A stretch of DNA of 43,882 nt from a virus (lineage: Duplodnaviria; Caudoviricetes). Under the pieces are notes generated by a model. It ran no database searches, was not told where the DNA came from, and saw nothing but the letters and a program-made list of their open reading frames with translations. Positions 1 through 43,882 of the stretch are shown here, piece after piece. The stretch lies in IMG/VR virus record IMGVR_UViG_3300043415_000099, positions 1 through 43,882 of that record; one strand, 5' to 3'. The number at the start of each line of letters is the position of its first letter. Within the stretch, counting starts at the first letter, position 1. Position numbers and translations under genes: made by a program.

Positions 1-127
1 GCCATGGTGGTTATTCTTCATTCGTCACGTCCGTGAGCAGGATCGTAGAAAAGCCGGTGCCGTCAGGTTGGATCTGGAGCACCTCGAAAGTCTGGCAGGC
101 AATCACGATCTTGTCCTCTCGCTTGAG
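1..127. repeat. Terminal direct repeat (assembly overlap of circular contig), left copy
   Basis: 1-127 is identical to 43756-43882. The join places gene 43131-43760 directly downstream of gene 11-313, restoring gene order. Confidence 0.95.
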
Positions 128-313
128 AGTGCCGATGTCGCTGTCCTTTGCCGTGAGGCGCTTCTGCGTCGTGTCCATGATGATCTCGCCAGCGCTCGCA
201 TCAAAGAAAGCGTCATCGTAAATAGCCGTGATCTCTTTGTCGCCGCTGTCTGTTTGCAAGACGACGGTCTGGCCAAAGTCGGCCGTGAAGATGTGTTGAG
301 GGTCGTGAATCAT
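11..313 (-). CDS. Head-tail joining / head closure protein (lambda FII-like)
   Basis: 100-aa beta-rich protein ending FEVLQIQPDGTGFSTILL; precedes tail-completion genes across the circular join. Confidence 0.7.
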   Translation of the reverse strand: MIHDPQHIFTADFGQTVVLQTDSGDKEITAIYDDAFFDASAGEIIMDTTQKRLTAKDSDIGTLKREDKIVIACQTFEVLQIQPDGTGFSTILLTDVTNEE

Positions 314-552
314 GATCCTGCCAGGTGTTTAATCAGCATGTCTCGCAGTTCTTTGCCGTCGTTTCTGAGAATCTTTCGGTCGTCGTCGCACTCCTTGATG
401 TGCTTTTCCATCACGTCGAGGCGCTCGGACCGCTCTTTGTTGAGTTCACTCACAAGCTGATTGTTTCCCTTCTGGAGCCACCAAACGGCGACAGCCATGA
501 GAAGTGCAGGAAGGCCAGCGGCAGCGATTTGATTCCAGATTTCGGGCGGCAT
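310..552 (-). CDS. Small membrane protein, holin-like
   Basis: N-terminal TM helix (IAAAGLPALLMAVAVWWL) followed by a charged coiled coil; ATGA overlap with the next gene. Confidence 0.5.
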   Translation of the reverse strand: MPPEIWNQIAAAGLPALLMAVAVWWLQKGNNQLVSELNKERSERLDVMEKHIKECDDDRKILRNDGKELRDMLIKHLAGS

Positions 553-554
553 GT

Positions 555-1007
555 TTAGTCGTTGGTAGTGATTTCGGTTCGGCGGGTTTCGGTGATGATC
601 TCCAGTTCCACGAGCTTATCGAGACCAGCCACGACGCGTGCATCGTTAGCATGAACTTCAGATAGCCACGTTGAAAGCTCCAGCCTGAGAGCGGCAATCG
701 TCGGGTCAATGCTGAGCGCCATGGCGGCTTTTTCCGGCATCGTGAACTCAGTCATGAATTCCTGCACGTTGCTCCAGACTTTGAAATCAGGCAGTGCGTT
801 GATCTGCCAGCCACGAGTCACGGTTTTAGCTGGCACGTCAATGGTTTCGGTGCCGACGATCCAATGCGTGGCCGCATCATATTCCGGCTCCGGCTCTTGA
901 ATGAGGTCAAAGACATCATACTCAGGATCGAGTCCAACGACAGGCTCGTCGTCTTCACGAGGGTAAGGCTTGAGCGTTTCGGTAGGGATGTGAAAAAGGA
1001 TCTTCAT
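555..1007 (-). CDS. Hypothetical protein, possibly fibre-associated chaperone
   Basis: 150-aa acidic ORF coupled by ATGA overlap to 1004-1672. Confidence 0.5.
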   Translation of the reverse strand: MKILFHIPTETLKPYPREDDEPVVGLDPEYDVFDLIQEPEPEYDAATHWIVGTETIDVPAKTVTRGWQINALPDFKVWSNVQEFMTEFTMPEKAAMALSIDPTIAALRLELSTWLSEVHANDARVVAGLDKLVELEIITETRRTEITTND

Positions 1008-1672
1008 GCGAAGGGTGTTGCCTGAATTTGGATGTCGTCGATGACGATGTTGTAATTGATCAGAGAGGCATTGGTGCCGAACATGACGCGAGCGGCGTCA
1101 GCAGTAGCGGTGCCAGCCGTCTGCACGACTAAACCGCCAGAAGCGCCGGATGTAGGCCACGACGGGCGAGCGCCGGTTGTTGTCCATCCTGCTCTTGCGA
1201 TGGCGTTGCTTCCCGTGCCTTTGACGTACTCAAGCCAGCCATAAAGCAGCGTGTTGGCTGCCGGAGCGGTGATGGAGTTCGTGAATCCTCCAGCTCCGAT
1301 TGAAACGCGGAATATATTCGATGTGCTGGCAAGCCCCAGTGTGGCTACAATAGTACCGCTTGCATCACGGAGCGTGCAAAGCGTGCCATTGCCCCCCGAT
1401 GCAGTGATGTAATAGAACCTGAATCGCAGATAACACGAGCCGGTTGCCGTGAAATTCTTGTAGGCGTTGATACGCGCAGTGGCGGCGCTCGCGATTTGGC
1501 AAGAATAGCTGCCAGCGATTGGAGCTGGAGCAGTGGCGTATTGATCATTCCACGGTGCCTGCGGTGCCACCGAACTGGTAACCCATCCAGTAGCGCCAGG
1601 CGCTTCAAACTGCTCATTTAACAGTTGAGGCGTTGTCGAGGCGAATTGAAACGGATTAATTATGAAGCTCAT
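1004..1672 (-). CDS. Putative virion appendage protein with lectin-like beta-sandwich
   Basis: N-terminal MSFIINPFQF motif; T/A/G/S-rich beta strands ending IVIDDIQI; coupled to the collagen gene. Confidence 0.5.
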   Translation of the reverse strand: MSFIINPFQFASTTPQLLNEQFEAPGATGWVTSSVAPQAPWNDQYATAPAPIAGSYSCQIASAATARINAYKNFTATGSCYLRFRFYYITASGGNGTLCTLRDASGTIVATLGLASTSNIFRVSIGAGGFTNSITAPAANTLLYGWLEYVKGTGSNAIARAGWTTTGARPSWPTSGASGGLVVQTAGTATADAARVMFGTNASLINYNIVIDDIQIQATPFA

Positions 1673-3402
1673 ACGCGGGTGCCAATAAGCGTGACCTTTA
1701 GACCTGCGCCTGCCACCGTGCTGCCGATTTGGTCGATGTCGATGGTGATCTCGGCATCGTCAGCCAGTGATGTGTCACTAAGAACGGCAGCGCTTGTAGC
1801 CGTTGTGCTTGTCTTTTCATTGCCGTTGCCGTCAATACTGAGTTTAGTGCTTAGAATCGACGTTCCGTTCTCGTTAATATCAACAATCAAATTTGAACCA
1901 TTTGGTGCCGTGGTGACGCTCGCGCGCACGCCGGTTAGCGTCATCGTGTAAGGCATCCTGAACGTGACCTTGTTCGTGCCGGCCGTCAACGCTGTGGTTT
2001 CGTCAGAGCACGCGACTTGGATCTCAGTTGGCAGTGCTGAGAACGTGTCGTTGTCCTTCAGGAACTTGCCGGAAGCTGCACCTGTAGGCGGCACACCACC
2101 GCGCACGCCTGTGCTAATCGCTGGCAGTAAATTGCCATTAAGCGTGCCGCTGGTGATGTCAGCAGCGTCGTGCGTGTGGCTATCAGGCGGAAATGTTGAA
2201 GGAACGCCTGTTAAGTCACCCCATACCGTTGTCCCAGGTGGCCCCTGCTCACCCTGAATTCCTTGGATTCCTTGCTCACCTTGGATTCCCTGCGGTCCTT
2301 CTCCACCGTCATTTCCGGCTGGTCCTGTACTGCCCTGCTCACCTTTTAACGCAAAAGGCCCGTAGCTGCTTGTGGCGGTGTTAATTGTCAGATTGCCGCT
2401 GCCGTCGTCCGTGATGCTTGTGATTGGTGTAGCTTCTGGTCCGGCTGGACCTTGCGAGCCTTCTCCACCGGCTGGGCCTTGTGGGCCTTCAGCTCCATCA
2501 GCACCCTTTAGCGCAAAAGGCCCGTAGCTTGCTCCTGCGGTGTGAATGGTTAGGTTACCATTGCCGTCGTCTGTGATGCTTGTGATTGGTGTTGCTTCGT
2601 TGCCTTGCGGACCCTGTGGGCCTTGTCCACCGTCGCTGCCTTGTGCACCAGTTTCGCCAGGTTGTCCTTTGAGCGCAAACGGGCCATAGCTGGCGTCGGC
2701 GGTGTAAATGGTAAGGTTACCATTACCATCGTCTGTGATGCTTGTGATTGGTTCGGCACCTGCTGCCACAAGCTCCCACACGGCAGCGCCTTCGGTCGCA
2801 TCACTGCACACCCATTCACTGCCGTTTTCATGGACCCATCGCGAGCCAACTCGGAAACGCAAAGAAGCCCTTGAATCGTCGTTCACTGTCGGATCGCTGA
2901 AATTCATGCGCACTTCGCGGACGCCCATTGCCCCGCCGAGGTATGGCTCGCCGTTGCTACTTTGGTCATAAAACCAAAGCCGTCCACCTTCCCACCGCAT
3001 CCGGTAATCAATCGAGCAAATTTGCTCAATGCCTCCGCCTGCGTTGCTGCCGTAGCTTGGATCGCCAGCGTCGAGGAATGAGCCATTTTCAAAGTCGATA
3101 GGAAGCCCGCCCCCAACTCCATCGGCTCCAGGCTCTCCTTGGATTCCTTGCTCGCCTTGCAAGCCACGTTCACCTTGGATTCCTTGCTCGCCTTGCAAGC
3201 CACGTTCACCTTGGATGCCTTGAATGCCCTGCTCGCCTGGCTCACCTTGGATGCCTTGAATGCCCTGCTCGCCTGGCTCACCTTGGATGCCTTGAATGCC
3301 CTGCTCGCCTGGCTCACCGGCAATGCCAGCAACGCCGTCACGTCCACGCGGCCCGATGCGGACTTCCAAAACGGCAGTGTTTTTGATTAGGTCGGTGATC
3401 AT
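1669..3402 (-). CDS. Collagen-like fibre protein
   Basis: Long Gly-X-Y runs interrupted by three PITSITDDGxGNLTIxTAxxSYGPFALKG modules; C-terminal beta domain. Confidence 0.85.
   Translation of the reverse strand: MITDLIKNTAVLEVRIGPRGRDGVAGIAGEPGEQGIQGIQGEPGEQGIQGIQGEPGEQGIQGIQGERGLQGEQGIQGERGLQGEQGIQGEPGADGVGGGLPIDFENGSFLDAGDPSYGSNAGGGIEQICSIDYRMRWEGGRLWFYDQSSNGEPYLGGAMGVREVRMNFSDPTVNDDSRASLRFRVGSRWVHENGSEWVCSDATEGAAVWELVAAGAEPITSITDDGNGNLTIYTADASYGPFALKGQPGETGAQGSDGGQGPQGPQGNEATPITSITDDGNGNLTIHTAGASYGPFALKGADGAEGPQGPAGGEGSQGPAGPEATPITSITDDGSGNLTINTATSSYGPFALKGEQGSTGPAGNDGGEGPQGIQGEQGIQGIQGEQGPPGTTVWGDLTGVPSTFPPDSHTHDAADITSGTLNGNLLPAISTGVRGGVPPTGAASGKFLKDNDTFSALPTEIQVACSDETTALTAGTNKVTFRMPYTMTLTGVRASVTTAPNGSNLIVDINENGTSILSTKLSIDGNGNEKTSTTATSAAVLSDTSLADDAEITIDIDQIGSTVAGAGLKVTLIGTRV
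2341..2752 (-). repeat. Three diverged modules with 162-nt period inside the collagen gene
   Basis: The Gly codons of the ALKG motif start at 2341, 2503 and 2665. Confidence 0.85.
3137..3316. repeat. Five tandem 36-nt units (2 x GERGLQGEQGIQ, 3 x GEPGEQGIQGIQ)
   Basis: Exact nucleotide copies within each unit type. Confidence 0.9.
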
Positions 3403-3752
3403 TCTGTTAAATCGGTAATCTGAGAAAGTAGCGTCAGCTCTCCGCGAATGATCGGGATGTTGCCACTCTCGTCTGCAATCAAAATATTGAAGTCCGCCAC
3501 TTGAGGCGCGATGTCTTCAGGTACCTGCACTTCGATGGTCGCGCCAGTCTCGGCGTCAAGTGTGACCGTGGCAGATTCTCCTTGGCTGTCTGCGGTAAAT
3601 ATCACAGAGCCGGTCTTCGACTTTGCAGTCATGGCCACACGATAATCAGTGATGTCAATCACGGTGCCGTCGTCCTCTTTCAGCAGAAACTGAAGGACGA
3701 ACAAGCTGCCAATCGTGGCGTCAGTGTTGAAGATTTTACAGGAGCAGGCCAT
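3399..3752 (-). CDS. BppU-N-like fibre attachment/adaptor protein
   Basis: 117 aa with a DDGTVIDITDYRVAMTAK motif typical of fibre-anchoring Ig-like domains; immediately precedes the collagen gene. Confidence 0.5.
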   Translation of the reverse strand: MACSCKIFNTDATIGSLFVLQFLLKEDDGTVIDITDYRVAMTAKSKTGSVIFTADSQGESATVTLDAETGATIEVQVPEDIAPQVADFNILIADESGNIPIIRGELTLLSQITDLTE

Positions 3753-3758
3753 GATTTG

Positions 3759-3800
3759 AAAAAGTCACGCCGCGCCCACAATAAGCGAGCGCGGCGGACT
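3759..3800 (-). terminator. Putative intrinsic terminator
   Basis: agtc-a-cgccgcgc / gcgcggcg-gact stem followed by a T run on the minus strand. Confidence 0.55.
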
Positions 3801-3805
3801 GTTAA

Positions 3806-4009
3806 TTATTTCTTGGCTTCTTTGGGTTCCTTGGTCTTTTCGACTTCAGGAGCAGGAGCGGCAGGAGCAGCTTCAACGACTTCAACGGCACGGTTACGTG
3901 CGATCAAGTCGAGAGCGACAGGACGGTCAACCTCAACAGTTGTTCCTGCCTTTGCTGGTTTGCCACCGATCAGGACGGCGCTGGTCAGAGTGATTTTCTT
4001 CTGGGTCAT
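3806..4009 (-). CDS. Small head-associated protein
   Basis: 67 aa directly downstream of the capsid gene; GTTVEV..A..LI motif with an A/P/K-rich tail. Confidence 0.65.
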   Translation of the reverse strand: MTQKKITLTSAVLIGGKPAKAGTTVEVDRPVALDLIARNRAVEVVEAAPAAPAPEVEKTKEPKEAKK

Positions 4010-4034
4010 AGCTTTGTTTTCTAATTCTGAGTTG

Positions 4035-4074
4035 AAAAAGAAACGCCCCAGCCAGTCACCTAACTGGGGCGTTT
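4035..4074 (-). terminator. Intrinsic terminator after the capsid gene
   Basis: AAACGCCCCAG / CTGGGGCGTTT perfect stem followed by CTTTTT on the minus strand. Confidence 0.75.
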
Positions 4075-4078
4075 ATGG

Positions 4079-6043
4079 TTAGTCGAGCACGCCGTATGCG
4101 AAGGCGGCAGCGCGACGGACCTCGAAGTCGATGTCTTGGAAGTTCGACACAATCACGCGGCCCTTGGTGGACTGCGTGTAAGGGTCAACGATGATGTCCA
4201 GGCCACCCCACATGCCGATCAGCAACTCGGAGAAGTCGCCAAAGAACACGTCGCCGTTGGCGATCTGGTTGGTGACTTCAGACTCGTAACCGTTCACGCC
4301 GTTGCCTTCCCAGATGATCATCGAGGTGGCGTCAGTGGTGAAGCGCTTGGTGGTCTTGAAGTGGCCCTTCATACGTGCGTTGTGCACGTAGCGACTGGAG
4401 GCCAAGTCAAGGTTGTCGGCTTCAACTTCCGTTTCCATGGACACCAGTTCAGCCCACGTTGGGTTTGCACCGGCGAAACCGACGAACTGAATGCCGCTGG
4501 TGTTCTTGATGCCGGTCGGCGCATTGCCGGTGCCGTCACCATAGTAGCCAGCATAGTCAATCGCTTGGCCCATGCAGGCAGCGAGGTCGCGGCGAAGTAG
4601 TGCTTCAACGTCGAGGCTGGACTGCATCAGCATCTTGCGAGTGACAGCGCCGTGAGCAGCGACAGTCTTTGGCGAGAGGCTGATTTGACCAAAGGTCATG
4701 TCACGCTGAGGAGCGCTTTCATCTTCACCAATCCAGCCGCCATTGGCACTGTTGGTAAGCTGTTTCGGAATGTCGAGGTCACCCACGAGGCCACCGAGGA
4801 TCGTGCCAAGGCGCATGATGCTGGTCTTGTTGCGGAGCAGCTCAAAGTAGGAGCTGGCCAGCAAGCTAGTCTGGACGGTGTTGCCACCAGTGCCAGTGTA
4901 GCCGGTGCCAGTCTGGATAGACACGATGTCGCGGCGAGCCTCGTGAGAGAGCGGGCTGCGAAGGATGTCCACAGGGATGACAGTACCACGAGCATTCTTG
5001 CGATGAGAGCGGGCGGCTTCGCACACTTCCATCTCAAAGGCTGCGTCTTCACGAAGGCCTTTGTTCTGCGGGTCGCAGAGTGAGCGGATCAGCTTCACGA
5101 AAGAGAAGCTACGCGCTTCCTTGTCGTTCAGGCCGATTGGCGTGTTGCTTTCCTTGTAGGCTGCACTGCGCTTGCTGATTTCATCGAGTGCGGCAGCGCG
5201 GAACTCATCGAGGGATTTGCCCTCGGTGACGTAACGCTCGGCGAGGTCACTGAGTTTGAACTGCTTGCCAGCGCTGGTGATGTCGGCCATGCGTTTCCGC
5301 TCGGTCTTCACTGCTTCGCTGTGGTCTTCGCCGACCTGAATGCTGCGTTGAGCAGGAGCAGGAGCCGGAGCCGGAGCAGGCGGTTGATATTCATTGACCA
5401 TCCGAACGAGTTCGGCGTCTGTGAGGGTTGGAGAGGCTTGAATGCCGCGTGCGGCAAGCCATGCAATCATTTGATCTTTGTTCATGAGAATGGTGTTTCT
5501 TGTCTGAGTTGGGTTGATGATTCTGCCCACGCCGACAGACTGATCGGCAGGAGCTGAGACGATACTGATCTCGTATGGCTCCCATTTGGTCACCACATAG
5601 ACATCCGTCCCGTCGTCGCGGGTTTCTTTCAGCTTCACCTCGTTGATGCGGTAGCCAACGGACACATTCTTCAGGATTCCGTCCTGAATATCTTGCCAGA
5701 CTTCCTCGGCGTCCTCGCGCTTGGAAAAGCGAACCAACGCTCTCCCTTTGCCGGTTCCGTCGAGCCAAGCCCGTTCGATGACACCAATCACCTTGTCGAG
5801 GTCATGGTTGAAAAGTAGTGGTCCGCCGTTGTTGAGGCGGTCAAGATCGACAGCGCCAGCGGAGTGGTCGAGGACTTCAATCATTCCCCAGCGCTTGATT
5901 TCAGCGTCGGAAGAAAACGAAAGCTCCAGCGTGCGCTTTTCCTTGTCCACGTTCTCGACGGACATGACGCGATGACCGGCAGCTCCAGGTGTGAAGCCTT
6001 CCGGCAGCTTACCGATGTCGCGATGGAATAGACTTTTAGGCAT
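4079..6043 (-). CDS. Prohead protease - major capsid protein fusion (HK97 fold)
   Basis: N-terminal protease motifs PLLFNHD, VSVGY and EISIVSAPAD; C-terminal capsid motifs LSPKTVAA and FFGDFSELLIGMWGGLDI. Confidence 0.92.
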   Translation of the reverse strand: MPKSLFHRDIGKLPEGFTPGAAGHRVMSVENVDKEKRTLELSFSSDAEIKRWGMIEVLDHSAGAVDLDRLNNGGPLLFNHDLDKVIGVIERAWLDGTGKGRALVRFSKREDAEEVWQDIQDGILKNVSVGYRINEVKLKETRDDGTDVYVVTKWEPYEISIVSAPADQSVGVGRIINPTQTRNTILMNKDQMIAWLAARGIQASPTLTDAELVRMVNEYQPPAPAPAPAPAQRSIQVGEDHSEAVKTERKRMADITSAGKQFKLSDLAERYVTEGKSLDEFRAAALDEISKRSAAYKESNTPIGLNDKEARSFSFVKLIRSLCDPQNKGLREDAAFEMEVCEAARSHRKNARGTVIPVDILRSPLSHEARRDIVSIQTGTGYTGTGGNTVQTSLLASSYFELLRNKTSIMRLGTILGGLVGDLDIPKQLTNSANGGWIGEDESAPQRDMTFGQISLSPKTVAAHGAVTRKMLMQSSLDVEALLRRDLAACMGQAIDYAGYYGDGTGNAPTGIKNTSGIQFVGFAGANPTWAELVSMETEVEADNLDLASSRYVHNARMKGHFKTTKRFTTDATSMIIWEGNGVNGYESEVTNQIANGDVFFGDFSELLIGMWGGLDIIVDPYTQSTKGRVIVSNFQDIDFEVRRAAAFAYGVLD

Positions 6044-6052
6044 GGTAGAAGG

Positions 6053-7588
6053 TTATTCAGCCGGAGTGCTAACGTCTTGTGCGGTTGGTTGCGGCGGACT
6101 TCCTGGCAATAGGTCAGGCACAAGGCCAAGTGCGTCGAGTGCTTCGTCTTCGCGCTGGCATTCAGCCCACACGTCGTCAGGGTCTCCACCCATTTGGCGG
6201 ATGATCTCAGAGCGAGAGACAAGCTTCTGCCCAATGGCCATCGCGTTAGCCTCGACTTCCGCCTTCGGATCGATCCAGCTCCAGCGGCGTCCTGTGAATA
6301 CCACCTTGCTGTACTTATCCATTTTGTTGAACGGCAGAGCGCCGGTGCCGCCTGATTTCGTCGGCACGCGGATCTTCTCCATCAGCAGCGCCATTTGCAG
6401 CCACTCGGGATAGACTTGGTCGCACCATGCGGAAATAAAAAACTGTTGCAGCCCCTTCCAGACTTCACGCTCATCCAATGCGCCTTGCCGGATGCTGGAA
6501 AAGTTCACGCTCGTAAGGTCACCAGCGAGGTTGTTGTAGCTCACGCCCAAGCCCACGGAAATGGAGCGCAAACAGGAGCGGGTGAACATCTCGATTGAAG
6601 CGTCAGGGAACTGCGGATTCCACTCGACGAACTCTTTGTTGCCGATGTTCTCAAAGACGCCAGGCTCGGCATCCATTGGCAGGTCTTCGGTGTCGTCTGG
6701 ATCTGCGTCGGCATCCTTGAAGAAGCCCATCTTCGACGCACCCACTCGTGCGTTGATGATTGCTGCGTCCTCAAAGGCGGCGAGGTTACGCATACGGAAG
6801 AGAGCCGTGCGGGTCCATGGCAGGCCACGCTTTTGCCCGATGCACTCCACAACATAGACATGAATGACGTCTTCGGCTGCGATGCGCTGATATTTCTTGC
6901 CAGTGCCGAGCACATAGCCCACCTGGCGCTCGTCCCAATCGCGGAACCAGTAGGCCACCGGCTGCTCGTCAGTGTTAAACTCGATGCCGTGCTTGACGCG
7001 GTTGCCGTTGTTAAGCGTCTCAAAGTGAGTCGGGTCAAGGCCCACCGGATCGACGAGCTGAATGGCGAGGCCATGCGGCAGATTCTTTGACCGGCGCTTG
7101 ATTGCAAAGCATTCACCGTCACGCGCCACCGTGGTGACGACTAGGCGCTCCACGTCGGCACGGCTCATGCTGCGGGTGATCTCGTAAACGCCACGCTTGC
7201 TGAATTCCTGCCACGCGGCTTCGATGGCATCGCTTGCAATGCTGTCGGCCTTGCCAGAGGGGTCTTTCACCTGTGCTTGCAGGTTGAAACCGGTCGGCCC
7301 TGCGATGTTATCGCGGCAGAGCTGGAGGAATTTTCGCGCATGGTCAGACTTCTCGGCTTGGTCGCGTGAGCGAGCTACGAGGCTGTTCCAATGCTGGTAA
7401 ATGTAGGAGTCAACGGTGGTCGGTGTGACTGCCCAGGAGGCTGTCAGCCGGTTGTTGCTCGCTGCGTCTGCAAAATGGCGCTCACCGACATCCATCGTGC
7501 CGGATTTCGGCTTGATGATGTGGCCTGCCATGCGGCGGGTCGGCTTATGCTCGGCAGGTTTGCGGAAAAAGGATGAAAATAGGCCCAT
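6053..7588 (-). CDS. Portal protein, lambda family
   Basis: Motifs LVARSRD, GQKRGLPW, VNFSSIRQG and WSWIDPKAE. Confidence 0.92.
   Translation of the reverse strand: MGLFSSFFRKPAEHKPTRRMAGHIIKPKSGTMDVGERHFADAASNNRLTASWAVTPTTVDSYIYQHWNSLVARSRDQAEKSDHARKFLQLCRDNIAGPTGFNLQAQVKDPSGKADSIASDAIEAAWQEFSKRGVYEITRSMSRADVERLVVTTVARDGECFAIKRRSKNLPHGLAIQLVDPVGLDPTHFETLNNGNRVKHGIEFNTDEQPVAYWFRDWDERQVGYVLGTGKKYQRIAAEDVIHVYVVECIGQKRGLPWTRTALFRMRNLAAFEDAAIINARVGASKMGFFKDADADPDDTEDLPMDAEPGVFENIGNKEFVEWNPQFPDASIEMFTRSCLRSISVGLGVSYNNLAGDLTSVNFSSIRQGALDEREVWKGLQQFFISAWCDQVYPEWLQMALLMEKIRVPTKSGGTGALPFNKMDKYSKVVFTGRRWSWIDPKAEVEANAMAIGQKLVSRSEIIRQMGGDPDDVWAECQREDEALDALGLVPDLLPGSPPQPTAQDVSTPAE
6074..6093 (-). promoter_or_regulatory. 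Late promoter box 1 (CGCAACCAACCGCACAAGAC) upstream of the capsid gene
   Basis: Exact 20-mer found four times; here followed by 18 nt, TAACCT, 6 nt and ATG. Confidence 0.8.
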
Positions 7589-7593
7589 GGTAC

Positions 7594-8082
7594 TCAGAAG
7601 CGGACGGCGATGCGCGGCCCAAGCCCGTTCATGCCTTTGTTTTTGCGGTTTTCACGCTGCACTTCTGCGAGGAAATGACTGCGTAGCTTTAGCAGCTCAT
7701 CCACTGAGTAGCGTTCGAGCTCGCGGTTGTTGATTTTGTAGCGAAGAACGCCTTCCTTGGCCTGCCCTGCCAGCATGGCGTCGATCATCTCAAGCGCCTT
7801 GGCTGCGTTTGAGCGCATGTCGCCTGCTCTCAGCGCTGCGGACAAGGTAAAGCTCTCAGTCGAGACGATGCGCTTGATATTTCCGGCGAACGTCGCCCAG
7901 ACTTGGGCTACATACTGCCCTGGCTGCATGGCTGCGGTGTCGATGTTCACGGTCCAGAGGGTGCCGTCTGCGGTCATGCTATGCGTGCCAGTACTCGCCC
8001 CACCGAGGCGTGCTTCGACAGCCGTGGCATCTGCCACGGTCTGAGTAATCGTCAGGGTTTCGCCTTGGGTCAGTTGCGCCAT
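7594..8082 (-). CDS. Head completion protein (gpW-like C-terminus) with an extra N-terminal beta domain
   Basis: C-terminal YKINNRELERYSVDELLKLR motif; lies between terminase and portal. Confidence 0.7.
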   Translation of the reverse strand: MAQLTQGETLTITQTVADATAVEARLGGASTGTHSMTADGTLWTVNIDTAAMQPGQYVAQVWATFAGNIKRIVSTESFTLSAALRAGDMRSNAAKALEMIDAMLAGQAKEGVLRYKINNRELERYSVDELLKLRSHFLAEVQRENRKNKGMNGLGPRIAVRF

Positions 8083-10001
8083 GATTGGACAAAGGATGCG
8101 CGCCGACGCTTTGGCTTCGGACGCTTGGTTGCAGTTTGCGGCTCGGGCTCTCTTTCGTCTTGTGCGGTTGGTTGCGGGTCCTCGGCTTTCGGCTTCGGCT
8201 CGGGTTGCGGTGCTGGTGTCTCTTTCTTCATGGTTTGGCCCCTTCGTTTCATTCTGAGTGCGATCTTATCAAACTGCGGCGAGGCCATGACTAGAGCAGC
8301 GAAGGCATAGACACGGCAGTCTAGTGGCTCGTTCCTGCGTCCTTCGATGACCTTCCACTCGCGTTTCGGCCTGCCCTTGACCATCTTTGTGACCATGGTC
8401 TCGGCGGTTAGTCCGCGGAACCATGTCGACTCTCGTTCTGCGGGAAAGTGGCAGTAGCCTGGACCTGGACTATCAATCTCCAGACGCTTGGTGACGACGG
8501 CTTTGGCGTTGTCCACGCCTACGATGTAGAGGTCCACGGTCCTCTTGAGCTTACCGGACCGGCGACGGTTTGGAGCGCCGACAATCGGCAGGCCTTCACC
8601 ACCTCGGCCCTTGATGGCAAAGACTCGGCCCCCTTTGTGCCTTTTGACGTAGTTGTAAACGGCCTGAGTGTTGGAACCGCCCGAGTCCACGAAAGTGTAA
8701 GAGACGCTGATAGACTGCCCGCTCTCGTGCTGCCACTCTTGGCGCAAGTAATCCGTGAGGTCAGTCCATGGAGAGCCGAGAGAGCCTTCAGGAATGTCGG
8801 GATCTCCATTGATGACGTGATAGTCCACGCTCCATGATTCTTCCCCTGCTCCCCAGCCTACGACTTCCAGCTCTAGCCGGTCGGGCTGCACGTCCACTCC
8901 TGCAGTCAGTATCAAAGCTCGGGCTGGCACCGGCGCTGCGTAGTTCTCACGACGGCTGATAAGCTCGTTCTCATCCAAAACCTTGCCACCTTCCTCCCAT
9001 GTCTCGCCCAGACAGGTATTCACCCAGACTTGCAGCTTCTCGGGCGATCCCTTGGCTTCTAGGAAGTCGGCCACGGTCTCGTGTAGATGGCGCCACGGCG
9101 AGTAAAGCTCACTGAGGTGAAACCCTGCCTTGCCCTTGAACTTGGCACTGGCCACCCACTCGCCACGTCGAACGGCAGCGTTCTTCTGGGCTGTGGTGTA
9201 TTCTGCGTCGCAGTGCGGACAGATAAACCGCGCTGTCTTCGGCTCCTCTTCCTTCCACCGCACGTTCGCCCATTGCAGGCGGTGCATGGTCCCGCAGTGC
9301 GGGCATGGGATCTGATAGTATCGTTTGTCGCTTTGATCGAACGCGTCCTCAATGCGTGAATGCCCCTTCACGGTCGGTGTCGAGACAAGCAGGATCTTCC
9401 GATTCCAGAACGTGCTCGTTCGTTTGATTGCGAGGTTGACCGGATCCCCTTCACTGCCAGCGCTGGCGGGATAGCGGTCCACCTCATCACAGAGCACGAG
9501 CCGGACAGGTCGAGAGGCTAGCGAGGCTGGAGCATTGGCACCGGCAATGGTGACGTGTCCGCCTGGGAATGACTTATGGAGGATCTTGTTTTGAGACTTC
9601 CGAGATTTGCCGGTGACTTTCTGGCCAATCTCCGGTGTGTCTCGGAGCATCGGCGTAAGCCGGTCCTTCGACCACGTCTCTGCCATGTCGAGAGTCGGCT
9701 GCACGACGAGCATCGGACAGGCGTCAAAGTCAATGTGATAGCCAACGACATTGTTCACGGCCTCAGTCTTACCGACCTGAGCGGATGACATGACGATGAC
9801 CTGCTCCGTCTTGGCGTCGTTGACGGCGTCCATGATGCCGCGCTGATATTCGGCTCGGCTGGTTCGCCATTGCCCAGGTTCAGCCGAGGACTCAGAACTG
9901 AGACGGCGGGTGCGGTCTGCCCACTCTGAGACTGTCCAGTCGGGTGGCGGGATCCACTGGCGGGAGATGTCGGCAAATAGGTTGGCAAGTGCTTCGGTCA
10001 T
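8070..10001 (-). CDS. Terminase large subunit (lambda gpA family)
   Basis: Motifs SSAQVGKTE, LCDEVDRY, STPT, CPHCG and AGVDVQ. Confidence 0.95.
   Translation of the reverse strand: MTEALANLFADISRQWIPPPDWTVSEWADRTRRLSSESSAEPGQWRTSRAEYQRGIMDAVNDAKTEQVIVMSSAQVGKTEAVNNVVGYHIDFDACPMLVVQPTLDMAETWSKDRLTPMLRDTPEIGQKVTGKSRKSQNKILHKSFPGGHVTIAGANAPASLASRPVRLVLCDEVDRYPASAGSEGDPVNLAIKRTSTFWNRKILLVSTPTVKGHSRIEDAFDQSDKRYYQIPCPHCGTMHRLQWANVRWKEEEPKTARFICPHCDAEYTTAQKNAAVRRGEWVASAKFKGKAGFHLSELYSPWRHLHETVADFLEAKGSPEKLQVWVNTCLGETWEEGGKVLDENELISRRENYAAPVPARALILTAGVDVQPDRLELEVVGWGAGEESWSVDYHVINGDPDIPEGSLGSPWTDLTDYLRQEWQHESGQSISVSYTFVDSGGSNTQAVYNYVKRHKGGRVFAIKGRGGEGLPIVGAPNRRRSGKLKRTVDLYIVGVDNAKAVVTKRLEIDSPGPGYCHFPAERESTWFRGLTAETMVTKMVKGRPKREWKVIEGRRNEPLDCRVYAFAALVMASPQFDKIALRMKRRGQTMKKETPAPQPEPKPKAEDPQPTAQDEREPEPQTATKRPKPKRRRASFVQSWRN
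8157..8176 (-). promoter_or_regulatory. Late promoter box 2, inside the 3' end of terL, upstream of gpW/portal
   Basis: Exact 20-mer followed by 18 nt and CAAACT. Confidence 0.75.
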
Positions 10002-10714
10002 GCATCGGACTCTTCCTCTTCTTCGTCGTCATCCATCGAACGGCGTCGGCGCTCCCATTCGCCGGTGACGACGGCGGGAGAGTATTCCGCCAGCTCCCTC
10101 AATGCTTCGTTGACGCCTTCCTTGATCAGCTGCTCGCGTTCGGTGATCTCAAGGCCATCGAGCGCACCGGCTAGCTTGGTCGGCAGTGCCAGCAATTTGG
10201 CGCGAGCGTTGCCGATCATGTCAGCCCATACTGCGGCCACGGCCTCGGCGGCGTGCGTGGTGCCTTTCTTGAGTTCAGCCTCAATCTCGGCGATGTCGGC
10301 TTTGGCTTCAGTCAGACGAGCGCGGTGGAACTCGTAGCCCTTGCCCTCTGGCGTGTTCGGGTCGCCGTCGTGCTGGTTCTTTCGCAGACTGCGGGCGTGG
10401 TCAAACAGTGCCTTCAGGCATTCTAGCGCCTCGTATTTGCCATGCTTCACCGTGCGGATAACGCCCTGCTCTCGGATCTGGTCGAGCCTCTGCGTGGTGT
10501 AGCCGGTGGCCTCAGCTAAGTCTTTCACTCCGACAATCATGCCCGAGAAGCCGGTCGGTGCTCTCTGGACCGAGTCATCCAGCATCTTCTGTTCGGCTAG
10601 GGTGGGTGTGCCTCCTTTGGCGATCTTCTTCACAATGTTGGAGATGGTTTTAGCGCGGACCTTCTGAGCCTGATCCTCAGTCAGCCCTGCTGAATTGGGT
10701 AGGTCGTCAGTCAC
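9998..10714 (-). CDS. Terminase small subunit (Nu1-like)
   Basis: Winged-HTH-like segment (VKDLAEATGYTTQRLDQ), then HRARLTEAKADIAE and ARAKLLALP; ATGA overlap with terL. Confidence 0.85.
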   Translation of the reverse strand: MTDDLPNSAGLTEDQAQKVRAKTISNIVKKIAKGGTPTLAEQKMLDDSVQRAPTGFSGMIVGVKDLAEATGYTTQRLDQIREQGVIRTVKHGKYEALECLKALFDHARSLRKNQHDGDPNTPEGKGYEFHRARLTEAKADIAEIEAELKKGTTHAAEAVAAVWADMIGNARAKLLALPTKLAGALDGLEITEREQLIKEGVNEALRELAEYSPAVVTGEWERRRRSMDDDEEEEESDA

Positions 10715-12119
10715 GAGAGAGAGGCGCGTGCGTCAGGCATGGGGTTAAGGCGTTCAGAATGTCAGTGTGTCGCCCGAGTTTACGACCGGCGCGGTTCATC
10801 GGCATGTCAAATTCGCGGGTGATGGACTCTTGCACTAATGCAAGTGATGTCAAATGGTCGCCAGTGGTGGCCTGGACATTCCAGCCGATACCGGTCTCAA
10901 ACTCTTTGACCACCGTCCAGCTACGTGCAGCCATGAATCTCCTGACATCCTCCTGCGTGTGGAACTTTTGAAAGAACCACGAGCCTTTCCGGTAGAGCGC
11001 CGTCAGACCGTTCTCGTCGAGAAACTCAATGTGCCGGTGCGGTTGCCGCGATGCCTCAGAGGTCCGGTGCCTCAGAACTTCCTTCACGCGGTCTGCGGAT
11101 CTTCCGGAAAAGAACAGGGTGCCGTTGGCCTTGCATAGCGCGTCGATGGTGTTGAGCACGTCCTCTTCGGCTTGCTGGCAGTCCACGGAATTCAGAACGT
11201 AATCCATGACGACGGCGTCGAACCGGCCATGCTGCCGAATGGAGCTCACGACTTGATCGACCATGCGGTTGACCTGGTCAACGTCGATCGATTCACCCTT
11301 CCGCCGAAAGAACTCTAGGCCAATGATGTTGTGACCGGCTTTCCTCAGCGCTTTGACGTAGTCACCCTGTCCGCATCCAAAGTCTAGCACACGAGCGGTA
11401 GGATTTGCAGCCAGCCACGGCATCACGAGCTTCTCGTAGGTCGGGCTGCGGTTCTCTTTCGCTCCACCTCTGAGCCGGAACATTTGCGCGAAGGTCTGCA
11501 CGAATGAATCGCGGTCAATGTGCTCGTAATTGAACACGCCATAGCTCGCTCCTAGCAGTGCCCGTGCCTCGCTCTTCTTGGCCACCGGCAGCACGTAGAT
11601 CAGGCATGGCTTCCCGAGCTGCTTACACGCCAGCGCATACTGTGCGGCGTGAATGATCTCACCGTCGTCGGTTGCAACGGCTGAGCCCCAGGTGCCATAG
11701 GCGATGATCAGGCGGCAGATTTCAGCGCGGATCTTGGCACCACGGCACAGAAGGTTGCCGTCGATGTCGTCGGCTTTGATGGTGACGAAACCCGCGGCAG
11801 CCTGCGACAGCTTCACAGTCACGGCCTCGTCACCGGTGTCTAGGTCGGTGCCGTTGTGGAGCTGGTTGAATCTCACCTCGTCATAAGTCGTCGTGTCTGT
11901 GTCGAGCAAGTAGCATGGCGCGGACATGACGCCGGCCGATCTGAGCGCTCGAGTTCTTTGATGCCCTGCAACGATGGTGTCGTTTCGAACGATGATTGGC
12001 TTGCAGACGCCTAGCACGGAGAGCGAATGCCGGAGCCGGTCAATCGCTGACTCGTCAATCCGGCGCGGGTTATAGTCGGCACCTTTCAGCGATGCCAAAG
12101 GGTAATCTAGTTCGAGCAT
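10707..12119 (-). CDS. ParB-N domain / class I SAM-dependent methyltransferase fusion
   Basis: N-terminal YNPRRI and IVAGHQR; C-terminal VLDFGCGQGD and YVLNSV. Confidence 0.8.
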   Translation of the reverse strand: MLELDYPLASLKGADYNPRRIDESAIDRLRHSLSVLGVCKPIIVRNDTIVAGHQRTRALRSAGVMSAPCYLLDTDTTTYDEVRFNQLHNGTDLDTGDEAVTVKLSQAAAGFVTIKADDIDGNLLCRGAKIRAEICRLIIAYGTWGSAVATDDGEIIHAAQYALACKQLGKPCLIYVLPVAKKSEARALLGASYGVFNYEHIDRDSFVQTFAQMFRLRGGAKENRSPTYEKLVMPWLAANPTARVLDFGCGQGDYVKALRKAGHNIIGLEFFRRKGESIDVDQVNRMVDQVVSSIRQHGRFDAVVMDYVLNSVDCQQAEEDVLNTIDALCKANGTLFFSGRSADRVKEVLRHRTSEASRQPHRHIEFLDENGLTALYRKGSWFFQKFHTQEDVRRFMAARSWTVVKEFETGIGWNVQATTGDHLTSLALVQESITREFDMPMNRAGRKLGRHTDILNALTPCLTHAPLSRD

Positions 12120-12706
12120 AGTTTTAGGATCGTGGATGCGAAGCCAAACGGCTGGCCTGTTTCGGTGACGTGCTTCTGCAGGAGTGCCATCATTCCCGCC
12201 AGCTCTTCATCAGACATCGGCACCTTTTTGTCACCAAACACCAGGTAGTTCATGCCCTGCCCGCGCTGCTCATCGCCACCGACTCCGAACGGCTCAAGGT
12301 CGTTGCTCGGAATGTCACCTGCATCAAAGCCGGTCAGGTTGATGTCGATGTCACCGATGTCGGCGAGGTAATCCATCTCGGCTCTTAGCAGCTCCCAGTC
12401 CCAGCCTCCTCCAATCTCACTCAATCGGTTGTCGGCGATCATGTAGGCGCGGCGTTGGCTTTCTGCTAGGTGCGTCAGCCGGATGCATGGCACCTGCTCA
12501 AGGCTGAGCTTCCTGGCAGCTAGGACGCGACCATGACCGGCGATGATGTTGTTTTCAGCGTCGATCAGGATCGGGTTGGTAAAACCAAACTCACGGATGC
12601 TCGCGGCGATCTGTGCGACCTGTCCGTCTAAGTGAAGCTTGGCGTTCATTGCTGCTGGTATTAGCAGCGTAATATCGAGGTTTTCGATGTTGGTGGGGAT
12701 GTTCAT
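12107..12706 (-). CDS. ParB/Srx-family N-terminal domain protein
   Basis: QIAASIREFGFTNPILID, IIAGHGR and YMIADNRL. Start placed at MNIPT (12706) because the longer ORF runs into the cos candidate. Confidence 0.85.
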   Translation of the reverse strand: MNIPTNIENLDITLLIPAAMNAKLHLDGQVAQIAASIREFGFTNPILIDAENNIIAGHGRVLAARKLSLEQVPCIRLTHLAESQRRAYMIADNRLSEIGGGWDWELLRAEMDYLADIGDIDINLTGFDAGDIPSNDLEPFGVGGDEQRGQGMNYLVFGDKKVPMSDEELAGMMALLQKHVTETGQPFGFASTILKLCSN

Positions 12707-12770
12707 CTTGTTGAGACTTGTCGCAATAAAACCAAACTGCAAAATGTTTGCACTATCTAAGAAAATCATG

Positions 12771-12813
12771 AGGTCCTTTGCCTACCCTCTTGGGGGCACG
12801 TCTGAAAGAACCT
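12771..12813 (-). other. Candidate cos site (cosQ/cosN-like)
   Basis: Minus strand AGGTTCT-N24-GGCAAAGGACCT-CATGATTTT resembles lambda GGGTCCT-N23-GGGCGGCGACCT-CGCGGGTTTT; lies upstream of the packaging genes. Confidence 0.5.
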
Positions 12814-12833
12814 AACGGGGGGGTGGGGGTGCC

Positions 12834-13229
12834 TCACTTCTCATCTTTGCGAGGTCGCTGCCAGCCGCTGGACGTCGTGCCTTTGGTGCGGATGCGCCTG
12901 ACATACTGAGCGCTTACTGCATACTTGGTGGCGATCTCGGCAGTGCATAGGCCGGAAGCGATAGCGGCCAAGATAGCCTCAGCTTTGCGCTGTGCTGCTA
13001 GCCTACGCTTGATGCCACGCCCAGAGGGGTAGGGTAGCAGCTCGCCACCGAACGTGCGTCTAAGCGCTTTCAACTCGCTAGGCTCTAGCACGCGTGACAG
13101 CGGATGGTTGGCAATGTCACGAGCTGGGATATACACCAGGCGATTGGGTGACGTTGCACGCATGAGCCTCACGGCTGCTTCCATGCCTATGATCTCGGCC
13201 ACCGTCCTGACGTTGTGAGGGACACGCAT
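12834..13229 (-). CDS. Mor/C-family late transcription activator
   Basis: VAEIIGMEAAVRL, VYIP, FGGELL and a C-terminal HTH (TAEIATKYAVSAQYVRRI); lies at the early/late boundary. Confidence 0.75.
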   Translation of the reverse strand: MRVPHNVRTVAEIIGMEAAVRLMRATSPNRLVYIPARDIANHPLSRVLEPSELKALRRTFGGELLPYPSGRGIKRRLAAQRKAEAILAAIASGLCTAEIATKYAVSAQYVRRIRTKGTTSSGWQRPRKDEK

Positions 13230-13280
13230 GGCCAGAGGGTGCCATGAACTGCCCTGTGATCAAGGCAGAAAGCGCATAAT

Positions 13281-13484
13281 TTAGGCATCACGCCATATTC
13301 TGCGACCAAAGCTTGCAGTGCGTCGGGTAGTGACTTCGATCCCTAGCTTTCGCGCTGCTGTGTAAACAATGTTTTGAGCTTTGTGTGCGACCTGATGGTC
13401 TTCAATCAAATAACAGTCTCCAACAGCAAGCTTCTTCAGGTGTTTGCTACGGAATGGAATGTTGTTCGGGTGTGTGTAGGTCAT
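13281..13484 (-). CDS. Small basic hypothetical protein
   Basis: 67 aa with an LAVGDC...RIWR pattern seen in small phage proteins. Confidence 0.6.
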   Translation of the reverse strand: MTYTHPNNIPFRSKHLKKLAVGDCYLIEDHQVAHKAQNIVYTAARKLGIEVTTRRTASFGRRIWRDA

Positions 13485-13519
13485 TCATCACAGTAACTTG
13501 GATAAATACGAATTCAACA

Positions 13520-13860
13520 AGAAATACGTTTTTGAAAATTTGGCAATTTGCCAAAAACTTTGCCAAGCTCAAAACTCGTTTAAAATCAGACCCTTACAAC
13601 CCCTTTTGTTTGTTTTTGTATATTTGGCAAAAAGATAATATATATAATACACGCGCTCGCACAGGCGCATCACGCGTGCGCCTGTGTGTGTGAAAGGTGT
13701 CTTTTGTTTCCCCTCAAGTGCCAAGTTTGCCAAAAATCTACGCATAGCCGTTTAAAATCAGAGGCTTATGACATTTGGCAACGCTCCAAATTTCAGAGAT
13801 ATTTGGCAATCAAACGCCAAAAAACCCCGTTCACCATTTGGCAAACGGGGTTTTCATGAG
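13520..13860. other. Putative replication origin
   Basis: AT-rich non-coding stretch downstream of the primase with about 9 TGCCAA/TTGGCA repeats in both orientations, two CGTTTAAAATCAGA copies and a central palindrome. Confidence 0.7.
13819..13854. terminator. Possibly bidirectional terminator after the primase gene
   Basis: AAAAAACCCCGTT...AACGGGGTTTT. Confidence 0.6.
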
Positions 13861-13877
13861 CAGAGCTGAGAGTTAAA

Positions 13878-16475
13878 TCACTCTTCGTCAGGTTGAACGA
13901 ATAGATCAAATGCCAAACGGGTGGCGCGTGACTGGACGCCGTGGAAGTGGCTATTCTTGATCGTCTCGGCCCCTTTGATGCGCCTGAGCTGGTCGGCCCA
14001 CTTGCCTGCAAAGGGTGTGTCGCTAAAGATCCGTTTCAGCTCCTGGTGATTGTCTGAGATGTCGATGCCGCCAGTTCTCCGCACCGCGACGCCGTGCCGT
14101 GCCAGTGTCGCCTTTGCGGCCTCTCGGTCATTATTGCGGGTGTTCAGCGCCAGTTTGATCAGCTCGGCAATGCTGAACCGGTGAACGTGGCCATGCTCCT
14201 CGTGCATGATGATGGACTGCATGAAGATCGAGAAGGCGCGGTGCTCGTCCATGTCCGTGTCACTCGACTTGAATGCGGTCCAATCTTGTGCACCGCACCA
14301 CTTCTGAGCATCCTCAAGACTGATTCGGTCACCCTTCATGAGAGCGTAGGCACCGGCCAAGAGTGTGCCGATTTGGTCGCCGTCACGCTGTGCACCGAGA
14401 TGAGGCACGCAGGCGGTCGCAAATGTCGTTGCATTGTCGGCGATGATTGGAGCCATGATGAGCGCTCGCGCTCGGATAGCAGCGCACCACTTAGGATCTC
14501 CGGCAGTCGTGCGTTGGAACTCCTGCAGGTCCTGCCATTGGTGCGGGTTGTGAGCGTGTCGCCCTGGAACGAGCTCCATCGTCACGTTACGGCTTAGATC
14601 GGCACGCTGAATGGCAGCGACGCCAATGGACGACCACAGGAACATGGAGCGGATCGTGAAGTCCATTGCCTCGCCACCGGCTGAGCCTTTCAGGATGCGT
14701 GCTCGGCTCTCACGGCTGGCCTGCCGTTGGAGCATCAGAATGCGCTGAATGCGCTCTTGATCGGTCTTGTTCTCGGTTTCGGCCTCGTCGATGACCACCG
14801 GAAAGGCATCATAGCGCAGAGTCTGCCTGATACCTGGCTCGCTCGTGCTCGTACCGTTCGCGATAACGGCAGCGTCGCCCATCATCCGCTGAATTACTTT
14901 TTCAATCAGCCATGTCTTACCGGATCCAGCCTTGCCGGAAATCCATATGCCAGGTCTCCAGTCGAGAGCACCGCAGATAGGAGCGCACACGAGCCAGCCA
15001 GCCAATAGTAAAGGGTCCATTTGGTGCCTGAGATTCGTGCCTTTCAGCAGGGTAATGAGCTGAGTCGCTTGGTAGTCGCTCGCGGGCTCAATCTGCGGCA
15101 GGTCAATCTGGCGTCCGCGTTGATAGATGTGGCGGCTCTTGAATTTCTCGATTTGGATGCGAACGCCGTCCACGTGCAGCACGTCACCGGCGTGAAAGAC
15201 AACACGGCCCTCGTCAAGCCACGCGCCACGACCACGGATAAGCGTAGGGTCGAAAATGCCCTTTCGCATTGACTCTTGAATGAGTGAGTTGGCAGCAAAT
15301 AGCCAGTTGGCTCCTCCAGACTGCTCTGTGCCCGGGTATCTCTGCGTCCAGTGTTCTAACGGTGCCAGCTGCAGGAGGTCATTTTTAGCGTGCTGCCGAG
15401 CTGTCAGACTGACAATCTGCCTTGATCCATGGCTAAGGTAAAAGAAGTTTCCCATGTCTTGGCCTAGGAGGTCATAAGGCTGGTCGTTCGCATCACTGAC
15501 AGCCTCAGAGAGCGGTTTTGGCTCTGGCTTTGGTTTCGGCGGCTCATAAGCCGTGGCCGCTTTGATAAGGTCAGTGAGCTGGTGTTTCGTCCAGCCATCA
15601 GCTACTGCATCGGCTACGTCCCAGCCCTCGGCTTTACCTTCAGGCGGTGTGATCATGCGAATCTCGCAGCCTAGCGCGTGCAAAGTCTCAGCGATCTCTT
15701 GCGCTGCTTTATGCCCAGGCTCGTCGGCATCGGGCCAAATTGTGACCTTTCGGCCCTTGATCGGCGTCCAGTCGGCGTGCTTCACCGCTTTGCCACCACC
15801 TGGCCATGTGATAGTTAGGGCCCCAAACTGGCGTAAAGCGTCGGCACACTTCTCGCCTTCGACTATAAACACGCGAACGTCAGGCTTTTCAGCCAGTAGA
15901 GGCAGGCCATAGAGTGGGCGCGGTTTCGGGAATGACAGCCAGCACCACTTTTCTTCCTGCGTCTCGGTGTTGCGGCCCCAAGTCATCGGCATGACTTCCT
16001 TGCCACCTTCAGACTTCGCGAACCGGCCAATCCAGCCAATCGTGCGGCCCTCGGTGTCTTGATAATGCCACCGGCCTTCTGGCTCTTTGTAGTTGAAATG
16101 GCGCATCGTTGGTGGCGCCACGTGTGCCGGTGCTGGCACGACTTGAGTCCATTGTTGTTTCTTGGACTTCGGTGCCGCGGCAGGTGGATGGTCGATCTGA
16201 ATGCCTAGTGTCTCGGCAATCTCTTTCGCGGCGTCGAGCTGAGAGCAGTCCTTGATTGCAGCCAGTAGTGCGATCAAGTCGCCACCCTTCTTGTCACCGG
16301 CGAAGTCGGCCCACATGCCAGTGCGGAGGTTAATGCTCGTGGACTCTCCGGCGTTGCCGTGGAGGTCACCACAGAGCCACTCGTGGCCGTTTTTACGTCC
16401 TGCAGGTAGCCAGCGGGTGACGAGAGTTTCAGCGCTTGCGAGAGCCGCCGAGGAAATGGTTTGGAAATCTATCAT
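13878..16475 (-). CDS. Primase-helicase (TOPRIM plus P-loop NTPase)
   Basis: VFIVEGEKCADAL and IWPDADEPG (TOPRIM); GKAGSGKT (Walker A); VVIDEAE (Walker B). Confidence 0.88.
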   Translation of the reverse strand: MIDFQTISSAALASAETLVTRWLPAGRKNGHEWLCGDLHGNAGESTSINLRTGMWADFAGDKKGGDLIALLAAIKDCSQLDAAKEIAETLGIQIDHPPAAAPKSKKQQWTQVVPAPAHVAPPTMRHFNYKEPEGRWHYQDTEGRTIGWIGRFAKSEGGKEVMPMTWGRNTETQEEKWCWLSFPKPRPLYGLPLLAEKPDVRVFIVEGEKCADALRQFGALTITWPGGGKAVKHADWTPIKGRKVTIWPDADEPGHKAAQEIAETLHALGCEIRMITPPEGKAEGWDVADAVADGWTKHQLTDLIKAATAYEPPKPKPEPKPLSEAVSDANDQPYDLLGQDMGNFFYLSHGSRQIVSLTARQHAKNDLLQLAPLEHWTQRYPGTEQSGGANWLFAANSLIQESMRKGIFDPTLIRGRGAWLDEGRVVFHAGDVLHVDGVRIQIEKFKSRHIYQRGRQIDLPQIEPASDYQATQLITLLKGTNLRHQMDPLLLAGWLVCAPICGALDWRPGIWISGKAGSGKTWLIEKVIQRMMGDAAVIANGTSTSEPGIRQTLRYDAFPVVIDEAETENKTDQERIQRILMLQRQASRESRARILKGSAGGEAMDFTIRSMFLWSSIGVAAIQRADLSRNVTMELVPGRHAHNPHQWQDLQEFQRTTAGDPKWCAAIRARALIMAPIIADNATTFATACVPHLGAQRDGDQIGTLLAGAYALMKGDRISLEDAQKWCGAQDWTAFKSSDTDMDEHRAFSIFMQSIIMHEEHGHVHRFSIAELIKLALNTRNNDREAAKATLARHGVAVRRTGGIDISDNHQELKRIFSDTPFAGKWADQLRRIKGAETIKNSHFHGVQSRATRLAFDLFVQPDEE

Positions 16476-16540
16476 GGGGTCGGAGATGCTGCCGAGTCGG
16501 GTGAGCTCGGCAAGGGTCGGTGTGTGGGAATATGTTAAAT

Positions 16541-16969
16541 TCAGATTGAGTAATCGGTCCAGTCTTCAGGCATTTGCACTTTCCAAGCCCAACGCACCAA
16601 CATTCGCGGGCGCGGTGGTATCTCATCCAGTACGATGCCGTCACGAATGACAGTAAGGTGCTTTGTGACGACAATCAGAAATGTGCCTTTCTGGTTGGCG
16701 TGAAAGAACTGCCAGAAATTTGGCCTCCTATCCACCACCTCGGGTATCTCTTGCACTTCAGGAAACGCTGATAAGTAATGATGAATGATGGATTGTTGAG
16801 TACCGCGACCGTTGCGGCGTCCTCGCTTCTTAAATGCTGCGTGGACAGCCTCATAAGGTTTCTTGAGAGCGATAGCGACAGCCTTCACCGCACAGTCGTC
16901 GGTTTCTCCGCGATAGCCTCGCTCGGCCCGTCCGCCGTCGCTGATTGAATATGTCAATGTGGGGTTCAT
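16541..16969 (-). CDS. Conserved phage protein with DCAVKA...HL motif (possible papain-like fold)
   Basis: DDCAVKAVAIAL and KHLTVIRDG. Confidence 0.6.
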   Translation of the reverse strand: MNPTLTYSISDGGRAERGYRGETDDCAVKAVAIALKKPYEAVHAAFKKRGRRNGRGTQQSIIHHYLSAFPEVQEIPEVVDRRPNFWQFFHANQKGTFLIVVTKHLTVIRDGIVLDEIPPRPRMLVRWAWKVQMPEDWTDYSI

Positions 16970-16988
16970 AGTGTGTGGGGTAAATGGT

Positions 16989-17156
16989 TTACTCTTCGCC
17001 GATGGCGTGGAGCATCATGTCGAGTTCAGTTTCAGAGGTGGCGCTGCAAATTTGGCGAGCGGTGCGGGCACGTGTGGCAAAGTCGGGATGAGTGCGGCGG
17101 TTCCAAGCGAGGAGTTTAGCGATTTTGGTTTGCATGGCGGTGTTTGATGTTGTCAT
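16989..17156 (-). CDS. Hypothetical protein
   Basis: Short ORF directly behind operator O1; start placed at MTTSN. Confidence 0.55.
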   Translation of the reverse strand: MTTSNTAMQTKIAKLLAWNRRTHPDFATRARTARQICSATSETELDMMLHAIGEE

Positions 17157-17177
17157 CGTGCTTATAGTCTTACCCAT

Positions 17178-17195
17178 GCTTGCAAACTTGCAAAC
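17178..17195. promoter_or_regulatory. Operator/early promoter O1 GCTTGCA-AACT-TGCAAAC
   Basis: One of seven intergenic copies of the palindrome GCTTGCA-N4-TGCAAGC. Confidence 0.75.
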
Positions 17196-17206
17196 GCTAT
17201 TTTGAA

Positions 17207-17548
17207 TTATTTCAAAAGTTTCAGAACAGCCTCTTCATCACGCACCACGTACGCAATGCCACCAGCGGCAGCGACTTGATGCTGCCAGTTGATTTGATCA
17301 TCGCGGACTTTGCCGGTCGGTGTCTTGACTTCGATGCTGGTGAACACGGCGACGCGTTTCCCGACCATTTCAGGCGTGATCGTGATCGACTTCCAGCCGA
17401 TGAGGTCGGCAGAGCCAGGGTGAAGGCCAAACTGCACGAACCGGCCTGATTGATCTTTCAAGCCACCGCAATTATTCCGAAAAAGCTTCACGGATGGGAT
17501 GCAACCGATAGCGAGGCGTACGCGTTGAAGAATGGTGGTTTCGTTCAT
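17207..17548 (-). CDS. VRR-NUC domain nuclease
   Basis: LFRNNCG, GSADLIG, IEVKTPTGK and Q..W motifs. Confidence 0.88.
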   Translation of the reverse strand: MNETTILQRVRLAIGCIPSVKLFRNNCGGLKDQSGRFVQFGLHPGSADLIGWKSITITPEMVGKRVAVFTSIEVKTPTGKVRDDQINWQHQVAAAGGIAYVVRDEEAVLKLLK

Positions 17549-19014
17549 GCGGCGTTTTCGTTAGCTTCATGCGTGCAATATCCGCACGGTGGATGGCCTA
17601 AAAAGCAAGTACACCTTTGATTCCTGGTTTCTCTCTCTCTTTCCCTTATCTGCCGAGCGTTCCAGATCTTCTTTGCCCAGAATGTCGCATTCTTGTAACC
17701 GCGTGATTTCCCGAGTGCGACCAGCTCCGCGAAGGTGCCGATTTCAGCCTGCTCCTGCCGTCGCTGCTTGGCCATCCACGCCATATTCAGTTCAACCAGC
17801 TCTCCCTCTTGCTGTTCGATCTCACGTTTCTTCAGCTCGTACGTGTGCCCGCATTCAGGGCACGACGGCGCTGGAACGTGGCACGCGTAGCACTTAGGGC
17901 ACTGGCGTACCGGTGGCGCATCTTCATCGCTGGCCTTCTTGGATTTCTTCTTTCGACCTTCTAGCGACCACTCCCTTTCTTCTTCAGCCAGTCCATGCCG
18001 CAGGCAGTTACCGACGTGATCAAGAATGACAGCGTGCGGCTTATTTGGTGCAATGCGTAGCACGCGCCCGACCTGCTGAAGGTGCATACCAAGAGACTTC
18101 GTGGGCCTCAGTAGGATTGCAGCCGTGACGGTCGGAATGTCAAAGCCCTCGCTTATAATCTCGCAGCTCGTGAGGATCTGGATGGAGCCGTCTGCCAGCC
18201 CTCGGACACGTTTCCGGCGTTCGATTCGATCAAGGGTGCCGTCCAGTGTCGCAGCACGGTAGCCAGCGGCAGAAAATGCCTGTGCCACGTGCTCGGCATG
18301 AGCGACGGACGCACAGAACGCCACGGCAGGCGCTCCATTGCAAAGGCGCTGATAGTGAGAAACGGCGTCGCCGGTGATCGTCGGCTTGTCCATCTCTTTG
18401 GCGACTTCATCCCGCGCAAAGTCGCCACCGCGGACTTGGATGCCGTCAAGGTTGAGCTGGTTGGGTGGCGCGTAATACTTCGGCTGGCTGAGGAAGCCCT
18501 GCTCGATGAGCCAAGCCACCTCCGGCCCACGAATGAGCGTGTCAAACGTATCTGCCAAGCCTTTACCGTCGAGCCGTTCAGGTGTGGCGGTGAAGCCTAG
18601 CCTGATAGCACGAGGGAACGCTTGCAGGATCTTTCCCCAGGTGCCAGCGGCAGCATGGTGGCACTCGTCCACGATAATCACGTCAGGCGGTATCAGTCCG
18701 CTCGTGCGTCGCACCACGGTCTGCACGCTCACGACCTGCACATGCGGCAGCGGGTCAATCGGCCATCCAGCGGCGATCACGCCATGGTGGATGCCGATCT
18801 CCGTCATGGTACGGCTGGTCTGTTCAACCAGCTCGGCACGATGGACTAGAATCCAGACGCGTTTGTTTTTCTGGCCAGCCCCTTGGGCGATATGAGAAAA
18901 CATCACGGTCTTGCCCGAGCCGGTCGGAGAGACAACGAGCGGAGCACGCGCCCCTTGGCTTATCGCCTGCCGCACCTCGCCGATGATGTCCTGTTGGTAG
19001 GGTCGGAGGATCAT
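17545..19014 (-). CDS. SF2 DExH helicase with C-terminal zinc finger (RadD/YejH-like)
   Basis: LRPYQ, PTGSGKT, DECHH, TATP, QQVGRVLR and CPKC..CPECG. Start at MILRPYQ gives an ATGA overlap. Confidence 0.92.
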   Translation of the reverse strand: MILRPYQQDIIGEVRQAISQGARAPLVVSPTGSGKTVMFSHIAQGAGQKNKRVWILVHRAELVEQTSRTMTEIGIHHGVIAAGWPIDPLPHVQVVSVQTVVRRTSGLIPPDVIIVDECHHAAAGTWGKILQAFPRAIRLGFTATPERLDGKGLADTFDTLIRGPEVAWLIEQGFLSQPKYYAPPNQLNLDGIQVRGGDFARDEVAKEMDKPTITGDAVSHYQRLCNGAPAVAFCASVAHAEHVAQAFSAAGYRAATLDGTLDRIERRKRVRGLADGSIQILTSCEIISEGFDIPTVTAAILLRPTKSLGMHLQQVGRVLRIAPNKPHAVILDHVGNCLRHGLAEEEREWSLEGRKKKSKKASDEDAPPVRQCPKCYACHVPAPSCPECGHTYELKKREIEQQEGELVELNMAWMAKQRRQEQAEIGTFAELVALGKSRGYKNATFWAKKIWNARQIRERERETRNQRCTCFLGHPPCGYCTHEANENAA

Positions 19015-19229
19015 GCGACGGGGACGATGTAGGTGAAAAATATGTTGGAGCCTCTCCAATCATGTTCATGATCCCATTCTTGGTCATCGTCCGACCATGA
19101 TGTGCAAGGCGTTTGCACCCGTTCATTCATCTCGTCCGCATAACGAAAGCGCCAGCCGTCAGGCACGAGGCTTTCGTCGATGTTCTCGGGGTTGTGATAC
19201 GCTCTGAGTGTGTAGGGGTCTGTTTCCAT
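19011..19229 (-). CDS. Hypothetical protein coupled to the helicase
   Basis: 72 aa; CACACTATG start context; stop overlaps the helicase ATG. Confidence 0.65.
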   Translation of the reverse strand: METDPYTLRAYHNPENIDESLVPDGWRFRYADEMNERVQTPCTSWSDDDQEWDHEHDWRGSNIFFTYIVPVA

Positions 19230-19248
19230 AGTGTGTTTTGTTTGGTGA

Positions 19249-19326
19249 TTGCCCGCCCGCTGCTCCTTGGCTCTGTTGGCCGTTTAGAGTGCAAAGCACG
19301 GTGTTGAGTGTCTCCACTGCGGGCAA
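19249..19326 (-). ncRNA. Predicted three-way-junction structured RNA (C4-like architecture)
   Basis: P1 TTGCCCGC/GCGGGCAA; P2 AGTG-GAGA-CACT (GNRA loop); bulged P3 CCG-TGCT-TTG-CTCT / AGAG-CAA-AGCA-CGG. Fills the intergenic gap. Confidence 0.55.
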
Positions 19327-19332
19327 AAGTGT

Positions 19333-19584
19333 TTATGCAGCCTGAGGGAAGTCAGGCTTCTCAACGGTCATAAGTTGAGGCTGCAAAGGCATATTAAACG
19401 TCAAGACTTGATGCCATAGTTTGCCGGTAAATAGGACGGCAATGCGCTCCTTGAAGGAAAGAGACCAGCAAAACGCAATTCGGCCTTGAGAGTCGTTAGC
19501 AAAGCGATGAGCAGGAAGCGGCAAATATTCCGGCTGATCTTTTGCTATGATGGTTGTTTGCTCTGGAAATTGAATGAGTTTCAT
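19333..19584 (-). CDS. Conserved hypothetical phage protein
   Basis: MKLIQFPEQTTIIAKDQPEYLPLPAH...CWSLSFKERI; start placed at MKLIQ. Confidence 0.7.
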   Translation of the reverse strand: MKLIQFPEQTTIIAKDQPEYLPLPAHRFANDSQGRIAFCWSLSFKERIAVLFTGKLWHQVLTFNMPLQPQLMTVEKPDFPQAA

Positions 19585-19598
19585 TGTTTTGAGTCTTT

Positions 19599-19796
19599 TT
19601 ATGCAGCCTGAGCCATCTCGCGGGCCTTCATCGCATTCTGAACCTTCACAAGGCTCTTGATGGTCGGGCTCGACTTGCCATGCCGCCAGCGCCACCAGGT
19701 GCTTTCATCCAGCCCAGCGTCGGCGAGAAGTGAGGCCATAGAGCAGCCAATCGCGATGGCGCGTCGTTCAATATCGTTGATAATTTCTTCGGTCAT
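19599..19796 (-). CDS. Small Cro/XRE-like HTH regulator
   Basis: 65 aa, SMASLLADAGLDESTWWRWRHGKSSPT; operator O2 lies immediately upstream. Confidence 0.8.
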   Translation of the reverse strand: MTEEIINDIERRAIAIGCSMASLLADAGLDESTWWRWRHGKSSPTIKSLVKVQNAMKAREMAQAA

Positions 19797-19817
19797 ACGG
19801 TGGGGATTGTCGTTTAG

Positions 19818-19835
19818 TCTTGCGACTTTGCAAGC
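19818..19835. promoter_or_regulatory. Operator/early promoter O2 TCTTGCG-ACTT-TGCAAGC
   Basis: Minus strand TTGCAA-N16-GACAAT, then 9 nt to the HTH gene ATG. Confidence 0.75.
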
Positions 19836-19849
19836 TGTAACGCGCAAGA

Positions 19850-20236
19850 TTAAGCAAGCGGCGGCAGTTGGAACAGAAGGCCGTCGCTTGTCACTTCCGC
19901 GCCATTCAGCGGCGTCATGGACTGCACGACTGGAAAGGCCTCGACGACCATGCCGGTATATGGGATCTGCCACTCGCCACGGCCTGATTTTGAGAGACAG
20001 ATTTTCCTCGTCGCTTTGTTATGCGGAGAGGTCACCGGCGTTAGTCGGCCCATGCGCTCGGTGAGGTCACCGTCAAGGCGGAGCGGGTCATGGTTTTTAG
20101 CTTTCAGTTTCCGCATCAGGTCGGCATTGATCGAGATGCAGAGAGTAGGCGAGCCTTTGCCCTTGTTGAGGATTGAGTAACCGCAGACAACGCCGGTGAC
20201 GGCGCGTGAATTAGCTTCGAGTGGCTGGAATTTCAT
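19850..20236 (-). CDS. Hypothetical protein
   Basis: 128-aa ORF filling the space between O3 and O2. Confidence 0.65.
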   Translation of the reverse strand: MKFQPLEANSRAVTGVVCGYSILNKGKGSPTLCISINADLMRKLKAKNHDPLRLDGDLTERMGRLTPVTSPHNKATRKICLSKSGRGEWQIPYTGMVVEAFPVVQSMTPLNGAEVTSDGLLFQLPPLA

Positions 20237-20266
20237 AATTTAGTGGGGTGGCTTTGTGTAAGTTCA

Positions 20267-20284
20267 TCTTGCGAGTTTGCAAGC
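20267..20284. promoter_or_regulatory. Operator/early promoter O3 TCTTGCG-AGTT-TGCAAGC
   Basis: Intergenic copy of the palindrome. Confidence 0.75.
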
Positions 20285-20298
20285 GGGAAAAAGCACAA

Positions 20299-21924
20299 TC
20301 ACGCTAGCAGAAGGGTGGTGTTGCCGTTGCCCAGTCGCAGGTTACTGTTGAAGAACAGAGCGGCGTCTTTGTCGTTTAGCTCGGTGACAGCTTCGGCAGC
20401 GTCACGAATCCAGCCTTTAAGCCTGCCAAACTCCACGTTGAGAGCGAGGATAAATTTCTTGGCCAGCCTAAGGTGGATATTGCCGTTCTGGAAAGCACGA
20501 GCCTCGAAAAGGATCTCTGTCTTGCCTTCGGTAGTCTGGTAGTAGAATGAGCGCGGCTTGCCGGATGCCCACTTGTCACCTTTGCCGTTCAGGTGAGGAG
20601 TATCTTGGGAACTCAGGAAGCCCATGTTGTTGGCAATAGTGATCAGGTCACCGAGGAACTCGTGAGCGCGTTGCTCAAGGCCCATTTGGTTCTCCCAGGA
20701 GTAGCCGTGGCGAATTCCACCAGCTCGGTGTGTAACGATGCGATAGTCCAGAGCGTAATGGCTGTTCTGGCTTGCTTCGTCACGATAGCGCCAGCGCTCT
20801 TCAACGAATACGCGCTGATTGCTTTTATAGAGCACGACGTTGGCTTTATCGACCATCATCTCATAGGTCTCGATCAGCTGCTCCTCAATGTAGTTGTTGG
20901 CATTCTTGATGGCCCAGACCATGACTGCGTGGATGTTTGCAACGGTGAAATCCACGCTTGCATTCCGCTGAAGGGTTTCAAGGAGTGCCTTTCTGGTCTT
21001 GCTGGTCAATCGCTCGGTGATCGGCCTCATTCTGCCAAACAACTCGTGCCAGTACTCGGTGCGGAGATTGGTAAGCCGTTCTTTCAGAAGCTTCATCACG
21101 CGTGCAGGCGTCACCTCGAATTCTTTCAGGAGGTCTGCATCTAAGTCACTCATGAGCTGGTAGTTCCGCTGGATGTTTGCGAGCTCCTGCATGTAAAGCG
21201 TGACCATGGCGCTAGGGTAATCCTCGCCGATAACCAAGGAATGAAAGGGACGCTTCCGGCCACCCTGTGGACGCTTTGACTCCTCCTGCTCTTGCTTCGG
21301 TTCCTCAAATTTCTCAATCAGCGGTGCAAACTGCTCTTTAAAGAAACGGTCGAAAGCATCGTCACCGTAGCGGAAATCAATCCGCAGGAGATGGACCTTT
21401 GCCCTGGCTGCACGATCTTCAGCATCCTCAAAGTCAAAACTGCCGACGATCTCAGCTTTCGTGCGGCGATAGGCCAGCGCGTCGGCAATGGGTGTGGATC
21501 GTTCCCAGCGCTGAGGAATGACAAGGTAGGCAGTTGGAGCCGCGCATTCGCGGATGATCTTGACGACCCATGTCTCAAACTCTGAGTACGGAGGGTTACA
21601 AAATACGATGCCGACCTTTTTTGAGATCAATGACTGTTGGTGAAAGTCCGTGCCGATAACAAAGATGGACGCGTCAAGCTGCCCACAGAGCAATGGACTT
21701 TTCTCGATGGCGTAAAGCTGCCGAATTTGGCTTTCTGGCGCATCATAGATGGCCTTGAGCACTTTGCCATTGCCCGCGCCGATGTCGAGCATGGAGGTGG
21801 GTGAATCGTGCCGAGTGTAACGGCTGACGCGGATGTCATCGGCTAGCTTGCGGATGATCTCATTTGTGGTCGGGTAGAATTCGAAGTCTTGGTCTGATTC
21901 CTTGAGTTGATTGATTAGGTTCAT
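20299..21924 (-). CDS. DNA amino-methyltransferase with DUF4942-like C-terminal region
   Basis: DFEFYPT, LDIGAGNG (SAM-binding), CNPPY (catalytic) and C-terminal FQNGNIHL. Confidence 0.8.
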   Translation of the reverse strand: MNLINQLKESDQDFEFYPTTNEIIRKLADDIRVSRYTRHDSPTSMLDIGAGNGKVLKAIYDAPESQIRQLYAIEKSPLLCGQLDASIFVIGTDFHQQSLISKKVGIVFCNPPYSEFETWVVKIIRECAAPTAYLVIPQRWERSTPIADALAYRRTKAEIVGSFDFEDAEDRAARAKVHLLRIDFRYGDDAFDRFFKEQFAPLIEKFEEPKQEQEESKRPQGGRKRPFHSLVIGEDYPSAMVTLYMQELANIQRNYQLMSDLDADLLKEFEVTPARVMKLLKERLTNLRTEYWHELFGRMRPITERLTSKTRKALLETLQRNASVDFTVANIHAVMVWAIKNANNYIEEQLIETYEMMVDKANVVLYKSNQRVFVEERWRYRDEASQNSHYALDYRIVTHRAGGIRHGYSWENQMGLEQRAHEFLGDLITIANNMGFLSSQDTPHLNGKGDKWASGKPRSFYYQTTEGKTEILFEARAFQNGNIHLRLAKKFILALNVEFGRLKGWIRDAAEAVTELNDKDAALFFNSNLRLGNGNTTLLLA

Positions 21925-21962
21925 AGGTAGGGTGTTAAGTGTGGGCTGCTACCTTTGGCCAT

Positions 21963-21980
21963 CATTGCAAGTTTGCAAGC
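21963..21980. promoter_or_regulatory. Operator/early promoter O4 CATTGCA-AGTT-TGCAAGC
   Basis: Palindrome copy between the MTase gene and the divergent sRNA promoter. Confidence 0.75.
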
Positions 21981-21991
21981 TATTATTTCAC

Positions 21992-22019
21992 TTGAGCTTG
22001 AATTTTTCTCGACGACATT
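21992..22019 (+). promoter_or_regulatory. Putative plus-strand promoter TTGAGC-N16-GACATT
   Basis: Same spacing as O2 (TTGCAA-N16-GACAAT); a 6-nt gap after the -10 puts +1 at G22026, the first base of a hairpin. Confidence 0.5.
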
Positions 22020-22025
22020 AACGCC

Positions 22026-22096
22026 GGACCGTTTTCATAGGTGGTCCTAACATAGTGTGGGTCGGGTGATGGAGGGGTCCGTCACCCGACTTTTTT
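22026..22096 (+). ncRNA. Predicted trans-acting sRNA antisense to early-gene start codons
   Basis: 5' hairpin GGACCG/TGGTCC with loop TTTTCATAGG, single-stranded linker TAACATAGTGTGG, then a terminator. Both exposed parts are complementary to several early start regions. Confidence 0.6.
22061..22096 (+). terminator. Plus-strand intrinsic terminator overlapping the int stop codon
   Basis: GTCGGGTGATGGA-GGGG-TCCGTCACCCGAC-TTTTTT; the U-tract exists only on the plus strand. Confidence 0.8.
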
Positions 22097-23224
22097 ATGG
22101 GCAAATGACAAGATCGTTGCCGTTGCTCGCGATGCGTTGCGATGACCTGCACTGCCAAGGCTGTTAATGTAGCGCTCCGTCGTCGTGAGCTGCTTATGCC
22201 CGAGTAGGTCGGCAATCTCTCGCTGAGTAGCCCCAGCCGCGTGCGCGTAACTGCCGACTGTGTGCCGCAGGTCATGGATGCGGCAGCCGGTGATGCCAGC
22301 GGCTTTGCAGACGGCCCTCCATGCCTTTTGGTGTCCGCTCATCGGTCCACCGGTTCGACCTGGCAGAACGAACACGGACGAGCGCGGCAGCTCGGTGAGG
22401 ATCTGCATCACGTCCGGAGAGAGTGGCACCGTGCGAGCGCCGGTCTTGCTGCCGTCGTGCGGTATCCTGAGTGTCTGATTGATCTCATCCAGCCATGACC
22501 ACTGAGCCAGCCGCCATTCGGAGAGCCGCAGGCCGGTCAGGATTAGGAGCCTGAAAAGCGATCGGGTTGACTCCATGACGGTCGTGCAAGTCTCCAGCGC
22601 ATCAAGCAGCCGTGCGATCTCGTCGGCCTCAAGAATGCGCTCGCGGTGGTTTTCTGGGTAGTGATCGACATACCGGCAAGGGTTAGAGTGCTGAGGCCTC
22701 CAGCGCCATCTCTCAGCCAAACTCAGCGCCTTGGATAGGCAGGCCAAGACGCGGTTGGCTTGGGTCGGAGTCTCGGCCATGCCACGCCGGATCTTGAGCA
22801 CGTCCGTTTCGGTGATGTCGGCAACCACGATGTCACCGAGGCGCGGGATGATGTGCAGCCTCCATGCCGTTTCGTAGGCTTCCCTCGTCCGCGCCTTCCT
22901 CTGCTGGCAGTGCTCATCAAGCATCCTGTCGCGGAGGTCAGACAGGCGTGGCGCTTCCCTTGCTGCCGTCCGTTCCTGCTTTGGATCTCGCCCATCTTTC
23001 GCTGCCCTCTTGAGAGCCACAGCACGTTCGCGAGCTTCATCAGGGTGAAACTCGTTTGTTGTGCCGATAGTGAGCAGGCGCTCGGTGCCGGATGCTGTGC
23101 GGAAACGGACGACATAAGACCGGCGACCTGTGGTGAGAATGCGAAGGCCAAAGCCTGGGAGTTGGCTGTCCCAAGTGTAGCCCACTGGCGCGGAGTCAAC
23201 GAGACGTTTCGTGAGGCGTGGCAT
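22082..23224 (-). CDS. int: Tyrosine integrase with N-terminal arm-binding domain
   Basis: WDSQLPGFGLR arm domain; LTGLRLSE (R), SKTG (K), IHDLRHT (HxxR) and LLGH...TTERY. Confidence 0.95.
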   Translation of the reverse strand: MPRLTKRLVDSAPVGYTWDSQLPGFGLRILTTGRRSYVVRFRTASGTERLLTIGTTNEFHPDEARERAVALKRAAKDGRDPKQERTAAREAPRLSDLRDRMLDEHCQQRKARTREAYETAWRLHIIPRLGDIVVADITETDVLKIRRGMAETPTQANRVLACLSKALSLAERWRWRPQHSNPCRYVDHYPENHRERILEADEIARLLDALETCTTVMESTRSLFRLLILTGLRLSEWRLAQWSWLDEINQTLRIPHDGSKTGARTVPLSPDVMQILTELPRSSVFVLPGRTGGPMSGHQKAWRAVCKAAGITGCRIHDLRHTVGSYAHAAGATQREIADLLGHKQLTTTERYINSLGSAGHRNASRATATILSFAHKKVG

Positions 23225-23225
23225 G

Positions 23226-23846
23226 TCATGTTTTCTTCTGTTCAGGGTTTGGGATGTCGTAGCATGATGGAAGTTTAAAGCTCTTTCTTGATCCTCGGCG
23301 CATATTCCAAGTCGCTGGAAGAAGCCTCAGATTGTAATGCGCGTGAGGTCCTCCAGCTGCCAGAGGAACAATGTGATCAAGGTTCCATGCAACGCCGGTG
23401 CAATCTGAAACCCTCTTTCGTGCCTTCTCTAAGGCATCAGTGAATTTCGGGTTGTGATCTAAAGCTACAGATGATTTCACACGAGCACGGCGACGGTGAT
23501 CTTTTTCACGGTGCTTTTCAGGATGATTGGTATGGTATCTCGCTTGCGCTTGATCTCGGATTTCCTTGATGCGCTCGGGGTTGCGCTGATACCATGATTT
23601 TACCAGCTCACTGTTGCGAGCACGGTTGTTTTCTCTCCATGCCTTTTGGCTCTCTTTTACTTTATCAAGGTTGTTTTGCCTGTACTTTTTGGCGTAGGCG
23701 TTAGCCTTTGTTTTATCCACCCATTTTGCTCTGAGCTTTTTAGATCTAGCTTCAAACTCATCATGAGTAACCCATTCAAGATGACCTTGAGACAAAGCCC
23801 AGAAAACCATTCCGGCAGCGTTCTTATCGCCCCTCTTGATTTCCAT
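23226..23846 (-). CDS. HNH endonuclease
   Basis: C-terminal LDHIVPLAAGGPHAHYNLRLLPATWN after a basic helical repeat region. Start placed at MEIKR so the gene lies outside attP. Confidence 0.8.
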   Translation of the reverse strand: MEIKRGDKNAAGMVFWALSQGHLEWVTHDEFEARSKKLRAKWVDKTKANAYAKKYRQNNLDKVKESQKAWRENNRARNSELVKSWYQRNPERIKEIRDQAQARYHTNHPEKHREKDHRRRARVKSSVALDHNPKFTDALEKARKRVSDCTGVAWNLDHIVPLAAGGPHAHYNLRLLPATWNMRRGSRKSFKLPSCYDIPNPEQKKT

Positions 23847-23860
23847 AATGCATAAACCTG

Positions 23861-23881
23861 TGTCCGCAGATTGTCCGCAGA
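23861..23881. repeat. Integrase arm-type sites, left pair (TGTCCGCAGA x2)
   Basis: Tandem TGTCCGCA repeats with 11-nt period about 110 nt left of the att core; a matching pair lies on the right. Confidence 0.75.
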
Positions 23882-23993
23882 ATTCGCTTATTGGCGTGGA
23901 TTTTGTGCAATTTTCAGCAAAGCTCATATTCTGATATACTATTGATTTAGCGCGATGAATCAAGCTAGAGTTTGCTAGCAGTGGCATATACCC

Positions 23994-24043
23994 GCTGACT
24001 TTTAATCAGAGGGTCTCGGGTTCGATCCCCGACGGGCTCACCA
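23994..24043 (+). other. attP core: 3' half of tRNA-Lys(UUU)
   Basis: Anticodon arm CTGA-CTTTTAA-TCAG, T-arm TCGGG-TTCGATC-CCCGA and a CCA end; D-arm and 5' acceptor strand are absent; near int and flanked by arm repeats. Confidence 0.9.
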
Positions 24044-24057
24044 ATGAAATCAAGGGG

Positions 24058-24441
24058 TTAGACGGTTTCGGTGGGTGTGGCTGGCAGTGGCTTGTCCGCA
24101 CATTGTCCGCACTCGGCAGCGTTTGGCGTAACCGGAAGTGCGGCAGGTTGACAATCTGGGCACGCAACATGGTAAGCGCCGACATGTGGAGCATCCACGC
24201 GGCGAGTGATGCCGCCTAAGCCTTTGCACTTCTGACATTTTCTTTTCGCGGCTGAGATTAGACGGGCGCGGACGGCTTCAACGCCCTCGCTAATAGTTCG
24301 GGAGTTCAGATGTGTGCAGCGAAGGCTGTCTATTGGTATTGCCTCCATCCGCTTCACAGCCTGAGCCAGCGCTGCGTCAAGCTCTCGCCTCTCAACCAGC
24401 TCAATGAGCCGGTCGCCGTCCATGTAGGGGAAGGTTCTCAC
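24058..24441 (-). CDS. Hypothetical protein with CxxC...CxxC zinc finger
   Basis: CQKCKGLGG...CPDC; GTGA overlap with the upstream gene. Confidence 0.55.
   Translation of the reverse strand: MRTFPYMDGDRLIELVERRELDAALAQAVKRMEAIPIDSLRCTHLNSRTISEGVEAVRARLISAAKRKCQKCKGLGGITRRVDAPHVGAYHVACPDCQPAALPVTPNAAECGQCADKPLPATPTETV
24092..24112. repeat. Integrase arm-type sites, right pair (TTGTCCGCAC x2)
   Basis: Tandem TTGTCCGCAC repeats with 11-nt period about 50 nt right of the core. Confidence 0.75.
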
Positions 24442-24710
24442 GGCTTCACCTCCCGTGCTTTGATCATGGCGTCTGCGAACTTATAAGCCTCGCTTGCTGC
24501 CGCATCTCGCCATTCTGGCCCACTTCTTGCCCAGCCGTCGGCCATTGAGTAGATGGCCAGGTGACCAATAACCTTCCCTGCAAACTCGTCGCGAAGAGAC
24601 ATGCCGCCAAAGGAACCGTAGCAAGTGGTTGGCATCAACTCGCCTGTAGGTGTGAGAACCATTGGAGTTGGGTGAACGTAGCCGCCGTCGTTGATTTGTG
24701 GTGTGCTCAT
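24438..24710 (-). CDS. Conserved hypothetical phage protein
   Basis: INDGG..HP, GMSLRDEFAG and AYKFADAMIKAR pattern. Confidence 0.75.
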   Translation of the reverse strand: MSTPQINDGGYVHPTPMVLTPTGELMPTTCYGSFGGMSLRDEFAGKVIGHLAIYSMADGWARSGPEWRDAAASEAYKFADAMIKAREVKP

Positions 24711-25052
24711 TTAGTTAATGGTGAGAGGTTTCCTAGCTCTGGCGGTTACCCTGGCTGAATCGAGACAGTCACTACAGAGCGCCTTGCCTATGCGATCCTT
24801 GTTAATGCCTCCGCAGCACGTGCAAACGCCCTGAGCAATCCGTTCCTGCCGGTACTTCCTGAGATATGCCGAGAAGTCCTCGGTGATCTTCAGCGTCTTG
24901 TATGGCCCGCGCTTGGTTGGCACTGGCTTTGTAATCTTGGTCGGATCTGCGCTTGTGAGCTTCGCACGCACGGCTTTGATTTTGTGCTCGTCGGTCATTT
25001 CACGAGACGTGATGATGCCGCGAAGGATTTGGACTAGTTTGGTGGGGTTCAT
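24711..25052 (-). CDS. Hypothetical protein with C-terminal zinc finger
   Basis: Start at MNPTK gives an ATGA overlap; GVCTCCG...LCSDC. Confidence 0.6.
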   Translation of the reverse strand: MNPTKLVQILRGIITSREMTDEHKIKAVRAKLTSADPTKITKPVPTKRGPYKTLKITEDFSAYLRKYRQERIAQGVCTCCGGINKDRIGKALCSDCLDSARVTARARKPLTIN

Positions 25053-25297
25053 AGGCTGAAAAGGAAAAAGGTTAGTGCTGCCGCCATTGCCCAGAGGATC
25101 AATCCTCCGATGATGATCTTGACGAGGTCGGCTCGTGCCTGTGCTTTCTCGGCTGCAACCTTCCGCAGGCGGATGCGCCTCGGTGACTTGTTGGCTACAT
25201 CGAGCCAGAGCTTGCATTGGAAGTCGTGGATGCGGTCAATCACGACCGGCGAAGGGTAGCGGCCTTGGCTCGCTTTGGATGGTGGTAGGATGATCAT
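25049..25297 (-). CDS. Hypothetical protein with C-terminal TM helix
   Basis: IIIGGLILWAMAAALTFFLFSL. Confidence 0.6.
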   Translation of the reverse strand: MIILPPSKASQGRYPSPVVIDRIHDFQCKLWLDVANKSPRRIRLRKVAAEKAQARADLVKIIIGGLILWAMAAALTFFLFSL

Positions 25298-25315
25298 GGT
25301 CGTTTGATGGGTTGA

Positions 25316-25510
25316 TTAAAATGAGAGTTGGCGGCGATTGATGAACTCAGCTTGACCGCGAAGGCGTGGCGTCACTTGGGAAAGTAGAGCCTCCACTGTT
25401 TCACTGTGGCGATTTCCCCAGACAGCCGGAGCTTTACCTTTGATGATGATGCGGGCGGCGGTGCCGACTTCGATGTTGAGATTGGCAGCGATGTTGTGAA
25501 GAGTAGTCAT
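25316..25510 (-). CDS. Hypothetical protein
   Basis: First ORF behind operator O5. Confidence 0.6.
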   Translation of the reverse strand: MTTLHNIAANLNIEVGTAARIIIKGKAPAVWGNRHSETVEALLSQVTPRLRGQAEFINRRQLSF

Positions 25511-25559
25511 GATTTTTTGTGGTGAGGTGTTGTCTTGATGACCCTGACCCTTTCCACAT

Positions 25560-25577
25560 CATTGCAGAGATGCAAGC
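25560..25577. promoter_or_regulatory. Operator/early promoter O5 CATTGCA-GAGA-TGCAAGC
   Basis: Intergenic palindrome copy with an AT-rich upstream tract. Confidence 0.72.
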
Positions 25578-25601
25578 GCTATTTTAGAAATATTTCAAAA
25601 T

Positions 25602-25634
25602 AAAAAAAGCCCCAGTGATTTCTCACTGAGGCTT
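25602..25634 (-). terminator. Intrinsic terminator after the xis-like gene
   Basis: Minus strand AAGCCTCAGTGA...TCACTGGGGC-TTTTTTT. Confidence 0.8.
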
Positions 25635-25640
25635 AATGTT

Positions 25641-25847
25641 TTAGCGGTTCATCGTCCGCTTCGTCTCCCACTCTTCAATGCCGTCAAGAGGGTAAAGAAC
25701 GCGCCCACCAATCTTGATGTATCTCGGCCCATTCTTCCGGCTTCGCCATGTTGCGAGGGTCACTAGCGTGATGCTCTTTTGCCAGCGGTCAATCAGGGCC
25801 TGCGGAGTGAGCAGCCGAGACTCATTCGGTAAACGGTGAGCTGTCAT
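25641..25847 (-). CDS. Excisionase/AlpA-like HTH protein
   Basis: LLTPQAL..RW, TLATWR and GPRYIKIGGRVLYP...IEEWE. Confidence 0.8.
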   Translation of the reverse strand: MTAHRLPNESRLLTPQALIDRWQKSITLVTLATWRSRKNGPRYIKIGGRVLYPLDGIEEWETKRTMNR

Positions 25848-26823
25848 CGTGGTCCTCCTGATTCGTTGGTTGTTGTGTGAGCGCTGCCGTCGCTGCCTCA
25901 GTCATCTCTGACGTGTCACTGGCTGAGGCGATCTCGCGTTGTTTATCGTAACCGGCTGCGGAGGCCTTCAGCGCTGGCAGCTCGGCACCTAAGGCCTGAC
26001 GTGCCTGCGGTGTGATGGCTTTCCATGCGGCCTCCAGTGCCTTCATGCCCTGCTCACAGGTATTGGCGAGCATGGCTCGGCAGCGCTCCAGATCCTTATT
26101 GACCGGCGTGCCACCGTCGATCCATGCGCGGACTGCTTCACCGTCCTGCACGCCGATGTAATTGTTACCACGGCCAAGGTAGGGCATCAGCGCGGCTGGA
26201 CATTTCATGACGTCCTGACGCTTCCCGCACTCGTCCATCATGAGGCTGGCGGTCATTTCAAACATGAAGTTTTTTTCCTGCACAGGCTGAATGCCCTGCG
26301 GGATGAAAACCGTCTTGCCCTGCCCGTCTCGGTCGATCTTGGTTTTTTCGCGAGCGCGGACGCAGACCACGATATGCATGGATGATTGCAGGAGCACGTC
26401 CATGAAGCGCTTATGCTCGCGCTTTGCTTTGTTCCAGCGTCCAGGCTTACCAGGTGCAACGCCATCGTTTGCGATGTCGTCACATCCGCCGATGCCTTCC
26501 CACTCGTGAGTGACTGAATCAATCACGAGCACGTCAACGCCAGCCGCTTCAAACTGCTTGATAGCCTCAGCATAGCGCGCCGGTGAAAACGGTGCGCCCA
26601 TGTCGGCAATGAGGAATTGCGCCTTGTTCGGCAGGATGTCAGCATAAAGCCTGCCGCGCCGGTTCTCGGTGTCGAGAAAGCCTAGCTTGGCGGCGTTGCA
26701 TTTAGCCAGCCCGTAGCCGTAGAGAATGGCTGAGTATGTTTTGCCTGAGCCGGAGACTCCAGCGAAGGCGGTGACTGTCTTGGCTCCCTCGCGGGATGCG
26801 GTTTCAATTTTGAGGAATGACAT
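25822..26823 (-). CDS. Sak4-like AAA ATPase (single-strand annealing recombinase)
   Basis: GVSGSGKT, LDTEN and LVIDSVTHEW; same operon as the RecE-like nuclease. Confidence 0.8.
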   Translation of the reverse strand: MSFLKIETASREGAKTVTAFAGVSGSGKTYSAILYGYGLAKCNAAKLGFLDTENRRGRLYADILPNKAQFLIADMGAPFSPARYAEAIKQFEAAGVDVLVIDSVTHEWEGIGGCDDIANDGVAPGKPGRWNKAKREHKRFMDVLLQSSMHIVVCVRAREKTKIDRDGQGKTVFIPQGIQPVQEKNFMFEMTASLMMDECGKRQDVMKCPAALMPYLGRGNNYIGVQDGEAVRAWIDGGTPVNKDLERCRAMLANTCEQGMKALEAAWKAITPQARQALGAELPALKASAAGYDKQREIASASDTSEMTEAATAALTQQPTNQEDHDDSSPFTE

Positions 26824-26846
26824 GATCTTTGTGTGTGTGGGGTTGA

Positions 26847-27314
26847 TTAGTTGATACGGGCCAGTGTCGCGTCGAGCTTTTTCACGGCTTCGGGATTATC
26901 AAGCAGCGCTTTGACACGATCTCCAGCAGTGCTCATGCTTTCGCGGATGTGGCGCTTTACGGCAACGGCGTCAAAGCTTCTAAGCGTCGGCGCAGTTCTG
27001 TATGCTATTCGAAGTTTTTCCAGATTTGGCGAAAGTGTATGAAGCACATAATGAACCTCTGCCGATCCGCCCCAGCATTTACTTTCAATGGTGAACTTTT
27101 CAGGATGTGCCTTTAGTTCTGCCATCAGTGCGGCGTCAAACTTTTGCTTTGCGGCCCGCTCCTCATCTTTAAGCCGTTGCGATTCCTCCTCGTGCTTAAC
27201 CCTAGCTCTCTCAAGCATCGCGTTGATAATATCCTCCTTGCGCGGTGGCGGCGTCATGGCTGGAAGACTGATAGCGGATGGTTTCACGAGTGCGAGTTTG
27301 TTGCTTTTTTTCAT
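26847..27314 (-). CDS. Hypothetical protein
   Basis: Start placed at MKKSN (ACACTATG context), clear of the upstream gene. Confidence 0.65.
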   Translation of the reverse strand: MKKSNKLALVKPSAISLPAMTPPPRKEDIINAMLERARVKHEEESQRLKDEERAAKQKFDAALMAELKAHPEKFTIESKCWGGSAEVHYVLHTLSPNLEKLRIAYRTAPTLRSFDAVAVKRHIRESMSTAGDRVKALLDNPEAVKKLDATLARIN

Positions 27315-27334
27315 AGTGTATTCTGTGGGGTTTC

Positions 27335-28423
27335 TTAGTTGAGTTTGGTTGTTTGGTTCTCGATCCACGTGGCGAACTTCGTCACCTGTGCCTGAATCAA
27401 GTCTTGAATCTCACGGCCTGCGGAGGTTGTGAGATTGGGTATCTCAAGAGCGCGGACAGCGGCAGCGAAGGCAATCAGCTTCTCACGATCAGGAGCGGCG
27501 GCGGCAGCTCGTGCGGCTGCTTCCTGCTCGGCCTTGGCTCGTGCTTCTGCTTCCTGCTTGGCGCGGATCTCGGCTTCGAGCTTCTCGCGTGCTTCCCGTT
27601 CGGCTTTGGCCTTTGCCTCGGCTGCTTCACGCTCGGCTCGTGCCTTGGCTTCGATGGCCTCGCGTTCCTTCCGAGTCTCCTCGGCGATCCTGCGGGCCTC
27701 AGCCTGTGCGGCTTCCCGTTCGGCTTTGGCTGCAATCTCAGCGGCCTCACGTTCGGCTTTCAGGCGCTCATTCTCGGCACGAATGCGCTCACGCTCGGCG
27801 GCGGCTTCGGCTTCGCGTTTGGCGCGTTCCTCGGCCTCCAGTCGCTCGCGTTCGATACGTTCGGCCTCGGCTTTGCGTGCTACTTCCTGCCGTGCGGCGT
27901 AGCCTAGCCGGTTGGTTTCTAAGAGCACGTTGAATGTGGTTTCATCCATCTCACCGAGCTGATAGAGGCTCACATCCGTGAACGGCCTGAGAGCTTCTTC
28001 ACGTTGTGCCTTGATGCGTGCTTTCCGCTCTTCCTCGATGCGCTGAATGAACTGCTCTTGCTCTAGCAAGTGCTTTTCCAGCGGCTCCACGGCATAGGCC
28101 AGCATGTTGTAGATGCCGTCGATGGCCTTGCCCTTCTTGAGACTGTCCTCTTTCAACGCCTTGCGGGTCTTCTCGGCATTGATGCGGATCTCACGGAGAG
28201 CCAAGCGGGTTTCACGCGCCAGCTTCATTTCACGGAACTGGTCGGGCCTCGTGATCTGGATGGACAGCGCTTTAGAGCGCCATTCATCGGCAGCGGTGAA
28301 ATACTCCTCAAAGGCTGAGCGGAGAGATTGAGCCGTGTCCGGTGTCAATACCTCGTCCAGTTTCAGGACGAGCGGTTGAAGTTGACCGGCAGGCGGCAGG
28401 ATTTCTAGGGTGGTGGTTTCCAT
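27335..28423 (-). CDS. Coiled-coil protein (E/A/R/K-rich)
   Basis: RINAEKTRKALKE...IDG followed by a long charged helix. Confidence 0.8.
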   Translation of the reverse strand: METTTLEILPPAGQLQPLVLKLDEVLTPDTAQSLRSAFEEYFTAADEWRSKALSIQITRPDQFREMKLARETRLALREIRINAEKTRKALKEDSLKKGKAIDGIYNMLAYAVEPLEKHLLEQEQFIQRIEEERKARIKAQREEALRPFTDVSLYQLGEMDETTFNVLLETNRLGYAARQEVARKAEAERIERERLEAEERAKREAEAAAERERIRAENERLKAEREAAEIAAKAEREAAQAEARRIAEETRKEREAIEAKARAEREAAEAKAKAEREAREKLEAEIRAKQEAEARAKAEQEAAARAAAAAPDREKLIAFAAAVRALEIPNLTTSAGREIQDLIQAQVTKFATWIENQTTKLN

Positions 28424-28450
28424 AGTGTGGGTGTGGGTTGGTTGTGAGAA

Positions 28451-28735
28451 TTAAGCAGCGAGAGCGACAGCGCGTTTCAAGCGGAGCCGGTTCTTTTTCG
28501 AGATGCGAATGCGCTTGATTGGCTGCCCATTTTCGTCAATGCGGCGATATGAGAATGTAAAGCAGTCTTGTTTCGGCTGTCCTGGCGCTGTTTGAAAAAC
28601 TCTGACAGCGTTTGGTGTTAGCCGGTAGCGGCGTCCGTCACTGGCGGTCACGGTGTAACTTGGCAGTCTCGGAGACATTGGGTTGATCATTGGTGGACGG
28701 CCAAGGCGTGGAGCTGGTGTGATATTGGTATTCAT
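28451..28735 (-). CDS. Basic hypothetical protein
   Basis: 94 aa, ending in VALAA. Confidence 0.6.
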   Translation of the reverse strand: MNTNITPAPRLGRPPMINPMSPRLPSYTVTASDGRRYRLTPNAVRVFQTAPGQPKQDCFTFSYRRIDENGQPIKRIRISKKNRLRLKRAVALAA

Positions 28736-28768
28736 GATGTGGGTTTTCTGTATGTTTTTTGTTTTCGG

Positions 28769-29647
28769 TTACGCCGCTTTAGGCATGGCCCAAGCTGGCA
28801 AATTCAATTCAGCTGGCACGTCGCCTAGCCCTGGCCAGATTCCGGACGCTTCGCACTTGGCGAACATCTCAAGATCTTCACGGAGTTGTGATCGGCCAAA
28901 GTCGATCATGGACGGACTGGCAACGTAGGCGCGGCAGAGGTAAGGCGCTTCGGACTCTTGAGCGATGAAGATAAATGCCTTTGGCTTCTCTCCGCTCACG
29001 GCCTCCCAGCCGTCGAGATACATCGCGGCCTGCCGGTAGTAGCCGTAATTCCATGCAGCACGCTGGAAAGCTTCTTCGCTCGCGTCCTGGCATGTCTTCG
29101 GATCAATGATCAGGCCATCGGCGCGGATGATGTCGGGCCTTGCTCGGCATTTCACGCCGGTTGCAGAGTCCTGCCAGAATAGGCTGGCCTCGGTGTAGAG
29201 CCGTGCGCTCTCGATGGCGTTGCGGCAGGCGAGATTTTTCATCATTGCCTCGCGCATTGCGTGGCATTTTGCGATTTCCTCAGAGTCCACGATGATCTTG
29301 CCGCTGTTGCTGGCATTGAAAGTGTCCCAAAAGTGAATGGCTTCCAGCGTTTCTAGGCTTGGCTTTTTAGCGTTAAGCTGAATGCTACTCGGACGACGTG
29401 GCGCGTCGGCTGGAACCGTTGCATAAAGTTTCGGCAGTAGTTCCGGCTCTAGGATGACGGTGTGATACAGACTGCCAAAGAGCAGCGCCGGTGATTTAGT
29501 CTCACTGGGGTTCTTTCGCTTCCAGTCGTAGTAGGCTGGAGCCTTGCGGAAGTCGTCGAGACCGTGTTTCGAGACGGCCTCGTGGCGGTGGTAGATGCTG
29601 GCTTCAAGGTCACGAATGACCGATGGGTATGTTGTGGGGGTATTCAT
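28769..29647 (-). CDS. RecE/exonuclease VIII-like PD-(D/E)XK nuclease (DUF3799-like)
   Basis: YH...VSKHGL, FGSLYH, KCRARPD, IIDPKT and YYRQAAMY. Confidence 0.88.
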   Translation of the reverse strand: MNTPTTYPSVIRDLEASIYHRHEAVSKHGLDDFRKAPAYYDWKRKNPSETKSPALLFGSLYHTVILEPELLPKLYATVPADAPRRPSSIQLNAKKPSLETLEAIHFWDTFNASNSGKIIVDSEEIAKCHAMREAMMKNLACRNAIESARLYTEASLFWQDSATGVKCRARPDIIRADGLIIDPKTCQDASEEAFQRAAWNYGYYRQAAMYLDGWEAVSGEKPKAFIFIAQESEAPYLCRAYVASPSMIDFGRSQLREDLEMFAKCEASGIWPGLGDVPAELNLPAWAMPKAA

Positions 29648-29687
29648 AGTGTGTTGCCTCGTGTTGAGGCTTCACAAGAAAAGCCAT

Positions 29688-29705
29688 GCTTGCACATTTG
29701 CAAGC
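29688..29705. promoter_or_regulatory. Operator/early promoter O6 GCTTGCA-CATT-TGCAAGC (perfect palindrome)
   Basis: Lies at the head of the early region. Confidence 0.8.
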
Positions 29706-29768
29706 GAAAGCTTGCTATAAATTGCGCGTCTGTGCCGCGATTATATACGGCTGTCAGATTGAAACGGT

Positions 29769-30791
29769 TCAGGCCCCTTCGCCCTGCACAGTCATGGACC
29801 AGCCTCGCGAATCAATACGGTGCTGCACGCTCTTCACGAGCCATTCACCGTCAACGCCTTCACGGATACCAGAGAGTTGGATCTTGCCACCGGCCACAAT
29901 GTCGAGCCGCCCAGGCAAAGAGATTTCAAACTCTCGTGATGATCTGGCAATGCGCTTGGCTGTTGTTTTTGCAACGGCTTTAGCCTGCGGTTCATCGGCT
30001 GCGGTGGTCGGTGGCGTGAATGTGCTCTCGCTGGATGCTAGCCAAGCCACATCGGTGGTGAGCTGAGGCATCGAGGCCGATGGCTGAACTTCAGCTTCGA
30101 CTTCGTTTGTGTCGCCAGTTTCGTAGTCGTGATATTTCACCTTAACCTTTTTAAACGACTGGCCTTTACCGCCAGCTTTTACCCTCCAGCGTGATAGCTC
30201 TGAGCGGTTTAATGTGACTTTTAATTGAGCGCCTGCGGTGCCTTGGCCTGTGCCTTCACTTGCCACGATCAATCTGCCATCGGCAAATTTCAGGAAGCCA
30301 CCGTGCCGCCTTACCAAGCGTAACAAAAAGTTGGTGTCTGACTCATCCACCTGCTGTTCATTCGTGATCTGCACAGATGCCAGAGCCGTATCAATCGCGG
30401 CAGTTGAGCTGAGTGTTCCGGCGATAGATTTCACGATGTCGCCGAGGGTGGTGTCTTCCCACGACTTCGAGCGACGTGCGGCAATGCTGCCAGACTGTGC
30501 CACAGGTGCGGCGGTTGCGGAGATGGTGAGTTGGTCAGGCGGTCCGCTCATCTCAGAACTTTCGACGGTGTAGCTGCCAACGCGTTGGAGCTGTCCGCCG
30601 TAGCCTGCCGAGAGCTCAATCTTTGCGCCAGACTTCGGCACGGCGAGAAGGCTGTCCGAGTCTTGCAGTGTGATGCTAAGTACGTCGCTATTCTCGTCCA
30701 CGGCGTCAGTCCATTCAATGACGCCAGCGCGGCCTGTGACATCGGCGGTGATGTCATTGCCTGAGACGGTGAGCTGATAGGATGGCGTCAC
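29769..30791 (-). CDS. Baseplate hub, P2 gpD-like
   Basis: QVDESDTNFLLRL and W.VKSVQHRIDSRG; follows gpX. Confidence 0.88.
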   Translation of the reverse strand: MTPSYQLTVSGNDITADVTGRAGVIEWTDAVDENSDVLSITLQDSDSLLAVPKSGAKIELSAGYGGQLQRVGSYTVESSEMSGPPDQLTISATAAPVAQSGSIAARRSKSWEDTTLGDIVKSIAGTLSSTAAIDTALASVQITNEQQVDESDTNFLLRLVRRHGGFLKFADGRLIVASEGTGQGTAGAQLKVTLNRSELSRWRVKAGGKGQSFKKVKVKYHDYETGDTNEVEAEVQPSASMPQLTTDVAWLASSESTFTPPTTAADEPQAKAVAKTTAKRIARSSREFEISLPGRLDIVAGGKIQLSGIREGVDGEWLVKSVQHRIDSRGWSMTVQGEGA

Positions 30792-31000
30792 GAGAATAGC
30801 TGAAGGCGTTTGGTTGGCTCGCTCGTCGGTGCATCCGGCATGGTGATCGTCAAGCCTGTTGGTAAAACCGGCCCATAATCAGCAAGCCCACGGTTAGCCT
30901 CGAGCACGGCCTCAAGCAGCCCGTTGTCTTGGCTGCCGTAATAGCGCCAGACTACTTCGTCGAGCACGTCGTTTTCGCGGGTGTTGTAGGTTGCTGGCAT
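30788..31000 (-). CDS. P2 gpX-like tail protein (LysM-like)
   Basis: DVLDEVVWRYYG, VLEANRGLA and LPTGLTITMP. Confidence 0.9.
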   Translation of the reverse strand: MPATYNTRENDVLDEVVWRYYGSQDNGLLEAVLEANRGLADYGPVLPTGLTITMPDAPTSEPTKRLQLFS

Positions 31001-31446
31001 CAGGCGAAGAGCTGCGGGATTTTCTTGATGGCGCTCACGGCGGACTTCAGAGCCGTGATCGAGTCGGCATAGCGTTTCAGGCCGACCGTGAATGTCATGC
31101 GACGCGGTGAGCCGTCCGAGAAATGAACATCTTCGCTGTGCTCAACGGACTCAAGCACCCAGAGCCCGAGAAAGAATCCCGTACCACTCACAAGCGGCAG
31201 AGGAAGCCCAAGGTCGCCGAGTAGCCGTAAAGCTTCAACGGTTAAGCGTCCGCCTGTAAAGCCTGGCACCATCATGCCTTTGAGGCTGATTTTGTCGGCA
31301 GTGCGGCCTGTGAACTGCATTGCAGGCGTGGTGCCGATAAGATCTTGTTCTGGCCAATTCCAGCCGGTCTGGCGCATCAGCTCTTGGTAAGGTGTGGTGG
31401 CGATCTCAAACGAGTAGCCACCGAGGTTCATCATGACTCCGCTCAT
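31000..31446 (-). CDS. P2 gpU-like tail tube initiator
   Basis: MMNLGGYSF, QFTG, LVSGTG..LGLWV and FTVGLKRY. Confidence 0.9.
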   Translation of the reverse strand: MSGVMMNLGGYSFEIATTPYQELMRQTGWNWPEQDLIGTTPAMQFTGRTADKISLKGMMVPGFTGGRLTVEALRLLGDLGLPLPLVSGTGFFLGLWVLESVEHSEDVHFSDGSPRRMTFTVGLKRYADSITALKSAVSAIKKIPQLFA

Positions 31447-33311
31447 TGTGGTACAAGGGTTCCGGTTGTGTCGTAGAGCTTCATGGATTTGAGCGCCGAC
31501 TTGATTGCGCCACCAACGGCGGCAGGATCAGCAGACGGAGCGGTGACGTTGATTTGGAAGTCCTGTTTGACGTTGTTGGTTGCGCCTGCGGCTGGCATAT
31601 TCTCGGCCGGCATGATCGAACGCATCAAGTCGGTCTTCATCGACTCCGTGCTTTTAAATGGCACGATGGCATCGACCGCGCCTTTCTGAGCCTGCGGCGT
31701 GCCGTCGATGTTGTACTTGTCGAGACCAAAGAACTTGCCGACCTTTGAGTCTGCGAACCACGCGCCAATCTCGCGCAGTGCATCGAGTAGCGGGTTAATT
31801 GCCGAGTCGATAAGATCAATGATCTCATCCTTGAACGTGTAGATGACGGCACCGACAGCGATGATTCCAGCCGCTAGCAATCCCCACGGCCCGACTGCGG
31901 CCCAGGTAGCTACTGACAGGGATTTCATGGTCGTGCCGAGTGTTGCAAGGCCAGTGATAACCGACGGCCCAATAAGTGCACCAATGTTGAATACAAGAGA
32001 ACTAACAGCAAAGCCGAGCTGTGTCACGCTCGCGATTGTCGGCAATAGAGTCACCGCGCCGATGGCAATGCCAAGGTTCTTCCATCCGCCTGCAAAGTTT
32101 TTGACCGATACGACGACGGCTTTGGCCTCGATGGCGAACTCTTTTAGCGAGATGAATGCATCTTTGATGGCTGTACCGGTCTGCTTTGCCCAAGTCTGAA
32201 GCCGTCCATCAGCGGCAGCTTTATTCAGCTCCTCAAGGATGCCTCCGACTTCGGTTTTCATCCAGTCGAATAAGCCAGCGGCCATGACGGACGAAGTGAA
32301 ACGAGTCCACTGGTCGCCCATGTTTGACATCATGCCCGCCCACGTCTTTGACTGGGCCTCCATGGCTCCGGCGTACTTCTCGTTCCAGATGGCGGTGAGA
32401 GTTGAGCGGATTAGCTCACGGTTGCCAGCGTCCACGGCTTTCTGACGCTGCTTTCCAGCGCGATCTGTGTAGCTGTAAATGATCTGTCCGCCCTGCTTAG
32501 CGGCTTTGATGCCGAACTCCTTCAGCCGTTCATTTTCGCCGGTGACAGCGTCGGCAATGGCTTCGACAGCAGACATCACATCTTTGCCCATACTGGCGGC
32601 AGTGTCTCCGAGCGTGCGGAGAGTGTCGCCTTTGATTGGATCGATGCCATAAGCGCGGAGGCGGACAAAGGCCTCTGATACCTGCTTAATGTCGTAAGGT
32701 GTCGTTGCTGCAAACTCGGAAATCCAGCCAAACGCCTGCTTGGCTTTGGTGACGTTGCCGCCTTCAAGCGTTGTCAGGATCGTTTGCAGCCGTTCGAATT
32801 CGGCAGCGGTATCGACAAACTGCGTCTTGAAAAGGTAGCCGGTGACAGCGCCAAGAGCCGTGAGCTTTGTTGTTAAGCCCATGACCTGCCCTCGCACGTT
32901 AGCGAATGCGGAGCCGACTCCGGTCGCGGATGCACGAATGCGGTTCATGGACGCGCCGACGCGTGTCAATGATGCCAGTTTGGCTTCGCTGCTTGAGATA
33001 GCTGAGGCTAACCGTGCCTGTTCGCTCGTGAGCCTGGACGTGTCAACGCCAGCCGCTTTTAGTGCAGTCGATAGCTTTTCAATCTGCGCTGAGTAACGAG
33101 CTGTAGCGGCTGCATTGCCTTTGGCTTTGGCCTCCGCAAGTTTACCCTGTGCGGCTTGCAGCCTTGTAATATCGGCAGACTGCCGCTTGATCTTTGCGAG
33201 CGAGCTGCCGAGGCTGTTAATCTGTTTACCGACACGGCCAAAAACCGAGCCGACGCTCGACGCCATTGTTGCGCCGATTTGAACGGTTGCGGAGATATTA
33301 CGGTTAGCCAT
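31443..33311 (-). CDS. Tape measure protein
   Basis: 622 aa, Ala-rich and helical, with FAATTPY and GENERLKEFGI; follows the chaperone gene. Confidence 0.9.
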   Translation of the reverse strand: MANRNISATVQIGATMASSVGSVFGRVGKQINSLGSSLAKIKRQSADITRLQAAQGKLAEAKAKGNAAATARYSAQIEKLSTALKAAGVDTSRLTSEQARLASAISSSEAKLASLTRVGASMNRIRASATGVGSAFANVRGQVMGLTTKLTALGAVTGYLFKTQFVDTAAEFERLQTILTTLEGGNVTKAKQAFGWISEFAATTPYDIKQVSEAFVRLRAYGIDPIKGDTLRTLGDTAASMGKDVMSAVEAIADAVTGENERLKEFGIKAAKQGGQIIYSYTDRAGKQRQKAVDAGNRELIRSTLTAIWNEKYAGAMEAQSKTWAGMMSNMGDQWTRFTSSVMAAGLFDWMKTEVGGILEELNKAAADGRLQTWAKQTGTAIKDAFISLKEFAIEAKAVVVSVKNFAGGWKNLGIAIGAVTLLPTIASVTQLGFAVSSLVFNIGALIGPSVITGLATLGTTMKSLSVATWAAVGPWGLLAAGIIAVGAVIYTFKDEIIDLIDSAINPLLDALREIGAWFADSKVGKFFGLDKYNIDGTPQAQKGAVDAIVPFKSTESMKTDLMRSIMPAENMPAAGATNNVKQDFQINVTAPSADPAAVGGAIKSALKSMKLYDTTGTLVPQ

Positions 33312-33453
33312 TACGTTTCGGAGTTGGTATGGATGTCACCCACTCGACGAACTCGTCCGTGGGCATTGCGTCAATCTCAGAAAGAGGCCAGCCCGTATAA
33401 TTCGCGAGCGCGAGAGTGGCCCTTATGGCGTCGTCTCGCTCAAGCCAAAAAAA
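33304..33453 (-). CDS. GpE'-like extension reached by -1 frameshift
   Basis: The -1 frame after GGTTTTTTTGG reads WLERDDAIRATLALANYTGWPLSEIDAMPTDEFVEWVTSIPTPKRNG*. Confidence 0.8.
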   Translation of the reverse strand, partial: FFWLERDDAIRATLALANYTGWPLSEIDAMPTDEFVEWVTSIPTPKRNG

Positions 33454-33683
33454 CCAGCCAGTGCTTTCTGAACCTTCACAAAGTCGGCCATGTCGAGAGA
33501 TTCCACGGCCTCGGTCGTGACCTGTGCAAGGTTTGCAATCAGGTTGATTTCCTGCGTTGCGTCGTCCTTGCCACCGGTGACACGAGCCACGCGCATGTCT
33601 TTCACTGTCGGACGGCGGAGAGTGATCTCATTAACCTTGGCACCGTCAACGGTAATTGGGAATGCGAGTTTGATCTTGGTCAT
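33423..33683 (-). CDS. Tail assembly chaperone (P2 gpE-like)
   Basis: ITLRRPTVKD...LDMADF; lies between tube and tape measure. Confidence 0.88.
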   Translation of the reverse strand: MTKIKLAFPITVDGAKVNEITLRRPTVKDMRVARVTGGKDDATQEINLIANLAQVTTEAVESLDMADFVKVQKALAGFFGLSETTP

Positions 33684-33695
33684 GATGTCAGAGAA

Positions 33696-34205
33696 TTACA
33701 GGCCAATCGCTGCACGCTGTGCGGCAAGGCGGTCGTTGCCATTCACGATGCGCTTCATGTTAAGCACGTCGATGTCATGGATGCGTACGCCATCGACATC
33801 GTAAGCGAACTCACGCACGTCCATGGTCAGAGTGATGCCAGCCTTTGCGCCAGGTGTCACGGTGTCCCATTCGATTGAGCGGATGGTGCCACGCTGCGTG
33901 AAGACTTCGGCCTTTACTGCGCCGTCAAGGTCTTCAAGAGCGCCACGCACGATCAGCGCGAAGGTTTGACCGGCTCCAACGCCCCAGAGGCGAAGAGCTT
34001 CAGAAGCGATCTTGCTGAGCTTGAATGAGGCTTCCAGCTTCTCCATGCCCATGTCGAGTGCGATGCTGGAGTCCATACCGCCTGCGCGGAAGTCCTCGAC
34101 CTGCACGGTCAATGCGGGTGGCGTGTATTCGTCAACGTTTCCGGCAAAGCCGAAACCGTCGAGGAACAGATTGAAGTTTTTGCGGATTTGAGCGGCTGCG
34201 GCCAT
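33696..34205 (-). CDS. Tail tube protein (P2 FII-like)
   Basis: NFNLFLDG, FRAGGMD and IDVLNMKRIVNG. Confidence 0.92.
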   Translation of the reverse strand: MAAAAQIRKNFNLFLDGFGFAGNVDEYTPPALTVQVEDFRAGGMDSSIALDMGMEKLEASFKLSKIASEALRLWGVGAGQTFALIVRGALEDLDGAVKAEVFTQRGTIRSIEWDTVTPGAKAGITLTMDVREFAYDVDGVRIHDIDVLNMKRIVNGNDRLAAQRAAIGL

Positions 34206-34233
34206 GGTCGTTTATGAATTGAAGGGTTGAAGA

Positions 34234-35673
34234 TTAACCGAGGATTTCGGTGATGTAGTCATTCACCAAGATGCTGCGGAAGGTGATGTTTTCGGCAGGG
34301 TAAGGTGCCGTAAAGTCAAAGTTGAAATAGACTTTGCCCTGGGCGATGTTTGCCGGACTGTTAAAGTCAGGATCAGGCCAGCACTTGCCACCGAGGATAG
34401 CGCCGAGATTCGTCAGCGTCTTGAGGTAACCGTTCACGGATTCAGTGACGTCTTCCAGATAGGTGCGGCTGATATTGCGATCCACGGCCCACAAGTGAGC
34501 GCGGAGGATCGAGTCATTGATCAGGTCGGCAGTGCGGCGAACGGAAACGAAAGCAAACTTCGGATCTGCGGAAGTGGTGCGGTTGCCCCAGATGCGATTA
34601 CCGTTCTGCTTAATGATCGTCGTGACGTTGGCCTCGTTCAGCAGATTCGCCGGTGATGTTGGATCTCCGAGACGGAAGCCGACAGCGCGGGAGGTGCCGG
34701 TGAAGCCGAGAATCTCGACGTTTGACGGGCTCCACCAGAAACCGCGATCATAGTCAGATTTAGCCGTTGCACCGGCCCAAGCTGCCGAGGGTGCGTGATC
34801 AATCCCATCCTTGACGATCCATGGATCGATCACGGCGAGGCGGTCACTTCCGAACTGCGTTGCGTAGTTGACGGCGGCAGCGTCTGAGGTGTTTGGACCA
34901 TCGACGAAGGTGAAGGCGCGGAGCTTGTTAGCGACGCTCACGAGAGCATCAGCGACAGTCTTCTGCGCGGAGAATTCAGGAGCAACCAGAATGCGCGGTG
35001 TGAGGCCAAGCACAGACTCGGCATCCAGTAGCGTTTCAATGGCTGCAATGACGTTTGCCTTTGTCTCGGTGTCGTCTTCGCCGACTTCAGCGCGGACGCA
35101 CACAATGACAGCGCCGACCTGGTCGAGGATGTCGTCAAGAGCGGCTGGCAATGTGCCGGTCAATCCTGCACGAGCTGCGGCTGTTCGATTGGCTGCGACA
35201 AGAAACGGCGTGTTGACTGGGAAGGCTTCATCGAGGCCACCAGAAAGGCGGGTTGTGGCGGTCGGTGTGACAACGCCAGTGCCACCACTTGTGACAGCCA
35301 CGAGAGCTGAAATGGCGGTGTTCGCGTCCAGCGCGGTCTTGATCGTGGCAGGCGTGCTGGTGATGATGCCAGAGCTATCGGTTGCAAGATTGACCGTGAT
35401 GGCCTTGTCAGACAGCGAAACAGACAAGGCGGAAGAATTCGCGCCAGGGTTTCGGAGACGGATAGAAATTTCATTGCCAGCGATACCGGCTGCGTCAGCG
35501 GTGATCGTCAGAGCGCTTGTGCCAGTGCCAAGGGTGACAGTGGCGGCGATTGCGTCCTGTGCATCAGGAGCGGTGCCGACAAGGCCAATGACAGCGGAAT
35601 TGACGGTGCGAATGGGACGTGGTCCGTCGTTGATTTCGACTACCTGGACGCCGTGGAGAAATTGTTCGGGCAT
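34234..35673 (-). CDS. Tail sheath protein (P2 FI-like)
   Basis: FLHGVQVVE, AVIGLVGTAP, GFWWSPSN, WGNRT and FVSVRRT. Confidence 0.95.
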   Translation of the reverse strand: MPEQFLHGVQVVEINDGPRPIRTVNSAVIGLVGTAPDAQDAIAATVTLGTGTSALTITADAAGIAGNEISIRLRNPGANSSALSVSLSDKAITVNLATDSSGIITSTPATIKTALDANTAISALVAVTSGGTGVVTPTATTRLSGGLDEAFPVNTPFLVAANRTAAARAGLTGTLPAALDDILDQVGAVIVCVRAEVGEDDTETKANVIAAIETLLDAESVLGLTPRILVAPEFSAQKTVADALVSVANKLRAFTFVDGPNTSDAAAVNYATQFGSDRLAVIDPWIVKDGIDHAPSAAWAGATAKSDYDRGFWWSPSNVEILGFTGTSRAVGFRLGDPTSPANLLNEANVTTIIKQNGNRIWGNRTTSADPKFAFVSVRRTADLINDSILRAHLWAVDRNISRTYLEDVTESVNGYLKTLTNLGAILGGKCWPDPDFNSPANIAQGKVYFNFDFTAPYPAENITFRSILVNDYITEILG

Positions 35674-35702
35674 GATGTGATTCTAGGGTTTCGGGTTGAA
35701 GA

Positions 35703-35722
35703 GTCTTGTGCGGTTGGTTGCG
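35703..35722 (-). promoter_or_regulatory. Late promoter box 3 upstream of the sheath gene
   Basis: Exact 20-mer followed by 17 nt, TAGAAT, 6 nt and ATG. Confidence 0.8.
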
Positions 35723-36334
35723 TTATATTTTGACGATCCAATTCAGCGCCATTGAAGGCTGCATGTTGTTGTGGGCAGCGTTTGCACCTGTGCCGCCGAT
35801 TTGCTGGCCTGCGGTATTGCTCGGCGTGCCGGTGTATGCTGCCTGTGTGGTCAAGCCAGTCAGTTTTGTGGGGAAGCCACCGGTCGTGGAAGTCGAGGCA
35901 TCGGATGAACCTGAGGACGCAACAGAAGCGCGGTATGAATGGCCATGCAGCGGCATTTGAGCCTCTGTCAGCGTGTGCTCTTCGGCTCCTACCTTCGCGC
36001 CATGCGTGCGAGCGCTCAAGCCTGAGCCGGTGCCAGTGCCGATGATTGACCGGCCACGCATGTCTGGCAGCGTGATCGTCTTGTTTGCAGCCCAGTCAGC
36101 GGCAGCGGTTGCGCCACGTCCGCCTGATACTGGCGCGTCAGTGTTGGTCAGTGATGCCCACAACGCGAGAAAGAGATTCTGATTGTCAGCGCTTGCTCGC
36201 GTTGCGCCACTGGTTGCGCTGCCAATGGTGTCACCGTTGAACATTAGCCAGCCAGTTGGCGCGGCGGTGAGGATGGTGGCGATGACCGTTCCAGTCATGC
36301 CTTCGGAGAGTTGGAGAGTGCGACGCTTGCTCAT
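35723..36334 (-). CDS. Tail collar domain protein / short fibre
   Basis: APTGWLMFNG, LPDMRGR, GAEEHTLTEAQMPLHGH and HNNMQPS. The start may lie at 36361. Confidence 0.82.
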   Translation of the reverse strand: MSKRRTLQLSEGMTGTVIATILTAAPTGWLMFNGDTIGSATSGATRASADNQNLFLALWASLTNTDAPVSGGRGATAAADWAANKTITLPDMRGRSIIGTGTGSGLSARTHGAKVGAEEHTLTEAQMPLHGHSYRASVASSGSSDASTSTTGGFPTKLTGLTTQAAYTGTPSNTAGQQIGGTGANAAHNNMQPSMALNWIVKI

Positions 36335-36378
36335 AGAAAGTCGCCTCGTGATAACGGCCACGAGGCCAGCCGGTTTAA

Positions 36379-36648
36379 CTATTTAGCGGCGATCTTGCTC
36401 GCTTTCTTGGACAAGATGCCCTCGATGAGAGCGACGCCCAGAGAGATGGCGAGGCCGGTTGCGCCTGCTGTCACCTGGCTGGCATTGCTTGCAATCTCAG
36501 TCACCTGAGCCGGATCAATGTTAGCTTTAGATGCGTTGGCGATGACGACGGCAGAAACGGCAGCGCCTGCCGATGAGCCCCACTTGAGCGACTGCCGAAA
36601 CAGCCAGCCTTTAGAGGTGCCGATGATGGTCTTGAGGATTTCTTTCAT
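36379..36648 (-). CDS. Small membrane protein, possible holin
   Basis: Two moderately hydrophobic segments and a basic C-terminus (SKKASKIAAK). Confidence 0.45.
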   Translation of the reverse strand: MKEILKTIIGTSKGWLFRQSLKWGSSAGAAVSAVVIANASKANIDPAQVTEIASNASQVTAGATGLAISLGVALIEGILSKKASKIAAK

Positions 36649-36681
36649 GATCTGTTTTTCCTGCGGAGGGTTTAGTGATGC

Positions 36682-37983
36682 TTATGCGGTCCGCTTCCAC
36701 ATAAACACGGTGATGTAAGGCTGGAGATTATTGTGCGCTTGGCCACCGCCGATTGCAGATGTCTCAACGCTGCGAGGATATGCCGAGGTATTGCCTCCAA
36801 CGAGGTTGTCAGCGGTTGGATCTTCAATCCAGCGATCCACTCGGACCAAGTCGCCACCGCCGTCAATGCCAATACGGTGTCTGTGCTGCGGGATTTCAGC
36901 CTCGGTGAGAACGTGCGTCTTGGCACCGCCGGTCTTGTCGAGCGCATTGAAGCTGCTATCAGCTTCATCAAAGCCGGTGAGCACGCGGCCTTGTGCGTAG
37001 CGTTCCCACGTGCCGAAACCGAGCAGCGATGCGGGGTTGCCAAGCTGGCGAGTCATGAAGATCTCACCGACTGGGTACGTGCGTTGCTGCATGAGCTGCC
37101 AGAGCGCATTCAGGTAAGTGGCACTCGTGAGCAGCTCAAGATTTGCACGCGCCGTGGCTTTGTCTGGCACGTCGGCGAGGTTCTGCGACTGAGCCAAAAA
37201 TGCAGCTTGTCCAGTCGGCTCATTTTGCACGCACAGGATCTTAGAGCCTGCCGCGTAGCTTGTCGCAAGCGTGACGCGTGTCAGGGTGGTGGCTGTCCAG
37301 TCATCAGGATGCAGCCGGACGCCTTCGATGTAGAGCGAGAGGCCCACAGTGCTGCACGTTGCCAAGTCCACAACGGTCTGGCCTGAAACAAGAGTCTGTT
37401 CCTCTTCGACCGTGTTGACGATGATATTCACGTCCTCGGGATTGCGCCACTCATAGTCACCGGTGGCGTTGGAAACCTTCGTTAGGATCTGGTCGGTGGT
37501 TCCGCCAGGGATGAGAAGGTCAAGCTCATCACTCACCCATTGACGCGTTGCCACGACGACAGCGGTGTCAATCTGGAGCGTAATGGCTTCAGTGTTTGAC
37601 ACGACAAGGAAGAGCCGCGCCACGAGGTCAAGCGTTGCGCCTTCGGACGGAAGAGGCTTATACACCGGAGGAAACTGGGCGATGGCGATCAGGTCGCCGT
37701 CACTGTCAAAGACACCGATTTCACGAATCGTAAAACCGCCTTCAGCAGCCGGAACGATCAGCTCACAAATGACGCGAGAGCCGTCAGTGGGGTCGGTGTT
37801 GATATAGTTCGGCGTGCCAGAATAGACTGAACGCACAAGGTCTGAGTCCGTCTCGGAAGGTGTCGTCGCGTTGCCGTTGCCATCGCCGACTTTCATGGTC
37901 GTGAGGTTCAGCGGCGTGTTGTTGGCAATGGCGTCGGCGATCTTCGCGAGGCCAAGTGTGGTGATGGTTGCTAGATAAGACAT
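36682..37983 (-). CDS. Tail fibre (P2 gpH-like N-terminus)
   Basis: MKVGDGNG, GGFTIREIG and VVVATRQWV; C-terminal YPVGEIF...HNNLQPYITVFMWKRTA. Confidence 0.9.
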   Translation of the reverse strand: MSYLATITTLGLAKIADAIANNTPLNLTTMKVGDGNGNATTPSETDSDLVRSVYSGTPNYINTDPTDGSRVICELIVPAAEGGFTIREIGVFDSDGDLIAIAQFPPVYKPLPSEGATLDLVARLFLVVSNTEAITLQIDTAVVVATRQWVSDELDLLIPGGTTDQILTKVSNATGDYEWRNPEDVNIIVNTVEEEQTLVSGQTVVDLATCSTVGLSLYIEGVRLHPDDWTATTLTRVTLATSYAAGSKILCVQNEPTGQAAFLAQSQNLADVPDKATARANLELLTSATYLNALWQLMQQRTYPVGEIFMTRQLGNPASLLGFGTWERYAQGRVLTGFDEADSSFNALDKTGGAKTHVLTEAEIPQHRHRIGIDGGGDLVRVDRWIEDPTADNLVGGNTSAYPRSVETSAIGGGQAHNNLQPYITVFMWKRTA

Positions 37984-37997
37984 GATTTATTTTTCAC

Positions 37998-39071
37998 TTA
38001 TGGATAAGGCAAGGCTTCGACGTTTCTGACTTCGACCCATTCACTGTCACCAAAGCTGTAAACGGCTTTGACTCGGATGTCGTAGAAGCCTGCGTTGATT
38101 CCGGTGTAAACTACCTGGCCCACTCCCTCGACTGGAGTGCCTCCAGAGCTTTGAACGTCAGTTGTCCACTCGTTGTTTGCTGCACAAAGTTCGGTGACGA
38201 ACGTATTGCCGAAACAGTTAAAGCTCACTCTCAGGAGTGCTGGCTCATCATCATTTGATGCGGTGACATCGAACGGCGGCAGAATAGTGATGGTAAAATT
38301 CTGTGCAGCCGGTGAGCTAAATAATCCACCCATCGCGGTGCGAATGCTAATGTAAAACGATCCTACGGTAATGCTTAGATCCGTAATCGCCTCGGTGAAT
38401 GATGTCGTCGTCAAGACTAGGCTGTCATCGTCAATCCTGCGAACTTCAATGGTGTAGTATTCACCAAAGCCCGACCATGTAAACGCGGCGAGATTGACGC
38501 CAGTCTGAGTGAAGGAAATGCCGGTCGGTGCGGGAATGAAATTCTCCTCTTGCTTGGCTTCATAGCTCACGCCCGACATTGTTAAGCCACCGACAAAAAA
38601 ACCAGCTGCATCAGTTTCAGCCACATAGAGCGTGTCAGTCAAAGCTGAGCGCGCATTTTTCTGCCTCAAAGCCACGCCTAGAGCGCGGTTCAAGGCATCT
38701 TCAGCCACGGCACCACCGGCTGAATCGCCAGCCCGCACGCGTACGCGAAGTCGGAAGGTGTAAGCCACGCCGGTGGCCTCGTCGATCTCGACCTCATAGC
38801 CGAGACGCTGAAGAGCACGACGGAGAGCACCGACCGTGCCTTTGCGCCGGTGCTGCTCAATGCTAGCAGCGACGACTTGGCGCTTTGTCTCGACCGGCCA
38901 TGTCGCGTCCCATTCGTCCACGCTCAAAGCCCAAGCGAGCCACGGCAGCTGTGCCTCTGGGCATGTCTGAGGCGTCCACAGGGTTTTCAGTGGCACCGTG
39001 GGCAAACGATCAGCCGCGAGCGAGATGGCCCGCTCTTGAGGTGTTGCGTTTGGTGGAAGCAGGTCAGGCAT
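37998..39071 (-). CDS. Baseplate wedge protein (P2 gpI-like) with two Fn3-like C-terminal domains
   Basis: LLPPNAT, LPWLAWALSVDEWD and HRRKGT, followed by an extra ~180 aa. Confidence 0.88.
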   Translation of the reverse strand: MPDLLPPNATPQERAISLAADRLPTVPLKTLWTPQTCPEAQLPWLAWALSVDEWDATWPVETKRQVVAASIEQHRRKGTVGALRRALQRLGYEVEIDEATGVAYTFRLRVRVRAGDSAGGAVAEDALNRALGVALRQKNARSALTDTLYVAETDAAGFFVGGLTMSGVSYEAKQEENFIPAPTGISFTQTGVNLAAFTWSGFGEYYTIEVRRIDDDSLVLTTTSFTEAITDLSITVGSFYISIRTAMGGLFSSPAAQNFTITILPPFDVTASNDDEPALLRVSFNCFGNTFVTELCAANNEWTTDVQSSGGTPVEGVGQVVYTGINAGFYDIRVKAVYSFGDSEWVEVRNVEALPYP

Positions 39072-39969
39072 CGGTTGTGCTGAGAGTGATGTCTGTGCAC
39101 CAAGGCGCTTGGACGGCAGTGATAACGAGGTCGGCTGTGATACCTGGCGCTGATAGTGTCACGCGTTCCACGCCACCCACATGCAGAGCAGCATAGAGGC
39201 CAGAAAGCCGAACATCAGCGCCCACACGGTGACGGCTTTCCACGAAAGCTTGCACGCTTGCGAGCGCGGCTGTCTGAACTGCGGTCGGGTCTGGTCCGGT
39301 CGGGATGTAAAGGGTGGCAATGACTTCATAATTGACAATGCTGGCAGATTGAACGGTCACTTGATCGGTGAGCGGTCGGACATCTTCAGCATTCAGCGCG
39401 GCATTCACGGCGGCGATGAGCGGACCGGCTGCGGTGCCACTGCCGGTCGCGGACAAGATGGTCACGAGCACGTCACCAGGACTTGTGTCAGGCGGACCTT
39501 GAATGCCTGCGTCTTTCACGCCATCCACCGACAACGCATGAAACTGATAGGCTCCAACGGGTCCGGCGCTGCTGAGTCCCTCAAGTGCAAGTTGTGTGCG
39601 ATAGCGGAGAGCCGTGTCAGTCTCGTATGTCGGCAGAATTGGCGGGAGTGCCGTGGCATCGCCTGGACTGAGGATCTTGCGCGTGACGCCAAAGAGAGCG
39701 GACAGGTTTTCAAGGTCTGAGCCGGTCGCATAGGCCAGCATGACAGCCCGAGCGCCATCGTTGACACGTTGCCGGATGAGCAGCTCGCGGTAGGCAGCGA
39801 CTTCAAGGATCTTGTAAGCCGGATCGGATTCAACCAGCGCCGTAAAAGCCGTGTCGCGTGCCCGCAGGTCTGCCAGCATCGCGGCGAGAATGGTCTCGTA
39901 GCTGAGTGCTTCCACCACGTTTGGCGCGGGAACGGTCGAAAGGTCAATCGGTGTATAGGTGGTGCTCAT
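39064..39969 (-). CDS. Baseplate protein (P2 gpJ-like)
   Basis: IDLSTVPAP, ESDP, LSSAGP.GAY.FHA and VRPLTD. Confidence 0.93.
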   Translation of the reverse strand: MSTTYTPIDLSTVPAPNVVEALSYETILAAMLADLRARDTAFTALVESDPAYKILEVAAYRELLIRQRVNDGARAVMLAYATGSDLENLSALFGVTRKILSPGDATALPPILPTYETDTALRYRTQLALEGLSSAGPVGAYQFHALSVDGVKDAGIQGPPDTSPGDVLVTILSATGSGTAAGPLIAAVNAALNAEDVRPLTDQVTVQSASIVNYEVIATLYIPTGPDPTAVQTAALASVQAFVESRHRVGADVRLSGLYAALHVGGVERVTLSAPGITADLVITAVQAPWCTDITLSTTDA

Positions 39970-40307
39970 GCAGTGACAGTGATGCCGTCGAGCGTGATCG
40001 GCTCGCCGGTCGGTGTGTAGGTGGCCTCTAGGTCAATGACGACGCGTCCAGTTTCAGCGGCTGCAATCGAGACACGGCGCGGGTTGATGCGAGGCTCCCA
40101 GCGTAACAGAGCCTCAATGGTTGCGGCGTAGATGTCCACGATGGTGCGGCGATTGACCGGCGCGTCCACGAGCTGGAAAAGCCGAGAGCCATAGTCACGA
40201 CGCATCACGCGAGAACCGACAGGAGTTGTCAGGATGTCGCGGATGGACTGCCGGAGATGATCGAGTCCCGACAGCGCTTTGCCAGTATCGGCGTTGATGC
40301 CTCGCAT
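39966..40307 (-). CDS. Baseplate wedge protein (P2 gpW / T4 gp25-like)
   Basis: HLRQSIRDILTTPVGSRVMRRDYGS and WEPRI. Confidence 0.93.
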   Translation of the reverse strand: MRGINADTGKALSGLDHLRQSIRDILTTPVGSRVMRRDYGSRLFQLVDAPVNRRTIVDIYAATIEALLRWEPRINPRRVSIAAAETGRVVIDLEATYTPTGEPITLDGITVTA

Positions 40308-40337
40308 GGGTCAAGGATGCTATGTGACCTTGATAGG

Positions 40338-40357
40338 GTCTTGTGCGGTTGGTTGCG
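40338..40357 (-). promoter_or_regulatory. Late promoter box 4 upstream of the gpW-J-I-H cluster
   Basis: Exact 20-mer followed by 18 nt, CATCCT, 6 nt and ATG. Confidence 0.8.
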
Positions 40358-40903
40358 TTAGCGCTCTGTTAGAATGTAAGGGAAATTTGTGACGCCATGA
40401 CGTTTCATTTCACTGGTTAGCGCGGTATAAAATGCGTCCCATTGAGATGGCGGCACAGTTTGACAGCCTTCTGAGCTTGTGCTGTTACGTCCTCCTCGAT
40501 GAATGTTGATTGCAATGCCTGGCCGTGGGTTTACAACGCCATCACGAGTGACCGGCAGCTGCTCGCCGGATGTAGCAGGACGAAAGGCAGGATAACCACC
40601 ACCAGGTCTGCTGATACCATGATTACCCTTCTTGTAGCGATGAACTCCAAGCACAAGAGATGCAATGCCTGCACGATAAGCACTCGGGTCCGTATTGGCA
40701 TTCCATGCGGAGAAGTGAGTGGGTGAGACGATAAACAAAGCATCGTCATAAATGCCACGGTCGTTCTGGCCAGCCTTTCCCATCGTGTCGGCATAGTAAC
40801 CACGGACGCCAACTAAAACGACGGCGTCAGTGACCTTGTGGCGCTGAATAATCTTGGCGGCTTCACTAAGCGCCATTTTTGGAGTTGAGGCAGGTGTGAT
40901 CAT
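40358..40903 (-). CDS. Putative endolysin with L,D-transpeptidase (YkuD-like) catalytic motif
   Basis: INIHRGG...SSEGCQT matches the His...SxGC signature; no other lysin candidate was seen. Confidence 0.6.
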   Translation of the reverse strand: MITPASTPKMALSEAAKIIQRHKVTDAVVLVGVRGYYADTMGKAGQNDRGIYDDALFIVSPTHFSAWNANTDPSAYRAGIASLVLGVHRYKKGNHGISRPGGGYPAFRPATSGEQLPVTRDGVVNPRPGIAINIHRGGRNSTSSEGCQTVPPSQWDAFYTALTSEMKRHGVTNFPYILTER

Positions 40904-40936
40904 AAAAGAAAGCTATCACGGCCTACGTCATGCAGG

Positions 40937-41167
40937 TCACGATGCCACAGAAAGCCTCAACTTTTCTTCAAGGATTGCAAGCCGTTTTCCGTTTCGATCT
41001 GTGCAGAGCCATTCGCCGTCGTGATCGGCGAGCTTATACTGCGGCATGATGACGGTGCCCTCGGGAATGACTGTTGCCTGCGGCGAGCCGTCCTCGTCTT
41101 TACGGTCGAGGTCAAATGCCCACTCATAACGAGAGAGCGTGATGGCAGCTGGCAGTCCGTAGGGCAT
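40937..41167 (-). CDS. Hypothetical protein
   Basis: 76 aa; TAATG coupling with the upstream gene. Confidence 0.55.
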   Translation of the reverse strand: MPYGLPAAITLSRYEWAFDLDRKDEDGSPQATVIPEGTVIMPQYKLADHDGEWLCTDRNGKRLAILEEKLRLSVAS

Positions 41168-41382
41168 TACTCGTCGAGGCCATAGCGGAGTTTAAGAATG
41201 AGCCGCGCCTCGTGGATGACTTTGCGAATGTCTTCAGCTCCGTTTTTGCTGCCATGGCGACAGACTCGCTTAATGATGCAGCCTTCGAGAAACGGCAGGT
41301 TGTTAGCCTCGATGAACTCGACCGGCTGAATCTTCAGCTCCTTGTAGTGACTGCCGCCGATTTGATCATTTAGTGCGTCCAT
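41167..41382 (-). CDS. DUF3310-family protein
   Basis: QIGGSHYK, IQPVEFI, FLEGCIIK and KNGAEDIRK. Confidence 0.85.
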   Translation of the reverse strand: MDALNDQIGGSHYKELKIQPVEFIEANNLPFLEGCIIKRVCRHGSKNGAEDIRKVIHEARLILKLRYGLDE

Positions 41383-41384
41383 AA

Positions 41385-41951
41385 TTAAACGGGTGTGCTG
41401 GTTTGAGAGCCGCCAGACTGAACGCCACCGTGCTTGTGAGTTTGCAGGCTGATACTGCCAGCAATGACATCGCCGGTCGTATTGATCTTGCCGGTGACTT
41501 CGACATCGCCATTGATGAGGATCTTTGACGGCGTGACCTCAACGGACTTGCCACCGACGGTGATCTTTGCGGAGCCATCAGCAGCCTCAATCACGACGTC
41601 GCCAACGCGGATGATCCACGCGCCGGACTCGGGTAAATCGAGCACTACCTTTCCTGCCTCGGTGCCGTTCGCCGGTGCGTCAGTGCGGTAGATTCCCCCT
41701 GGCAGTGCAAAGCCTGAATTGTCCTGGCCGGATGGATTCATCAGCACGACTTGTTCACCAACGGCTGGTGGATTCCACTCGCGGGTTGCGCCAGCTCGTG
41801 AAGTCATCCACGGCACCCAGCCTGAGACGTTCGCGCCATCCTTCCCAAATGACACGCGAAGGCGAGCGGCCTCGTAATCAACGGAATGGACGCGGCCCAC
41901 GCGCATGAGATTGGCGAGCCGCTGCTGAAGGTCGGTGAGTTCTGCGCTCAT
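41385..41951 (-). CDS. Baseplate spike (P2 gpV-like)
   Basis: NLMRVGRV, WVPW, WNPPAVGEQV and ISLQTHKHGGV. Confidence 0.93.
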   Translation of the reverse strand: MSAELTDLQQRLANLMRVGRVHSVDYEAARLRVSFGKDGANVSGWVPWMTSRAGATREWNPPAVGEQVVLMNPSGQDNSGFALPGGIYRTDAPANGTEAGKVVLDLPESGAWIIRVGDVVIEAADGSAKITVGGKSVEVTPSKILINGDVEVTGKINTTGDVIAGSISLQTHKHGGVQSGGSQTSTPV

Positions 41952-41954
41952 GGC

Positions 41955-42419
41955 TTAAAATGGGATGTCATCGCCTTCAGGTCCGGCTTGTTGGCGTTGC
42001 GCGTCGTCATAGGCATCCGCAGCCGTCCGGCGTGCCGGTGCCTGTTGGCGCGGTGCCTGCTGTGCCTGCTGTCCACCTTCGCGGTTAGGAGTGCCGAGGA
42101 ATTGAACGGTTTCAGCCACGACTTTGAGCTTGCTGCGTTTTTGGCCGGTGGTCTTGTCTTCCCACGATTCCTGCTGAAGGCGTCCTTCAAAGCAGGCAGA
42201 GCTTCCCTTTTTGAGATACTGCCCAACGTGCTCGGCAGTCTTTCCCCAGACGACAATCTCGACATAGGTCACCTCCTCGTGAGAGTTTCCGGCATCGTCG
42301 CGCCACTTGCGATTGACGGCAATGGATACGTCACAGACTGCCGCGCCTTTCGGCGTGTAGCGGACCTCTGGGTCGCGTGTGAGATTGCCGATGAGAATGA
42401 TTTTGTTGAGTGATGCCAT
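41955..42419 (-). CDS. ssb: Single-stranded DNA-binding protein
   Basis: NKIILIGNLTRDPEVRYTP with a DDIPF C-terminus. Confidence 0.97.
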   Translation of the reverse strand: MASLNKIILIGNLTRDPEVRYTPKGAAVCDVSIAVNRKWRDDAGNSHEEVTYVEIVVWGKTAEHVGQYLKKGSSACFEGRLQQESWEDKTTGQKRSKLKVVAETVQFLGTPNREGGQQAQQAPRQQAPARRTAADAYDDAQRQQAGPEGDDIPF

Positions 42420-42444
42420 GATGATGTTTCTAGGTTAGGTGAAT

Positions 42445-42570
42445 TTACGCGTTTGCAATTGCCAGTAAGCCGTTTCCAAAGGCACACAATAAGCATGGAG
42501 AGCTTTCGGTTGTAACGGCAGCAATAAGCCAGAGGTTTGCAATGATGATATAGGTTGAGTACAAGTCCAT
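42445..42570 (-). CDS. 41-aa hydrophobic peptide (below the ORF-track cutoff)
   Basis: MDLYSTYIIIANLWLIAAVTTESSPCLLCAFGNGLLAIANA*; fills the gap between O7 and ssb; CACCTATG start context. Confidence 0.5.
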   Translation of the reverse strand: MDLYSTYIIIANLWLIAAVTTESSPCLLCAFGNGLLAIANA

Positions 42571-42595
42571 AGGTGAGGCATCACATGTCCGTTGG

Positions 42596-42613
42596 CCTTG
42601 CACCTTTGCAAGC
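42596..42613. promoter_or_regulatory. Operator/early promoter O7 CCTTGCA-CCTT-TGCAAGC
   Basis: Palindrome copy upstream of the peptide and ssb, inside the tail module. Confidence 0.72.
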
Positions 42614-42617
42614 GGTT

Positions 42618-43124
42618 TTATTCTTGCGGGTAAAGAATTGTTGGCGCTCCGTCCTGCTCGGAGACATTCACCTCGGTCGGTGTGTCACCGTCGTCGATCC
42701 AAACGTCAATGCCTAGAATCGCTTCGTGCTCCCATTCCACACGCATCACTTCATACTCCTGCGTATCGCCTTGAAACCGGTCTGGCGTGGCGGCGATAGG
42801 CATTGCAGCGCCCACGGTCGTGCTCCAGCGCTTGCCACGAATGAACTGCATGACAGCGGCAGCGAGCGTGCGAACGGCTAGCTTCTTGCCGGTCTTGTAG
42901 CCATCGACAACGTAGGCATTGAACCGCAGTGTCACCGGCGTCTGTTCGGTGCCCATGTCTGCCGGCTGATCGGCCTGAATGTCATCCAGCTCGATGTAGA
43001 TGGCAGGCGTCGTGATCTTGTCACCTGGACGCGGGTAGTAATCTACGACGGCGGCAGGATACTGAGCAGCCAGCGCGGTCTTGATGTTGGCGTGAAGGGT
43101 GGCGATGTTGACGGGTGCGTTCAT
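42618..43124 (-). CDS. Tail terminator/completion protein
   Basis: LHANIKTAL, TPAIYIEL and MRVEWEH; position before gpV. Confidence 0.65.
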   Translation of the reverse strand: MNAPVNIATLHANIKTALAAQYPAAVVDYYPRPGDKITTPAIYIELDDIQADQPADMGTEQTPVTLRFNAYVVDGYKTGKKLAVRTLAAAVMQFIRGKRWSTTVGAAMPIAATPDRFQGDTQEYEVMRVEWEHEAILGIDVWIDDGDTPTEVNVSEQDGAPTILYPQE

Positions 43125-43130
43125 GATATT

Positions 43131-43760
43131 TTATCTTCCGAATTTGGTCACGTTTGATAATGATGCGCCCATTATTTCAGCCGATGCACCTTTTTCACGT
43201 CCTTTGATTTTGTCGATAGCAGAAAAGAAGTTCTCCATGTATTTGGCAGACAGTGAGTCTTTGAACTCATTGACGACACTGTCTCCAATTTCTGCAATGC
43301 CATACTCTAGTCGCTGCAATGGCAAGGCGTCGCGTCCTCGGCGCTCATAAAAGTGGCCTCCCATTTTCTGAGAGTAAAACCCTTTCGGGTACTTACCAAA
43401 ACGCGAAGTGACGCCTTTGGTCTTGGTTACTTTGGCTCCGAGGTGTTTCAGAGAAATGGGATTCAAGCCGAACCAAACGCGGCCCTCTGGGTACTCGCCT
43501 TTGATTGACTGATAGCGGTATTTTATCCTGATACGCTCCCTCATGACCCGATAAGGAACGCCGGTCGCTGCCGCGAATTGTTTTGCACCTTCGCGTTCAC
43601 CCCACTTCATTGTCTGGCGCATAGCCGTCACAAGCGCGGCTTTGATGTCTTTCCTTAGTAGCCCAAGGCCAGATTGAATTCGATGAAAGTCATTCGACTC
43701 AAATAGCGCGAGCAAGCCGTGAACGGCAGCAAACTCGAATTTGTTTCCTTCAACGGCCAT
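43131..43760 (-). CDS. Tail completion protein (lambda gpZ-like)
   Basis: Basic protein with RVWFGLNPI and YERRGRDALPL; follows the head-closure gene across the join. Confidence 0.65.
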   Translation of the reverse strand: MAVEGNKFEFAAVHGLLALFESNDFHRIQSGLGLLRKDIKAALVTAMRQTMKWGEREGAKQFAAATGVPYRVMRERIRIKYRYQSIKGEYPEGRVWFGLNPISLKHLGAKVTKTKGVTSRFGKYPKGFYSQKMGGHFYERRGRDALPLQRLEYGIAEIGDSVVNEFKDSLSAKYMENFFSAIDKIKGREKGASAEIMGASLSNVTKFGR

Positions 43761-43882
43761 GGTGGTTATTCTTCATTCGTCACGTCCGTGAGCAGGATCG
43801 TAGAAAAGCCGGTGCCGTCAGGTTGGATCTGGAGCACCTCGAAAGTCTGGCAGGCAATCACGATCTTGTCCTCTCGCTTGAG
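43756..43882. repeat. Terminal direct repeat, right copy
   Basis: Identical to 1-127. Confidence 0.95.

Follow-up and report, generated by a model that had tools for sequence, protein, structure and literature searches.

The C4 RNA of phages P1 and P7, as presented in the available text of one source, is about 77 nt long, carries two short pairing loops and partially occludes a ribosome-binding site, and its specificity shifts by a few compensating bases (PMC5320573). The CI RNA of satellite phage P4 keeps that phage's replication genes off, according to the accessible part of another account (PMC4825925). P22 sar, lambda OOP, aQ, Phi24B 24B_1 and BTP1 STnc6030 repress phage genes by pairing, and excerpts of two reports indicate that some of them affect lysogeny or superinfection (PMC12197685, PMC7067206). 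GcvB, one of the trans-encoded bacterial sRNAs with many targets, places its seed before a terminator and forms short duplexes with the translation-initiation regions of several mRNAs, as the available sections describe it (PMC3879156, PMC12197685). A 2025 review covers VpdS, PreS, 24B_1, sar, OOP, aQ, STnc6030 and sas, and its accessible sections describe no RNA that pairs with a tag common to several of the phage's own starts (PMC12197685). No shared-tag phage sRNA appears in the available parts of PMC7067206, PMC2864571 and bioRxiv 10.64898/2026.09.22.753630, nor did the accessible text of literature outside subscription journals yield one whose tag is common to several of its own phage's starts.

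Here we describe a phage locus that a first-pass annotation, made from the letters alone, had read as an RNA-only immunity switch with two equal seeds directed at no fewer than eight early genes. A plus-strand linker ahead of an intrinsic terminator is complementary to start regions that are confined to early genes, and related phages carry units at the same position whose seeds match starts of their own group. The feature is real and co-varying, and it is best read as trans-encoded sRNA control inside a phage.

The locus and its matches to early start codons

The stretch of DNA analysed (hereafter the window, 43,882 nt) is a circular complete phage record of 43,755 bp plus a 127-nt end repeat. 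Its genes include those for a contractile tail, an integrase, a RecE-like exonuclease, an AAA ATPase, a helicase, a primase and a Mor-type late activator; the phage is a temperate myovirus, and the best metagenome runs carrying it are freshwater and lake runs. The gene set lies wholly on the minus strand, as had been noted (62 of 62 ORFs taken as genes), and none of the 38 plus-strand ORFs scanned has a Pfam match.

A tRNA-Lys-like stretch is the probable attP, and region 23991-24151 is 96% identical to the relative L001. Because of a MAG contig (L142) with a 54% identical integrase and two Atlas clusters, Verrucomicrobiota may be named as a tentative host. The attP core, at two mismatches or fewer, occurred in 0 of 401 genomes from the phylum of genome G003; within the family of G003, 2 of 151 genomes gave matches that were weak (79-82%) or short, and a close integrase was found in 1 of 401 genomes of its order, namely G003 itself. 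INPHARED yielded no integrase of at least 60% identity, and a relaxed ARAGORN tRNA search returned noise. The idea that the host lacks Shine-Dalgarno sequences does not strictly hold, given GGAGG upstream of xis and GAGG upstream of recE.

Three other regions of the window deserve mention. The methyltransferase and 128-aa genes (19850-21924), each with its own operator, are likely inserted cassettes, since L001 lacks them between int and cro. Between attP and int, positions 23226-23987 hold an HNH/endonuclease VII-like gene; L001 and L002 differ there, and one of their genes begins AACACT-ATG (here and below, a hyphen sets off the start codon). Past the primase, positions 13560-13760 contain few genes, the repeats TTGCCAAA/TTTGGCAA and a long inverted repeat, and might be a replication origin.

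The elements of the locus and its surroundings are as follows.

23968..24043, plus strand: tRNA-Lys(TTT)-like stretch, probable attP
22082..23224, minus strand: tyrosine integrase gene (int), convergent with the candidate RNA
19599..19796, minus strand: 65-aa XRE-type HTH gene, Cro-like (HTH_XRE cluster score 0.95)
21965..21979, no strand assigned: operator-like palindrome, one of seven intergenic copies
21992..22019, plus strand: predicted promoter TTGAGC-N16-GACATT (-35 at 21992-97, -10 at 22014-19)
22026..22096, plus strand: candidate small RNA of ~71 nt (hairpin, linker, terminator), predicted only
22026..22047, plus strand: 5' hairpin of the predicted fold, holding a secondary, partly occluded seed (22032-22043)
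22051..22062, plus strand: main seed CAUAGUGUGGGU in the predicted single-stranded linker
22061..22096, plus strand: intrinsic terminator (13-bp stem 22061-22090, T6 22091-22096)

The predicted fold of 22026-22096 is more stable than expected (z=-4.6, with none of 200 shuffles equally stable), and Rfam covariance models returned no family match for it. The terminator had been called the only strictly plus-oriented one. By a strict filter four terminators pass in the window and this one alone is antisense, but a looser scan finds further weak plus-strand hairpins. Its 3' arm and U tract overlap int as stated earlier, the last 15 nt (22082-22096) being antisense to the stop and last four codons. 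The single G.U pair of the stem sits at another position in L001, and is a wobble on the plus strand only.

The promoter-like site is present beside the operator-like palindrome, 12 nt from it, as had been described, but it falls below the consensus threshold of the promoter scan; runs X3 and X4 carry the variant GAGATT. A 16-nt spacing and an xAxxxT -10 element precede all eight candidate RNAs found here and in relatives, with -35 anchors picked by the analyst, and both features recur in the site TTGCAC-N16-TATACT of the relatives L027 and L029.

The two seeds, both formerly taken as unpaired, differ in accessibility. The linker is open, with a predicted unpaired probability of 0.6-0.9 across 22048-22057, but the loop is mostly paired: the 5' hairpin forms a 9-bp stem with three G.U pairs that leaves UCAU alone unpaired. 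One X3 allele of the hairpin converts two G.U pairs to A-U, breaks one pair and retains the loop UUCAUAG. In the linker seed, no variant is listed in X3 or X4.

Start regions matched by the two seeds are listed here, all on the minus strand.

28421..28432, minus strand: start of a 362-aa gene of no recognised function, 12-nt match
29645..29653, minus strand: start of the RecE-like exonuclease VIII gene, 9-nt match
27312..27319, minus strand: start of a 155-aa gene, 8-nt linker match (9-nt loop match at 27308-27316)
19227..19235, minus strand: start of a 72-aa gene, 9-nt match
16967..16975, minus strand: start of a 142-aa gene upstream of the primase gene, 9-nt match
21920..21946, minus strand: methyltransferase start, possible weaker target (loop 21920-21928, linker near 21938)
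25048..25055, minus strand: gene starting at 25052, possible weaker loop-seed target (-7.9 kcal/mol)
42568..42575, minus strand: 41-codon ORF at 42570, doubtful loop-seed target (-3.9 kcal/mol net, no Pfam match)

All nine exact matches reported previously are present in the sequence, and the genome-wide count that had been proposed as a check is favourable. The heptamer CATAGTG occurs six times in the window, on the plus strand only: once in the linker and five times over start codons (16969, 19229, 27314, 28423 and 29647). For the 8-mer CATAGTGT, 0.60 occurrences are expected, and none of 100 shuffles reached six. Among all 45-nt windows outside called starts (14,440 in the genome), the element alone ranks top for 9-mer complementarity to starts. 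When the predicted duplexes at 60 starts are ranked with opening energies included, early genes take all of the first nine places (Mann-Whitney p=0.003), and the best duplex is that at 28423 with -12.9 kcal/mol net. The stop of the 72-aa gene overlaps the helicase ATG (ATGA, 19011-19014), and both overlap and tag also occur in the relative G001. The recE orthologue in L001 reads CACAAT-ATG and is unmatched by the seed. The methyltransferase duplex through the linker amounts to -8.9 kcal/mol, and the gene is missing at that place in L001.

With early and late classes as assigned by the analyst, ACACT-ATG is found at five of the 29 early starts and at none of the 31 late ones (p=0.022), and CT-ATG at 9 of 29 versus 2 of 31 (p=0.016); CCT-ATG by itself (3 of 29 versus 0 of 31, p=0.11) is not significant. 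Late starts do tend to read CC-ATG or TC-ATG, but at about half of them (14 of 31, or 16 with two TC-GTG starts) rather than at most, as had been claimed. In a sample from a Verrucomicrobiota MAG, which may not be the host's, CACT-ATG occurs at none of 238 genes. Because the loop seed is mostly paired and is missing in the closest relative, we count five solid targets instead of the eight originally proposed for two equal seeds. Accessibility and complementarity to several translation-initiation regions coincide in the linker, not in the loop.

Units at the same place in related phages

The first-pass annotation had suggested a search for related plus-strand units, and seven further loci were found, so that the elements fall into three groups. 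At the matching position, each combines a promoter-like site with a body of 35-72 nt and a terminator (33 loci were scanned for terminators). In six of the seven, the body mirrors the starts of its own group (CACACTAT, CACCATCAC, CCCACCCATGA) and mostly not those of the others. Since no alignment between the groups is possible, common descent of the units rests on position. G.U pairs in the elements favour the proposed RNA strand.

In group 1, L001/G001 has a 95% identical integrase and retains the terminator and ATAGTGTGG. Contigs of run X7 carry the L001 allele, ATAGTGTGG included, and in both the loop seed is missing, the 5' hairpin of L001 being another hairpin. G001 has five copies of CACACTATG, all over called starts, some of them on non-orthologous genes. 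The ssb start with its CACACT-ATG tag is identical in L307 (2456) and G001 (9991), which suggests a possible recent exchange between group 2 and group 1.

Group 2 comprises L303 and L308, fragments that are 34-35% complete and continuous from xis to cro, with an AAA ATPase at 89-90% and no integrase match between xis and cro; an antisense terminator lies just upstream of the cro promoter. These two share an invariant 25-nt block, with flanks at 54-57% identity, and in L308 no ATG occurs within it. The block mirrors the CACCATCAC and ACATCAAA motifs of the group's own early leaders, the helicase leader being matched in both, and its matches mostly lie 5-22 nt before the AUG, not on it. No CACTATG was present in the L303/L308 loci counted. 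Elsewhere in L303, a gene of ~110 aa is duplicated in tandem (3008-3678), and repeats at 7263-7283 and 7541-7561 point to possible cassette shuffling.

Group 3 (L030, L062, L067 and L068) has integrases of 48-54% identity. At all four loci TTGACA-N16-xAxxCT stands directly before a closing stem, followed by a terminator convergent with the end of int. L062 contains CCCACCCATG four times, at three starts including that of recE and as one antisense copy in the loop, and its three longest matches (12, 12 and 11 nt) all cover start codons. An orthologous 64-aa gene begins CCCACCC-ATGA in L062 and L030 and GACCCGCACCC-ATGA in L068, and the L068 loop contains the exact 15-nt complement of its own version; predicted duplexes reach -33.5 kcal/mol for this own pair versus -19.3 to -23.1 for cross pairs. 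The L067 unit (9505-9600, minus strand) has promoter, stem and terminator with another loop, matches 0 of 13 starts on its 9.6-kb contig, and may represent a fourth specificity.

The motif CAC(G/A)AGAGGC/CACGAGGC lies on the RNA strand in group-3 loops (L062 10085-10100, L030, L068) and as its complement in the L303 and L308 elements; it also precedes recE starts (window 29655-29665). Because its polarity is opposite in groups 2 and 3, a separate role is suggested, perhaps SD-like or protein-binding. Further searching brought in chance or unrelated sequences (L003, L310 and 10 of 11 matches of one pattern scan), a methyltransferase search gave nine loci with no close relatives among them, and a helicase scan for relatives gave no new genome.

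All eight elements were then compared with the start regions of 18 records, 9-mer counts being set against 1,000 shuffles and starts in relatives coming from the analyst's own simple caller. The window element matches 6 of 59 of its own starts (expected 0.19) and 5 of 59 in G001, but 0 of 28 in L303 and 0 of 29 in L062. The L303 element matches 5 of 28 own starts (expected 0.31) and 2 of 59 in the window; for L062 the figures are 3 of 29 (expected 0.17) and 0 of 59, and for own starts of L068 and L030 they are 3 of 22 (expected 0.19) and 2 of 31. Significant 9-mer counts thus fall within an element's own group, and cross-group counts are 0-2; group-2 elements on the window (2 of 59) are borderline, with p about 0.05. 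For the G001 element, 9-mers hit just 2 of 59 starts of its own genome, a lower count than the window element obtains on G001, and for the L308 element they hit 1 of 24 (p=0.16); at k=8 these become 8 of 59 and 3 of 24. In the window control, other places score equally in G001 (27), L308 (22) and G409 (46), and the element is not unique there. Seed and target therefore co-vary, as had been predicted, in the sense of an own-group match matrix and one orthologous start/seed change followed to 15 nt, within a sample of eight loci that holds one clear compensatory event and has G001, L308 and L067 as exceptions.

Eight int relatives (L024, L027, L028, L029, L064, L065, L066 and L142) lack a unit after int and repeat their own A/C-rich start tags, for example CAACCAATG. 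Tags can therefore exist without the RNA, which speaks against the earlier notion that starts were standardised for it; the RNA may rather have adapted to pre-existing tags. Of the top-scoring windows in element-less relatives, the nine inspected proved to be coding sequence or starts that had not been called, with no RNA unit among them.

Proposed action and alternative explanations

Taken together, these observations make it likely, although well short of certain, that 22026-22096 is the gene of a trans-acting sRNA whose linker pairs with five early starts and lowers their translation. The core of the first-pass proposal gains comparative support from the match matrix, the compensatory change and the loss of a competing reading frame, but the claims added to it do not fare as well. 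Transcription would start from the N16 promoter beside the operator; the linker, which is complementary without mismatch to the CACACU-AUG start regions of five early genes, would pair over the AUG or 5-20 nt before it, and pairing would block 30S loading. Output of the recE operon should then fall, and that of the helicase too, through translational coupling. Such an RNA would most likely add a further tier of control to that of an XRE-type repressor with its operators, either tightening early-gene silence in the prophage or turning early genes down as infection proceeds, and we regard these two uses as roughly even candidates for the dominant one.

The main competitor, unlikely yet deserving serious weight, takes the linker to be an orphaned minus-strand gene start or an empty cassette junction: the match would reflect common ancestry of starts, and the terminator would stop stray antisense transcription. 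Read on the minus strand, the element does give two normal-looking starts, similarity between the window and L001 stops exactly at the seed, as expected of a module junction, and repeated start tags occur where no element exists. In L303, moreover, the helicase leader is similar to the element for about 20 nt, apart from a gap of 3 nt, and the leaders at 7263-7283 and 7541-7561 share ~20 identical bases, which extends beyond the seed. Against this stand the antisense TTGACA promoter, closing stem and terminator at four of four group-3 loci, as well as the invariance of the group-2 block and its lack of an ATG in L308; a remnant should also decay, not follow an orthologous target to 15 nt. An orphaned start is thus a tolerable account of groups 1 and 2 and a poor one of group 3. 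Covariation between seed and start is left unexplained if the unit acts in cis on int by trimming, destabilising or insulating the 3' end of its mRNA, in the manner in which lambda OOP acts on cII. Groups 1 and 3 do show overlap between the terminator and the int stop, and the window has no minus-strand terminator after int; the overlap is only 15 nt in the window, however, and the unit persists in L303 and L308, where int has no match. We judge cis action improbable as the main explanation, and it may be a side function.

Two further accounts look at the minus strand. T4 RegA is an RNA-binding translational repressor, and the tags could be sites of such a protein, with the minus-strand copy behind int as a decoy in read-through mRNA. 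The tags do coincide with start regions and change together with the extra copy, as a protein-binding motif would, but the U tract, the promoter and the G.U polarity all belong to the other strand and no candidate RNA-binding gene was recognised, so that a protein of this kind seems very improbable. Still less credible is a translated minus-strand mini-ORF (MLGPPMKTVRR) serving as leader of the methyltransferase operon, a frame that the first-pass annotation had itself named as a possible refutation. It has 11 codons and a strong start context, and one X3 allele, read by hand, combines +1 and -1 indels that keep the frame length. Natural variants nevertheless break the frame: its ATG is ATT in L001 and X7, and its stop is lost through 22020 A>G, a change carried by X4 and by a second allele of X3. 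A promoter/operator also lies between the mini-ORF and the next gene. Because these variants remove the ATG or the stop and none is listed in the linker, it is the linker and not the mini-ORF that is conserved.

If the RNA acts in trans as we favour, it would do so alongside a protein repressor. Operator-like palindromes of the TTGC-N-GCAA type occur at 17180, 19820, 20269, 21965, 25562, 29690 and 42598, and they lie over the -35 of predicted minus-strand early promoters. With the consensus TTGC(A/G)-N4-(T/C)GCAA, the palindrome overlaps the -35 element of N16 early promoters predicted throughout this phage family, copies after int in L027, L028 and L029 included. The 65-aa XRE-type HTH protein is a candidate for binding these palindromes; its HMM matches are weak, it is conserved in relatives, and its gene follows one of the palindromes. 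It is the only repressor-like gene found, so a single Cro-sized protein may hold lysogeny. As a host-regulon site, the operator was unsupported in G003 (2 sites versus 3 for controls).

With this gene and seven palindromes in place, replacement of a CI protein by the RNA, as first suggested, finds no backing. RNA-only immunity fares no better: L303 and L308 keep the element and lack an integrase at that site, eight int relatives lack the unit behind int, and G412, at 90% completeness, possesses int, an operator and the HTH gene, lacks the element, and shows no other repressor-like ORF recognisable by eye. Because carriers with no integrase keep the unit, the RNA cannot be prophage immunity alone, and its action as the only switch is unlikely. 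A bolder reading, which we hold to be decidedly doubtful, makes the RNA the central lock of a temperate phage that has no CI, conferring group-specific superinfection immunity through a swappable 9-15-nt seed/tag code. Transcription would then come from the cI slot, perhaps activated by repressor at the adjacent operator, and the start codons of several early operons would be blocked at once.

Comparison with described systems

The candidate RNA resembles C4 (RF01695) in size, in being phage-encoded, in its short pairing and in its proposed occlusion of initiation sites. Its predicted 5' end reads GGA, where RNase P processing of the C4 kind would call for GGW. The C4 covariance model gave no match at gathering score in the window and seven related loci, and other Rfam families gave chance matches only (E 4.6 and 4.8). 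C4 has three stem-loops with a' and b' loops and is processed by RNase P, whereas the units here are predicted to consist of hairpin, linker and terminator, or of closing stem and terminator, and to have their own promoter and terminator. The C4 target is the icd/ant operon; here the predicted targets are early starts scattered over at least three operons. As with P4 CI, a small RNA is predicted to silence the early genes of its own phage. P4 CI, however, lies within the very transcript that it governs, flanked by its targets, is released from that transcript by processing and acts by premature termination through seqA/seqC; the present unit lies on the strand opposite all window genes, and its linker targets are start codons 2.8-7.6 kb away.

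So far as the available text goes, sar, OOP, aQ, 24B_1 and STnc6030 each have one target gene or a cis-antisense overlap, and none reads a tag over several starts. The long overlap of the cis-antisense type (OOP, sar) is absent here, being 15 nt at the int 3' end in the window and none in L303 and L308. Several traits of trans-encoded sRNAs are present: an intrinsic terminator, an accessible linker seed and, in a small sample, a seed that co-varies with its targets. An own promoter appears as a motif only, weak in groups 1 and 2 and TTGACA-N16 in all four group-3 loci. The arrangement of seed, terminator and several initiation regions is that of the GcvB class; unlike GcvB, the RNA belongs to a phage and would act on early genes of that same phage, and seed and tag turn over completely between phage groups.

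This turnover among related phages offers ready-made specificity pairs. The RNA would help to explain how early genes stay quiet in one-strand temperate phages that have no recognisable CI, and it would add a probable Verrucomicrobiota host to those in which phages use control by RNA. Described phage riboregulators, as far as the accessible parts of the sources show, each control a single gene or operon, or else the host; a tag-reading sRNA would, if the proposal is true, be a regulon-wide translational switch.
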